From a virus (lineage: Duplodnaviria; Heunggongvirae; Uroviricota; Caudoviricetes): DNA of 27,891 nt. The stretch is taken from IMG/VR virus record IMGVR_UViG_3300047476_000806; one strand, written 5' to 3'. Below, piece by piece: positions 1 to 27,891 of the stretch (position 1 is its first letter; every line of letters starts with the position of its first letter). A program made the translations under genes and the position numbers. Below the pieces are notes generated by a model, which worked only from the letters and a program-made list of their open reading frames with translations, ran no database searches and had not been told where the DNA came from.

Positions 1-42
1 AATATATCCAGAAGAACCTGTTATAAGTATTCGTTTAATCAT
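1..42 (-). CDS. NAD-dependent epimerase/dehydratase, N-terminal 14 codons only (runs off the window edge)
   Basis: Not in ORF track. ATG at 42 reads MIKRILITGSSGYI, the Rossmann GxxGxx(G) start of extended SDR sugar epimerases; fits the neighbouring glycan genes. Confidence 0.7.
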   Translation of the reverse strand, partial: MIKRILITGSSGYI

Positions 43-120
43 TAATATTTAATTCTTTTTAAAATATCATCAATATCATAATCAAATCCAGTAATTTCAA
101 TTTTAACATAATCAGGTAAT

Positions 121-768
121 TCAAAAATCTAGATTTTGCACACTATTATATAAAACAAAATCATTTTTATATATAAATTCAATGTGGTCTAATAATTCAT
201 TACTCAACTCTTCTTTTTTATTATCTTCTCTAACATCCGATCGATAATTGTATGGAATATTACAATCTATATTAGTTAATTTTTTAGCCATAAAATTAAT
301 ATCTTCATATTTAAATAGTTTATTTAGTTTTATTCCGTTATGAATTATCCAATTTTCTTGTGGAACAAAGGCAACATCGTACCAAATATTATGATCATAA
401 TGTTCTAATATTTTACTTACCACTTCATTTTTATTAGACATATTATTAATTTTTATATGACAGTGCTCTGGTGCTTTAACAAAATGATAACACGCACTCA
501 AAAATCTATCAATCGGATTTCTAACAATTACATATTTATCATAATTTAAAATATCTTCTTCTGACATTATTTTTGAATCTATAATATTTTGTATTGTTGG
601 GTGGTTAGCAAATTCAAAATTAGTAATGTTACTATCTATATTTATAAAAGGCATTCCAGAATACTGAATATCATCGTTACTGTTTTTTATTAAAAAATAT
701 TGTAAAGAGGTTGACCCAGTTTTTGGATTTCTAATATAGATATATTTTTTAGTATGATTTATTAACAC
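121..768 (-). CDS. Sulfotransferase (Sulfotransfer_2-like)
   Basis: 5'-PSB motif YIRNPKTGSTS and 3'-PB motif VIVRNPIDRFLSACY. GTG start preceded by AGAGGAA and overlapping the upstream stop. Confidence 0.85.
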   Translation of the reverse strand: MLINHTKKYIYIRNPKTGSTSLQYFLIKNSNDDIQYSGMPFINIDSNITNFEFANHPTIQNIIDSKIMSEEDILNYDKYVIVRNPIDRFLSACYHFVKAPEHCHIKINNMSNKNEVVSKILEHYDHNIWYDVAFVPQENWIIHNGIKLNKLFKYEDINFMAKKLTNIDCNIPYNYRSDVREDNKKEELSNELLDHIEFIYKNDFVLYNSVQNLDF

Positions 769-1169
769 AATTCCTCTATTATTCTATTAATGTCTTCATT
801 AGTTGCATATTTAAATAATCTATAGTCATATTTAATGGGAGGTTCAAATATACTATTAGTATCTTTGAATCTTCCTTGTTCTATTGTATCCATCCATATT
901 ACTATATCAGCCGAAAAAATATTTCTTATCTCTTCAGTAGGTGCAACAAAGTCACATATAACATACTTAAATCCATAACGTTGGCTATCGTCAGCTAATG
1001 TTTTCATTCTAACTGCTTGTCGAATTCTACCCTCTAAAGAAAAATCCCAGTCATTTTCACTCTTTCTAATATCATCCGCATTATACCATTTACTATGTAA
1101 TCTTAGATTCAATTCTTTAGCTAAAGTTGTTTTTCCAGAACCAGGAAGTCCCATAATTAAAATTTTCAT
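762..1169 (-). CDS. Adenylylsulfate (APS) kinase-like P-loop protein, short form
   Basis: ILIMGLPGSGKTT P-loop, NADDIR, DWDFSLEGRIRQA and VICDFVAP resemble CysC. Only 135 aa; lies between two sulfotransferases. Confidence 0.75.
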   Translation of the reverse strand: MKILIMGLPGSGKTTLAKELNLRLHSKWYNADDIRKSENDWDFSLEGRIRQAVRMKTLADDSQRYGFKYVICDFVAPTEEIRNIFSADIVIWMDTIEQGRFKDTNSIFEPPIKYDYRLFKYATNEDINRIIEELC

Positions 1170-1747
1170 ATTATACTTTCATAACCATGACTTTTACAAA
1201 AAACATCAAGTTCTAATAATAAATCCTTAGAGCACTTTTTTAATTCATTTAAATCTATATTAGGATGATTTCTTTGATTTGTTTTATCAATCAAATTATA
1301 TTGAATATTTGGATATTTTGGTTTTAAAAAATTAAATAATTTTTCAGATTCATCTTCAATTCTATATATGATATTGGGATTCATTTTTTTAATTAAATAA
1401 TCAAAATGCAATATAGATCTTATAGCATTTTCATATGAATTATTAGTATAATAAACTCCCATTTGTTTTCTTAAATTTATAGATTCGTAATTGTTATCTT
1501 CAGTATAAATTATTGATGGAATACTATCTATTGGATTTCTAACATTGTATATTAAAATGTTATAACTCATTCTACGTTTAATCTGATTACTAAAATATCC
1601 AGGATAAGGACCATGAGGTTTAACTAATTCCCAAGCAATAATTCCATCCGCACCCAATTCTTCATGTGCGACATCTAACCCCCAACTTGATATAAGTTGA
1701 GACGTATAATTTGTTCCTGTTCTGGGATGACCTAAACCTAATATCAT
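1166..1747 (-). CDS. Sulfotransferase-family protein
   Basis: N-terminal LGLGHPRTGT (PAPS-binding loop) and YNVRNPIDSIPS; ATGA overlap with the next gene. Confidence 0.75.
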   Translation of the reverse strand: MILGLGHPRTGTNYTSQLISSWGLDVAHEELGADGIIAWELVKPHGPYPGYFSNQIKRRMSYNILIYNVRNPIDSIPSIIYTEDNNYESINLRKQMGVYYTNNSYENAIRSILHFDYLIKKMNPNIIYRIEDESEKLFNFLKPKYPNIQYNLIDKTNQRNHPNIDLNELKKCSKDLLLELDVFCKSHGYESII

Positions 1748-1839
1748 TTGTAAATAAATGGATCTATTTTTTTGATATTTTTAAGATTTTTTTTATATAA
1801 AAAATAGTCTTTAATGTAATTAATTAATTTGGTAAACAT
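1744..1839 (-). CDS. Small basic 31-aa protein ending DPFIYK (not in ORF track)
   Basis: ATG at 1839 gives MFTKLINYIKDYFLYKKNLKNIKKIDPFIYK*. It fills the whole gap, overlaps the carbamoyltransferase stop, and its TGA forms an ATGA overlap with the sulfotransferase start. Confidence 0.7.
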   Translation of the reverse strand: MFTKLINYIKDYFLYKKNLKNIKKIDPFIYK

Positions 1840-3317
1840 ACTTTTACTCCATATTGTTTTGTCCATCGTTTAGCATCTTTTTTAGTATTAACTAAAGGTT
1901 CACCTTTAATATTTAAACTAGTATTTAATAACATTGGGCATCCTGTTAATTTATACCATTTTAATAATAAATCATATAAATCAGGATGATTATTTATATT
2001 CACTGTTTGTACTCTACTTGTATTATCATAATGTACAATTGCTGGATAAAGATCGGGCCTTTTACATTTAACTGTAAATTGCATATATGGGCTAACAAAC
2101 CCAGAATCGACTTCAAAATAATCTTCAACAAATTCTTCTAATATAATAGGAGCAAATGGTCTAAATGGTTCTCTAAACTTTATATTATTAACTCTATCTT
2201 TAACATCTTTTCCTCTAGGATCTGCTAATATGCTTCTATTACCTAATGCTCTTGGTCCAAATTCAGCTTTACCTGCGGCCACCGCTACAATTTTATTTTT
2301 TAATAATTCTTCAAGTATTTCATTAGTTGGATACGCACCAGTTATTTCATGACCAATATATGGGCCAGGCCAATCAACGTGTTTATTCCAATTTGCTAAA
2401 ACACAACCAATAGAACTACCAGCATCACCTGGGTTAGGCATAATCCAAACATTATCATAATATTTTAATGCCAAAGTATTAGCAACACAGTTCAACGCGC
2501 AACCACCAGTTATCACAAGATTTTTTGAGTCTATAGTTTTTAAAGAATATTTTATAATTGCAACAAATATCTCTTCAAATATTTTTTGAGTAGCTGCCGC
2601 AATATCATAATAATCTTGTTGTGTTGTTAAATCTGGTCTCCAATCTAAACATCCTCGATGTAGATTTTTTCTAAAAATAATATTAGGATTATTTTCATTC
2701 GGTAAATGAACAAAAAAGTCTGTTTTTATTTCATTATAAAACTTTTCAGGATCTCCTAATGCAGACATTCCCATTAAAATATATTCATGTTCTTGAGGTT
2801 TTAAATCTAATCTTTGTGTTATAGCACTATACCAAAGTCCAACACTATTCGGATAAGATTGAGAATATTTTTTAATTAATTTATTATTCTTGCCATGCCA
2901 AATGGTAAAACATTCCCATTCGCCTATACTATCAAGAGAAATAATTACGGCATTTTTAAACGTGCTTGTAAAGTATCCAGCCGCAACATGACTTTTATGA
3001 TGATTTGTATATTTTACTGGAATATCAATTCCAAATTTTTTAAGATGACTTCTAGGAAATTCATCTAATATAGAACTATATTGACCTGCATATAGTTGTC
3101 TAGTTTTTTTTAATAATAAATTCTCATAGAAATATATTTTATTTGGATATCCATATTTTAATGCCTCATCTATTATTTGTTGATTTAAATATGGATCGTT
3201 TTTTATTCTGCTATATCTTTCAGAATGGCTTGCATAAACTAATGTTTCACCAATAAATACTGCTAATGCGGCATCATGGCTTAAACCACTCCATCCCCAT
3301 GTTATAATATCATTCAT
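1824..3317 (-). CDS. O-carbamoyltransferase (NodU/CmcH/TobZ family)
   Basis: HDAA, HHKSH, LDSIGEW, GGCALNC, EFGPRALGNRSILADPR, KFREPFRPFAP and LLNTSLNIKGEP cover both the Kae1-like and YrdC-like halves. Confidence 0.95.
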   Translation of the reverse strand: MNDIITWGWSGLSHDAALAVFIGETLVYASHSERYSRIKNDPYLNQQIIDEALKYGYPNKIYFYENLLLKKTRQLYAGQYSSILDEFPRSHLKKFGIDIPVKYTNHHKSHVAAGYFTSTFKNAVIISLDSIGEWECFTIWHGKNNKLIKKYSQSYPNSVGLWYSAITQRLDLKPQEHEYILMGMSALGDPEKFYNEIKTDFFVHLPNENNPNIIFRKNLHRGCLDWRPDLTTQQDYYDIAAATQKIFEEIFVAIIKYSLKTIDSKNLVITGGCALNCVANTLALKYYDNVWIMPNPGDAGSSIGCVLANWNKHVDWPGPYIGHEITGAYPTNEILEELLKNKIVAVAAGKAEFGPRALGNRSILADPRGKDVKDRVNNIKFREPFRPFAPIILEEFVEDYFEVDSGFVSPYMQFTVKCKRPDLYPAIVHYDNTSRVQTVNINNHPDLYDLLLKWYKLTGCPMLLNTSLNIKGEPLVNTKKDAKRWTKQYGVKVCLPN

Positions 3318-4290
3318 TTTTATACTTTTGTTTCCATTTTACATAAATGTCATTATTCATTTGTATACCAGGATGAGAACATTCGTGCCCAAATTCATAA
3401 TCTCGTCCTGCAATTAAATTCAACTCATTTATGTTTTTAACTTTATAATTAGGTCTGGCAGGCCAAATACCATCGACATCTGTAATAATATTTAATTCAG
3501 CAAAGTTACTAAAATGCCATACTGGAATTCCTGCCAATTTACATAATGTATCTACGGTTTTTTTAATTCCTAAAAAACTATATTTCCAATGATTGCTATT
3601 ACTTATATATTCTTGATATGATTTATCCCATAAAGTGTAATCATACTTAAAAGTACCATAAAATAAATGATCTGCATATCGTGGATAACATTTTCTAGTT
3701 AAAGAAGACCATGATACTGCAATGAATTTTGGTAATTTTGGTTGAGATAATAACTGAACAATGTTTCTTAATATGAATTCATTGCCGGCTCCTGGTGCTC
3801 CAGCATTAACTAAATCACAATTAAGATCCTTAGCTATTTTATAGGACCACGTTTCCTCTAATGGTAATCCAACTCCAGCAGTAAAACTGCAACCAAATAC
3901 TGCAATATAATTATCCCAATTTACATCATTAAATTCATTCATTCTATAACCAAGAGAATTTAATTTATATTCAATTGGTCTATTGTACCAAATCCATTCT
4001 TCACCTAATTTTTTTTGATTGTCAAGAAATAATCTTTCAGAATCAGTATCCCAAAAATTAATGGTGGTGGATCTCTGTTTATTTTTGTGTAACTCAACTA
4101 GAGGAAAATCATATATCTTCTTAAGAAATTGATCGTGTTCTAAGCTATTAATTAAATCGTTTTCTATTCTATTAAAACTCAACCCATTATTTGTATAATG
4201 TTCCAACCCATCCGAATCAGGATCACGACCCAGAATTTCTTGATATAATTGGGTTATTTTTTGTTGTCTATTATTAAAAAATGATGCCAT
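3310..4290 (-). CDS. SGNH/GDSL-like protein with N-terminal DUF4214-like helical module
   Basis: FGCSFTAG (block I), NAGAPGAGN (block II) and a C-terminal HPG. N-terminal LYQEILGRDPDSDGLEHY. Start moved to 4290 (TAATG overlap with the upstream stop) from 4302 in the track. Confidence 0.6.
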   Translation of the reverse strand: MASFFNNRQQKITQLYQEILGRDPDSDGLEHYTNNGLSFNRIENDLINSLEHDQFLKKIYDFPLVELHKNKQRSTTINFWDTDSERLFLDNQKKLGEEWIWYNRPIEYKLNSLGYRMNEFNDVNWDNYIAVFGCSFTAGVGLPLEETWSYKIAKDLNCDLVNAGAPGAGNEFILRNIVQLLSQPKLPKFIAVSWSSLTRKCYPRYADHLFYGTFKYDYTLWDKSYQEYISNSNHWKYSFLGIKKTVDTLCKLAGIPVWHFSNFAELNIITDVDGIWPARPNYKVKNINELNLIAGRDYEFGHECSHPGIQMNNDIYVKWKQKYKNE

Positions 4291-4985
4291 TACTGTTTCC
4301 ATTTAAATTTGTAAACGTTTGAATTTAAATTTATATCTAATTCTTCATGCATATTAGGGCGCATGTGTACTCCGTTTACACCAATATGTTTAGATCTGGA
4401 TGAAATTGGATAAATACATGATAATTTATTAGACGGTAAAATCACGTCTCTGATTTTATGATCCCACCCTCTAAATGAATAATCAAAATCCCAGGTTTTT
4501 TCTAGAAAGTTATACCATCTATTTTGCCATATTCCCCACAACCAACAATCAAAATTTGGTTTTATTGTAACTAAATCCTCATCTTTATTCAGTTTAGTGT
4601 GAGCACATATTGCTAAAATATTTTTATTTTCTAAGAACAAATCACTGCAAAAATTAAAATAATTTAATATATCTGCTGATGGTAATAGATCTTCTTCTGC
4701 GGCGATTACAAAATCATATCCTTTGTTAAAAACCAAATTTAATCCAGTGTGTGGATTTCTTAAAACTCCATGAGGAGGATTATTTACGGATATATTGACA
4801 TTTAAATTATTATCTAATTCAAATTGGTGTATTAAATTTTCAATAGTTTCAAAATTATTTTCAGAATAATCTATGCTAAAATAGATGTCATATTCATTTA
4901 AACCAATTACTTGACCCCATTGTTTTAATGTTTTTTCAAAATACATAGGTCTATCATAACAAGTAAACATTATTGCTTTTTTCAT
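4290..4985 (-). CDS. GT-A glycosyltransferase (GT2/GT13-like)
   Basis: FTCYDRPMYF start, acidic EED motif (IAAEEDLLPSADIL), CWLWGIW, GWD and SRSKHIGVNGVH. Confidence 0.75.
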   Translation of the reverse strand: MKKAIMFTCYDRPMYFEKTLKQWGQVIGLNEYDIYFSIDYSENNFETIENLIHQFELDNNLNVNISVNNPPHGVLRNPHTGLNLVFNKGYDFVIAAEEDLLPSADILNYFNFCSDLFLENKNILAICAHTKLNKDEDLVTIKPNFDCWLWGIWQNRWYNFLEKTWDFDYSFRGWDHKIRDVILPSNKLSCIYPISSRSKHIGVNGVHMRPNMHEELDINLNSNVYKFKWKQ

Positions 4986-5968
4986 TATGTTCCAAAATCG
5001 GGATGATTAATTCTAGTTATAAAACTATTGGAGAAATTATCTAAATTAGTAGTTAATTTCATTCTTTCATTATTTATATCGCTGTCATCAGATGATCTAT
5101 ATACTAATATAGGATTAGTAAATTCAGTTACACATTCATTTGGAAAATAATTCCAAATATTATCTGCTTCAACACATACTGGATAATTTAATTCTAACAT
5201 TTTTTTAGCACCAGAGTTTGATATAATATATGCATGTACTCCATGTACAAAATCTAGTTCTACTGAAGGATAGTTAGGATTATGAATAGAAATATTTCCA
5301 ATTAAATACTTAGACTCATCTAAATAAATTATTGAATTTTGTTCGTTTAAAACGTTAGGGGCAGATGCAGTTTTAAGTTTACCGTTATAATAATGATTAG
5401 AAGAAAAAGAACCCAATATTAAAAAATCAAATCCATAATTAGAATTAACATCAAAGTTGAATAATAGATTCTTAAATTCTATAGTTAATTCCGCATCATC
5501 TTCTAATACAACTGCATATGGCAAATCATTTGCTACTATTTTTTTGGCAATTTCTATATGAGATAAAGCACACGCTATTTCAGATTTTAACATAGTACGA
5601 TGAATTTGTTTTGCTTTTATATCGTCATACACATCAGAAAGATCGTCGGGTAATTGTTGACCATCAATAGCTTTTATTATCTCATAATTTTTAATGCCAA
5701 GATTATTTAATTTTTTTTGAATAGCTTCTTTTCTATCATTTCTACGTTCCAAACTAATAATATAAATAGGAACACAATTATTTAATTGTAAATTATCATT
5801 TGGATTAATTGAATTAAACTTACTTTTAAACTCTTTAGATTGCCAAAGACCTATTTGTATTAAGTATAAATCTAAACTTCTACTTGCCAAAAACTTAATA
5901 CGTCTCTGATCAACATCTTTACCTATAATAGTAGAATATAACTTTTCTATTGATTCTTTTCTGGTCAT
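4985..5968 (-). CDS. Glycosyltransferase family 25 (LPS-biosynthesis type)
   Basis: IYIISLERRNDRK, KAIDG, EIACALSHIEIAKKI, VVLEDDA and AYIIS..GAKKML. Confidence 0.88.
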   Translation of the reverse strand: MTRKESIEKLYSTIIGKDVDQRRIKFLASRSLDLYLIQIGLWQSKEFKSKFNSINPNDNLQLNNCVPIYIISLERRNDRKEAIQKKLNNLGIKNYEIIKAIDGQQLPDDLSDVYDDIKAKQIHRTMLKSEIACALSHIEIAKKIVANDLPYAVVLEDDAELTIEFKNLLFNFDVNSNYGFDFLILGSFSSNHYYNGKLKTASAPNVLNEQNSIIYLDESKYLIGNISIHNPNYPSVELDFVHGVHAYIISNSGAKKMLELNYPVCVEADNIWNYFPNECVTEFTNPILVYRSSDDSDINNERMKLTTNLDNFSNSFITRINHPDFGT

Positions 5969-6810
5969 AGTTTATTTCTTTTAGCAATTAATCTATTTCT
6001 AATTTCTTGTATTTCTTCACGAGACTTAGGCATCATTCTATTTAACAATATAAAGTATTCATCCTTTTTATTTACAGAGTCCCATGAATCATATTGCGAC
6101 TTTCCAGTTGGACCAATATTATGATGAAATCTTGAGTTTATTTCTGGATGTAAAAACGTTTCATTGGGATCAGATTGTATTCCCGGTTTACCATACTTAT
6201 CATTTAAATTAATGTAATTAATTCCAGTTTCTTTAATACTTAAATAAATCATAAATCCATCATATGGTGAATTATGTTGAATTAAAGATTCCACTTTGTA
6301 TAATTGTTTAAATTTGTTATTAAATTTTTGGGTGTGCTCATGATTAACATCAAATATAACTATACCCGATTCAATATGATCTTCTCCGCCATTATATTCT
6401 CTTTGACATGCTATAGCACAATTATTTAATAAATTCTCAATAAAATTATAATTGTTTGGCTTAAATATACAATCCCCATCTAACCAAATAACATAACAGT
6501 CTTTATTATTATCTAAAGCATGTTGCATTACAAATGCTTTATAACTAAATCTGACACCCATCTTTTTATTATACAACGAATGTTTTGATTTGGTCTCAAA
6601 TTCGCATATCCAAGCTTTATGATTAGGTATTGCAATATCATAGTTAATAATATTAATTCTCGAATCAAATATTTCTATATCAAAATCTAAATATAAATCT
6701 ACAGTAATGTTAGATTCGGATACATTTTTCGTGAATGTATCAATCCATTTCTTACCATATAAATCATATCCTATCTTAGAAAAAGTTGTAACAAATTTTA
6801 TAGGCATCAT
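5965..6810 (-). CDS. Putative GT-A fold nucleotide-diphospho-sugar transferase
   Basis: FVTTFS start, RFSYKAFVM, DxD motif IWLDGDC and ESGIVIFD; glycan cluster context. Confidence 0.6.
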   Translation of the reverse strand: MMPIKFVTTFSKIGYDLYGKKWIDTFTKNVSESNITVDLYLDFDIEIFDSRINIINYDIAIPNHKAWICEFETKSKHSLYNKKMGVRFSYKAFVMQHALDNNKDCYVIWLDGDCIFKPNNYNFIENLLNNCAIACQREYNGGEDHIESGIVIFDVNHEHTQKFNNKFKQLYKVESLIQHNSPYDGFMIYLSIKETGINYINLNDKYGKPGIQSDPNETFLHPEINSRFHHNIGPTGKSQYDSWDSVNKKDEYFILLNRMMPKSREEIQEIRNRLIAKRNKL

Positions 6811-7562
6811 TTTAAATACTCTTTTTCGTCACTGCGCCACGAATCATAATTGCAATTTCTCCACGTTATACTAGCTGATTGATGAAATATACACGTTGAT
6901 GGATATTTGTATGGTGTAAAAATATTATCTTGCTTCAAAATAAATTTGGTGTTATCGAATTGTACATTTTTATTTTCGTTATAATAATTTGAAGTCCCAC
7001 CTAACATCATATGATTGTGCTCATGCATATCATAGTATTCTAAAATGCCGTCTGAAAATGCTAATTGTCCAAAGTTTTGTATAGGGGTAGTTTGTGATTT
7101 ATCTAAGAAAAGATTACTGTTATATAATTTCATAAAATTATTCAATACTGAAAGCAATACTGGGTTTTTTGGTGATGATGCAAATGCAAAATTACAAAGA
7201 CTTCCGTTTTCTCTTTCGATTGCTACAATTAATTTATCTTTTTCGTTAAGCCATTCACTGAATGGCTTTGAACATTCACAATCTATATCAACATAAACAC
7301 CACCATAGACATATACAACAGCAACACGCCACACATCCGCTTTCATTACTCCAAATGGTAATGAATTATACATATTATAAAAATCTGAATTAAAATTATC
7401 TTTTATGAATTGATTGCATCTATCATCATCCATGAATAACCATTCGTAATCAGGATTTAAAGTAATAATAGATTTAATTAGTGGATGAGAATTTACATGA
7501 GGAAATGATTTAGCAGTTTGCCAAACTATTTTTGGAATTTGTTGTGTTATTTCTCGCTTCAA
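6807..7562 (-). CDS. Glycosyltransferase family 32 (OCH1/SUR1-like DXD sugar-binding)
   Basis: IPKIVWQT, KADVWRVAVVYVYGGVYVDID, LCNFAFASSPKNP. TTG start directly after an in-frame TAA. Confidence 0.88.
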   Translation of the reverse strand: MKREITQQIPKIVWQTAKSFPHVNSHPLIKSIITLNPDYEWLFMDDDRCNQFIKDNFNSDFYNMYNSLPFGVMKADVWRVAVVYVYGGVYVDIDCECSKPFSEWLNEKDKLIVAIERENGSLCNFAFASSPKNPVLLSVLNNFMKLYNSNLFLDKSQTTPIQNFGQLAFSDGILEYYDMHEHNHMMLGGTSNYYNENKNVQFDNTKFILKQDNIFTPYKYPSTCIFHQSASITWRNCNYDSWRSDEKEYLK

Positions 7563-7698
7563 TTAGTTTCTCTCGCGTACTTTTAATATAGTCATTATAA
7601 TCATATGAAAAATTCAACATATTGATAATAGAATCTATATAGATTTTATCACAATATGTTGAATATGGTTTTATTACTTTATTGCAAAAATCTGTCAT
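7510..7698 (-). CDS. Hypothetical 62-aa protein (uncertain)
   Basis: ATG 3 nt after the fibre gene stop, fills the gap and overlaps the GT32 start by 53 nt. No recognisable motif. Confidence 0.35.
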   Translation of the reverse strand: MTDFCNKVIKPYSTYCDKIYIDSIINMLNFSYDYNDYIKSTREKLIEARNNTTNSKNSLANC

Positions 7699-7701
7699 TA
7701 A

Positions 7702-8598
7702 TTAAGAAACTCTATACCATAAAGTTGATATATGCGATGATTCTGTGGACACACCAGCATAACCCATACATCTCCATGTTCCATCAACATTAGTCCAGTT
7801 GACTACTGCACCAGTTGTCTTAACACCTGCTGCCGAGAGGGGACCAGATGCCGTAGTAGAAATTACATCTTGTCCTGGTAGCACATTAGACCCATAACTA
7901 GAAGATAATCTCAAGAACATGTATGATCCTATTGCTAATGGATCGATTGTTGGAATTGAAATATTGCCATCAATTATTAACGTACCACCTGGCATACCAT
8001 ATGAGTCTAATGCTGAGACTGTATTAGCAACAATAGAAACTTCACCAATTAATCCAGAAGCAAACACAACATTATCCGTAGTATTTAATGATTGATTTGC
8101 GCCAGCAGTATTTGCGGTATTAAATGCCGCCTGAGCGTGAAGTTGTGCTGTATTAGCTTTCGTATATGCACTATTAGCATATGAACCAGCAGTGTTTGCT
8201 CTTTGTAACCCTGTGTTAGCATAAACACCAGAAGTTACTGCTCGTTGGTCAGCAGTTGCCGCATTTGTAGTTGCTGTATTGGCTTGTGTATAAGCACTAT
8301 TGGCATATGAACCCGCAACGCCAATTGTTGTACTGATAGTTGTTGCAAAGTTAGCATCATCACCTAAGGCTGCCGCTAATTCGTTTAGAGTGTCTAGTGT
8401 GCCAGGAGCCGCATCAACTAAGTTAGAAACTGCTGTTGTAACATATGATTCGGTCGCCAATGGTTTACCACCAGCAGTAGAACCATCCATAACGACAACG
8501 GTGTCTTTTGTTAAATCGATGAAAATTTCACCTACAGCACCAGTAACACTAGCTAAGTTTGCTGTGGTATCTCTTCTAAATTGTAGCGTTTTTGCCAT
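7702..8598 (-). CDS. Tail fibre/receptor-binding protein with Mtd_N-like head
   Basis: LQFRRDTTANLASVTGAVGEIFIDLTKDTVVVMDGSTAGG (Mtd N-terminal type), fibre motif LVDAAPGTLDTLNELAAALGDDANFATT, ANTA repeats and a C-terminal GTWRCMG...TLWYRVS tip. SD AGAGGT. Confidence 0.85.
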   Translation of the reverse strand: MAKTLQFRRDTTANLASVTGAVGEIFIDLTKDTVVVMDGSTAGGKPLATESYVTTAVSNLVDAAPGTLDTLNELAAALGDDANFATTISTTIGVAGSYANSAYTQANTATTNAATADQRAVTSGVYANTGLQRANTAGSYANSAYTKANTAQLHAQAAFNTANTAGANQSLNTTDNVVFASGLIGEVSIVANTVSALDSYGMPGGTLIIDGNISIPTIDPLAIGSYMFLRLSSSYGSNVLPGQDVISTTASGPLSAAGVKTTGAVVNWTNVDGTWRCMGYAGVSTESSHISTLWYRVS

Positions 8599-9357
8599 TT
8601 TTGATTGACCTCTTTAGTTAATTCTTTTAGTTATTTATGTTATTTTTTAGTTCAAATCTACTGTGCCTGAACCAGTTTGTAAATCTTCGGTACCAGAAAG
8701 AGACATAAAATCACCTTCTAGACTTGATAGTGTTCTTGCAATTATTGCGGTTCTAACGAAATCAATAGTTGTTGTTTCAAATACAGGTGAAACATTCAAT
8801 CTAACATTTCCACCTGAAATGCTTGAATATAAATTAAATAAAACTGACGAAGACGTGTTTGATGTTTCGTTAGTATAAGTTAAATTGTCATTATGAGTTA
8901 ATAGCAATTCGGTTGAGTGAACATCACCACCCGATATAGCTTGAATTAAATACTTAACTGTTCTGAAAGATGTTGTACTAAAAGTATCAATTACTTGATT
9001 TGCAGTATTTGTTGATAATGAAGCTGTGTTATTGTACAAAGTACTCGATGCAGGTAAAGTAATAACTCCGCTATTATTCAAAGATACTGTTTGTGTGCCG
9101 CTAGATAATGTATTCGATGAACCGCTACTAGCAGTGTTTGCCGCATCAAAAGCCGCTTGTGCTAATGTAGTACCTGTATTAGCTTTAGCGAAAGCACTGT
9201 TAGCATATCCACCGGAAACACCAACCATGTTACTAATTGTAGTTGCAAAGTTGGCATCATCACCTAATGCGGCCGCTAATTCATTTAAAGTGTCTAATGT
9301 TGTAGGTGCTGAGTCGACTAAATTAGAAATCGCTGTACCAACGTAAGATTCGGTAGC
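8340..9357. repeat. Two dispersed ~118-bp similar copies (8340-8457 and 9240-9357) in adjacent fibre genes
   Basis: Both encode ATESYV.TA.SNLVD.AP.TLDTLNELAAALGDDANFATT and lie 900 bp apart, with long identical DNA stretches (e.g. gcatcatcaccta). Confidence 0.8.
8632..8639 (-). promoter_or_regulatory. T4-like late promoter, near-consensus (CATAAATA)
   Basis: Intergenic, 34 nt upstream of the 8598 start; 7/8 match to TATAAATA. Confidence 0.5.
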
Positions 9358-9822
9358 ATATCCAGCTAAAGATGTGATGGCAGTATTTGCTTTAGCGTAT
9401 GCACTATTAGCATATTCACCAGCAGTTTCAGCGTCAGTAGTTGCCGTGTTTGCTTGATGATATGCGGCATGTGCGTGAATTTGTGCTGTTGCGGCATATG
9501 TATTTGCGGTATTCGCTTGTGCAAAAGCACCGTTAGCATATGAACCAGCACTTAATGCTTTTTGGTCTGCTTGAGCCGCGTTAATTGTTGCTGTGTTTGC
9601 AACACCAAAAGCACCATTAGCATAACTGCCAGCAGAGTTTGCGGCATTAAACGATACTAATAAATCTGCTCTTTTGGCAATCTCGATACCGCCTTGCGTT
9701 AATCCGTCATGGACTATCAGCGTCTTTTTATCGGTATCTACAGTAACTTCAGCAACAGCACCTGTAAAGATGGCTGTCTGTGCTGTATTACCGCGTCTTA
9801 GTTGTAATTGTGTATTTGGCAT
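8647..9822 (-). CDS. Tail fibre protein with Mtd_N-like head
   Basis: LQLRRGNTAQTAIFTGAVAEVTVDTDKKTLIVHDGLTQGG, ANTA/ANSA repeats, the LDTLNELAAALGDD motif, and a beta-rich C-terminal domain (IDTFSTTSFRTVKYLIQ...ISGGNVRL). Confidence 0.85.
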   Translation of the reverse strand: MPNTQLQLRRGNTAQTAIFTGAVAEVTVDTDKKTLIVHDGLTQGGIEIAKRADLLVSFNAANSAGSYANGAFGVANTATINAAQADQKALSAGSYANGAFAQANTANTYAATAQIHAHAAYHQANTATTDAETAGEYANSAYAKANTAITSLAGYATESYVGTAISNLVDSAPTTLDTLNELAAALGDDANFATTISNMVGVSGGYANSAFAKANTGTTLAQAAFDAANTASSGSSNTLSSGTQTVSLNNSGVITLPASSTLYNNTASLSTNTANQVIDTFSTTSFRTVKYLIQAISGGDVHSTELLLTHNDNLTYTNETSNTSSSVLFNLYSSISGGNVRLNVSPVFETTTIDFVRTAIIARTLSSLEGDFMSLSGTEDLQTGSGTVDLN

Positions 9823-9852
9823 TTTTATCCCGCTAATTAATCTTTATTTGTT

Positions 9853-9860
9853 TATTTATA
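9853..9860 (-). promoter_or_regulatory. T4-like late promoter TATAAATA
   Basis: Perfect consensus in a 40-nt intergenic gap, 31 nt upstream of the 9822 start. Confidence 0.75.
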
Positions 9861-9862
9861 CG

Positions 9863-11215
9863 TTACGCTAACATACCTAAATCAAGTGTTGTTGCTGAAC
9901 CTCCAACAAAACCATAATCAAATGTAGCAGTAGCTAAACCTAAGAATCCTAAATCATTACCTATTCCAGTACTTTTTTTAACTAAAGTATTTCTAGAGTA
10001 AACTACAATTGAGTTCTCATTAGTAGGAGTAAACATTACGTTTACTAATCCTGATGAAACGTTTGAATTAATTGTTCCCAATGTCGTTGATGAATAGATA
10101 TCACCAAACATTACTTCTCTTGTAGTTTCGCCATCTTGACCTACATTGTATGAGAAGCTATGAAAATCACTACCACTTTCAATTTGAAATTGATAAAAAG
10201 CTGTTCTAAACAAATCAATTGAGAAAGAATCTATTAAAGTTTGTGATGTTCCTGTAACTTCTATTGAACCAGAAACTATACTTAAGTTTGATGCTACACT
10301 TAATTCTTTAACACCTAAAGTTCCTGTATTTGGTTTAAATGTTAAATTAGTACTAGATACATTTAAACTTGAACTAGTTCCTGAAATTTTATCTGTAAAG
10401 TTAACATAATAAATATTATTTGATGATACTTCATCAACAATAGTTATTGAAGAGCCACTTGATAATGTATTAGCTAAATCATACGCTGATTGAGCAATTA
10501 ATTCTGAAGTATTTGCTTTGTCAAATGATGAATTGGCTTTTATAAAAGCACTATTTGCGTAAGAACCATTAATCGTTGTTCTACCGAAAGCAGTATTCGC
10601 TAAACCATAGGCTGTGTTTGCTTCATTGTAAGCACTATTTGCATGAGCATATGCACTGTTCGCTGTTGTTCGAGCAAAACTATCTGAAGAAGAACCTCCA
10701 GTGTTTGCTTGGTCGAATGCCGCTTGTGCTAATATTAGTGATGTGTTAGCTTTATCAAAAGAACTATTAGCATATGAACCAGCACTATTTGCTGTTAAGT
10801 ATGCACTATTAGCATACGAACTAGCACTGTTAGCCGCATTTCTAGCCCAACCATCGGTAGAAGTTCCACCTGATAGTGTATTTGCTAAATCATAAGCACC
10901 TTGTGCTATATTATAAGCGTCGGTCAGTGTAGAATTAATTAATGTATTTGCTACAATCTTATTTACATATAGATATGAATCTGCTATCTCATATCTAACA
11001 TTTTGAGTAGCACCTAAATCACCATATGAATTAAATTGAATCTCTCCATTTAATCCTGCTGGTGTGGTTGTTGAGAATTCAGTAACCGCAGATAAAGCAT
11101 TACCATAAAACAATTTACCATCAACAAAGTTGATAGCAAGTTCACCTGGTTGTAGTATCACTGGAACGTTACCAGTTACACCTGAACTTCTTATTTGAAT
11201 TACGGTATTTGCCAT
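9863..11215 (-). CDS. Tail fibre-like virion protein
   Basis: MANTVIQIRSS...GELAINFVDGKLFYG head, GLNGEIQFN motif, ANSA/ANTA repeats, and a C-terminal domain (IDSF..DLFRTAFYQFQI) paralogous to that of 8647-9822. Confidence 0.8.
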   Translation of the reverse strand: MANTVIQIRSSGVTGNVPVILQPGELAINFVDGKLFYGNALSAVTEFSTTTPAGLNGEIQFNSYGDLGATQNVRYEIADSYLYVNKIVANTLINSTLTDAYNIAQGAYDLANTLSGGTSTDGWARNAANSASSYANSAYLTANSAGSYANSSFDKANTSLILAQAAFDQANTGGSSSDSFARTTANSAYAHANSAYNEANTAYGLANTAFGRTTINGSYANSAFIKANSSFDKANTSELIAQSAYDLANTLSSGSSITIVDEVSSNNIYYVNFTDKISGTSSSLNVSSTNLTFKPNTGTLGVKELSVASNLSIVSGSIEVTGTSQTLIDSFSIDLFRTAFYQFQIESGSDFHSFSYNVGQDGETTREVMFGDIYSSTTLGTINSNVSSGLVNVMFTPTNENSIVVYSRNTLVKKSTGIGNDLGFLGLATATFDYGFVGGSATTLDLGMLA

Positions 11216-11218
11216 CTA

Positions 11219-11710
11219 TTAGAATGTTCCACCTGAGTTTATCTCAACATCAGATGCCTTAATTTTCTTTAATTTGGTTACAGGAGCAATCTCTTCTAGT
11301 TGCTCTATGTATTTATTTTGCTTTTCAACATCACGTTGAATGTCATCTAGTTTAGCAACAAGTGATTGTTTTTCTGCTTCTAGACCTCTAATATTTTTCA
11401 TGTAGTCGTTAACAGCACCTTGCAATCTATCCTTTTCAGCTTGAAGTGTGGAAGTCTGATTAACTTGATTTTGTTTATTGGTATTATCTACTGCTAATGC
11501 ATTATTCAAATTAGTCGATTCGGTAAGTTTTTTCTCAAGTTCAATATTCTTTCTAGATACTTCTTCAAAAGCTTTTTTAGTTGATTCTAATTCTGAACCT
11601 GCATCTTCATATACTTTAACTTGTGCTTGAATCATAATATTTTGCTTGACAACCGCCATAAAGTTGTCAAGCAAAACTTCAACATATGCATTTTGTAATT
11701 TCACGTCCAT
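11219..11710 (-). CDS. Coiled-coil protein (163 aa) in the fibre operon, possible fibre-assembly factor
   Basis: Heptad-rich K/E/Q/L sequence ending NSGGTF. Start moved to ATG 11710 (MDVKLQ), which has an AGGAAG SD; track start was 11728. Confidence 0.7.
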   Translation of the reverse strand: MDVKLQNAYVEVLLDNFMAVVKQNIMIQAQVKVYEDAGSELESTKKAFEEVSRKNIELEKKLTESTNLNNALAVDNTNKQNQVNQTSTLQAEKDRLQGAVNDYMKNIRGLEAEKQSLVAKLDDIQRDVEKQNKYIEQLEEIAPVTKLKKIKASDVEINSGGTF

Positions 11711-11738
11711 TACGAACTTCCTTTTCAATAATAATTAA

Positions 11739-13985
11739 TTAGAATGTACCACCATTTAAATATTCAAATACAGGAGCACCACTGCTACTGATTTGTAATA
11801 CGTGTCCTTCAGTAGAAGAACCCACAGATTTAACAGGGTTAGTACCATCACCGTAAATGATGTGGTTCACACCGATTGTTTTAACACCTAAACCACCATC
11901 AGATACTGAGATAGCGTTGAACAATCCTGAAACGTTACCGCCTGTAAAGTTAGCTTCTAATGTTGCTCTATTTTCAGCACTGTATGAAACTACGTTACCT
12001 GTTGGGTCTGTTGTTTCACCTGTGAATAGTTTGAATACTCCGTCTGAAGCATCACGTACTAAACCAGAGAACTTATCTGAACCATCATTGTATTGACCAT
12101 AGAAACCAATATCTAACAAGTCAGCTACGTTATTTGCGGCTAATTTAATTAGTGAGTCGTCTGTTCTTACTGTAGAAGTATCAATCGATACTGTATTACC
12201 TGAAACGAACAAATCGCCAGCTACTGTTAAACTACCACTGATTGTACCACCAGCAGAATTTAGTTTAGTGTTTGCTGTATCAAAAGCCGCTTGTGCTAAA
12301 ATTGTACCTGTATTTGCTTGGTTATATGCACTATTAGCGTAAGAGCCAGAAGTTACTGCTCGTTGGTCAGCTACTGAAGCATTTGTCGTTGCAGTGTTCG
12401 CTTGACTATACGCTGAGTTAGCATATGAACCTGCTGAAACAGCTTTTTGGTCTGCTGTAGCGGCATTTGTAGTTGCTGTATTTGCTTGGTTATATGCACT
12501 ATTAGCTTGAGTATATGCACTATTAGCATATGATGAAGCGGCTGAAGCGTTTACTGTTGCTGTGTTAGCTTGAGTGTAAGATGCGTTAGCATAAACACCT
12601 GCACTAGTCGCGTACTGAGTTGCAGTATTTGCTTGTAAGTATGCGCTGTTAGCGTAACCACCAGCAATTTGACCACCGGCAACTAAAGCATTATTAGCTG
12701 TAGCAAAAGCGGCATTAGCGTAAGCACCTGCTGTTTCTGCACTTGTTGTTGCGATGTTTGCTTGTTCATAAGAAGCGTCGGCTTTAATACTTGCTGTATT
12801 TGCTTTAGCGTAACCAGATTCAGCGTAACCTAATGTTAAATTAGAATGAGCAAAAGCACTGTTAGCATGAACGTAACCGCTTGTAGCGTGTGCTGAAGCA
12901 CTGTTAGCTACACCATAAGCACCATTAGCGTGATTAATCGGGTCATAACCTCTGATAGAAACCACATCAGAAATTAAGTTTGCTTTAATCGTTGCATATT
13001 TGAATGATGCGTCACTAGTGTCAATGTAGATTGAAGCGTCTGGTTCTAGTAAATAACCATCGTAGAATTTCCAAACACCATCTGAAGCATCTCTGAATAA
13101 ACCAGTGTGTTGATATGTGCCGTCATTATATGCGGCCGCAATACCTAAGTCAGGATTAGCAACGTTGGCATCAGCATTCAGATAAATCATATTATCTTGA
13201 ATTGTCATGTTATTAGCATGAACTGTTGTCGTTGTTCCTGAAACTGTTAAGTTACCATCAATTTGTACGTTACCAGTGATTGAACCACCTGAAGTAGCAA
13301 ATTTAGTATTAGCTAAAGCAAAAGCACCGTTAGCATAAGAACCAGCCGATTGAGCGTATTGTGTACCTGTATTAGCTTGATTGTAACCAGATTGTGCTGA
13401 TAGAGTTGCGGTGTTAGCTTGTTCATACGCTGAGTTAGCATAAGAACCAGAAGTTACTGCTCGTTGGTCTGCCGTAGCCGCATTAGTGGTAGCAGTATTC
13501 GCTTGATCATAAGCACTGTTTGCGTATGAGCCAGAAGTTACTGCTCGTTGGTCTGCCGTAGCGGCATTTGTAGTTGCTGTATTAGCTTGCGTGTAAGCAC
13601 TATTGGCATATGATGATGCCGCATTTGCAGTGTTTCGTGCGAATCCGTCAGTCGCTGTACCTCCAACTGCGTTATTAGCTGTGTTAAAAGCAGATTGTGC
13701 AAAACCTAAAACATCAACACCATCATCAATAAATTGACTTGCTGTAATAATATTAGCATCAATGTTACCACTAGTACTTCTACGAACGATTGTATTTGCA
13801 GTATTAGCTGAAGTTGCGTTGTCTAGTAATTCGGTGAAATATTTACCACCAATTGCCACCACACCAGAACCATCATTAATAAACAATTTATTAGAAACGT
13901 TTGAATAAGCAGGTTCCGCAATATTTAATAACGGTGGTACGCTCGTGACGTTAGAATATTTGAGTTGAATTACTGTATTTGCCAT
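11739..13985 (-). CDS. Long tail fibre protein (748 aa)
   Basis: MANTVIQLKYS head, long Ala/Asn heptad repeats, two GGSITG/GGTISG..GNLTVSG beta motifs each followed by a DIG/DLG...GL.RDASDG..K.(Y/F) domain; ends LNGGTF. Start moved to 13985, 1 nt after the upstream stop. Confidence 0.85.
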   Translation of the reverse strand: MANTVIQLKYSNVTSVPPLLNIAEPAYSNVSNKLFINDGSGVVAIGGKYFTELLDNATSANTANTIVRRSTSGNIDANIITASQFIDDGVDVLGFAQSAFNTANNAVGGTATDGFARNTANAASSYANSAYTQANTATTNAATADQRAVTSGSYANSAYDQANTATTNAATADQRAVTSGSYANSAYEQANTATLSAQSGYNQANTGTQYAQSAGSYANGAFALANTKFATSGGSITGNVQIDGNLTVSGTTTTVHANNMTIQDNMIYLNADANVANPDLGIAAAYNDGTYQHTGLFRDASDGVWKFYDGYLLEPDASIYIDTSDASFKYATIKANLISDVVSIRGYDPINHANGAYGVANSASAHATSGYVHANSAFAHSNLTLGYAESGYAKANTASIKADASYEQANIATTSAETAGAYANAAFATANNALVAGGQIAGGYANSAYLQANTATQYATSAGVYANASYTQANTATVNASAASSYANSAYTQANSAYNQANTATTNAATADQKAVSAGSYANSAYSQANTATTNASVADQRAVTSGSYANSAYNQANTGTILAQAAFDTANTKLNSAGGTISGSLTVAGDLFVSGNTVSIDTSTVRTDDSLIKLAANNVADLLDIGFYGQYNDGSDKFSGLVRDASDGVFKLFTGETTDPTGNVVSYSAENRATLEANFTGGNVSGLFNAISVSDGGLGVKTIGVNHIIYGDGTNPVKSVGSSTEGHVLQISSSGAPVFEYLNGGTF
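13447..13614. repeat. Tandem 84-bp (28-aa) coding repeat; its 23-bp core ccagaagttactgctcgttggtc recurs at 8228, 12346, 13447 and 13531
   Basis: Unit YANSAYxQANTATTNAATADQRAVTSGS; identical 23-mers read directly from the sequence, with 84-bp spacing between the last two. Confidence 0.9.
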
Positions 13986-13986
13986 T

Positions 13987-14217
13987 TTAGAATTGGCCTC
14001 CATTTATATTTGTTATATCTACTTGTGCCGCTGAAATTGGAGTTGACTCGTACTCACCTGTTACCGCATTATATATTAAAGTATCTCCATCCAATCTTGA
14101 TGAAACATTAATTTGTTGTATATCACTGATAGAAACGTTAACTTTAGGTTCAAAGTTAGGTGATGCTATCGTCGTTCTATTACCCGTTCTTACGGTTACT
14201 TTACCAATATTTGCCAT
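13987..14217 (-). CDS. Small virion/tail-associated protein (76 aa)
   Basis: LDGDTLIYNAVTGEYE motif typical of phage fibre-associated proteins; ends INGGQF; tightly packed in the operon. Confidence 0.7.
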   Translation of the reverse strand: MANIGKVTVRTGNRTTIASPNFEPKVNVSISDIQQINVSSRLDGDTLIYNAVTGEYESTPISAAQVDITNINGGQF

Positions 14218-14220
14218 TTA

Positions 14221-14553
14221 TTACCTCGTAACGGATGGAAGCACTGTTGCGATTCCTTCTACAACTCTTGTTACTGTATTTAGGCTGTCAGTTACGATAA
14301 CATCATACACATATCTGCCTGGAGTTATATTTGAGGTATTACTTGCCGGAATACTTAATGTAATTTCACCATTAGCTGTTCCAGTTATAGTCGAATTAAT
14401 AGTGATTGCGGTTGTTGAATAATATGATTTTCGCATCATTGATGAAGTTGTATATCCTGTTAAATTAACAGGAGTACCGTATACGTCTTCAACACTAACT
14501 GTTGAGTTAAATGTTGCGCCTTGTTCAATTGTAATTTCTGAGAATGCCGCCAC
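14221..14553 (-). CDS. Beta-sandwich virion protein (BppU N-terminal-like, baseplate/fibre adaptor)
   Basis: ITIEQGATFN...NLTGY...MRKSY...GEITLSI....T..ITPGRYVYDV...RVVEG.ATV.P.VTR pattern. GTG start with AAGGA SD. Confidence 0.75.
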   Translation of the reverse strand: MAAFSEITIEQGATFNSTVSVEDVYGTPVNLTGYTTSSMMRKSYYSTTAITINSTITGTANGEITLSIPASNTSNITPGRYVYDVIVTDSLNTVTRVVEGIATVLPSVTR

Positions 14554-14576
14554 TATATAATCCTTTTTTTATATAG

Positions 14577-14584
14577 TATTTATA
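14577..14584 (-). promoter_or_regulatory. T4-like late promoter TATAAATA
   Basis: Perfect consensus in the 37-nt gap right after the rSAM cluster, 24 nt upstream of the 14553 start. Confidence 0.75.
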
Positions 14585-14590
14585 TAAATT

Positions 14591-15160
14591 TTATCTTGAA
14601 TTGAATAGAAATAAGTCTGTTGGAACAGCTAATCTGATATTACTTTGATATGTTGTTACATAATGATATAAAAAACTAGGAAAGACTACTATTTGACCGC
14701 AAACAGGTTTATGTTTTAGTGGAGCAAACCATTCTTGAAAACTTAAATCATATCCTCTATTGGCATTTTGTCTAGGGTCAGTAAAAACTATTTCACCGCC
14801 AGATTCCGAATCGTCAGCTATAAGATACAAAACTGAACTAAGTTGACTTCCTCTATGATTATGATAATTGAGTGCCTGACCTTGAGCATATGAAACTAAC
14901 CAACCATTCATCTTATGACCGTGCCAATCATCAATATTTTTATTCAATGTTTGATTTAAGTATGAATTAAAAGCTGGTTTAAATATATCATTCTTAACTC
15001 TTTGCATTTCTGGTTTTTCAAGTAAAGAATCATCAGCACTTTCTTTACCAACCAAAGTATCTTTATTCATCAACAAATAATTGATAGTGTAATCCAGTAA
15101 TTCGGTATCTGTAACATCTTCAATTAATACCGACGTTTGCCAAAGATTAAGCATACTCAT
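14591..15160 (-). CDS. 2OG-Fe(II) oxygenase (TIGR02466-like)
   Basis: NGW, YHNHRGSQLSSVLYL, GGEIVFTDPR, VVFPSFLYHYV and a terminal R (NIRLAV). Confidence 0.85.
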   Translation of the reverse strand: MSMLNLWQTSVLIEDVTDTELLDYTINYLLMNKDTLVGKESADDSLLEKPEMQRVKNDIFKPAFNSYLNQTLNKNIDDWHGHKMNGWLVSYAQGQALNYHNHRGSQLSSVLYLIADDSESGGEIVFTDPRQNANRGYDLSFQEWFAPLKHKPVCGQIVVFPSFLYHYVTTYQSNIRLAVPTDLFLFNSR

Positions 15161-15560
15161 TTAACATAAACTCTTCATCAAAATAACTTCTAACATGAGG
15201 AACCATTCCTTTTGTTACATCAAAATTTAAATAATCTATAGATTCCAATATTTGATTATAGACACCTTTGTTTTCACTATAAGGTAAGAAGTATGGGTCG
15301 TTACCATATAACAAATCTTTATCATTTAAACAGTCGATGAAGTCTTCACCAAATGTTTCAGATATCCATCTAGCGTAGCAAATTGCGACCATATAACTCT
15401 TAGCTGGATATACCCAACCCATAGTACTATCAGTGAAGTATCGTATCGCATCATCAACAATATTATTTGACAATAGAATATTTTTAGTCTTCAAGTCATC
15501 ATCATGTTCTGTGTGTAGTCTATGAAAAATTTCTTGTCTAACTTTCCAGTCGTTCATCAT
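15147..15560 (-). CDS. Hypothetical protein (137 aa) in the rSAM cluster
   Basis: Intact ORF overlapping both neighbours; no motif recognised. Confidence 0.75.
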   Translation of the reverse strand: MMNDWKVRQEIFHRLHTEHDDDLKTKNILLSNNIVDDAIRYFTDSTMGWVYPAKSYMVAICYARWISETFGEDFIDCLNDKDLLYGNDPYFLPYSENKGVYNQILESIDYLNFDVTKGMVPHVRSYFDEEFMLNEYA

Positions 15561-16461
15561 ACCAATCCAAAAGTAATTTAAAACCGTTGCAACTATTAGT
15601 TAAAGATTTAACATCTCTCAAGTGTTCGGATAAACAGTTGCCATAATATTTACAGTTTGAACAGAATTTATTTTTAGAAACTCTCTTCTTTTCTGTCTCA
15701 CACCACTCAAAATATTTATCTAAAGAATCATATTCTAAGAAAAATTCATTATCATTCAAATCGAATTCCAGTACTCCATATTTTCCTGATGGTGTAATGT
15801 ATATATGATTGTCTGAAAAACTGTTTCTTTTCTTCTCAAGTGATGATATAATTAAAGATTCGTTTGTTAGTTTGAAGTTTTTATCTGTGTTGATAATCCA
15901 CTTCTTAACAAATTCTTCAAAGTCTGAAAACTTAACGTCATATTGATTTGCTTGATTTGTGCTGTATGGTTTTATCTCTACTGATTCTAAATTTGTAAAC
16001 GTATTCAATACTGATATCATCTCATCAACGTTTTGTGTTAGTAATTTTGGTGAGGCTAACATCAAAATAGAAAATGGTTTGTTCAGTAAAGCCATATTCT
16101 TCAAAACTAATTCATATGATTCTCTAGCTTCAAAATCAAAACTAACCGACGTATAAACTCGTTTATCGATAGTAATTTCATTTATCATCGATAAATTAGT
16201 GATTAAATTTATATCTTGTATACCGTAAATTTGCAGTATACTAATAAAGTCGTTCCAGTAGTCTTTAGGTAATAAGCCAACTTCACCGCCATATACATCT
16301 ACCATTTCAATATCAGTTGTCTGCACAATTTCTGCTAACATCTCGGATAATCTGTCTAATGATAATAGCTTTTTATCTCTTAATTGTGTTTTCGTTAGGT
16401 AACAAAAGTCACAATCAAAGTTACAAAAGTACCAAGGGTTAATAGATATGTTCATCGACAT
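15538..16461 (-). CDS. Radical SAM protein 4 with reduced auxiliary Cys motif
   Basis: CNFDCDFC (CxxxCxxC), YGGE and C-terminal CSNCKYYGNCLSEH...SCNG. Start may be 16455. Confidence 0.85.
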   Translation of the reverse strand: MSMNISINPWYFCNFDCDFCYLTKTQLRDKKLLSLDRLSEMLAEIVQTTDIEMVDVYGGEVGLLPKDYWNDFISILQIYGIQDINLITNLSMINEITIDKRVYTSVSFDFEARESYELVLKNMALLNKPFSILMLASPKLLTQNVDEMISVLNTFTNLESVEIKPYSTNQANQYDVKFSDFEEFVKKWIINTDKNFKLTNESLIISSLEKKRNSFSDNHIYITPSGKYGVLEFDLNDNEFFLEYDSLDKYFEWCETEKKRVSKNKFCSNCKYYGNCLSEHLRDVKSLTNSCNGFKLLLDWYDERLES

Positions 16462-17506
16462 ATTCTGTCACCTCTAAATCTAGTCCATTAGCTTCGATAA
16501 TGTCACCCGCTAATGACTTCATTTTGAAACAATGTACTTCTACTAGATTGTGTGTTTTCAAATCTTTGATTGTCTTCTTACAACCATTACATATCTCAAA
16601 CATAGGACATGTGAAGCAAGATTGTTTCAAGCTTTGTAATTCAGGTTGAAACTTTAATGGAAATATTTTATTACCAGACATCTCTTCTTTGAAGTCGATT
16701 GAATACTCTCTATCATCACCAAAAGCACCGCAAGAATAATAGTCGCCTGATGGTTGTAATGTTCTAATATTCGAATCACAGTTTCTATTTTGTGGGCAAG
16801 ATGTTGCATTACCTTTTAAACGCTTAATCATTTGAAGCGTATTATATTCCCAATGATGTAAATCTTTTTTCCAGATTTCCACATAAATTTCATATATGTC
16901 TGCTAATAAGAATGGTTTACCTTCTTGTCCCATTATGATATTCTTGAATTTTACTGGAGGACCTGAAGAAAGTGCGTAATTAAGTTTACACTCAACACCC
17001 ATTTCTTTAGCAAGTTCCACATTCTTGATTGCCATATGACAGTTTTCTTCAGTGATTACTGAAATGAAATCAGGTCTATATCCACAGTGTTCAAGCATTG
17101 CATCAGATACATTCCAAAAGTCTTCTTCACTAAATTCAGATAAGTCGCCTTTTAGTCTACCGCCACCATACTGAAATGATGTTGTTACTCCAACACGTTT
17201 GTGGTTGAATAAGTCTTTCCATTTTTCAGGATTCTTATAGAACGGCCATAAGTTTGTTGTTAGTGATAAAGTTGCTGGTGAATTTATTGCGTCTAGATGT
17301 CTGATAATTTTCCAGTAGTATTCTGGTTCCATCATCAATGGGTCACCACCATTCACTATGATAGTGTTCGTTTCTGGAAATCGTTCTAAGAATTGAAAGA
17401 TGTAATCATGGTCAAGTTCAGCAGTTTTATCTTCTGTTATTTTAGTGCTAGAACAAAACGTACATTTGAAATTACATTTCTCAGTAGGTTTAATTATTAA
17501 TTCCAT
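16439..17506 (-). CDS. Radical SAM/SPASM protein 3
   Basis: IKPTEKCNFKCTFC, NGGDPL, CPQNRNC...PSGDYYSC and CFTCPMFEICNGC...HC. Confidence 0.92.
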   Translation of the reverse strand: MELIIKPTEKCNFKCTFCSSTKITEDKTAELDHDYIFQFLERFPETNTIIVNGGDPLMMEPEYYWKIIRHLDAINSPATLSLTTNLWPFYKNPEKWKDLFNHKRVGVTTSFQYGGGRLKGDLSEFSEEDFWNVSDAMLEHCGYRPDFISVITEENCHMAIKNVELAKEMGVECKLNYALSSGPPVKFKNIIMGQEGKPFLLADIYEIYVEIWKKDLHHWEYNTLQMIKRLKGNATSCPQNRNCDSNIRTLQPSGDYYSCGAFGDDREYSIDFKEEMSGNKIFPLKFQPELQSLKQSCFTCPMFEICNGCKKTIKDLKTHNLVEVHCFKMKSLAGDIIEANGLDLEVTEYVDEHIY

Positions 17507-18498
17507 TTATTGTCCACATAATCATATACTTCTTTCAACCAACATTCTTCTTGTGTTCTAGCATCTTTAATATGATTACTCAAGAAACATCCTAAAGAAC
17601 ATCTATTAAAGTGTTCACATTCTAAACATTTATAATCATCAAACCAAGCTTGCTCTAAATCTTTTTTAGATGGAATCAACTTGATAGGTATAACACCCTT
17701 TAGCAGTATATCGCATCGACCAAAGTCTTCGTTTGGCATGATTGTGTATGTGTCCATACATGACATGTTTTGTTTTGTTTTGTTGTTGAAACCATTGAAT
17801 GGACTACAGTTAGGCCAAACATCATACATATATTTCATGAAGTTTCTAAGTTCGTAGTCTTTAGGAAGCAAAACATCCATATGCTTTTCTGGAGTATAAT
17901 AATCAAAGTATACTGGAAAATGTTTGTATAGATAGTCGAAGAAAGGTACAACGTTAGTCACAAATCTATCAAGATTAGGTTTAGTCATAATTACATTGAC
18001 TGACCTAATATGAGGAGTAAACTCAAATACATTTCTTGTGAATAATTTGAATGTATCAACATTAAAACGACCTGAGGGGTCATAACTAGTATACAATTTA
18101 ACTTTAGTCTTTTCTAAGAAAGCACTAACTCGTTGTGTATTAGTCCAAATAAAGTTAGTCGTGAATTGAACACTGACTTCGATATTATTATCTGAACAAT
18201 ATGATTTGATAGAGTGTACCAATATCACATAATCATCATATACACTATCAGGTAACTTATCAGAAAACACTTCACCACCCATAATATTAATGGTGAATAC
18301 TGTTTTACCTTTCTTTTGTAATTCTGCGATTGCTTTTTTGATAGGTTCTATCTTGTCTTTGATTGTATCAATACCTGCCATACTGTTATGGTCTTGAGCA
18401 CAAAACAAGCATGAGATATCACAGTACTCAAATAGAGTCACAATAATCTCACCTGTTTCGGTTCTCTTAGTATTGTTAATTACTTTTTCTGCAATCAT
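17497..18498 (-). CDS. Radical SAM/SPASM protein 2
   Basis: FEYCDISCLFC, MGGEVF, SCMD...GRC and CLECEHFNRCSLGC...EC. Confidence 0.9.
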   Translation of the reverse strand: MIAEKVINNTKRTETGEIIVTLFEYCDISCLFCAQDHNSMAGIDTIKDKIEPIKKAIAELQKKGKTVFTINIMGGEVFSDKLPDSVYDDYVILVHSIKSYCSDNNIEVSVQFTTNFIWTNTQRVSAFLEKTKVKLYTSYDPSGRFNVDTFKLFTRNVFEFTPHIRSVNVIMTKPNLDRFVTNVVPFFDYLYKHFPVYFDYYTPEKHMDVLLPKDYELRNFMKYMYDVWPNCSPFNGFNNKTKQNMSCMDTYTIMPNEDFGRCDILLKGVIPIKLIPSKKDLEQAWFDDYKCLECEHFNRCSLGCFLSNHIKDARTQEECWLKEVYDYVDNKWN

Positions 18499-19130
18499 TT
18501 AATTTTCCACTTATAAGAGAAAGCAAAAGTATATCTATTAACATTTGCTTTCAATTCTTCAACTTTATGCATAAACAAAGGATTATCATTATTAATAATT
18601 ATCATCGTTCCTGCGTTCGGTAATATCTTAGTCGTATACTTATGCTTGTTTAAAAGTTTCTTAGTAACAGATAAACTTCCACCATAAGATGACTTCCATT
18701 CTGTTTCAGTAAGATAGCATAACACTAATGTGTTTGTGCCGTCTATCACATCTTGGTGATAGTCACCACCTTCTGCACCATTCCATAGATGTATATGTGA
18801 AATTTCGTGTATAGGTCTAACTATACGCAAAAAATCAAATATAGAATTGTTTATTAGTTTTTCAGATAATTCTTTTAAAGAATCGGGACATCGTTCTAAA
18901 TTCAATCGATTTGCTCTATATTCAAATTCCATGTGAGCATCATCACCTTGAATATCGACAGGTTGACCTTCTATATACCAATCAGGAACTGTTTTGAATA
19001 CCGATTTACTTTTAATCCATTCTGTTGTATATATTTGCATCCAGAAATCAGACATCAACTCATCAGGTATTTTTGTATTTACAAAACCTTTTTCGTAGTA
19101 ATCAAATCCAAGATTTGCTAATTGATTCAT
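18495..19130 (-). CDS. 2OG-Fe(II) oxygenase (prolyl-hydroxylase-like)
   Basis: HxD (YHQD), LCYL...W..SYGGSL, distal His (FMHKV) and RYTFAF. Confidence 0.85.
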   Translation of the reverse strand: MNQLANLGFDYYEKGFVNTKIPDELMSDFWMQIYTTEWIKSKSVFKTVPDWYIEGQPVDIQGDDAHMEFEYRANRLNLERCPDSLKELSEKLINNSIFDFLRIVRPIHEISHIHLWNGAEGGDYHQDVIDGTNTLVLCYLTETEWKSSYGGSLSVTKKLLNKHKYTTKILPNAGTMIIINNDNPLFMHKVEELKANVNRYTFAFSYKWKIK

Positions 19131-19620
19131 GATTCCAATTCACTATAAAGTCAAAACAAGCTACAATTCTTCTATGTTCGGTGTAACCTGCTCTATGTAA
19201 TATTTTAGGATTATCATTTAATACAGCGATTAATTCACCATATCTAGGATAGATGACATCATCACCGACATACAATCCACCTTCTTTTATTTCACTCATA
19301 TCATTAAAGTAAAGTAAAAAGAATACGTTTGATGGTTCATCAGCATCAGAATGAAACTGGCAAAATTTAGAATCTTTTGGTAGATTACCTTTTATGTCAG
19401 ATTCTAATAATTCATATGAATGTGCATAAGGTTGTATGTATGTTAGTGCTATTTGATTGTGTAATACATTCAACATAGTCTTAACATAATCTTGATTGTT
19501 AGTAGGAAGTCTACTAATATGAGAAGTTTTAGGGTCAAACTCTAAATCATCAACCTGTAATTGGTCTGCTAAATCTGTTGCTAACCAATTACAGTATCCA
19601 TTTTTAAATAACGAGTGCAT
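19102..19620 (-). CDS. 2OG-Fe(II) oxygenase
   Basis: FHSD, FLLYFND, EGGL, distal His (LHRA) and RRIVACF. Confidence 0.8.
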   Translation of the reverse strand: MHSLFKNGYCNWLATDLADQLQVDDLEFDPKTSHISRLPTNNQDYVKTMLNVLHNQIALTYIQPYAHSYELLESDIKGNLPKDSKFCQFHSDADEPSNVFFLLYFNDMSEIKEGGLYVGDDVIYPRYGELIAVLNDNPKILHRAGYTEHRRIVACFDFIVNWNHESISKSWI

Positions 19621-19621
19621 A

Positions 19622-20704
19622 TTATCTTATTAAATAAGCTTTCAATTTCTCAGGTGATTTGACATTTTGTAATACGTAATCAATAAAATAGATATTGATA
19701 TTTTCTAAATCAATTGTTGAACAGAATGGTTCTTCAGCAACACACTCATTAGCAATAAATGCATCTAAGTCAGCATCAGTCAATTCTGTTTTACGTACAT
19801 ATTTTAAATATGATTGAAAGTATTCTTTATATTCTAATTCAGGATATACTTTATTAATAAATGAATCCAACAATACAATATCAGCATCACTAATAGATTT
19901 CAAATCAATGTTTGATTGTTTACCAAATCTAGGTGTACCTATATGACTCATGAAACTAGAGTCATTGATAATTTTAAGTGCAGGGTCTGTACTATAAGCA
20001 TCAATATTATCAAAAGTATTTAATGTAACACCAAGTCTATCTGTAAATTGTTTACGTAATAGTTTTCTATTCACAGTATACTTGGCTTCAATAATAGTTT
20101 GTTCGATTTGACGTTTAACTAATTTTTGAATTGCTACTTTTAATTTAGCTTTTTGAGTCTTATTATAAACATAAGATGATAACAAGAATTCAATACTTAA
20201 GTTGTATCCTACAGTAGTAAGAATATCTGTTGCTTCAGCTACAGTCACTGTTGTTTTACCAAAGACTGCTTCCCATTCAGCAAGTGATGGTTCGAATGTG
20301 TCGAATGCATCAAAGTCTTTAGTCTCTAAACTTCCAACAAGTTTTTCTCTATCAAAGTGTGCTTTAATAATTTTGTGAGCAGAAACAGAATCGATGTTTG
20401 CAAAAATAGCTTTGAACCAAGCACACACAATAGTTAAGAATGCTGATTGGTCTGCATAGATAACAAAAGGACGGTCATTTGTATCATTTTGTTGCGAGAT
20501 AGTTTTAAGTAATGAAAAAACACTTTCGTATTCTTTACCTTTACCTACAATCTTTGTTATATCATCAACGTGATGTAATACTTCACCAATAGATACTTTA
20601 GTACCATCAGGCATACCCACAGATTTAGATATAACCAATCTATCGTTTTTAACATCAATCAACGAATCGATTTGAATGTAGGTTTTCTTAAACAGGTGTA
20701 ACAT
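19622..20704 (-). CDS. Hypothetical protein (360 aa) in the rSAM cluster
   Basis: Long intact ORF overlapping the upstream gene and 1 nt from the next; no confident family. Confidence 0.8.
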   Translation of the reverse strand: MLHLFKKTYIQIDSLIDVKNDRLVISKSVGMPDGTKVSIGEVLHHVDDITKIVGKGKEYESVFSLLKTISQQNDTNDRPFVIYADQSAFLTIVCAWFKAIFANIDSVSAHKIIKAHFDREKLVGSLETKDFDAFDTFEPSLAEWEAVFGKTTVTVAEATDILTTVGYNLSIEFLLSSYVYNKTQKAKLKVAIQKLVKRQIEQTIIEAKYTVNRKLLRKQFTDRLGVTLNTFDNIDAYSTDPALKIINDSSFMSHIGTPRFGKQSNIDLKSISDADIVLLDSFINKVYPELEYKEYFQSYLKYVRKTELTDADLDAFIANECVAEEPFCSTIDLENINIYFIDYVLQNVKSPEKLKAYLIR

Positions 20705-21416
20705 TAATTAACTCCTCTAATTCTTTTACAGAATTTTGTTTTGCTTCTATGTATTCTTCGTTTTTAAATAATTGTTCTGAGATACCTACTGTTAACATAT
20801 ACATTGGGTTATTATTGTTAGCCCAATAAGAATACATGTTTTTACCTTTGAACATATACTCATCAAAATATTTAGAGTAGAATCTCAAACTACTTTGGTC
20901 AATACGACCGAATAATGTATAGAAAAACTCATGTTTCAGTAAGCTTACAAAGTTAATTCCTTCGTTGCTATCTGTATTATCTTCAGGAAACTGCTTCACA
21001 TAATTCTTCATTTCTTCAGAATCGATAATGTATAGATTATACAAAATCAAACTATCAATTCTAGAAACCCATTTCTTAACAATCTCAATGTTGTCTTCGA
21101 TAAATTGTTTATAAATTGTTGAGTCGGTCATGCTCTTTAATTCAAGCATAATTAAAATAACTTCTTTTTCTAAAGAAGTCACGTTCAACAACATGCCACT
21201 ATGTAAATAATCTTTAATTAATTCTAATCGTTCTTGTTCTGAACAATCTTTAAAATCTATATCTGCTGGTATATCAAGATTACTTAAATAAGTCAGTAAC
21301 TTAGAACCTTTTAATGTACTATTAGCATAATCAATCTGATAAGATATTGATTTATCTGTAAAATATTGTTTTAGATTGTCGATTGATATAGGTGCTACTG
21401 TTCTCACTAAACTCAT
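20688..21416 (-). CDS. Hypothetical protein (242 aa) in the rSAM cluster
   Basis: Intact ORF starting 6 nt after the CHxx-repeat gene stop; no confident family. Confidence 0.8.
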   Translation of the reverse strand: MSLVRTVAPISIDNLKQYFTDKSISYQIDYANSTLKGSKLLTYLSNLDIPADIDFKDCSEQERLELIKDYLHSGMLLNVTSLEKEVILIMLELKSMTDSTIYKQFIEDNIEIVKKWVSRIDSLILYNLYIIDSEEMKNYVKQFPEDNTDSNEGINFVSLLKHEFFYTLFGRIDQSSLRFYSKYFDEYMFKGKNMYSYWANNNNPMYMLTVGISEQLFKNEEYIEAKQNSVKELEELINVTPV

Positions 21417-21422
21417 AATATA

Positions 21423-21992
21423 TTATCTTCTTCCTCTTGAACCATGACAATTTGAATGACAAGAAGCATGACATACATTAATTTGAACTGTAACCGTCTG
21501 TGCTCTTGCATTATTTAAGATATCTCTTAAGTGACTAAAAAACGACTCTAAATTACCAGCAGATACATTTTGTCCTGCATCTACACCCATAGTACTCCAA
21601 CCAAAACCTTGTAAATAGTTTCCGTTTAGGTATGCAATCGCCGTAGCATCATAAACATATCCTGGTGTTGGTCGTGAGCCTGTATTACCACCGCCGCCAT
21701 CAACAAATAATAATGCTCTCAAATTTCTGATATTCGTATATGCATAAGTTTCGTTTACTAATGCATTAACAATTGAAGAAGCTGTGACTAAACTTCCTGT
21801 AACTCCTACACTTCCTCCATTGATACCGATGCCTTTACCAGAAGTGTAACCACCAAAATAGTTACCATCAAACTCAGCAAATGGATATGCATTATATCCC
21901 CAAGCAATATTTGAGTTTCCTGTTGCAACAACATAGTCAGCAAATCTGTCAACAATATTCTGTGGGGTAATAGGATTATCTAGTGATGCCAT
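21423..21992 (-). CDS. Putative modification substrate: Gly/Asn/Tyr-rich 189-aa protein with C-terminal (CHxx)3 motif
   Basis: Ends VCHASCHSNCHGSRGRR*; all three Cys in the protein are in this tail; overlaps the rSAM1 stop. Confidence 0.75.
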   Translation of the reverse strand: MASLDNPITPQNIVDRFADYVVATGNSNIAWGYNAYPFAEFDGNYFGGYTSGKGIGINGGSVGVTGSLVTASSIVNALVNETYAYTNIRNLRALLFVDGGGGNTGSRPTPGYVYDATAIAYLNGNYLQGFGWSTMGVDAGQNVSAGNLESFFSHLRDILNNARAQTVTVQINVCHASCHSNCHGSRGRR

Positions 21993-23037
21993 TTATTATC
22001 CAAATCTTCTTTTTAGTGTTAGTCTTCAGTTGTCTCATTAAACTTTTTGGAGCACCGCAAACATCATCTTGCCATGATAACTGGTGACAATCGCCACCAC
22101 AATATTCAAAAACATCACAAGAAAAACATCTAGTGTCTCGTGCACGTTCGCAAGCAATATTTTGTACTCTAGTAGGACTATTTATAAGAGTTTCTATAGA
22201 ATCATCTAGATGTCCAAATTGAAACTCCGGTGCCGAATTAGGACATCCAGATATACTTCCAGTTGCATTAATCGTGAATATCTTTTCTTCACAGTCTCGA
22301 CAGAATGTGCCACCTTTGGTGAAGTTGTTTTCAAATTTCTCATAAACAATCTCTAAAAACTCATTATCAAACCATTCTCTAGCACCATATTCTTCAGATT
22401 GATTATGCATCTTTAAGAACCATGCATCTTGTTCTATGTTAGATGGAAATATTTCAGGATGCAAATTAGCATTACCATTACCCGTAAGTCGTTCGAATGC
22501 TAACTCTTTGACACCTAAACTTCTTACCCATTCCAGTAATTTGATAGGCTCAATCTCGATAGTATCTTTAGTAACACTAATAAAAAGTTTTATGTCAACG
22601 TTTTTTTGAACTAAAGTCTTGACATTTTCAGCCCATAATGTAGATTGCTTTTCGTTATCGAATCTAATCTTAGGGTCCCAACTAGTGCCTAATCTATTAT
22701 TCAAACAATTTTTAATAAAATCTATTTTATCATCAGTTAGTTTGAATACTAAGTTTGTAGTAATACCCCATGACATCTCAGGAAATAAACTTTTACATTC
22801 ATTCCATACATATCTCATTTGTTCTACAGGTGCTAAGAAAGGTTCACCGCCATGAAACTCACAGTGTAGAGAATCTTCTTTGATTGAGTCTTTTCGATAT
22901 TCAGCAAATCTTTTAATCCAATTTGCTACTTTGATATGATTCCAATAGATTTTAGGTCCATTGATTCCATTGGTGAAACAGTGCTTACAATTAAGGTTGC
23001 ACGTTTCGGTCGTCTTCAGATAAAACATCCAATTCAT
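21976..23037 (-). CDS. Radical SAM/SPASM protein 1
   Basis: YLKTTETCNLNCKHC, FHGGEPF, CRDC...INATGSISGCP and CFSCDVFEYCGGDC...VC (canonical Cx2Cx5Cx3C). Confidence 0.95.
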   Translation of the reverse strand: MNWMFYLKTTETCNLNCKHCFTNGINGPKIYWNHIKVANWIKRFAEYRKDSIKEDSLHCEFHGGEPFLAPVEQMRYVWNECKSLFPEMSWGITTNLVFKLTDDKIDFIKNCLNNRLGTSWDPKIRFDNEKQSTLWAENVKTLVQKNVDIKLFISVTKDTIEIEPIKLLEWVRSLGVKELAFERLTGNGNANLHPEIFPSNIEQDAWFLKMHNQSEEYGAREWFDNEFLEIVYEKFENNFTKGGTFCRDCEEKIFTINATGSISGCPNSAPEFQFGHLDDSIETLINSPTRVQNIACERARDTRCFSCDVFEYCGGDCHQLSWQDDVCGAPKSLMRQLKTNTKKKIWIINGITR

Positions 23038-23515
23038 AACTAATCACTTTATCTTTTAAAAAATGTTCTAAACCGAAACTGAGCATTAATGAATCTTCTT
23101 TATTTAATGCTTCATGAGGAGTATTAGCAGGAATTAATACTGATTGATTTGGACCAATACAGTGTTCTTTAGAATCTATATTCATCCACTTAATCCCGGC
23201 TACACCGAGAATTATAACGTCATCAGGGTCAGTGTGCAAGCCAAAACTAACAGAATCTTTGAATGCTCTAAAAGCATGACATGACACAGGACCATCATGA
23301 TTATATTTGATTGCTAATTCTTTACAGAAATTAAAAATACTTTGATTGTATTTTTCCATCTGTTCTATCTTAATAGTGCAGGCATTGTATTTGTACAAGT
23401 CACCTAGACTATTAAGATATATTTGTTTACCGTCTTCATCAATAACAGATATAATATTTTGTTCGTAAACTAATTTAGAGTGAACAAAATTCTCAAACTC
23501 AAGTAATGAAATCAT
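22991..23515 (-). CDS. JmjC/cupin-type 2OG hydroxylase (RoxA/YcfD-like, minimal)
   Basis: HAF...SFGLHTDPDDVIILGVAGIKW (HxD...K) and LIPANTPHEA...SLMLSFG (distal His). ATGA overlap with the upstream fibre stop. Confidence 0.82.
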   Translation of the reverse strand: MISLLEFENFVHSKLVYEQNIISVIDEDGKQIYLNSLGDLYKYNACTIKIEQMEKYNQSIFNFCKELAIKYNHDGPVSCHAFRAFKDSVSFGLHTDPDDVIILGVAGIKWMNIDSKEHCIGPNQSVLIPANTPHEALNKEDSLMLSFGLEHFLKDKVISYELDVLSEDDRNVQP

Positions 23516-25224
23516 AGAATAACGGCTTCAATCATTCCTTCAACAGTATTGATTGATTCAAGAGCAATCGCAAATTTATTTTCACCAGAACCAGCTATAG
23601 CATAACCATCTTTAGTTGAAATTAAAGTTTGGCCTTTATTAACTGGACCAAGAACTTTAACTGGAACACGACCACGCAAGGCGATTGGTTGGCCTTCGCT
23701 ATCATTATTCATTAAGTAAGCTGGATTTTCAGAAATAACTCCAAGAACAACTTGAGCATCATCATATGATTGAGTAGCTTCAGAAGTTTCTACTGTTGAA
23801 ACAACAATAACTGTACCAACTTCATATTCTTGGTCGGTTGTATATTTCTCAGCCAAGTCGGCGTATCTTGCTGTAGTTGCTGTACCACTAAACAATGCCG
23901 CAGTTACTGTATATCCTGAAACATTAACATCGGCTGTTACTGTTAGAGCACCGGTAACTGTACCGCCAGATTTAGGTAAAGCGTTTCCTGCTGTTATAAA
24001 CGCTGAGTTAGCTACAGCATAAGCACTATTAGCATATGATGAAGCACTAGCCGCATTAAGAACCGCAGTGTTTGCTCTAGCGAATGCTGAGTTAGCATAT
24101 CCACCAGTAATTACACCACCTTGTAATAATGCTGTATTTGCAGTATCAAAAGCACTGTTTGCTTTGATGAAAGCTGAGTTAGCATAACCACCAGTAATTA
24201 CACCACCTTGAAGTAAAGCTGTGTTGGCTAAAGCAAATGCCGCATTAGCATAAACACCTGTTGTATTTTGACTTACATAAGATGCATTAGCATGTAAGTA
24301 TGCATTGTTAGCATAACCACCAGCAGTTAAATAAGCAACTCTTAATGCACTTGCTGTAGGAATTAATGATGTATTAGATGAAACTGGTGAATCGATAATT
24401 AAAGATTCATCAACAATAGAAGAAATGGTTGCTGTATTTCCTCTTGTGATTTGCCATACATCAAATTGTTCATTCCAAATAATAGAAGCATTATTGCCAG
24501 TATTTCTTTCATTCGTGATATATGCATTTTTATCTACTAATGTATTTGCATTAAGTGTTAACGTATCTGTTGAAATAACAGTGTTACCTACTTGAGTGAA
24601 TGTACCTCGAATAACAAAGTCACCTTCAACGATACCGTCACCGTATACTGTTAAGAAAGTGTTAACTGTAGCAACATCACTAGATAACAATCTAGTACTA
24701 ATGTTATCTGTAGTAATTGTGTCTGTGACATATACGTTAGAATTTGCGTATACATTATTAGCAATTAAAGTGTTTGCTGAAGCAGTACCTAAAACCTCAA
24801 TGTTTGTATTTACGATGCTTGAATTAGAAGATAAGCGGTTACTAACTATTGTACCACCAAAAGAAGCACTAGCATTAACAGTAAGAGAATTTACAGTTGC
24901 ATTGTTAGCAACGTATAATGAAGTGTTAGGACCTAATACAGATAACTCTCTACCAATAACAACGTTACCTGTTTGTGATGATTGAACACCGATATCAAGT
25001 TCTCTACCGATAATAACTTCAGATTGAAATAAAGCAGTATTAGAAACTTGTAAGCCAACACCATTTGCAGTAATAATCATGGTAGAATTATTACTTAAAA
25101 TCAATGTACCGTCATACTTAGTATAAGTACCTGACTCAAGTTTATTCAATTCCAACGCAGATTGGTTGGTCTGAATTCTCCATTCATCAATAGTGTTGGT
25201 TCTTGCAATGGTTGATATTGACAT
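23512..25224 (-). CDS. Tail fibre/appendage protein with C-terminal intramolecular chaperone (Peptidase_G2-like)
   Basis: TNTIDEWRIQTN head seen in T4-like virion proteins, beta-helix-like middle, ANSA repeats and RYADLAEKY...GVISENPAYLMN...IALRGRVPVKV. Confidence 0.85.
   Translation of the reverse strand: MSISTIARTNTIDEWRIQTNQSALELNKLESGTYTKYDGTLILSNNSTMIITANGVGLQVSNTALFQSEVIIGRELDIGVQSSQTGNVVIGRELSVLGPNTSLYVANNATVNSLTVNASASFGGTIVSNRLSSNSSIVNTNIEVLGTASANTLIANNVYANSNVYVTDTITTDNISTRLLSSDVATVNTFLTVYGDGIVEGDFVIRGTFTQVGNTVISTDTLTLNANTLVDKNAYITNERNTGNNASIIWNEQFDVWQITRGNTATISSIVDESLIIDSPVSSNTSLIPTASALRVAYLTAGGYANNAYLHANASYVSQNTTGVYANAAFALANTALLQGGVITGGYANSAFIKANSAFDTANTALLQGGVITGGYANSAFARANTAVLNAASASSYANSAYAVANSAFITAGNALPKSGGTVTGALTVTADVNVSGYTVTAALFSGTATTARYADLAEKYTTDQEYEVGTVIVVSTVETSEATQSYDDAQVVLGVISENPAYLMNNDSEGQPIALRGRVPVKVLGPVNKGQTLISTKDGYAIAGSGENKFAIALESINTVEGMIEAVIL
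24086..24229. repeat. Tandem 87-bp (29-aa) coding duplication, second copy partial
   Basis: ANTALLQGGVITGGYANSAF occurs twice; ccaccagtaattacaccaccttg at 24101 and 24188. Confidence 0.85.
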
Positions 25225-25230
25225 AGCGGC

Positions 25231-25461
25231 CTATTTTTCTTTTACTAATAAATTTTTTAATAATTCTTTTATTTCTGATAAATCAGCATTCAAACTTTGA
25301 ATATCTTGTTTAATACTATTTATCTCATGTGATTTAGAATTAAGATTGTTAGCCAATCTTTTTCTAGCTTCATTTTGCTCTATTGCTGTTTTATTTACAG
25401 TCAATAGAGCATTTGTAGAAGTATCTTTAACGTATGGTGTACCTTCAACTGGAATCAACAT
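25231..25461 (-). CDS. Small conserved T4-like phage protein (76 aa, C-terminal coiled coil)
   Basis: MLIPVEGTPYVKDTSTNALLTVN...IKQDIQSLNADLSEIKELLKNLL. Start moved to 25461, 1 nt after the upstream stop. Confidence 0.75.
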   Translation of the reverse strand: MLIPVEGTPYVKDTSTNALLTVNKTAIEQNEARKRLANNLNSKSHEINSIKQDIQSLNADLSEIKELLKNLLVKEK

Positions 25462-25462
25462 A

Positions 25463-27889
25463 TTATTCTGCCGGTAATGCAATGATACGCAAGTCTTTAA
25501 CTTTAGGCACAATTGCTGAGTCGTTAGAAACCATCAATATCTTAATTGCGAATGTTTTAAACGTATCATAAGTAACACCATCGTCTGAAGTATATGTTAC
25601 TTGATTTTCAGTTAATGAAGGACGATATTCATATTCACGATAGTCTGCATCAGTTTTTGATGGAGTTGTTGTTGGATTAGCACATACCATTTTTTGGTAT
25701 GGTCTATTTTTAAACTCAGTACCATCAGAAGCTGAAAGAATCTTGTAGAATACATGAACTTCAGAACTACCCATTTTGTTTGCTGATAAGAACACACGCA
25801 AATCGCCAGAATCAAAACCATCAGCTAGAGTGATTGGTTTAGTGATGTATCGAGCGTCACAAGGACCACCAGAACTATCAAATTCAGAATTCAATACGAT
25901 AGTTGCATTTGCACCTGTAGATGAGTTGATTGTGATTGAGTAGTCATCAAGGTAGTTAGAACCTCCAGAAACTACATTCACACCAACCACATTACCGTTA
26001 GCACCATCAACTACTAAGTAAACGTTTGCACCAGAACCAGTTTCTGAGTTCACAATAATAGTGTTTGCGTTTGAATAACCTGAACCTGATTCGATGATAT
26101 TAAAGTCTGAAGCTTCGATAATACCATCATCAACAAAGTTTTCCCAAGCATTCAAGTATAAACTCTCTAATGAAATCAATGGTGAAACGGCATCGTCAGT
26201 TGTCGCCATTTGAATTTGTACTGTGAAATCACCTTTAGCTAATAATTCTTTACGGCGATATCCAACAACATACAAATCATCATCACCAAATGAATATGTC
26301 AACTTAGGAATAAAGTCTCTGTATGCAGTTTCTTTTGCTGAATCAACAGGTTTAGAGATGAATGAGTAATTTGTTGACATCACAGTTTCGTTCATAGGAA
26401 CAATTGAAGTTTCTAATAAACGGAATTTGTCCATGTATTTCTTAGATGATTGTGCTGTGCTTTCTAAAGCAAAGGTACCAACATTTTTAGAGAATACGCA
26501 TCTATTCAATCTGAACATGATATCTTCGTTAATATATGGAGTATATTCCATAGTATTTTGAGATTTATACATTGTTCCCAAGTATGGTTGTGATGAAACA
26601 AATTGTCTACTTGTTGTAATCTTACCTTTTTCAGCAACCCATAATGACGTATCAGGAGTATCTGATAATACAACGAACGCATACAATCCAGGCTTCAAGA
26701 ATACTGGTGATGGGAACGTAAATTTAGTTGCTGTTGAAGCATTAACTAATGAAGGACTTTGAGAAACATTAATTTCACTAGGATACTTAACAACAACAGA
26801 TTCAGGATACCAGAAATCTGAAGAAGGAACTCCATTCACAGTAGGTCTAATTTGAACCATTACTGGAATGTTTTCATCATCTTTAGCTTTGAAGTATAAG
26901 TCAACACTTTCTAAGAACATTCCGTTTGGATAAACTGCTTCATCAACAAAGAATGTTTGTGCTAATGGGTCAACTCTCCAAGTACTTGTGATTCTAGAAG
27001 TTGAAACTGTTTTTTGTAGAATTGGTGAAGTCACTGAACCAACAAGCTGAGGACTAACATCAATATTATATACAGTGTTTACTAGATTTGTTTTATCAAC
27101 TTTCAATCCGTTTGCAACATATGTTTTCTCACTGAATGAAATAGCTTCAGTATCATATGTGTTGTTGAAAGATTCAGTTAATCTGAATTTTCTTTCGCCT
27201 GAACGGAATGTTGCTTTAGGTGGAATAAACACACCTGAAGCTTGACCTAGTTTATTTGTTCTAACATTACCTAAACTGTAAATCCAAGAACCACTTCTAT
27301 TAGCTAATGATGTATCTGTATTAACTGTAGCAACTTTAGTTGTAGTATTGTACGCAATAACAGTGAATTCATTACCAACACCACCATTTTCAGAAGATGA
27401 TTCGTAAATTAAAGTTAATGTGTTACCTGCAATATTTACGCTAGGAGCATCTGCCGCTAATGTAATTGTGTTTGCAGTAACACCTCTTGTAATACCTGAT
27501 TGGTGGTCAACTACTGAATTGATTGTGAAGTATTTACGTGAGTCGATACCATATACAAGTTTACCTGTTAAAGGTTTACCTGTGCCGTTTACGATACTTA
27601 CGTTAGCTGAACCATTTTCAGAATTTGTAACAGTTACCAAATCAAAACTTGAACCACCAGCATTGAAACTTGCTAAATTGGCTGCCAAGTCTGAAGATGT
27701 ATTTGCAATTAAACAATATTCAGTGTTTAGAAGAGTTGTGTTTGCGTTTAACGCAACTTTATTTGGTACAACAATGTACTTGTTAACATCAACATCATCA
27801 AAGAATGAATACATTCTTGTATTTGGACGCATTGAACTTGCGTTAAAGATGATTGGTTGTGGTTTCAAGTAAGGTTGAATCGCAATATC
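25463..27889 (-). CDS. Large virion structural protein (DUF4815-like), 5'-truncated by the window edge
   Basis: Frame is open to the edge (DIAIQPYLKPQPIIF). VDPLAQTFFVD...GMFLESVDLYFKAKD..PV.VQIRPT.NGVP, GSGY repeats and a C-terminal FAIKILMVS....VPKVKDLRIIALP. Confidence 0.85.
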   Translation of the reverse strand, partial: DIAIQPYLKPQPIIFNASSMRPNTRMYSFFDDVDVNKYIVVPNKVALNANTTLLNTEYCLIANTSSDLAANLASFNAGGSSFDLVTVTNSENGSANVSIVNGTGKPLTGKLVYGIDSRKYFTINSVVDHQSGITRGVTANTITLAADAPSVNIAGNTLTLIYESSSENGGVGNEFTVIAYNTTTKVATVNTDTSLANRSGSWIYSLGNVRTNKLGQASGVFIPPKATFRSGERKFRLTESFNNTYDTEAISFSEKTYVANGLKVDKTNLVNTVYNIDVSPQLVGSVTSPILQKTVSTSRITSTWRVDPLAQTFFVDEAVYPNGMFLESVDLYFKAKDDENIPVMVQIRPTVNGVPSSDFWYPESVVVKYPSEINVSQSPSLVNASTATKFTFPSPVFLKPGLYAFVVLSDTPDTSLWVAEKGKITTSRQFVSSQPYLGTMYKSQNTMEYTPYINEDIMFRLNRCVFSKNVGTFALESTAQSSKKYMDKFRLLETSIVPMNETVMSTNYSFISKPVDSAKETAYRDFIPKLTYSFGDDDLYVVGYRRKELLAKGDFTVQIQMATTDDAVSPLISLESLYLNAWENFVDDGIIEASDFNIIESGSGYSNANTIIVNSETGSGANVYLVVDGANGNVVGVNVVSGGSNYLDDYSITINSSTGANATIVLNSEFDSSGGPCDARYITKPITLADGFDSGDLRVFLSANKMGSSEVHVFYKILSASDGTEFKNRPYQKMVCANPTTTPSKTDADYREYEYRPSLTENQVTYTSDDGVTYDTFKTFAIKILMVSNDSAIVPKVKDLRIIALPAE

Positions 27890-27891
27890 AG

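Follow-up and report, generated by a model that had tools for sequence, protein, structure and literature searches.

In a T4-like marine phage, what does a block of radical SAM (rSAM) and oxygenase genes do within the late tail-fibre operon, and is its product a secreted RiPP or a modification kept on an intact protein? The window, by which we mean the whole stretch of viral DNA analysed (IMGVR_UViG_3300047476_000806, 27,891 nucleotides), carries 12 such cassette genes embedded among structural genes, in the following order of transcription:

23512-25224, minus strand: tail-fibre gene, 570 aa, without Cys
22991-23515, minus strand: g1, 174-aa cupin metalloenzyme, apparently JmjC-like, in ATGA overlap with the fibre stop
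21976-23037, minus strand: g2, 353-aa radical SAM/SPASM enzyme, CxxxCxxC at residue 13
21423-21992, minus strand: g3, 189-aa candidate substrate and putative virion protein, alpha/beta body (residues 1-173) plus disordered tail
20688-21416, minus strand: g4, 242-aa conserved protein, phrog_20767, found in every cassette, also in jumbo phages
19622-20704, minus strand: g5, 360-aa fast-evolving protein, cassette core member
19102-19620, minus strand: g6, divergent 2OG-Fe(II) oxygenase, H90-x-D92...H142...R151
18495-19130, minus strand: g7, 2OG-Fe(II) oxygenase, 211 aa, PF13640
17497-18498, minus strand: g8, radical SAM paralogue, 333 aa, CxxxCxxC at residue 26, phrog_1802 (E 1.7e-38)
16439-17506, minus strand: g9, radical SAM/SPASM enzyme, 355 aa, PF04055 (41.9 bits)
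15538-16461, minus strand: g10, radical SAM enzyme, 307 aa, PF04055 (32.5 bits)
15147-15560, minus strand: g11, 137-aa conserved protein, phrog_20737
14591-15160, minus strand: g12, 2OG-Fe(II) oxygenase, 189 aa, PF13759 (48.7 bits), TAA at 14591-14593
14221-14553, minus strand: 110-aa structural/fibre-assembly gene ('QGATF'), GTG start, phrog_1084 and phrog_3304, downstream anchor of the insertion site

All 12 cassette genes lie on the minus strand and either overlap or are spaced by no more than 6 nt. At the upstream edge, an ATGA at 23512-23515 joins the fibre reading frame (23512-25224), whose TGA occupies 23512-23514, to g1, whose ATG runs from 23515; we recovered the same coordinates as the initial annotation, which had g1 starting in this overlap with no room for a promoter. 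Upstream of the fibre, the operon runs on through a gp8-like gene, a gene whose DUF4815 product has 2060 aa, and a gene for 76 aa.

Comparison with relatives shows the cassette to be an insertion or deletion. In the closest relatives gene order is identical and the site is empty, and in L006, L009, L010 and L011 the fibre gene is followed directly by the 110-aa gene, as had been anticipated for T4-like phages without the cassette. The cassette was found in about 80 viral contigs, mostly at this same site, while 185,579 species genomes gave a single match, on a contig that is itself phage-like. The proposal that the cassette sits between two structural genes holds for the indel, but the boundary falls inside the fibre gene and not at the ATGA junction. 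The N-terminal ~110-180 aa of the fibre are common to cassette-less relatives, the distal part is found only in cassette-bearing phages, and cassette-less fibres, which share only the N-terminus, end in Peptidase_S74. Judged from these alignments, the module boundary is within the fibre gene, with residues about 435-570 co-travelling with the cassette. Most of that segment is taken up by one further feature:

23515-23859, minus strand: predicted Peptidase_G2-type intramolecular chaperone/autoproteolytic domain, C-terminal, about residues 456-570 of the fibre

The fibre of the window scores 21.3 bits against PF11962 (cut-off 25), 26/31 aligned homologues match (best E 8.9e-9), and the profile of the domain matches PDB 3gqh, the C-terminal domain of phi29 gp12, as well as chaperone domain D4 of Dpo31. 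Alignment to phi29 gp12 predicts cleavage before D456, between YA and DLAEKY, and the cleaved phi29 domain begins where the invariant D-L-A-E falls, suggesting that the G2 domain would be released by autoproteolysis. The domain is C-terminal in every case, in fibres of 193 to 2440 aa, and it lies beside the cassette in 62/80 cassette loci versus 0/79 cassette-less loci. About 12 assessable cassette loci are without a nearby G2-domain fibre, as is that of phage RSL2, in which no G2-domain gene was found within 9 kb of the cassette, and these count against the explanation that we favour below.

The tie to one type of fibre terminus bears on the idea that the block is an auxiliary metabolic island, placed in a hyperplastic part of the structural module without any link to virion assembly. 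2OG-Fe(II) oxygenases are common accessory genes in marine T4-like phages, and oxygenase number and position do differ between cassette loci. The core order g1-g2-g3-g4-g5-g8-g9-g10-g11 is nevertheless constant across T4-like, Atu_ph07-like and phiKZ-like phages, and this, together with the fibre association, the late promoter motifs and the virion homologue of g3 described below, makes such an island very improbable.

Two copies of a late-promoter motif bear on when the cassette is transcribed:

22179-22186, minus strand: internal TATAAATA late-promoter motif, located in g2, with the g3 start 194 nt downstream
14577-14584, minus strand: TATAAATA late-promoter motif, 7 nt past the g12 TAA and 31 nt ahead of 14553, where the 110-aa gene begins with GTG

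Although the window count matches chance (7 copies of TATAAATA, against 7.0 expected), the placement of the copy at 14577-14584 is, on the evidence of related loci, non-random. Two of the six minus-strand copies (9853-9860 and 14577-14584) fall in the ~260 nt of intergenic DNA, and the motif is present in 25/29 unique spacers that separate the 110-aa gene from the end of the cassette in related loci. Among cassette-less relatives, 27/66 also have it 13-42 nt ahead of the 110-aa gene, so that the 14577-14584 copy would be the usual late promoter of this gene in the phage group. The initial annotation, which placed the motif at exactly this position, took it to restart the structural genes after the cassette; a late motif does precede the 110-aa gene, but it is not specific to cassette-bearing phages.

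The internal copy gave a more striking pattern. TATAAATA occurs within 400 nt before g3 in 59/63 unique loci, compared with 0 for its reverse complement, no other permutation is found there in more than 10, and the first parts of g2 contain it in 1/65. The site of the motif within g2 shifts between clades, and adjacent synonymous sites are variable. The motif inside g2 is under strong selection and is a predicted late promoter. Where the fibre gene is co-directional, the 200 nt ahead of g1 lack TATAAATA in all loci but one; in the window, the stretch from the gp8-like gene to g2 is free of canonical late motifs, and across the upstream part of the operon TATAAATA is confined to g2 and to the outermost upstream end. 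The counts before g3 suggest that g3 has its own late promoter, with the enzyme genes transcribed by read-through from the fibre. As in T4-type late units, the motif lies on the coding strand, shortly upstream of late gene starts. One minority clade, in which the upstream gene is divergent, has a composite sigma-70-like site (TTGACA-N17) that overlaps TATAAATA ahead of g1, and early transcription of the cassette may occur in some loci. Late expression, as originally proposed, is consistent with the lack of promoter room or TATAAATA at the fibre/cassette junction and with the internal motif before g3, but it does not appear uniform, given the predicted promoter of g3 and the sigma-70-like site of the minority clade.

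The enzymes themselves were assigned from family matches and conserved residues. CxxxCxxC lies near the N-terminus of all four radical SAM proteins (residue 13 in g2, 26 in g8, 11 in g9 and 13 in g10), and g2 matches Pfam Fer4_12 (24.1 bits, cut-off 22) and phrog_1802 (E 2.9e-65). The SPASM model TIGR04085 is matched by g2 (34.2 bits, cut-off 27) and, just under the cut-off, by g9 (25.2 bits); NCBIfam detected no SPASM domain in g8 or g10. Among the oxygenases, g7 matches PF13640 (32.1 bits, cut-off 27) and g12 matches PF13759 above its cut-off of 27, and g6 was assigned via relatives only, 13/17 homologues matching PF13640 with H90, D92, H142 and R151 conserved. g1 has an invariant H94-x-D96...H134 triad and a conserved K109, with scores under the cut-offs for PF08007 (20.8 bits, cut-off 22) and Cupin_2 (21.7 bits, cut-off 27); its profile best matches quercetin dioxygenase-type cupins (E 2e-11) and also matches MINA53 (E 1.3e-5). 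It is a cupin metalloenzyme whose sequence appears JmjC-like, and a place in the RoxA/MINA53/NO66 branch of JmjC hydroxylases would be tentative.

The candidate for the substrate of these enzymes is g3, which directly follows and overlaps g2 in every locus, belongs to a family of 548 clusters, and ends in a Cys-His tail:

21426-21473, minus strand: g3 tail CHASCHSNCHGSRGRR, invariant C-terminus with all three g3 Cys, presumed modification core

From marine T4-like phages to Atu_ph07 and RSL2, residues C174, H175, S177, C178, H179, C182, H183, S185, R186, R188 and R189 are invariant; the tail positions are also invariant across 61 homologues, with H175 in at least 90%, while the body falls to 23-29% identity. 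The AF2 model has a pLDDT of 85 in the body, dropping to about 42 in the tail. Among the structural neighbours, g3 alone has Cys, the others being Cys-free.

Such a tail could simply bind metal. g3 might then carry metal or Fe-S through its Cys and His residues, or form a metal-zippered structural tip, and the enzymes would have another target, such as the fibre, a small molecule or a different virion protein. The (CHxx)3 pattern is a classical ligand-rich motif, four radical SAM enzymes with auxiliary clusters would have a large Fe-S demand, T4 fibre tips hold His-coordinated metal ions, and modification of g3 is itself presumed. We consider this unlikely, given the fixed position of g3 behind a SPASM enzyme, its standing as the sole Cys-bearing protein among these neighbours, and the three repeat units of the tail beside four radical SAM paralogues; the virion presence of a homologue, described below, also speaks against a purely catalytic helper.

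If the tail is modified, the product might be cut free or stay on the protein. No peptidase, ABC transporter or membrane protein was found in the 12 proteins when each was searched with Pfam, PHROGs and NCBIfam, nor was an RRE, peptidase or exporter found in the cassette. Homologues of g4, g5, g6 and g11 (17-56 each) matched no peptidase or transporter family in Pfam, profiles of g3, g4, g5, g6 and g11 matched no protease or transporter among PDB sequences, fold searches with the confident AF2 models of g3 and g4 returned no protease or transporter fold, and no protein of the window has a hydrophobic 19-residue window with a Kyte-Doolittle mean above 1.54. Profile searches of the orphans g4, g5 and g11, which the initial annotation had suggested as a check, likewise gave no protease or transporter match, and a novel protease among the three may exist. 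Its claim that peptidase, transporter and immunity-type membrane genes are missing is correct within the 12 genes, but the fibre just upstream ends in a Peptidase_G2-type, predicted autoproteolytic domain, so that "no peptidase" is true only within the cassette.

These results must be set against a RiPP-like alternative, in which the g3 body is a long leader and the ~16-residue tail is cut by the host or by an unrecognised protease (g4, g5 or g11), to be released at lysis as a metal-binding or antimicrobial peptide. The nearest NCBIfam models of g2 and g9 are indeed peptide maturases (PapB, DynA, DarE, CXXX-repeat, HxsB/C and cyclophane-formers), but all scores are far under the family cut-offs. 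In favour of this alternative, the presumed core lies at a disordered C-terminus, g4, g5 and g11 are functionally unassigned, and lysis would make an exporter needless; against it, a peptidase signal was absent in all searches. g3 follows g2 and ends in a 16-residue invariant core, as a precursor might, but the remainder is a confidently folded (AF2), conserved 173-residue domain, with 13 invariant and more than 45 nearly invariant positions outside the tail, unlike a leader. The dedicated predicted late promoter of g3 and the specific fibre terminus beside the cassette also argue against a released peptide.

Further evidence comes from the virion proteome of Agrobacterium phage Atu_ph07. Its gp170 (31.9 kDa) is a distant homologue of g3, BLAST aligning only about 60 C-terminal residues at 34% identity. 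In virions, gp170 was detected with 8 peptides at 35% coverage and peaked in band 1, the top gel band, while the other twelve 29-32 kDa proteins listed peaked in bands 7-8 (PMC6102473 Table S5); the top-band peak could reflect aggregation. The same table lists none of gp164-169, 171 and 172, which comprise the cassette enzymes, two small proteins that went unmatched and the homologue of g4 (PMC6102473 Table S5). The G2-domain fibre of this phage, gp176 (66 kDa; hhalign E 2.7e-28 against the G2 domain), peaked in band 4, the position of 51-56 kDa proteins, which fits loss of the chaperone domain (PMC6102473). With a g3 homologue in virions at this coverage, we regard the released-peptide alternative as doubtful, although the phage of the window may itself release an effector at lysis. 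The folded body with its invariant tail, and the presence of gp170 in virions where the other cassette proteins are unlisted, instead favour the original suggestion that the product stays on an intact protein.

The explanation that we prefer, and think reasonably probable, is that of a phage-specific, late-transcribed module maturing a virion protein, in which the Cys-His tail of g3 is modified and the protein kept whole. The module would consist of the distal fibre end with its Peptidase_G2 self-cleaving chaperone domain, the g1 cupin, g3 as the proposed substrate, four paralogous radical SAM enzymes (g2, g8, g9 and g10, with SPASM in g2 and g9), a variable set of 2OG-Fe(II) oxygenases (g6, g7 and g12) and the three conserved proteins g4, g5 and g11. 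g1 and g2 would be transcribed by read-through from the fibre operon, and the predicted late promoter in g2 would additionally drive g3, which makes sense if the phage requires more of this protein than of the enzymes that act on it. The radical SAM enzymes and oxygenases would then act on the flexible, invariant tail (CHxSCHxxCHxSRxRR), the likely chemistry being thioether or C-C cross-links plus hydroxylations on Cys, His or Ser. Without leader removal or export, modified g3 would enter the particle whole, probably close to or at the fibre with the G2 domain, as suggested by the Atu_ph07 virion proteome and gene linkage. We found no paper describing rSAM/oxygenase chemistry applied to an intact phage protein entering the virion.

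Several known systems resemble parts of this module. In phi29 gp12, with its Peptidase_G2 auto-chaperone, and in T2/T6 gp37 with the gp38 adhesin, a fibre or appendage loses its C-terminal chaperone domain by cleavage, as is predicted for the module here, and the next gene or genes downstream include one for a small, Gly-rich protein of the virion. C-terminal processing of gp37 in T2/T6 offers a parallel, binding of g3 to the fibre being putative; we know of no radical SAM chemistry in the phi29 or T-even fibre-tip systems. The repeat-core rSAM RiPPs (CXXX-repeat, His-Xaa-Ser, ranthipeptides/SCIFF and triceptide cyclophanes) are alike in that the g3 core reads CxxxCxxxC and HxS three times, with weak NCBIfam matches to TIGR04115, HxsB/HxsC, PapB and YhhB/FxsB/XyeB; they differ in that the cassette "leader" is a 173-residue folded domain and the product would probably stay whole, in the virion. 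Whole proteins are the substrates of the radical SAM/SPASM maturases anSME (anaerobic sulfatase maturase) and QhpD, the latter acting on the gamma subunit of quinohemoprotein amine dehydrogenase; both share CxxxCxxC plus SPASM and a protein substrate retained in the final assembly, anSME requiring no leader peptidase. Both a protease and a transporter belong to the QHNDH system. Matches of g2 include TIGR03942 and TIGR03906, but at scores well under the family cut-offs (44 against 349 bits), and unlike either system the cassette has four paralogues and four oxygenases per 16-residue tail in a phage late operon. Homologous cassettes occur in jumbo phages, in Atu_ph07 (gp164-gp172) and RSL2 (ORF066-077) and also in RSF1, FLC6, S13 and Phosso, and appear only in annotation lists, without a proposed function (PMC8066314, PMC11898562). 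Although the body of their tail protein is almost unrelated to that of g3, they share the order cupin, rSAM, tail protein, g4 homologue and further rSAM, enzymes at 42-63% identity, the invariant CHxSCHxSCHxSRxRR terminus and adjoining virion genes, in Atu_ph07 including a G2-domain fibre.

Every gene in the window is encoded on the minus strand, and the cassette consists of 12 tightly packed genes (g1-g12, in transcription order) lying between the gene for a 570-aa fibre (23512-25224) and that for a 110-aa structural or fibre-assembly protein (14221-14553). Gaps within the cluster do not exceed 6 nt, and the overlap described in the initial annotation, in which the stop codon of the fibre gene and the start codon of g1 overlap as ATGA, was confirmed.

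Genes of the cassette
22991-23515, minus strand: g1, cupin
21976-23037, minus strand: g2, radical SAM/SPASM
21423-21992, minus strand: g3, 189 aa, C-terminus CHASCHSNCHGSRGRR
20688-21416, minus strand: g4, no assigned function
19622-20704, minus strand: g5, no assigned function
19102-19620, minus strand: g6, divergent 2OG-Fe(II) oxygenase
18495-19130, minus strand: g7, 2OG-Fe(II) oxygenase
17497-18498, minus strand: g8, radical SAM, g2 paralogue (phrog_1802)
16439-17506, minus strand: g9, radical SAM/SPASM, g2 paralogue
15538-16461, minus strand: g10, radical SAM, g2 paralogue
15147-15560, minus strand: g11, no assigned function
14591-15160, minus strand: g12, 2OG-Fe(II) oxygenase

A CxxxCxxC motif lies close to the N-terminus of each of the four radical-SAM proteins. 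The assignment of g6 was taken from the Pfam matches of its homologues and not from its hhalign comparison with g12, which is weak (probability 38%). The cluster had been described as having no protease, exporter or immunity-type membrane protein, and for the 12 genes the searches agree with this: Pfam, PHROGs and NCBIfam gave no match to peptidase or transporter families for any of the proteins, and a membrane-like segment was found in none. When 17-56 homologues each of g4, g5, g6 and g11 were scanned, the only recurrent family was the 2OG-Fe(II) oxygenase of g6, so that the HMM check of the three orphans, g4, g5 and g11, revealed no recurrent protease or transporter. PDB sequence profiles of g3, g4, g5, g6 and g11 returned nothing below E 0.7, a model of g4 gave Foldseek E values above 0.3 and VIA Z scores of at most 5.0, confined to residues 1-58, and the ESM Atlas, whose own models of g5 and g11 were poor, offered no usable match for either. 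A new kind of protease may nevertheless be present among the three orphans.

The cassette had also been proposed to be inserted between two structural genes. To compare loci, relatives were fetched via the 110-aa gene and further loci via g3, the proposed substrate, with 80 of 151 relatives kept. The closest relatives (L006, L009, L010 and L011; 68-72% identity) have the gene order of the window with the cassette absent, namely a large structural protein, a small protein, a fibre, the 110-aa gene, a 76-aa gene and more fibres, and the distance from fibre end to 110-aa gene is 1-10 nt. The fibre gene thus directly abuts the 110-aa gene in L006, L010 and L011, and L009 has one more fibre gene, a short one, in between. 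Most of the 80 g3-fetched loci have the cassette between the fibre gene and the 110-aa gene, and the core order g1-g2-g3-g4-g5-g8-g9-g10-g11 is fixed among them; the oxygenases differ in number and place. In L101, L140 and L164 the cassette lies in reverse orientation as a whole, flanked by the same genes, with a fibre carrying the Peptidase_G2 domain described below downstream on the opposite strand, and L106 has a fibre gene after the cassette on the opposite strand, the 110-aa gene not being seen there. These comparisons support a putative indel between two structural genes, but with a boundary inside the fibre gene rather than at the ATGA junction.

The location of this boundary comes from the fibre itself, which has only residues 1 to about 110-180 in common with cassette-less fibres. 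Residues ~435-570 match solely cassette-adjacent fibres (46-57% identity) and gp176, a fibre of the Agrobacterium jumbo phage Atu_ph07 (hhalign E 2.7e-28), and this domain is always at the extreme C-terminus, in fibres of 193 to 2440 aa. PF11962 (Peptidase_G2) was matched by 26 of 31 domain members (best E 8.9e-9), the window copy reaching 21.3 bits with a cut-off of 25, and a profile of the domain found 3gqh, which is the C-terminal domain cleaved from phi29 gp12, as well as D4, the chaperone domain of a depolymerase from a Klebsiella phage. The invariant D-L-A-E of the domain aligns with the N-terminal residues of the phi29 fragment set free by cleavage. On these matches, the fibre C-terminus is a Peptidase_G2 intramolecular-chaperone domain (G2 domain), and the mobile unit starts inside the fibre gene and includes this predicted self-cleaving domain, to which the description of a protease-free cluster does not extend. 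The Peptidase_G2 family acts on its own chain, and for this reason the domain is probably not a leader peptidase. By HMM, a G2 domain lies within 10 kb in 62 of 80 cassette loci vs 0 of 79 cassette-less loci, and six or seven of the 18 cassette loci without it are contigs ending just upstream of g3. It is absent from ORF065 of the phiKZ-like jumbo phage RSL2. Same-position fibres of cassette-less loci have Peptidase_S74 instead in 8 of 9 C-terminal tails.

Late expression had been proposed, together with a downstream TATAAATA that restarts the structural genes. This T4-type late-promoter motif was confirmed at 14577-14584, with the g12 stop 7 nt before it and the 110-aa gene start 31 nt after. 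Copies in the whole window are at chance level (7 observed, 7.0 expected). Among 66 unique cassette-less relatives, 27 have it 13-42 nt before the 110-aa gene start, always in that range, other arrangements of the same eight letters each being found there in at most 5, and it is present in 25 of 29 unique spacers between the last cassette gene and the 110-aa gene. According to these counts, TATAAATA behaves as the late promoter of the phage group, and the 14577 copy is best read as the ordinary promoter of the 110-aa gene, with nothing cassette-specific about it. In some cassette loci (L005:14513-14762, L062:9757-10001 and L026:4630-4912), the space from the cassette to the 110-aa gene holds an extra ORF of ~70 aa (MTITINGKEYDETKF...); in L026, TATAAATA is upstream of it, beside a perfect TTGACA-N17-TATAAT site.

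A second copy, missed in the initial annotation, lies at 22179-22186 within g2, 194 nt upstream of g3. In 59 of 63 unique related loci, TATAAATA is found inside g2 no more than 400 nt from the g3 start, compared with 0 for its reverse complement and 10 for the best of 55 other permutations, and just 1 of 65 loci has it in the first ~660 nt of g2. Its position depends on the clade (about 173-203 nt, 222 plus 25 nt, 33-48 nt, or 94-97 nt upstream), and where it overlies the conserved [L/V]-I-N-[S/N], none of the four synonymous choices varies, unlike the adjacent codons. The fixed codon choices, clade-wise positions and counts argue for selection on the DNA, and g3 appears to have a late promoter of its own. 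At loci with the fibre gene upstream, TATAAATA was not found within 200 nt before g1, with 1 exception, and the 8.5 kb upstream of g1 in the window phage (gp8-like gene, 2060-aa DUF4815 protein, 76-aa gene and fibre) contain a single copy, at the far end, so transcription of the enzyme genes apparently continues from the late operon of baseplate and fibre genes. At 25231-25512, the window has a 93-aa ORF starting with TTG and overlapping the upstream gene by 50 nt; public-assembly calls of the same phage start later and give 76 aa. A scan of 11000-27891 for sigma-70-type promoters detected 68 sites vs 83 expected, with no enrichment and no intergenic candidate. Inverted cassettes have a short divergent spacer before g1 with a TATAAT-like site only, and their g3 retains TATAAATA ~94-97 nt upstream. 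Late expression is supported, but a minority clade with a divergent upstream gene (L146, L148, L151-155) has TTGACA-N17 overlapping TATAAATA before g1 and may be transcribed early.

The g3 family comprises 548 protein clusters (90% identity), with relatives encoded on at least 150 viral contigs. Its last 16 residues are essentially invariant among marine T4-like phages, Atu_ph07 and RSL2, whereas identity in the body falls to 23-29%. In the AF2 model the alpha/beta body is confident (pLDDT 85.4) and the tail disordered; Foldseek against the PDB gave E above 0.5 and a wide VIA-align search Z of at most 3.9, and a known fold was not recognised. All three cysteines are in the tail, the only ones amid Cys-free structural neighbours. 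It is unlikely that g3 is a metal or Fe-S carrier and that the enzymes have their substrate elsewhere. The fibre-like and small structural proteins at 7702-14553 and 23512-25224 are Cys-free except for one Cys in a 298-aa protein (7702-8598). In clade L157-L159, g3 is split (e.g., L158:8318-9686) into a 308-aa protein, in which a long Gly/Ser-rich stretch comes after the ~55 N-terminal residues of g3, and a 140-aa protein containing what remains of the body together with the CH tail.

The virion proteome of Atu_ph07 includes the g3 homologue, gp170 (8 unique peptides, 35% coverage), which peaks in gel band 1 with proteins of 87-127 kDa, while twelve other 29-32 kDa proteins peak in bands 7-8 (PMC6102473, Table S5). 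None of the remaining cassette proteins (gp164-169, 171 and 172) is in the same list, neither the enzymes nor the homologue of g4 nor two small proteins unmatched in the window (PMC6102473, Table S5). The list does contain gp176, predicted at 66 kDa, which peaks with 51-56 kDa proteins (PMC6102473, Table S5), a position that fits loss of the chaperone domain. Although gp170 is a distant homologue, these data support an intact virion protein with an SDS-resistant, high-mass form; the top-band peak may also reflect aggregation. The earlier suggestion that the product is kept on an intact protein agrees with gp170 being a virion protein and the other cassette proteins unlisted. Release of a tail peptide at lysis is unlikely, and an unrelated metabolic island is highly improbable. 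Complex prediction for the fibre G2 domain and g3 (ipSAE 0.00) carries no weight either way.

We consider it fairly probable that the cassette is a late module by which the g3 tail is modified and g3 reaches the particle as a whole protein, probably in connection with the fibre that ends in the G2 domain. More tentatively, the radical-SAM and oxygenase enzymes might mature this viral structural protein by forming covalent cross-links or a metal-binding cage in its C-terminal (CHxS)3 tail, giving an SDS-resistant fibre-associated tip or adhesin that would need a fibre end uncovered by the self-cleaving chaperone in order to function. From weak family resemblance, the sole basis, we infer that the chemistry could include thioethers, cyclophane-type C-C links and hydroxylation. 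Independent data from locus comparison and proteomics mostly uphold the initial inference, with three refinements: the boundary is within the fibre gene, g3 appears to have a late promoter of its own, and the downstream promoter is one shared across the phage group.

If the tip or adhesin reading is true, the cassette would be a swappable host-range module common to marine T4-like and soil jumbo phages, and would add a new class of post-translational chemistry to phage particle assembly. It would explain a recurrent "orphan" gene block of jumbo-phage annotations, and the fibre locus would have two states, a G2 chaperone with the cassette or an S74 chaperone by itself, which may matter for host range in the ocean. 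A further question is how enzymes that are sensitive to O2 and enzymes that depend on it work together at a late stage of infection in aerobic hosts. The cassette is common and is found in cultivable phages of Agrobacterium, Sinorhizobium, Ralstonia, Burkholderia and Pseudomonas, and the idea is therefore directly testable at the bench.

Megablast of 14000-25300 against 50,697 phage records gave no match. A search of 185,579 species genomes gave one, the 113-kb contig L164 (NZGN01000038.1) of a MAG labelled Marinovum, where the cassette accompanies phage fibre genes in phage gene order; the contig is probably of phage origin and hints weakly, if at all, at a Rhodobacteraceae host. Radical SAM/SPASM maturases have been described for secreted peptides and for a few cellular enzymes, and our literature search found no paper on their acting on a virion component. 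Homologous blocks are present in Atu_ph07, Phosso, RSL2, RSF1, FLC phages, S13 and a Pseudomonas jumbo phage, for which the literature yielded annotation lists only and no functional study was found. A similar run, annotated as radical SAM, Fe-S oxidoreductase, MoaA-like and MgoB-like, occurs in the phiKZ-related Ralstonia phages RP12 and RP31 (PMC5468394), and may be another form of the cassette.

Follow-up and report, generated by a model that had tools for sequence, protein, structure and literature searches.

The HXS antiphage defence system (Li et al., Nat Commun 2026, PMC13128918) is the closest characterised analogue of the phage locus described here, although the locus falls outside the HXS family. 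Its protein HxsA is matured by the radical SAM (rSAM) enzymes HxsB and HxsC, with HxsD, and a mass shift of +8 Da has been localised to an S-H-R-S-S motif in which His and Ser are essential (PMC13128918). [quoted passage not shown] The anaerobic sulfatase-maturating enzyme (anSME), a minimal rSAM/SPASM protein that lacks an RRE domain, has a whole protein as its substrate. The sulfatase motif on which it acts is C-x-P-x-R. In the quinohemoprotein amine dehydrogenase system, QhpD, a single rSAM/SPASM enzyme, forms three Cys thioether cross-links in a small subunit (QhpC) that is kept in a larger assembly. The thioether and cyclophane maturases, including PapB (ranthipeptides), CteB/SCIFF, ChlB and other triceptide synthases, and DynA, work on short repeated Cys- or aromatic-x-x triads.

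The window is a 27,891-nucleotide stretch of viral DNA (IMGVR_UViG_3300047476_000806). It contains a cassette of 12 consecutive, coupled minus-strand ORFs (14591-23515). Besides a 189-aa protein with a Cys-His (CH) repeat tail, these encode four rSAM/SPASM paralogs, three 2OG oxygenases, a cupin, and three orphans. Adjacent ORFs overlap by 4-47 nt or are separated by 1 or 6 nt, in agreement with the tightly packed 12-gene run of the initial annotation. The conserved core consists of the four rSAMs, the tail protein, and the 242-aa and 137-aa orphans, usually with the cupin; the 2OG oxygenases are variable accessories, and the 360-aa orphan is also variably present. Fibre genes with overlapping ORFs flank the cassette on both sides. 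With a probability of roughly 60%, the cassette encodes enzymes that mature a structural protein belonging to the fibre module of the virion, rather than a secreted RiPP.

The next gene upstream (23512-25224, minus strand) likewise overlaps the cassette, by 4 nt, and encodes a fibre-like structural protein of 570 aa with PHROG tail-fibre matches for aa 440-550. Its C-terminal domain of about 110 aa recurs upstream of CH-tail genes: in Atu_ph07 gp176, in Phosso, and in 39 of 53 IMG/VR loci with enough upstream flank. The Atlas identification of this domain as a Peptidase_G2 intramolecular chaperone is a lead only.

The CH-tail protein (21423-21992, minus strand) is the candidate substrate. It has a globular alpha/beta body (residues 1-173) and ends in a flexible tail of 16 residues, CHASCHSNCHGSRGRR (codons 21426-21473), which the AlphaFold2 model (pLDDT 87) renders with low confidence or as disordered. 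The tail follows the pattern (C-H-x-S)3-R-x-R-R, and in the window protein the third repeat is followed by Arg-Gly-Arg-Arg. The last repeat, C-H-[GSN]-S-R, places Cys and Arg at C-x-x-x-R (i/i+4) spacing. This ending, already noticed in the initial annotation, is not due to chance, since the degenerate DNA pattern has a calculated probability of about 1e-13 per site and yet is found on at least 119 IMG/VR contigs, where a pattern scan found it closing 142 ORFs, all of which end exactly in the motif. The same tail ends 134 of the 150 best family representatives and is invariant among 53 aligned homologues. Its C, H, and R residues are invariant and the Ser at repeat position 4 is about 90% conserved, while the body falls to about 25-30% identity. 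The invariant tail is the hallmark of the family.

The tail and the enzymes are co-inherited in both search directions. In all 39 independently fetched relatives of rSAM_D with enough flank, the CH-tail gene lies directly downstream; conversely, rSAM_D lies inside the flank in 64 of the 82 IMG/VR CH-tail loci with at least 1.5 kb upstream. The co-occurrence of the 189-aa protein with the rSAMs, which the initial annotation had proposed as a database check, supports its proposal of a dedicated post-translational modification cassette with the CH-tail protein as the best candidate substrate. As far as the flank table shows, the exceptions to adjacency are mostly tandem-pair loci; among 10 tandem-pair contigs tested, rSAM_B is found elsewhere on the same contig in six, and the other four are 3-22% fragments.

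Gene linkage and conservation suggest that the tail is the substrate of the rSAMs. Two points weigh against this: the three Cys and three His at fixed spacing could simply bind metal, and the tandem-pair loci place the tail genes beside the fibre, 5-11 kb from the enzymes. Both suit an alternative in which the CH-tail protein is a structural or helper protein whose tail binds a metal or an Fe-S cluster, for instance on a trimer axis like the metal sites of other phage fibres, and the rSAMs modify the neighbouring fibre or another tailed protein. Some relatives have 6-15 rSAM genes, so further substrates must exist, which is also in keeping with that alternative. It is nevertheless rather unlikely, as the rSAM_D and tail genes are not only adjacent but overlapping in the 39 relatives, and the tail gene and four rSAMs of Bdellovibrionota travel together without a phage fibre domain. 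Moreover, the Ser-4 and terminal R-x-R-R residues are conserved like the Cys and His, a pattern more in line with a motif that an enzyme recognises or acts on than with a metal site.

Four jumbo phages, RSL2, Atu_ph07, Phosso, and DT01, share the cassette in synteny and carry one-to-one orthologues of the four rSAMs, the cupin, both core orphans, and the tail protein. In RSL2, a dihydrofolate reductase gene is inserted within the cassette. Bdellovibrionota chromosomes hold the cassette next to a 2355-aa Big_2/RCC1 surface-type protein or a Peptidase_S74 fibre, and its neighbourhoods always contain fibre or adhesin genes. Several jumbo-phage genome papers list the cassette without explaining it, and the DT01 paper assigns the rSAM genes to DNA repair or metabolism. 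The cassette is widespread but unstudied. The initial annotation tentatively took the architecture to be new for a phage, and no characterised system of this kind was found in the literature searched; the gene set itself is shared with jumbo phages and predatory bacteria.

All four rSAMs match phrog_1802 and contain the CX3CX2C motif, conserved in 32-98 orthologues each, together with a set of conserved C-terminal Cys. These features place them in the radical SAM superfamily with SPASM/twitch clusters and match the C-terminal Cys clusters described in the initial annotation. The PF04055 cut-off is passed by two of the four. rSAM_A (307 aa; 15538-16461, minus strand) scores 32.5 bits against PF04055 and contains C13/C17/C20 and a four-Cys, twitch-like auxiliary motif (C267/C270/C276/C291). 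rSAM_B (355 aa; 16439-17506, minus strand; phrog_1802 2.4e-60) contains C11/C15/C18 and eight conserved C-terminal Cys. It is the best conserved of the four, with 55-83% identity across phages and Bdellovibrionota and 57-63% to RSL2, Atu_ph07, Phosso, and DT01. rSAM_C (333 aa; 17497-18498, minus strand; phrog_1802 1.7e-38), with C26/C30/C33 and seven C-terminal Cys, is the most divergent and is found in 35 of 41 loci with flank. rSAM_D (353 aa; 21976-23037, minus strand; phrog_1802 2.9e-65) contains C13/C17/C20 and eight C-terminal Cys, and its gene overlaps the start of the tail-protein gene. Against the SPASM model TIGR04085 (cut-off 27 bits), rSAM_D scores 34.2, and rSAM_B (25.2) and rSAM_C (14.7) fall below.

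The top relatives of the cassette rSAMs are PapB, anSME, DynA, ChlB, and CteB, and anSME (PDB 4k36) is alone among solved structures in giving a full-length alignment with the rSAM_D profile (residues 10-317). Clustering with cofactor or nucleotide families had been named at the outset as a sign against a protein-modifying role; the profile matches instead support a resemblance to peptide- and protein-modifying SPASM families. It is highly improbable that the enzymes perform nucleic-acid or metabolite chemistry, such as DNA or nucleotide modification, DNA repair, or the boosting of host metabolism, with an incidental link to the tail protein, although some genome papers proposed roles of this sort. 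The DT01 assignment, the dihydrofolate reductase gene of RSL2, and weak N-terminal similarity to MoaA and viperin models would fit such a role. However, that similarity is confined to about 100 residues at the start of the generic rSAM core, whereas matches spanning the full length or the SPASM region lead to maturases of proteins and peptides. Co-occurrence with the tail protein, looked at from either side, is also nearly complete, and the cassette lies in late structural operons.

Three further cassette proteins belong to the 2OG-Fe(II) superfamily, as originally annotated. The product of the last gene (189 aa; 14591-15160, minus strand) passes the Pfam cut-off for PF13759 with 48.7 bits, matches phrog_81 (2e-25), and occurs in 8 of 25 loci with flank. 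The 211-aa accessory oxygenase (18495-19130, minus strand) scores 32.1 bits for PF13640 and 30.1 bits for PF13661, both above the cut-off of 27, and contains the invariant residues H125xD127...H188...R199. o172 (172 aa; 19102-19620, minus strand) is an accessory protein with no Pfam match; profile-profile comparison with the 211-aa family (hhalign 98.3%, E 2.5e-14) and its invariant H90xD92...H142...R151 mark it as a divergent 2OG oxygenase.

The first cassette gene (22991-23515, minus strand; phrog_8014) encodes a 174-aa protein initially called a JmjC hydroxylase. Its H94-x-D96...H134 triad and K109 are kept in 63 orthologues, but it scores below the cut-offs for both JmjC_2 (PF08007; 20.8 vs 22 bits) and Cupin_2 (21.7 vs 27.2 bits), and cupin-type (JmjC-like) Fe oxygenase is the safer predicted label. 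Each of the four isolate phages has an orthologue.

The three orphans (137, 360, and 242 aa) could be assigned to no known family, as the initial annotation had it. o242 (20688-21416, minus strand; phrog_20767 7.4e-66) immediately follows the tail-protein gene in the window and in the three sampled Bdellovibrionota chromosomes; at other loci it lies downstream at varying distance. It is present in 67 of 93 loci with flank and in 3/3 Bdellovibrionota chromosomal regions, and fold comparison with its AlphaFold2 model (pLDDT 91.6) returned no relatives. o137 (15147-15560, minus strand; phrog_20737 2.1e-53), which usually comes after rSAM_A, has orthologues in the four isolate phages and in Bdellovibrionota G002 and G003. 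o360 (19622-20704, minus strand) is weakly conserved (about 25% identity), is found in 28 of 68 loci with flank, and has a poor Atlas model.

The CH-tail orthologue sits in the virion of one phage, Atu_ph07, whose proteome is the single source for this location. gp170 (31.89 kDa), identified as the orthologue through exact molecular weights, was recovered with 8 peptides and 35% coverage (Table S5, PMC6102473). Its neighbours gp176 and gp177 are in the virion too, while the enzymes gp165-169, 171, and 172 were absent (PMC6102473). gp170 is most abundant in gel slice 1, at the top, while slices 7-8 hold the peaks of other proteins near 30 kDa; many proteins in the table spread across several slices (PMC6102473). 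Because the loading buffer is described without a reducing agent (PMC6102473), the high-mass gp170 may be a disulfide-linked form or a smear.

Since the orthologue is a virion protein and the enzymes are not, the locus fits maturation of a structural protein better than a secreted RiPP. MftA and PqqA carry their cores at the extreme C-terminus. The CH tail shares this placement, is disordered in the model, and is accompanied by SPASM-type enzymes, so the body could be a leader or scaffold from which the tail is cut off as a bioactive peptide or redox cofactor (PQQ, mycofactocin, or pearlin-type). Such a RiPP or cofactor pathway is improbable given the conserved, well-folded body of about 170 aa, the recovery of the orthologue from purified particles, and the constant fibre or adhesin setting. 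No leader peptidase or exporter was detected in the 12 genes (Pfam, NCBIfam, and PHROGs), three of which are orphans without a family, although host enzymes could serve; no PqqD/RRE domain was detected in any cassette protein (Pfam and NCBIfam), and the rSAMs start at the catalytic core. The RiPP framing of the initial annotation does not suit this locus.

In the proposed maturation of the structural protein, the 189-aa protein would fold into a compact body and leave the (Cys-His-x-Ser)x3-Arg-Gly-Arg-Arg tail exposed. The four dedicated rSAMs, which form separate orthologous groups and differ from one another in the pattern of their auxiliary Fe-S clusters, would act on the tail by H-atom abstraction without a detectable N-terminal RRE-type recognition domain, as in anSME. 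The most likely products would be covalent links, namely Cys thioethers, His-Ser carbon-carbon links, or an HxsA-like change; alternatively, the last Cys, at C-x-x-x-R spacing, could be converted to an aldehyde. The cupin and 2OG oxygenases may supply optional oxidations, and the 242-aa and 137-aa orphans may be obligatory helpers. Once matured, the protein would be assembled into the particle along with the fibre whose gene lies just upstream.

Both the type of chemistry and a role in host contact are what we infer from the locus. It is tentatively hypothesized that large phages and predatory Bdellovibrio-like bacteria share an undescribed rSAM chemistry that turns the (Cys-His-x-Ser)3 tail into a cross-linked or reactive group (for instance, thioether or imidazole cross-links, or an aldehyde), which would lock the protein covalently onto host-contact fibres or form a metal-binding or adhesive tip. 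If true, enzymatic virion maturation of this kind would form a new class, relevant to attachment to Gram-negative cells.

The cassette resembles the thioether and cyclophane maturases in its C-H-x-S repeats, and rSAM_D and rSAM_B find some of their best-scoring NCBIfam and PDB relatives among these enzymes. Unlike in their systems, no leader peptide, RRE, protease, or exporter was detected, and the candidate substrate is a folded, putative virion protein. All PapB-, CteB-, ChlB-, and DynA-type models score 24-48 bits against cut-offs of 340-650; the best, the PapB ranthipeptide model, reaches 48.1 against 340, and the triceptide cyclophane models (XyeB, GrrM, YhhB, FxsB, AmcB) reach 19-36 against 310-445. 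A RiPP cluster assignment was rejected as well, as the candidate precursor is a folded 173-aa domain plus tail rather than a short leader and core, with no RRE match. QhpD (TIGR03906) weakly matches rSAM_D (7.1e-8; 31.5 bits against a cut-off of 453), but the QhpC acceptors, Asp and Glu, are absent from the CH tail and the biological context is wholly different. The last tail repeat shares the Cys/Arg i/i+4 spacing of the sulfatase motif; unlike the anSME system, its middle residue is G/S/N instead of P/A, there are three repeats and four enzymes, and the candidate substrate is not a sulfatase. anSME membership (TIGR03942) fails with 44.3 and 37.3 bits against 349.45, and with a tail of C-H-[GSN]-S-R, not C/S-x-P/A-x-R.

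Membership in HXS fails similarly: HxsB (TIGR03978) scores 32.6 bits against 370 and HxsC (TIGR03977) 30.2 against 267.9, and neither the tail protein nor any orphan has an NCBIfam match at E<=0.1, be it to HxsA (TIGR03979), HxsD, or another model. As in HXS, several rSAMs accompany a full-size protein with tandem His-x-Ser motifs in a basic context; here, the H-x-S triads lie inside C-H-x-S repeats followed by R-G-R-R. Unlike those of HxsA, the repeats are located at the very C-terminal end of a putative virion protein, with an invariant Cys at the start of each, and unlike HXS, the cassette combines four SPASM/twitch rSAMs with oxygenases.

The cassette is a run of 12 consecutive minus-strand ORFs at 14591-23515 that takes up 9 kb of a structural operon. 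Its gene junctions are overlaps of 4-47 nt or else gaps of 1 and 6 nt, and the fibre-like gene upstream (23512-25224) overlaps it by a further 4 nt. The ORF listing and junction measurements thus confirm the 12 contiguous genes described in the initial annotation. The order of transcription is a 174-aa cupin (22991-23515), the radical-SAM enzyme rSAM_D (21976-23037), the 189-aa CH-tail protein (21423-21992), a 242-aa orphan (o242, 20688-21416), a 360-aa orphan (o360, 19622-20704), a 172-aa protein (o172, 19102-19620), a 211-aa 2OG oxygenase, rSAM_C (17497-18498), rSAM_B (16439-17506), rSAM_A (15538-16461), a 137-aa orphan (o137, 15147-15560), and a 189-aa 2OG oxygenase. Seven copies of the T4-type late promoter TATAAATA are present where 7.0 are expected, none of them at the cassette head, a count that gives no evidence of a separate promoter. 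Support for the label "T4-like" extends to the myovirus-type tail genes in the window. When the 9-kb block was compared with isolate phages by megablast, no match appeared; relatives are found at the protein level only.

Several consecutive fibre genes built of repeated "YANSAY-QANTAT"-type motifs lie at 7702-14003, with a higher GC content (0.37-0.41) than the cassette (0.29-0.34). Downstream of this array, positions 1-7562 hold a run of sugar-modifying genes recognized by PHROG matches, including a sulfotransferase-like gene, a small kinase, a Nol-type carbamoyltransferase, and a glucosyltransferase. These similarities hint that a second modification module, this one glycan-based, lies within the structural region as well.

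The CH-tail protein ends in three C-H-x-S repeats followed by R-x-R-R; CHASCHSNCHGSRGRR is its exact C-terminus, which bears out the Cys-His repeat ending noticed earlier. A degenerate DNA pattern for C-H-x-x-C-H-x-x-C-H-x-x-R-x-R-R-stop, with a calculated chance frequency of ~1e-13 per site, matches at least 119 contigs in IMG/VR, and the 142 ORFs among the matches listed are 124-364 aa long, every one ending in the motif. A profile built from 53 full-length homologues recovers 825 clusters among 1.84 billion representatives. The strict motif ends 134 of the best 150 of these clusters, and the others are near variants or truncated. Within the tail, the Cys, the His, and the three Arg residues are invariant, and the fourth residue of the repeat is Ser in ~90% of cases and otherwise Asn. 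Identity in the protein body falls to ~25-30% among homologues. AlphaFold2 predicts a confident globular alpha/beta body (pLDDT 87, pTM 0.80) with an exposed, low-confidence tail. Searches of the PDB (by Foldseek), AFDB clusters, and BFVD with this model, and a VIA-align comparison with 48,161 chains (best Z 4.0), identify no fold relative outside its own family.

Some tail proteins carry four C-H-x-S repeats and some only two, and in two representatives a Gly/Pro-rich extension replaces R-G-R-R; tail variants occur in fetched loci L037, L197, and L205 and in family representatives P0122 and P0123. Two BFVD proteins of 504-660 aa from Myoviridae sp. ctijX18, A0A8S5USJ8 and A0A8S5USJ7, each include a region folded like the body of the tail protein (Foldseek E 2e-5 to 7e-5) and may be fusions to larger structural proteins.

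Loci encoding the tail protein fall into two architectures. Type 1, which includes the window, has the order fibre gene, cupin, rSAM_D, tail protein, o242, (o360), rSAM_C, rSAM_B, rSAM_A, o137, (2OG). Type 2 has a tandem pair of 124-140-aa tail proteins directly behind the fibre gene, and in loci whose flank is long enough to show them (L048, L072, L090) the cupin and rSAM set are 5-11 kb distant. rSAM_D is present in the upstream flank of 64 of the 82 tail loci with at least 1.5 kb upstream; those lacking it are mostly type 2, as far as the locus data show. rSAM_B is found elsewhere on the contig in six of ten type-2 contigs, the other four being fragments of 3-22% of a genome. In the reverse search, 44 loci were fetched with rSAM_D alone, and a tail-protein gene ends 0.5-0.85 kb past rSAM_D in 39 of the 39 with at least 1 kb downstream, all among relatives of at least 61% identity. 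The initial annotation had proposed a search for co-occurrence of the 189-aa protein with the rSAMs, and had named rSAMs without the CHxx protein as the observation that would speak against its reading; the co-occurrence holds in both directions, and no such rSAM was found in these 39 loci.

All four rSAM proteins match a single phage family, phrog_1802, and each keeps the CX3CX2C motif. Conserved C-terminal Cys residues number eight in rSAM_D, seven in rSAM_C, eight in rSAM_B, and four in rSAM_A, in agreement with the four Cys-clustered radical SAM enzymes first described. None of the four reaches a curated NCBIfam cut-off; the best partial matches, at 24-48 bits, are to PapB (ranthipeptide), anSME, DynA, TIGR04083, cyclophane synthases, QhpD, and HxsB/HxsC. 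PDB sequence searches with single rSAMs gave almost nothing, and a profile was needed: that of rSAM_D recovers 8vpo, ChlB, anSME, and CteB and, more weakly, the archaeal GDGT/macrocyclic archaeol synthase 7tol, with full-length alignment to anSME only. Matches to MoaA and viperin span the generic N-terminal core only, and PADLOC likewise reports only generic similarity to the viperin core, confined to the first ~100 residues; these identities were rejected. No RRE was detected in the rSAM proteins, which begin at the catalytic core. For these reasons, the enzymes resemble minimal protein-acting enzymes of the anSME type more than leader-dependent RiPP maturases.

Two 2OG oxygenases pass Pfam cut-offs. 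The count of three given initially is right, the third being the 172-aa protein, which has no Pfam match; its HxD...H...R is invariant, and its alignment to the 211-aa oxygenase family has 98.3% probability. The protein first called a JmjC hydroxylase conserves HxD...H and a Lys; it falls under the cut-offs for Cupin_2 and JmjC_2 alike and is therefore renamed a cupin-type oxygenase. The four rSAMs, tail protein, o242, o137, and cupin are common to four isolate phages. The 2OG oxygenases, o360, and o172 are variably present across loci, so the oxygen-dependent steps look like optional decorations.

Atlas feature searches with o242 and o360 returned no usable match. A fold search with the o242 model gave no clear match (best Z 5.0, spanning only 55 residues), and a predicted complex of o242 and the tail protein had a score of 0.00, which speaks neither for nor against an interaction. 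The C-terminal domain of the fibre protein (23512-25224, aa 425-570) has no PDB sequence relative and no Pfam match. It resembles the auto-cleaving Peptidase_G2 intramolecular-chaperone domain (Atlas features 0.95, structure TM 0.83-0.89), a likeness that is an Atlas lead only. This C-terminal domain precedes the tail-protein genes in most phage loci.

Ralstonia phage RSL2 with its relatives, Agrobacterium phage Atu_ph07, Sinorhizobium phage Phosso, and Pseudomonas phage pPa_SNUABM_DT01 all encode one-to-one orthologues of the cassette proteins. For rSAM_B, identity to these orthologues is 57-63%, and all of the phages have the same tail. Together with the IMG/VR contigs, these phages make the cassette widespread, and the notion that it is special to this phage does not hold. 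The isolate-phage genome papers list its genes without explanation; two offer guesses, and one terms the gene number within a structural cluster "highly unusual". A dihydrofolate reductase gene (RSL2 gp073; L001 10941-11477) sits in the middle of the RSL2-type layout and is probably an unrelated insertion.

The Atu_ph07 virion proteome includes gp170, gp176 (66.07 kDa), and gp177 (21.66 kDa), and gp165-169, 171, and 172 are absent from the list (PMC6102473, Table S5). Molecular weights computed from the Atu_ph07 locus match this table exactly; by this match, gp170 is the orthologue of the tail protein, and gp176 is the product of the fibre-like gene, whose C-terminal domain is common to the window gene 23512-25224. 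The C-terminal tryptic peptide of the orthologue is a 30-mer ending ...CHSSCHASCHNSR. gp170 (31.89 kDa) was detected by 8 unique peptides (35% coverage) in slices 1-9, with its maximum in slice 1 (PMC6102473). The maxima of other ~30 kDa proteins in Table S5 fall in slices 7-8, which makes the gel position of gp170 anomalously high. The published description of the loading buffer names no reducing agent, and many proteins smear (PMC6102473); the gel position thus hints at covalent linkage of gp170 but does not demonstrate it.

A scan of one genome per prokaryote species with the tail pattern yields 47 loci, including ~8 low-complexity chance matches in high-GC DNA and ~38 true tail proteins, ~27 of them in Bdellovibrionota assemblies. 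Three Bdellovibrionota loci on contigs of 1.3-2.8 Mb were inspected over 40 kb each: all three contain the four rSAMs, tail protein, and o242, two contain o137, and one the cupin. Their flanks carry cellular genes (SMC, DinG-like helicase, SLT, matrixins), so that chromosomal copies look likelier than prophage-borne ones. The cassette directly adjoins a 2355-aa Big_2/RCC1-repeat protein in one region (G001, L223:2866-9933) and, in another (G002, L224:15765-17006), a protein of 413 aa that has a Peptidase_S74 fibre-chaperone domain; this adjacency suggests a tie to prey-contact fibres. In an unrooted maximum-likelihood tree of rSAM_B, a 99/94 branch parts 42 phage rows, including the window and isolates, from eight Bdellovibrionota rows. 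Matches in MAGs labelled Marinovum, Rickettsiales, Rhodobacteraceae, and Methanobacteriota (L176, L177, L185, L195, L212, L214) have the phage-type layout with fibre genes and probably represent phage contigs placed wrongly in cellular bins. The set on a 249-kb contig of 28% GC in a MAG labelled Bacilli bacterium (L201) is full but very divergent: its rSAM_A-D show 24-33% identity, and it also includes o137 and a tail protein of 226 aa that ends in the canonical tail. The family may reach beyond Gram-negative-associated elements.

Cleavage, glycosylation, and auto-cross-linking of virion proteins are known; radical-SAM modification of a phage virion protein was not found in the literature searched, whose coverage excluded subscription journals. 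At a probability of roughly 0.6, the cassette is a modification system with its own candidate substrate that matures a structural protein. The modification cassette and substrate proposed at the outset are supported; the RiPP product is not, and structural-protein maturation is the favoured reading instead. The operon would be transcribed together with the fibre genes, and the tail protein would fold, after which the four rSAMs would act on its exposed tail. rSAM_D, the enzyme that constantly adjoins the tail protein, would be the natural first actor. The matured protein would then be built into the particle beside the fibre.

Several candidate chemistries can be drawn by analogy. QhpD forms three Cys thioethers within a protein, and the three tail Cys residues could be linked similarly. 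His-to-Ser carbon-carbon links of the triceptide type are another candidate. The last tail Cys and Arg have the Cys/Arg spacing of the sulfatase motif, and formylglycine might form at this Cys, giving an aldehyde that could cross-link to a partner. HxsA undergoes a chemically undefined +8 Da change on an S-H-R-S-S motif (PMC13128918), and a comparable change may occur here.

Hundreds of large phages carry the cassette, across unrelated lineages (T4-like, Rak2-like, phiKZ-like), as do predatory bacteria, and so it must pay its way. Its chemistry, once solved, would extend the rSAM/SPASM repertoire by a new reaction or product and could account in part for the way these phages and predators cling to, or breach, Gram-negative envelopes. 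It can be tested directly in cultured carriers (Atu_ph07, RSL2, DT01).

Among characterised systems, HXS antiphage defence comes closest: there, phage DNA entry is blocked by a full-size, basic protein with HxS repeats once it has been matured by two rSAM enzymes and a small partner (PMC13128918). Both involve rSAM maturation of a His-x-Ser-repeat protein. However, the cassette falls outside HXS by every membership test, and it differs in enzyme families, enzyme number, oxygenases, and biological setting. Each cassette repeat, moreover, is headed by Cys, and the repeats stand at the C-terminus.

Follow-up and report, generated by a model that had tools for sequence, protein, structure and literature searches.

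A conserved Cys-His tail on a phage protein encoded in a radical SAM and oxygenase cassette: a probable enzyme-modified component of the virion

Introduction

To our knowledge, the maturation of ribosomal products by radical SAM (rSAM) enzymes is described for natural-product peptides, for a few enzymes (QhpC and the sulfatases) and, since 2026, for one antiphage effector, HxsA. In QhpC, the small gamma subunit of quinohemoprotein amine dehydrogenase, three intraprotein Cys-to-Asp/Glu thioethers are made by the SPASM enzyme QhpD; the sulfatase motif is C/S-x-P/A-x-R. In phage T4, the tip of the fibre protein gp37 is said to hold His-coordinated iron, with His-x-His motifs inside an interwoven trimeric fibre, as Bartual et al. 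reportedly described in 2010. In the HXS antiphage system, HxsA is matured by the rSAM enzymes HxsB and HxsC together with HxsD, and the modification (+8 Da, at an S-H-R-S-S motif) is essential (Li et al., Nat Commun 2026, PMC13128918).

Here we describe a phage locus at which a protein ending in a Cys-His repeat is encoded amid four rSAM enzymes; no paper describing a Cys-His-tail/rSAM system was found in the literature searched. The window is the whole stretch of DNA that was analysed, 27,891 nucleotides from a tailed-phage record (IMGVR_UViG_3300047476_000806). P0001, the tail protein, is probably a component of the virion that undergoes enzymatic modification; we found no protein of this kind described in that literature.

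Results

The P0001 gene begins with ATG and its product ends INV-CHAS-CHSN-CHGS-RGRR, followed directly by the stop codon. The protein consists of a globular alpha/beta body (residues 1-173) and a 16-residue tail (C174-R189). On the DNA level, TGTCAT recurs three times at an exact spacing of 12 nt at 21444-21473 on the minus strand, whereas bases 21423-21443 encode Gly-Ser-Arg-Gly-Arg-Arg-stop. The pattern matches nowhere else in the window, and its chance expectation was 0.00 in 100 dinucleotide-preserving shuffles. There are exactly three Cys and four His in the protein, the fourth His being H154; thus, the three-fold Cys-His repeat reported by the first-pass annotation, and its statement that no other Cys is present, are confirmed. 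The most frequent residues are Gly (26), Asn (20), Ala (18), Ser and Val (15 each), Thr (13) and Tyr (11). No Pfam domain was found in a Pfam search, nor any NCBIfam family at E <= 0.01. P0001 does match phrog_35144, a PHROG of unknown function, with E 1.8e-8, through residues 143-189 only (profile positions 141-186 of 186), a part that takes in the final helix and strand together with the tail.

The genes around P0001 form a cassette (Table 1) in which a cupin, an rSAM/SPASM enzyme, the tail protein, p242 and p360 are followed by three more rSAM enzymes and 2OG oxygenases.

Table 1. Location of the tail-protein gene, the cassette genes and the neighbouring fibre-like genes in the window
Feature	Position	Strand	Basis
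Fibre-like protein, 570 aa, directly upstream of cassette	23512..25224	-	Repetitive fibre-type sequence
Cupin/JmjC-like small protein, 174 aa, cassette head	22991..23515	-	Cupin_2 and JmjC_2 below Pfam cutoffs; phrog_8014 E 6e-25
rSAM1, radical SAM/SPASM enzyme, 353 aa	21976..23037	-	CxxxCxxC at residues 13-20; TIGR04085; phrog_1802 E 2.9e-65
P0001, Cys-His-tailed protein, 189 aa	21423..21992	-	ORF, translation, family, AF2 model, phrog_35144 match
P0001 tail, (C-H-x-S/N)x3-R-G-R-R, stop codon directly after	21426..21473	-	Coding region of C174-R189
p242, conserved cassette protein, directly after tail gene	20688..21416	-	phrog_20767 E 7.4e-66; 421 homologues
p360, conserved cassette protein	19622..20704	-	Homologues in cassettes elsewhere
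p172, probably 2OG-oxygenase-like	19102..19620	-	Bdellovibrionota counterpart (blastp 8e-5) matches 2OG-FeII_Oxy_3, E 2.9e-7
2OG-Fe(II) oxygenase, 211 aa	18495..19130	-	PF13640, 32.1 vs cutoff 27
rSAM2, 333 aa	17497..18498	-	CxxxCxxC; phrog_1802 E 1.7e-38; Bdellovibrionota orthologues
rSAM3, SPASM-like, 355 aa	16439..17506	-	PF04055 41.9; DynA and anSME matches; SPASM 25.2 vs cutoff 27
rSAM4, 307 aa	15538..16461	-	PF04055 32.5; phrog_1802 E 6.4e-43
p137, small conserved cassette protein	15147..15560	-	Homologues in Bdellovibrionota cassettes
2OG-Fe(II) oxygenase, 189 aa, cassette end	14591..15160	-	PF13759, 48.7 vs cutoff 27
Fibre-like protein, 754 aa, downstream of cassette	11739..14003	-	Repetitive fibre-type sequence

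The 3' end of the rSAM1 gene overlaps the start of the P0001 gene by 17 nt. rSAM1 has both hallmarks of a radical SAM/SPASM maturase, the CxxxCxxC motif and a C-terminal SPASM domain, the latter above the curated cutoff of TIGR04085 (34.2 bits against 27). Its best matches, although weak, are protein or peptide maturases (PapB, anSME, DynA and YhhB/FxsB), the first three being full-length matches. Sequence searches against the PDB with rSAM1 and rSAM3 returned E 0.005 at best, or nothing. Since none of the rSAM enzymes comes near any curated equivalog cutoff, their chemistry is not readable from homology. Among the remaining proteins, p172 and p137 have no direct Pfam match, and p360 is without family matches in NCBIfam, Pfam and PHROG profile searches. 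The AF2 model of p242 (pLDDT 89.2) gave no convincing fold, with a best Foldseek E of 0.43 and a best VIA Z of 5.1 over 55 residues. The Atlas search returned nothing usable for p242 and p360, and these searches gave no sign of an RRE-like or HxsD-like role. More fibre genes, with Mtd_N domains, are located at 7702-9822, and homologues of the 570-aa fibre-like protein adjoin tail genes at four other loci (L015, L023, L033 and L050).

The same gene order is found in marine T4-like phages and on Bdellovibrionota chromosomes, and also in cultured jumbo phages of four lineages. Among 50,697 phage records, the tail gene lies directly downstream of the rSAM1 orthologue in all 15 that carry one, and the cupin gene occupies the same position in RSL2, RSF1, Atu_ph07 and pPa_SNUABM_DT01. 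Loci in prokaryotes were sought by back-translating the tail into a DNA pattern, which gave 47 matches. Eight of these were spurious (out-of-frame or simple repeats), mostly from high-GC genomes such as Paraburkholderia, Frankia, Bordetella and Actinokineospora, so that a rough estimate of about 0.14 chance matches is too low. Approximately 32 of the 39 true loci in prokaryote assemblies have rSAM orthologues within the 8 kb examined. Of five assemblies with no rSAM1 orthologue in the part of the locus examined, four have one elsewhere in the assembly, and the contig of the fifth breaks off within the tail gene.

In Bdellovibrionota the same cassette is built from orthologues of rSAM1-4 (27-55% identity; rSAM3 54-55%, rSAM4 45-54%), p242, p137, the cupin and p172; in phages and Bdellovibrionota alike, the tail protein is accompanied by members of all four rSAM orthologous groups. 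In one Halobacteriovoraceae genome the gene next to the cassette encodes a protein with a Peptidase_S74 chaperone domain; fibre genes also flank the cassette in RSL2/RSF1 and lie near gp170 of Atu_ph07. An origin of the Bdellovibrionota copies from prophages was considered and rejected, as their flanks are housekeeping genes. The proposal that P0001 is a candidate substrate of the neighbouring rSAM enzymes gains support from the strict rSAM1 adjacency and the four-rSAM co-occurrence, at the level of gene linkage.

The tail-protein family comprises at least 298 clusters at 50% identity. CHxxCHxxCHxxRxRR is found at the extreme C-terminus in 248 of the 257 full-length homologues that end in RR, and in 129 of 137 representatives of the 50%-identity clusters with this ending. 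Position by position, the representatives retain C in 130-132 cases, H in 130-131 and Ser at +3 in 103-122. An alignment of 137 diverse members leaves C174, R186, R188 and R189 as its only invariant columns, columns conserved to 90% or more are confined to the tail apart from P37 and R89, and the last 16 residues hold 11 of the 13 best-conserved columns of the family. Judged from these sequences, the motif is far beyond chance at the family level, and the alignment suggested by the first-pass annotation for the CH positions and RGRR identifies the repeat as the best-conserved part of the protein; the refuting condition named there, a CH repeat that homologues do not share, does not hold. The second repeat reads H-S-N in P0001, as against H-S-S in the family consensus. 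The tail is retained even in members whose body is too divergent for BLAST to recognise (RSL2 ORF068, Atu_ph07 AUZ94952, pPa_SNUABM_DT01 and Phosso); despite these diverged bodies, rSAM1 is still 42-51% identical in the same four phages.

Because Cys and His are classical metal ligands, such conservation, taken by itself, is compatible with a metal site that carries no modification. The three Cys and the three His of the tail might directly coordinate Zn, Fe or Cu, within one subunit or between subunits, and so stabilise or cap a virion structure, while the rSAM enzymes and oxygenases act on a sugar or on another protein of the fibre module. No residues serve more commonly as metal ligands in proteins, T4 fibres reportedly bind Fe and Zn through His, and a glycan-tailoring island with glycosyltransferase and carbamoyltransferase genes lies beside the cassette in the same window. 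However, this explanation accounts neither for the Ser at +3 of each repeat nor for the R-x-R-R end and the fixed distance to the C-terminus, features whose conservation equals that of the Cys and His, and it sits poorly with the perfect order of rSAM1 and tail gene. In Bdellovibrionota, where the cassette lies between housekeeping genes without adjacent glycosyltransferases, its composition is unchanged. In one family member (P0253) each of the three His is replaced by Tyr, which better suits an aromatic cross-link partner than a Cys/His site. We regard a purely metal-binding tail as unlikely.

The AF2 model of P0001 shows a compact alpha/beta domain for the body (pLDDT 91.5). In the model C174 ends the last strand and residues 175-189 are flexible (tail pLDDT 54-72), so the tail would be accessible to enzymes. 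No solved relative was found in the PDB with Foldseek (best E 0.5), a VIA-align comparison with 48,161 chains gave no functional lead (best Z 4.0), and searches of BFVD and AFDB clusters recovered members of the same family only. No fibre protein was among the matches listed by the PDB Foldseek and VIA-align searches. A homotrimer prediction from three copies of P0001 plus alignment, made without control runs, scored 0.00 and bears neither way on oligomerisation. The body had been likened to a phage structural (fibre) protein, a likeness that holds for its composition but not for its predicted fold, which is not fibre-like and matches no solved structure.

Evidence on the location of the protein comes from Atu_ph07, whose gp170 was listed by ESI-MS/MS of virions that were PEG-purified only, in a list that includes the non-structural RNR, SSB and topoisomerase, with 8 unique peptides and 35% coverage (PMC6102473 Table S5). 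It was most abundant in gel slice 1, the top slice (PMC6102473). We identify gp170 with AUZ94952, since the calculated mass of 31.89 kDa equals the listed 31,89; the neighbours gp176 and gp177, both virion proteins (PMC6102473), match as well. The adjacent rSAM (40.87 kDa), the cupin (22.26 kDa), gp169 and gp168 are absent from the list (PMC6102473). Although gp170 and P0001 have little in common beyond the tail, the earlier suggestion of a virion protein is supported through this distant homologue.

The absence of the enzymes from the Atu_ph07 list also bears on the possibility that the tail protein is an accessory subunit of the rSAM enzymes, for example an HxsD-like partner or a scaffold of the Fe-S or electron-donor type, with a fibre protein as the true substrate. 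Linkage data do not separate a partner from a substrate, Cys-His motifs are able to hold Fe-S clusters, and four rSAM enzymes far exceed the obvious needs of three repeats. Nevertheless, the Atu_ph07 homologue was listed from virions and the enzymes were not, a disordered tail is predicted, without any fold surrounding the Cys, and a free terminus that bears repeats is a typical mark of rSAM substrates, such as those with FxSxx-COOH, HxS and CXXX repeats (family names; PMC13128918). We regard a helper role as improbable.

Less probable again is a classical RiPP, in which the body of about 172-173 residues would be a leader and the 16-residue core would be cleaved from it after modification and set free as a small bioactive peptide. 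A Cys-rich C-terminal core beside a SPASM maturase does resemble ranthipeptide and sactipeptide clusters. Against this, the core is nearly invariant rather than variable, the cassette lies inside a late structural module, and no protease or exporter/transporter families were detected in it by NCBIfam, Pfam and PHROG searches. Conservation extends across the entire body, which is predicted with confidence to adopt a globular alpha/beta fold, and it was the 31.9-kDa Atu_ph07 homologue, at the peptide coverage given above, that was recovered from virions; the very long leader that had been offered as one reading of the body is not supported. Judged by its predicted monomer structure, P0001 is neither a leader or peptide precursor nor, probably, a fibre.

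Discussion

On balance we favour the view that P0001 is a protein of the virion, belonging to the fibre module, whose tail is modified by the cassette. It would be a folded protein of about 20 kDa within the phage fibre and host-recognition module, with an exposed, flexible tail that is covalently modified in the infected cell by the co-encoded enzymes. The first to act would probably be rSAM1, the SPASM enzyme encoded immediately upstream; the three rSAM paralogues and the cupin and 2OG-Fe(II) oxygenases might follow, possibly aided by p242 and p360. The matured protein would then be built into the virion, probably on or beside the fibre, where the modified tail could serve as a cross-link, a chelating group or a charged contact for attachment or stability. 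Candidate chemistries are Cys thioethers, Cys oxidation, cyclophane-type C-C cross-links of His or Ser, and hydroxylation of His or Arg. We infer the tail as substrate, its chemistry and the virion role of P0001 from the data above; counting against this reading is the fact that SPASM/twitch enzymes can also use small molecules, as BtrN does.

A wider interpretation, which we put forward as a tentative one, is that several unrelated lineages of tailed phages and the predatory Bdellovibrionota share a dedicated four-rSAM/oxygenase pathway that makes a new cross-linked or chelating tail structure in the apparatus of prey or host attachment, possibly a fibre staple. A covalent staple to the fibre would explain why Atu_ph07 gp170 migrates at the top of the gel.

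There is very little to be said for P0001 as an injected or periplasm-acting effector with an HxsA-like basic HxS-type tail that binds DNA or envelope and aids genome entry or counters an HXS-type defence, rather than serving attachment: matured HxsA, with basic HxS repeats, does bind periplasmic DNA and block phage DNA entry (PMC13128918), the P0001 tail is HxS-like with three Arg at its end, and presence in the virion is compatible with ejection, but there is no family-level homology to HxsA, HxsB, HxsC or HxsD, and the cassette is also found in predatory bacteria beside a fibre-like gene.

Multi-enzyme finishing of a virion protein by rSAM enzymes and oxygenases would, if true, introduce a new type of maturation for virus particles and provide the first case of an enzyme-installed radical-SAM modification on one, with new chemistry on a Cys-His-Ser motif. 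It would also explain the rSAM and 2OG genes that are given without a role in jumbo-phage papers and are abundant in marine T4-like phage genomes. That predatory bacteria carry the cassette beside a fibre-like gene is a hint of a chemistry common to two kinds of bacterial predator. The system is directly testable in the cultured phages RSL2/RSF1, FLC6, Atu_ph07, Phosso and pPa_SNUABM_DT01.

Comparison with known systems

T4 gp37 shares with P0001 the character of a phage host-recognition protein with conserved His. The analogy is weak, because His-x-His motifs in a trimeric fibre are set against a flexible terminal tail on a globular alpha/beta monomer model, and no relation in sequence or fold was found. 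The P0001 tail can be read as C-x3-C-x3-C in the manner of the CXXX-repeat system, but has only three units, on a folded protein, and the score for the maturase of that system (TIGR04115) is 24.4 bits against a cutoff of 350. anSME (TIGR03942) is comparable as a minimal SPASM enzyme whose substrate is a folded protein, modified at Cys or Ser. rSAM1 and rSAM3 match it over the full length of the two phage enzymes (E 1.2e-11 and 1.6e-9), though at 44 and 37 bits they fall short of its cutoff, 349; the P0001 tail lacks the sulfatase motif.

With the triceptide and FxSxx-COOH systems (XyeB, YhhB, FxsB, GrrM) the locus has in common aromatic-x-x repeats near a free C-terminus beside an rSAM/SPASM maturase. 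Matches to YhhB (E 3.4e-9) and FxsB (7.2e-9) cover the N-terminal half of rSAM1; they are far below the cutoffs and limited to the rSAM core. The substrates there are short peptides, with no counterpart of the invariant Cys before each His. QhpC and QhpD offer a SPASM rSAM enzyme that acts on several Cys of a small protein kept in a larger assembly, as is proposed here. In contrast, rSAM1 reaches 31.5 bits against the TIGR03906 cutoff of 453, the P0001 tail has no Asp or Glu acceptors and no quinone cofactor context, and the assembly would be a virion rather than an enzyme.

The HXS system likewise combines a folded protein carrying tandem, basic-rich His-x-Ser repeats with several rSAM enzymes and small helper proteins. 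P0001 has tandem His-x-Ser units (H-A-S, H-S-N, H-G-S), with a Cys before each, so that the period is 4 and not 3. A peptidoglycan-binding domain, a feature of the HXS effector, was found in P0001 neither with Pfam nor in the fold searches, and the matches of rSAM1 to HxsB (TIGR03978; 32.6 bits against 370) and of rSAM3 to HxsC (TIGR03977; 30.2 against 267.9) are limited to the N-terminal rSAM core. The present locus is further set apart by its invariant Cys, by the repeat at the extreme C-terminus with its RxRR end, and by four rSAM enzymes accompanied by oxygenases; whereas HxsA is a periplasmic effector of defence, the Cys-His-tailed protein is encoded by phages and predators and is linked to the virion.

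The conserved C-terminal tail

The open reading frame at 21423-21992(-) encodes, from an ATG start, a protein of 189 residues (P0001, the tail protein) in which Gly, Asn, Ala, Ser, Val, Thr and Tyr are abundant and which ends in ...Q-I-N-V-CHAS-CHSN-CHGS-RGRR-stop. All three of its Cys and three of its four His lie within the last 16 residues, referred to here as the tail (C174-R189). In the DNA, TGTCAT occurs three times at an exact spacing of 12 nt (21444-21473), the sole such match in the window (0.00 matches in 100 shuffles). The reading frame, Cys content and TGTCAT spacing agree with the first-pass annotation.

The family is widespread. A word-indexed search returned 548 homologues; the best 120 measure 187-195 aa and align over their full length with 56-78% identity. 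When the representatives of 50%-identity clusters were searched exhaustively, at least 298 clusters scored E <= 1e-3. The first-pass annotation had made its proposal of a radical SAM (rSAM) substrate depend on conservation of the CH repeat, and the repeat is kept: among full-length sequences with an RR end, 248 of 257 have CHxxCHxxCHxxRxRR as their last 16 residues, and it is terminal in 129 of 137 cluster representatives, its distance to the stop codon being fixed across the family. In the 137-row alignment only C174, R186, R188 and R189 are invariant; further columns conserved at 90% or above are P37 and R89 outside the tail, and H175, S177, C178, H179, C182, H183 and S185 inside it. Conservation at position 4 of each unit (Ser, sometimes Asn) and in the terminal R-x-R-R is as strong as that of Cys and His. 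Rare variants include P0253 (193 aa), with Tyr for all three tail His (C-Y-S-D-C-Y-V-N-P-C-Y-R-S-R-G-R-R), and P0162 and P0192, which have lost the middle tail Cys.

Predicted fold of the body

An AlphaFold2 model of P0001 built from this alignment (pLDDT 91.5, pTM 0.85) predicts a compact alpha/beta domain. Its helices span residues 10-25, 71-83 and 145-164, its strands residues 88-98, 111-122 and 166-174, and C174 closes the final strand. Residues 175-189 have a pLDDT of 54-72 and are thus predicted to form a flexible, exposed tail. No solved structure matched the model (best Foldseek E 0.5; best VIA-align Z 4.0), a fold search of BFVD and AFDB returned family members only, Pfam and NCBIfam gave no match for P0001, and phrog_35144 covers only residues 143-189. 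As modelled, the body is a real conserved domain, and its confident fold argues against the very long leader that had been suggested for it. Its likeness to phage structural proteins, also suggested, extends to the Gly/Asn/Tyr/Val/Thr-rich composition but not to the predicted fold, which is not fibre-like.

In some relatives the domain carries insertions or is extended at its N-terminus by a glycine-rich stretch (P0155, 453 aa). Domain and tail also terminate longer proteins, namely P0155 and, in BFVD, entries of Myoviridae sp. ctijX18 (504-660 aa); in one of these the N-terminal region is glycine-rich in the manner of phage fibre proteins.

The cassette and its recurrence in other phages

Twelve closely spaced genes on the minus strand make up the cassette, the third of them encoding the tail protein, and fibre-like genes lie on both sides. 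Beyond these are further fibre genes and, downstream of the fibre genes, a glycan-tailoring island.

Features of the cassette and its surroundings in the window
Feature	Position	Strand	Remark
Cupin / JmjC-like	22991-23515	-	
rSAM1	21976-23037	-	SPASM domain above cutoff
Tail protein P0001	21423-21992	-	
p242	20688-21416	-	
p360	19622-20704	-	
p172	19102-19620	-	
2OG oxygenase	18495-19130	-	
rSAM2	17497-18498	-	
rSAM3	16439-17506	-	
rSAM4	15538-16461	-	
p137	15147-15560	-	
2OG oxygenase	14591-15160	-	
Fibre-like genes	23512-25224 and 11739-14003		Flank the cassette
Consecutive fibre proteins	7702-8598, 8647-9822		Each with Mtd_N (major tropism determinant N-terminal) domain at start
Glycan-tailoring island	1824-7562		
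Carbamoyltransferase	1824-3317		Island
GT25 glycosyltransferase	4985-5968		Island
DXD sugar-binding glycosyltransferase	6807-7562		Island

Several cultured phages share the gene order cupin, rSAM1, tail protein and counterparts of the cassette proteins p242 and p360: the Ralstonia and Burkholderia phiKZ-like phages RSL2, RSF1, FLC6/8 and S13, Agrobacterium phage Atu_ph07, Sinorhizobium phage Phosso and Pseudomonas phage pPa_SNUABM_DT01. In RSL2/RSF1 the p242 and p360 counterparts are swapped, and each cultured-phage cassette has more rSAM-like and oxygenase genes after them. By tblastn, rSAM1 orthologues (42-51% identity) are present in 15 of 50,697 phage records, and the tail gene lies directly downstream in all 15. 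In these phages the tail is intact though the body is barely recognisable; enzyme and tail are therefore conserved together. The simplest interpretation is that the cassette enzymes take the tail as their substrate. If the tail instead formed an unmodified metal site, its Cys and His would be accounted for, but the Ser, the RxRR, the fixed terminal position and the linkage to the enzymes would be left unexplained, making this unlikely.

Presence in Atu_ph07 virions

Virions of Atu_ph07 have been analysed by gel-slice ESI-MS/MS (Attai et al., PMC6102473). GenBank proteins were paired with the gp numbers of that paper by calculated mass: the tail protein AUZ94952 (L002:8290-9180; 31.89 kDa) is gp170 (listed 31,89), AUZ94958 (66.07 kDa) is gp176 and AUZ94959 (21.66 kDa) is gp177. 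In these PEG-purified virions, whose list also includes some clearly non-structural proteins, gp170 was detected in slices 1-9 by 8 unique peptides covering 35.16% of it, with its maximum in slice 1 (PMC6102473 Table S5). Slice 1 or 2 is the peak of the 87-139 kDa proteins and of annotated tail fibres, while the remaining proteins of 30-34 kDa are most abundant in slices 7-8 (PMC6102473). This fits gp170 being part of the particle in an SDS-resistant, oligomeric or covalently attached form. The rSAM, cupin, gp169 and gp168 adjacent to gp170 are absent from the virion list (PMC6102473).

A helper or scaffold function for the tail protein is hard to square with the presence of its homologue in virions and with a predicted disordered tail, and is distinctly improbable. 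That the protein is a long-leader RiPP of the classical type is more doubtful still: the body is conserved and predicted to fold, the core does not vary, neither a protease nor an exporter was detected in the cassette, and the Atu_ph07 body was recovered from virions. The first-pass interpretation is partly supported: that of a candidate substrate by the linkage to rSAM1 in all 15 records, and that of a virion protein by the gp170 match, but not that of a very long leader.

Occurrence in prokaryote assemblies

Prokaryote assemblies, one genome per species, were searched with the tail motif back-translated into a DNA pattern. This gave 47 loci, 8 of them spurious repeats, mostly in high-GC genomes; 27 of the 39 real loci are from Bdellovibrionota. 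rSAM orthologues lie within the 8 kb examined at about 32 of the 39. Of five assemblies without an rSAM1 orthologue at the examined locus, four have one elsewhere, and in the fifth the contig terminates inside the tail gene.

Contigs of Halobacteriovoraceae (1.29 Mb) and Bacteriovoracaceae (2.45 Mb) have cassettes that both include p242 and an orthologue of each of rSAM1-4 (27-55% identity); taken together, the two also include orthologues of p137, cupin and p172. The flanking genes are housekeeping (serine dehydratase, acyl-CoA dehydrogenase, YchF, PBP, PNPase, sigma-70, SMC), and the cassettes are therefore chromosomal. A prophage origin is ruled out by these flanks in both contigs. Two genes from the Halobacteriovoraceae cassette, in this predatory bacterium, is a 413-aa Peptidase_S74 (endosialidase/fibre-chaperone) protein (L053:14765-16006; MAG G001 C1, about 300 kb), with a 512-aa protein of no known family in between.

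Two Bdellovibrionota MAGs (L013, L021) have two tandem tail-bearing paralogues in one cassette. Contigs of Rhodobacteraceae bacterium Water_Bin34 (L023, L033, L050), probably binned phage contigs, have twin short tail-bearing genes (125-140 aa) back to back, adjoining a homologue of the 570-aa fibre-like protein encoded at 23512-25224; no rSAM lies within the 8 kb examined, and three rSAM1 orthologues are on other Water_Bin34 contigs. Cassette fragments in the Firmicutes isolate assembly of Dysosmobacter segnis BX15 (L034, 4.3-kb contig) and an archaeal bin, a Methanobacteriota MAG (L052, 45-kb contig), are probably phage contigs or mis-binned DNA; the Firmicutes case, if true, would give the system a broader host range.

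Possible modification and comparison with known systems

The best matches of rSAM1, all weak, are protein or peptide maturases (PapB, anSME and DynA, with YhhB/FxsB for the core); because all scores are far below curated cutoffs, its reaction cannot be assigned from homology. Chemistry plausible for rSAM/SPASM enzymes on such a tail comprises Cys thioether formation, Cys oxidation and, at His-x-Ser, aromatic-to-C-beta cross-links as in three-residue cyclophanes; hydroxylation of His, Arg or Asn is plausible for cupin and 2OG enzymes. The all-Tyr variant P0253 is compatible with an aromatic cross-link partner. In the virion the tail might act as a cross-link, chelator or contact.

In jumbo-phage genome papers the tail protein goes unmentioned, and cupin, Fe-S oxidoreductase, rSAM and 2OG genes are listed but given no role; a full-text literature search on radical SAM/SPASM and bacteriophage tail fiber found nothing relevant. 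The system is directly testable in cultured phages. Maturation of ribosomally made proteins by rSAM enzymes is already known, and the tail protein would be a further case of it. The bacterial HXS system has a folded effector whose HxS repeats mature through the action of a helper and two rSAM enzymes, S-H-R-S-S gaining +8 Da (PMC13128918). That the tail protein is itself an HxsA-like effector binding DNA or the envelope is very improbable. HXS is the nearest characterised analogue, by its way of working and not by membership: every homology comparison of the cassette with HXS was negative.
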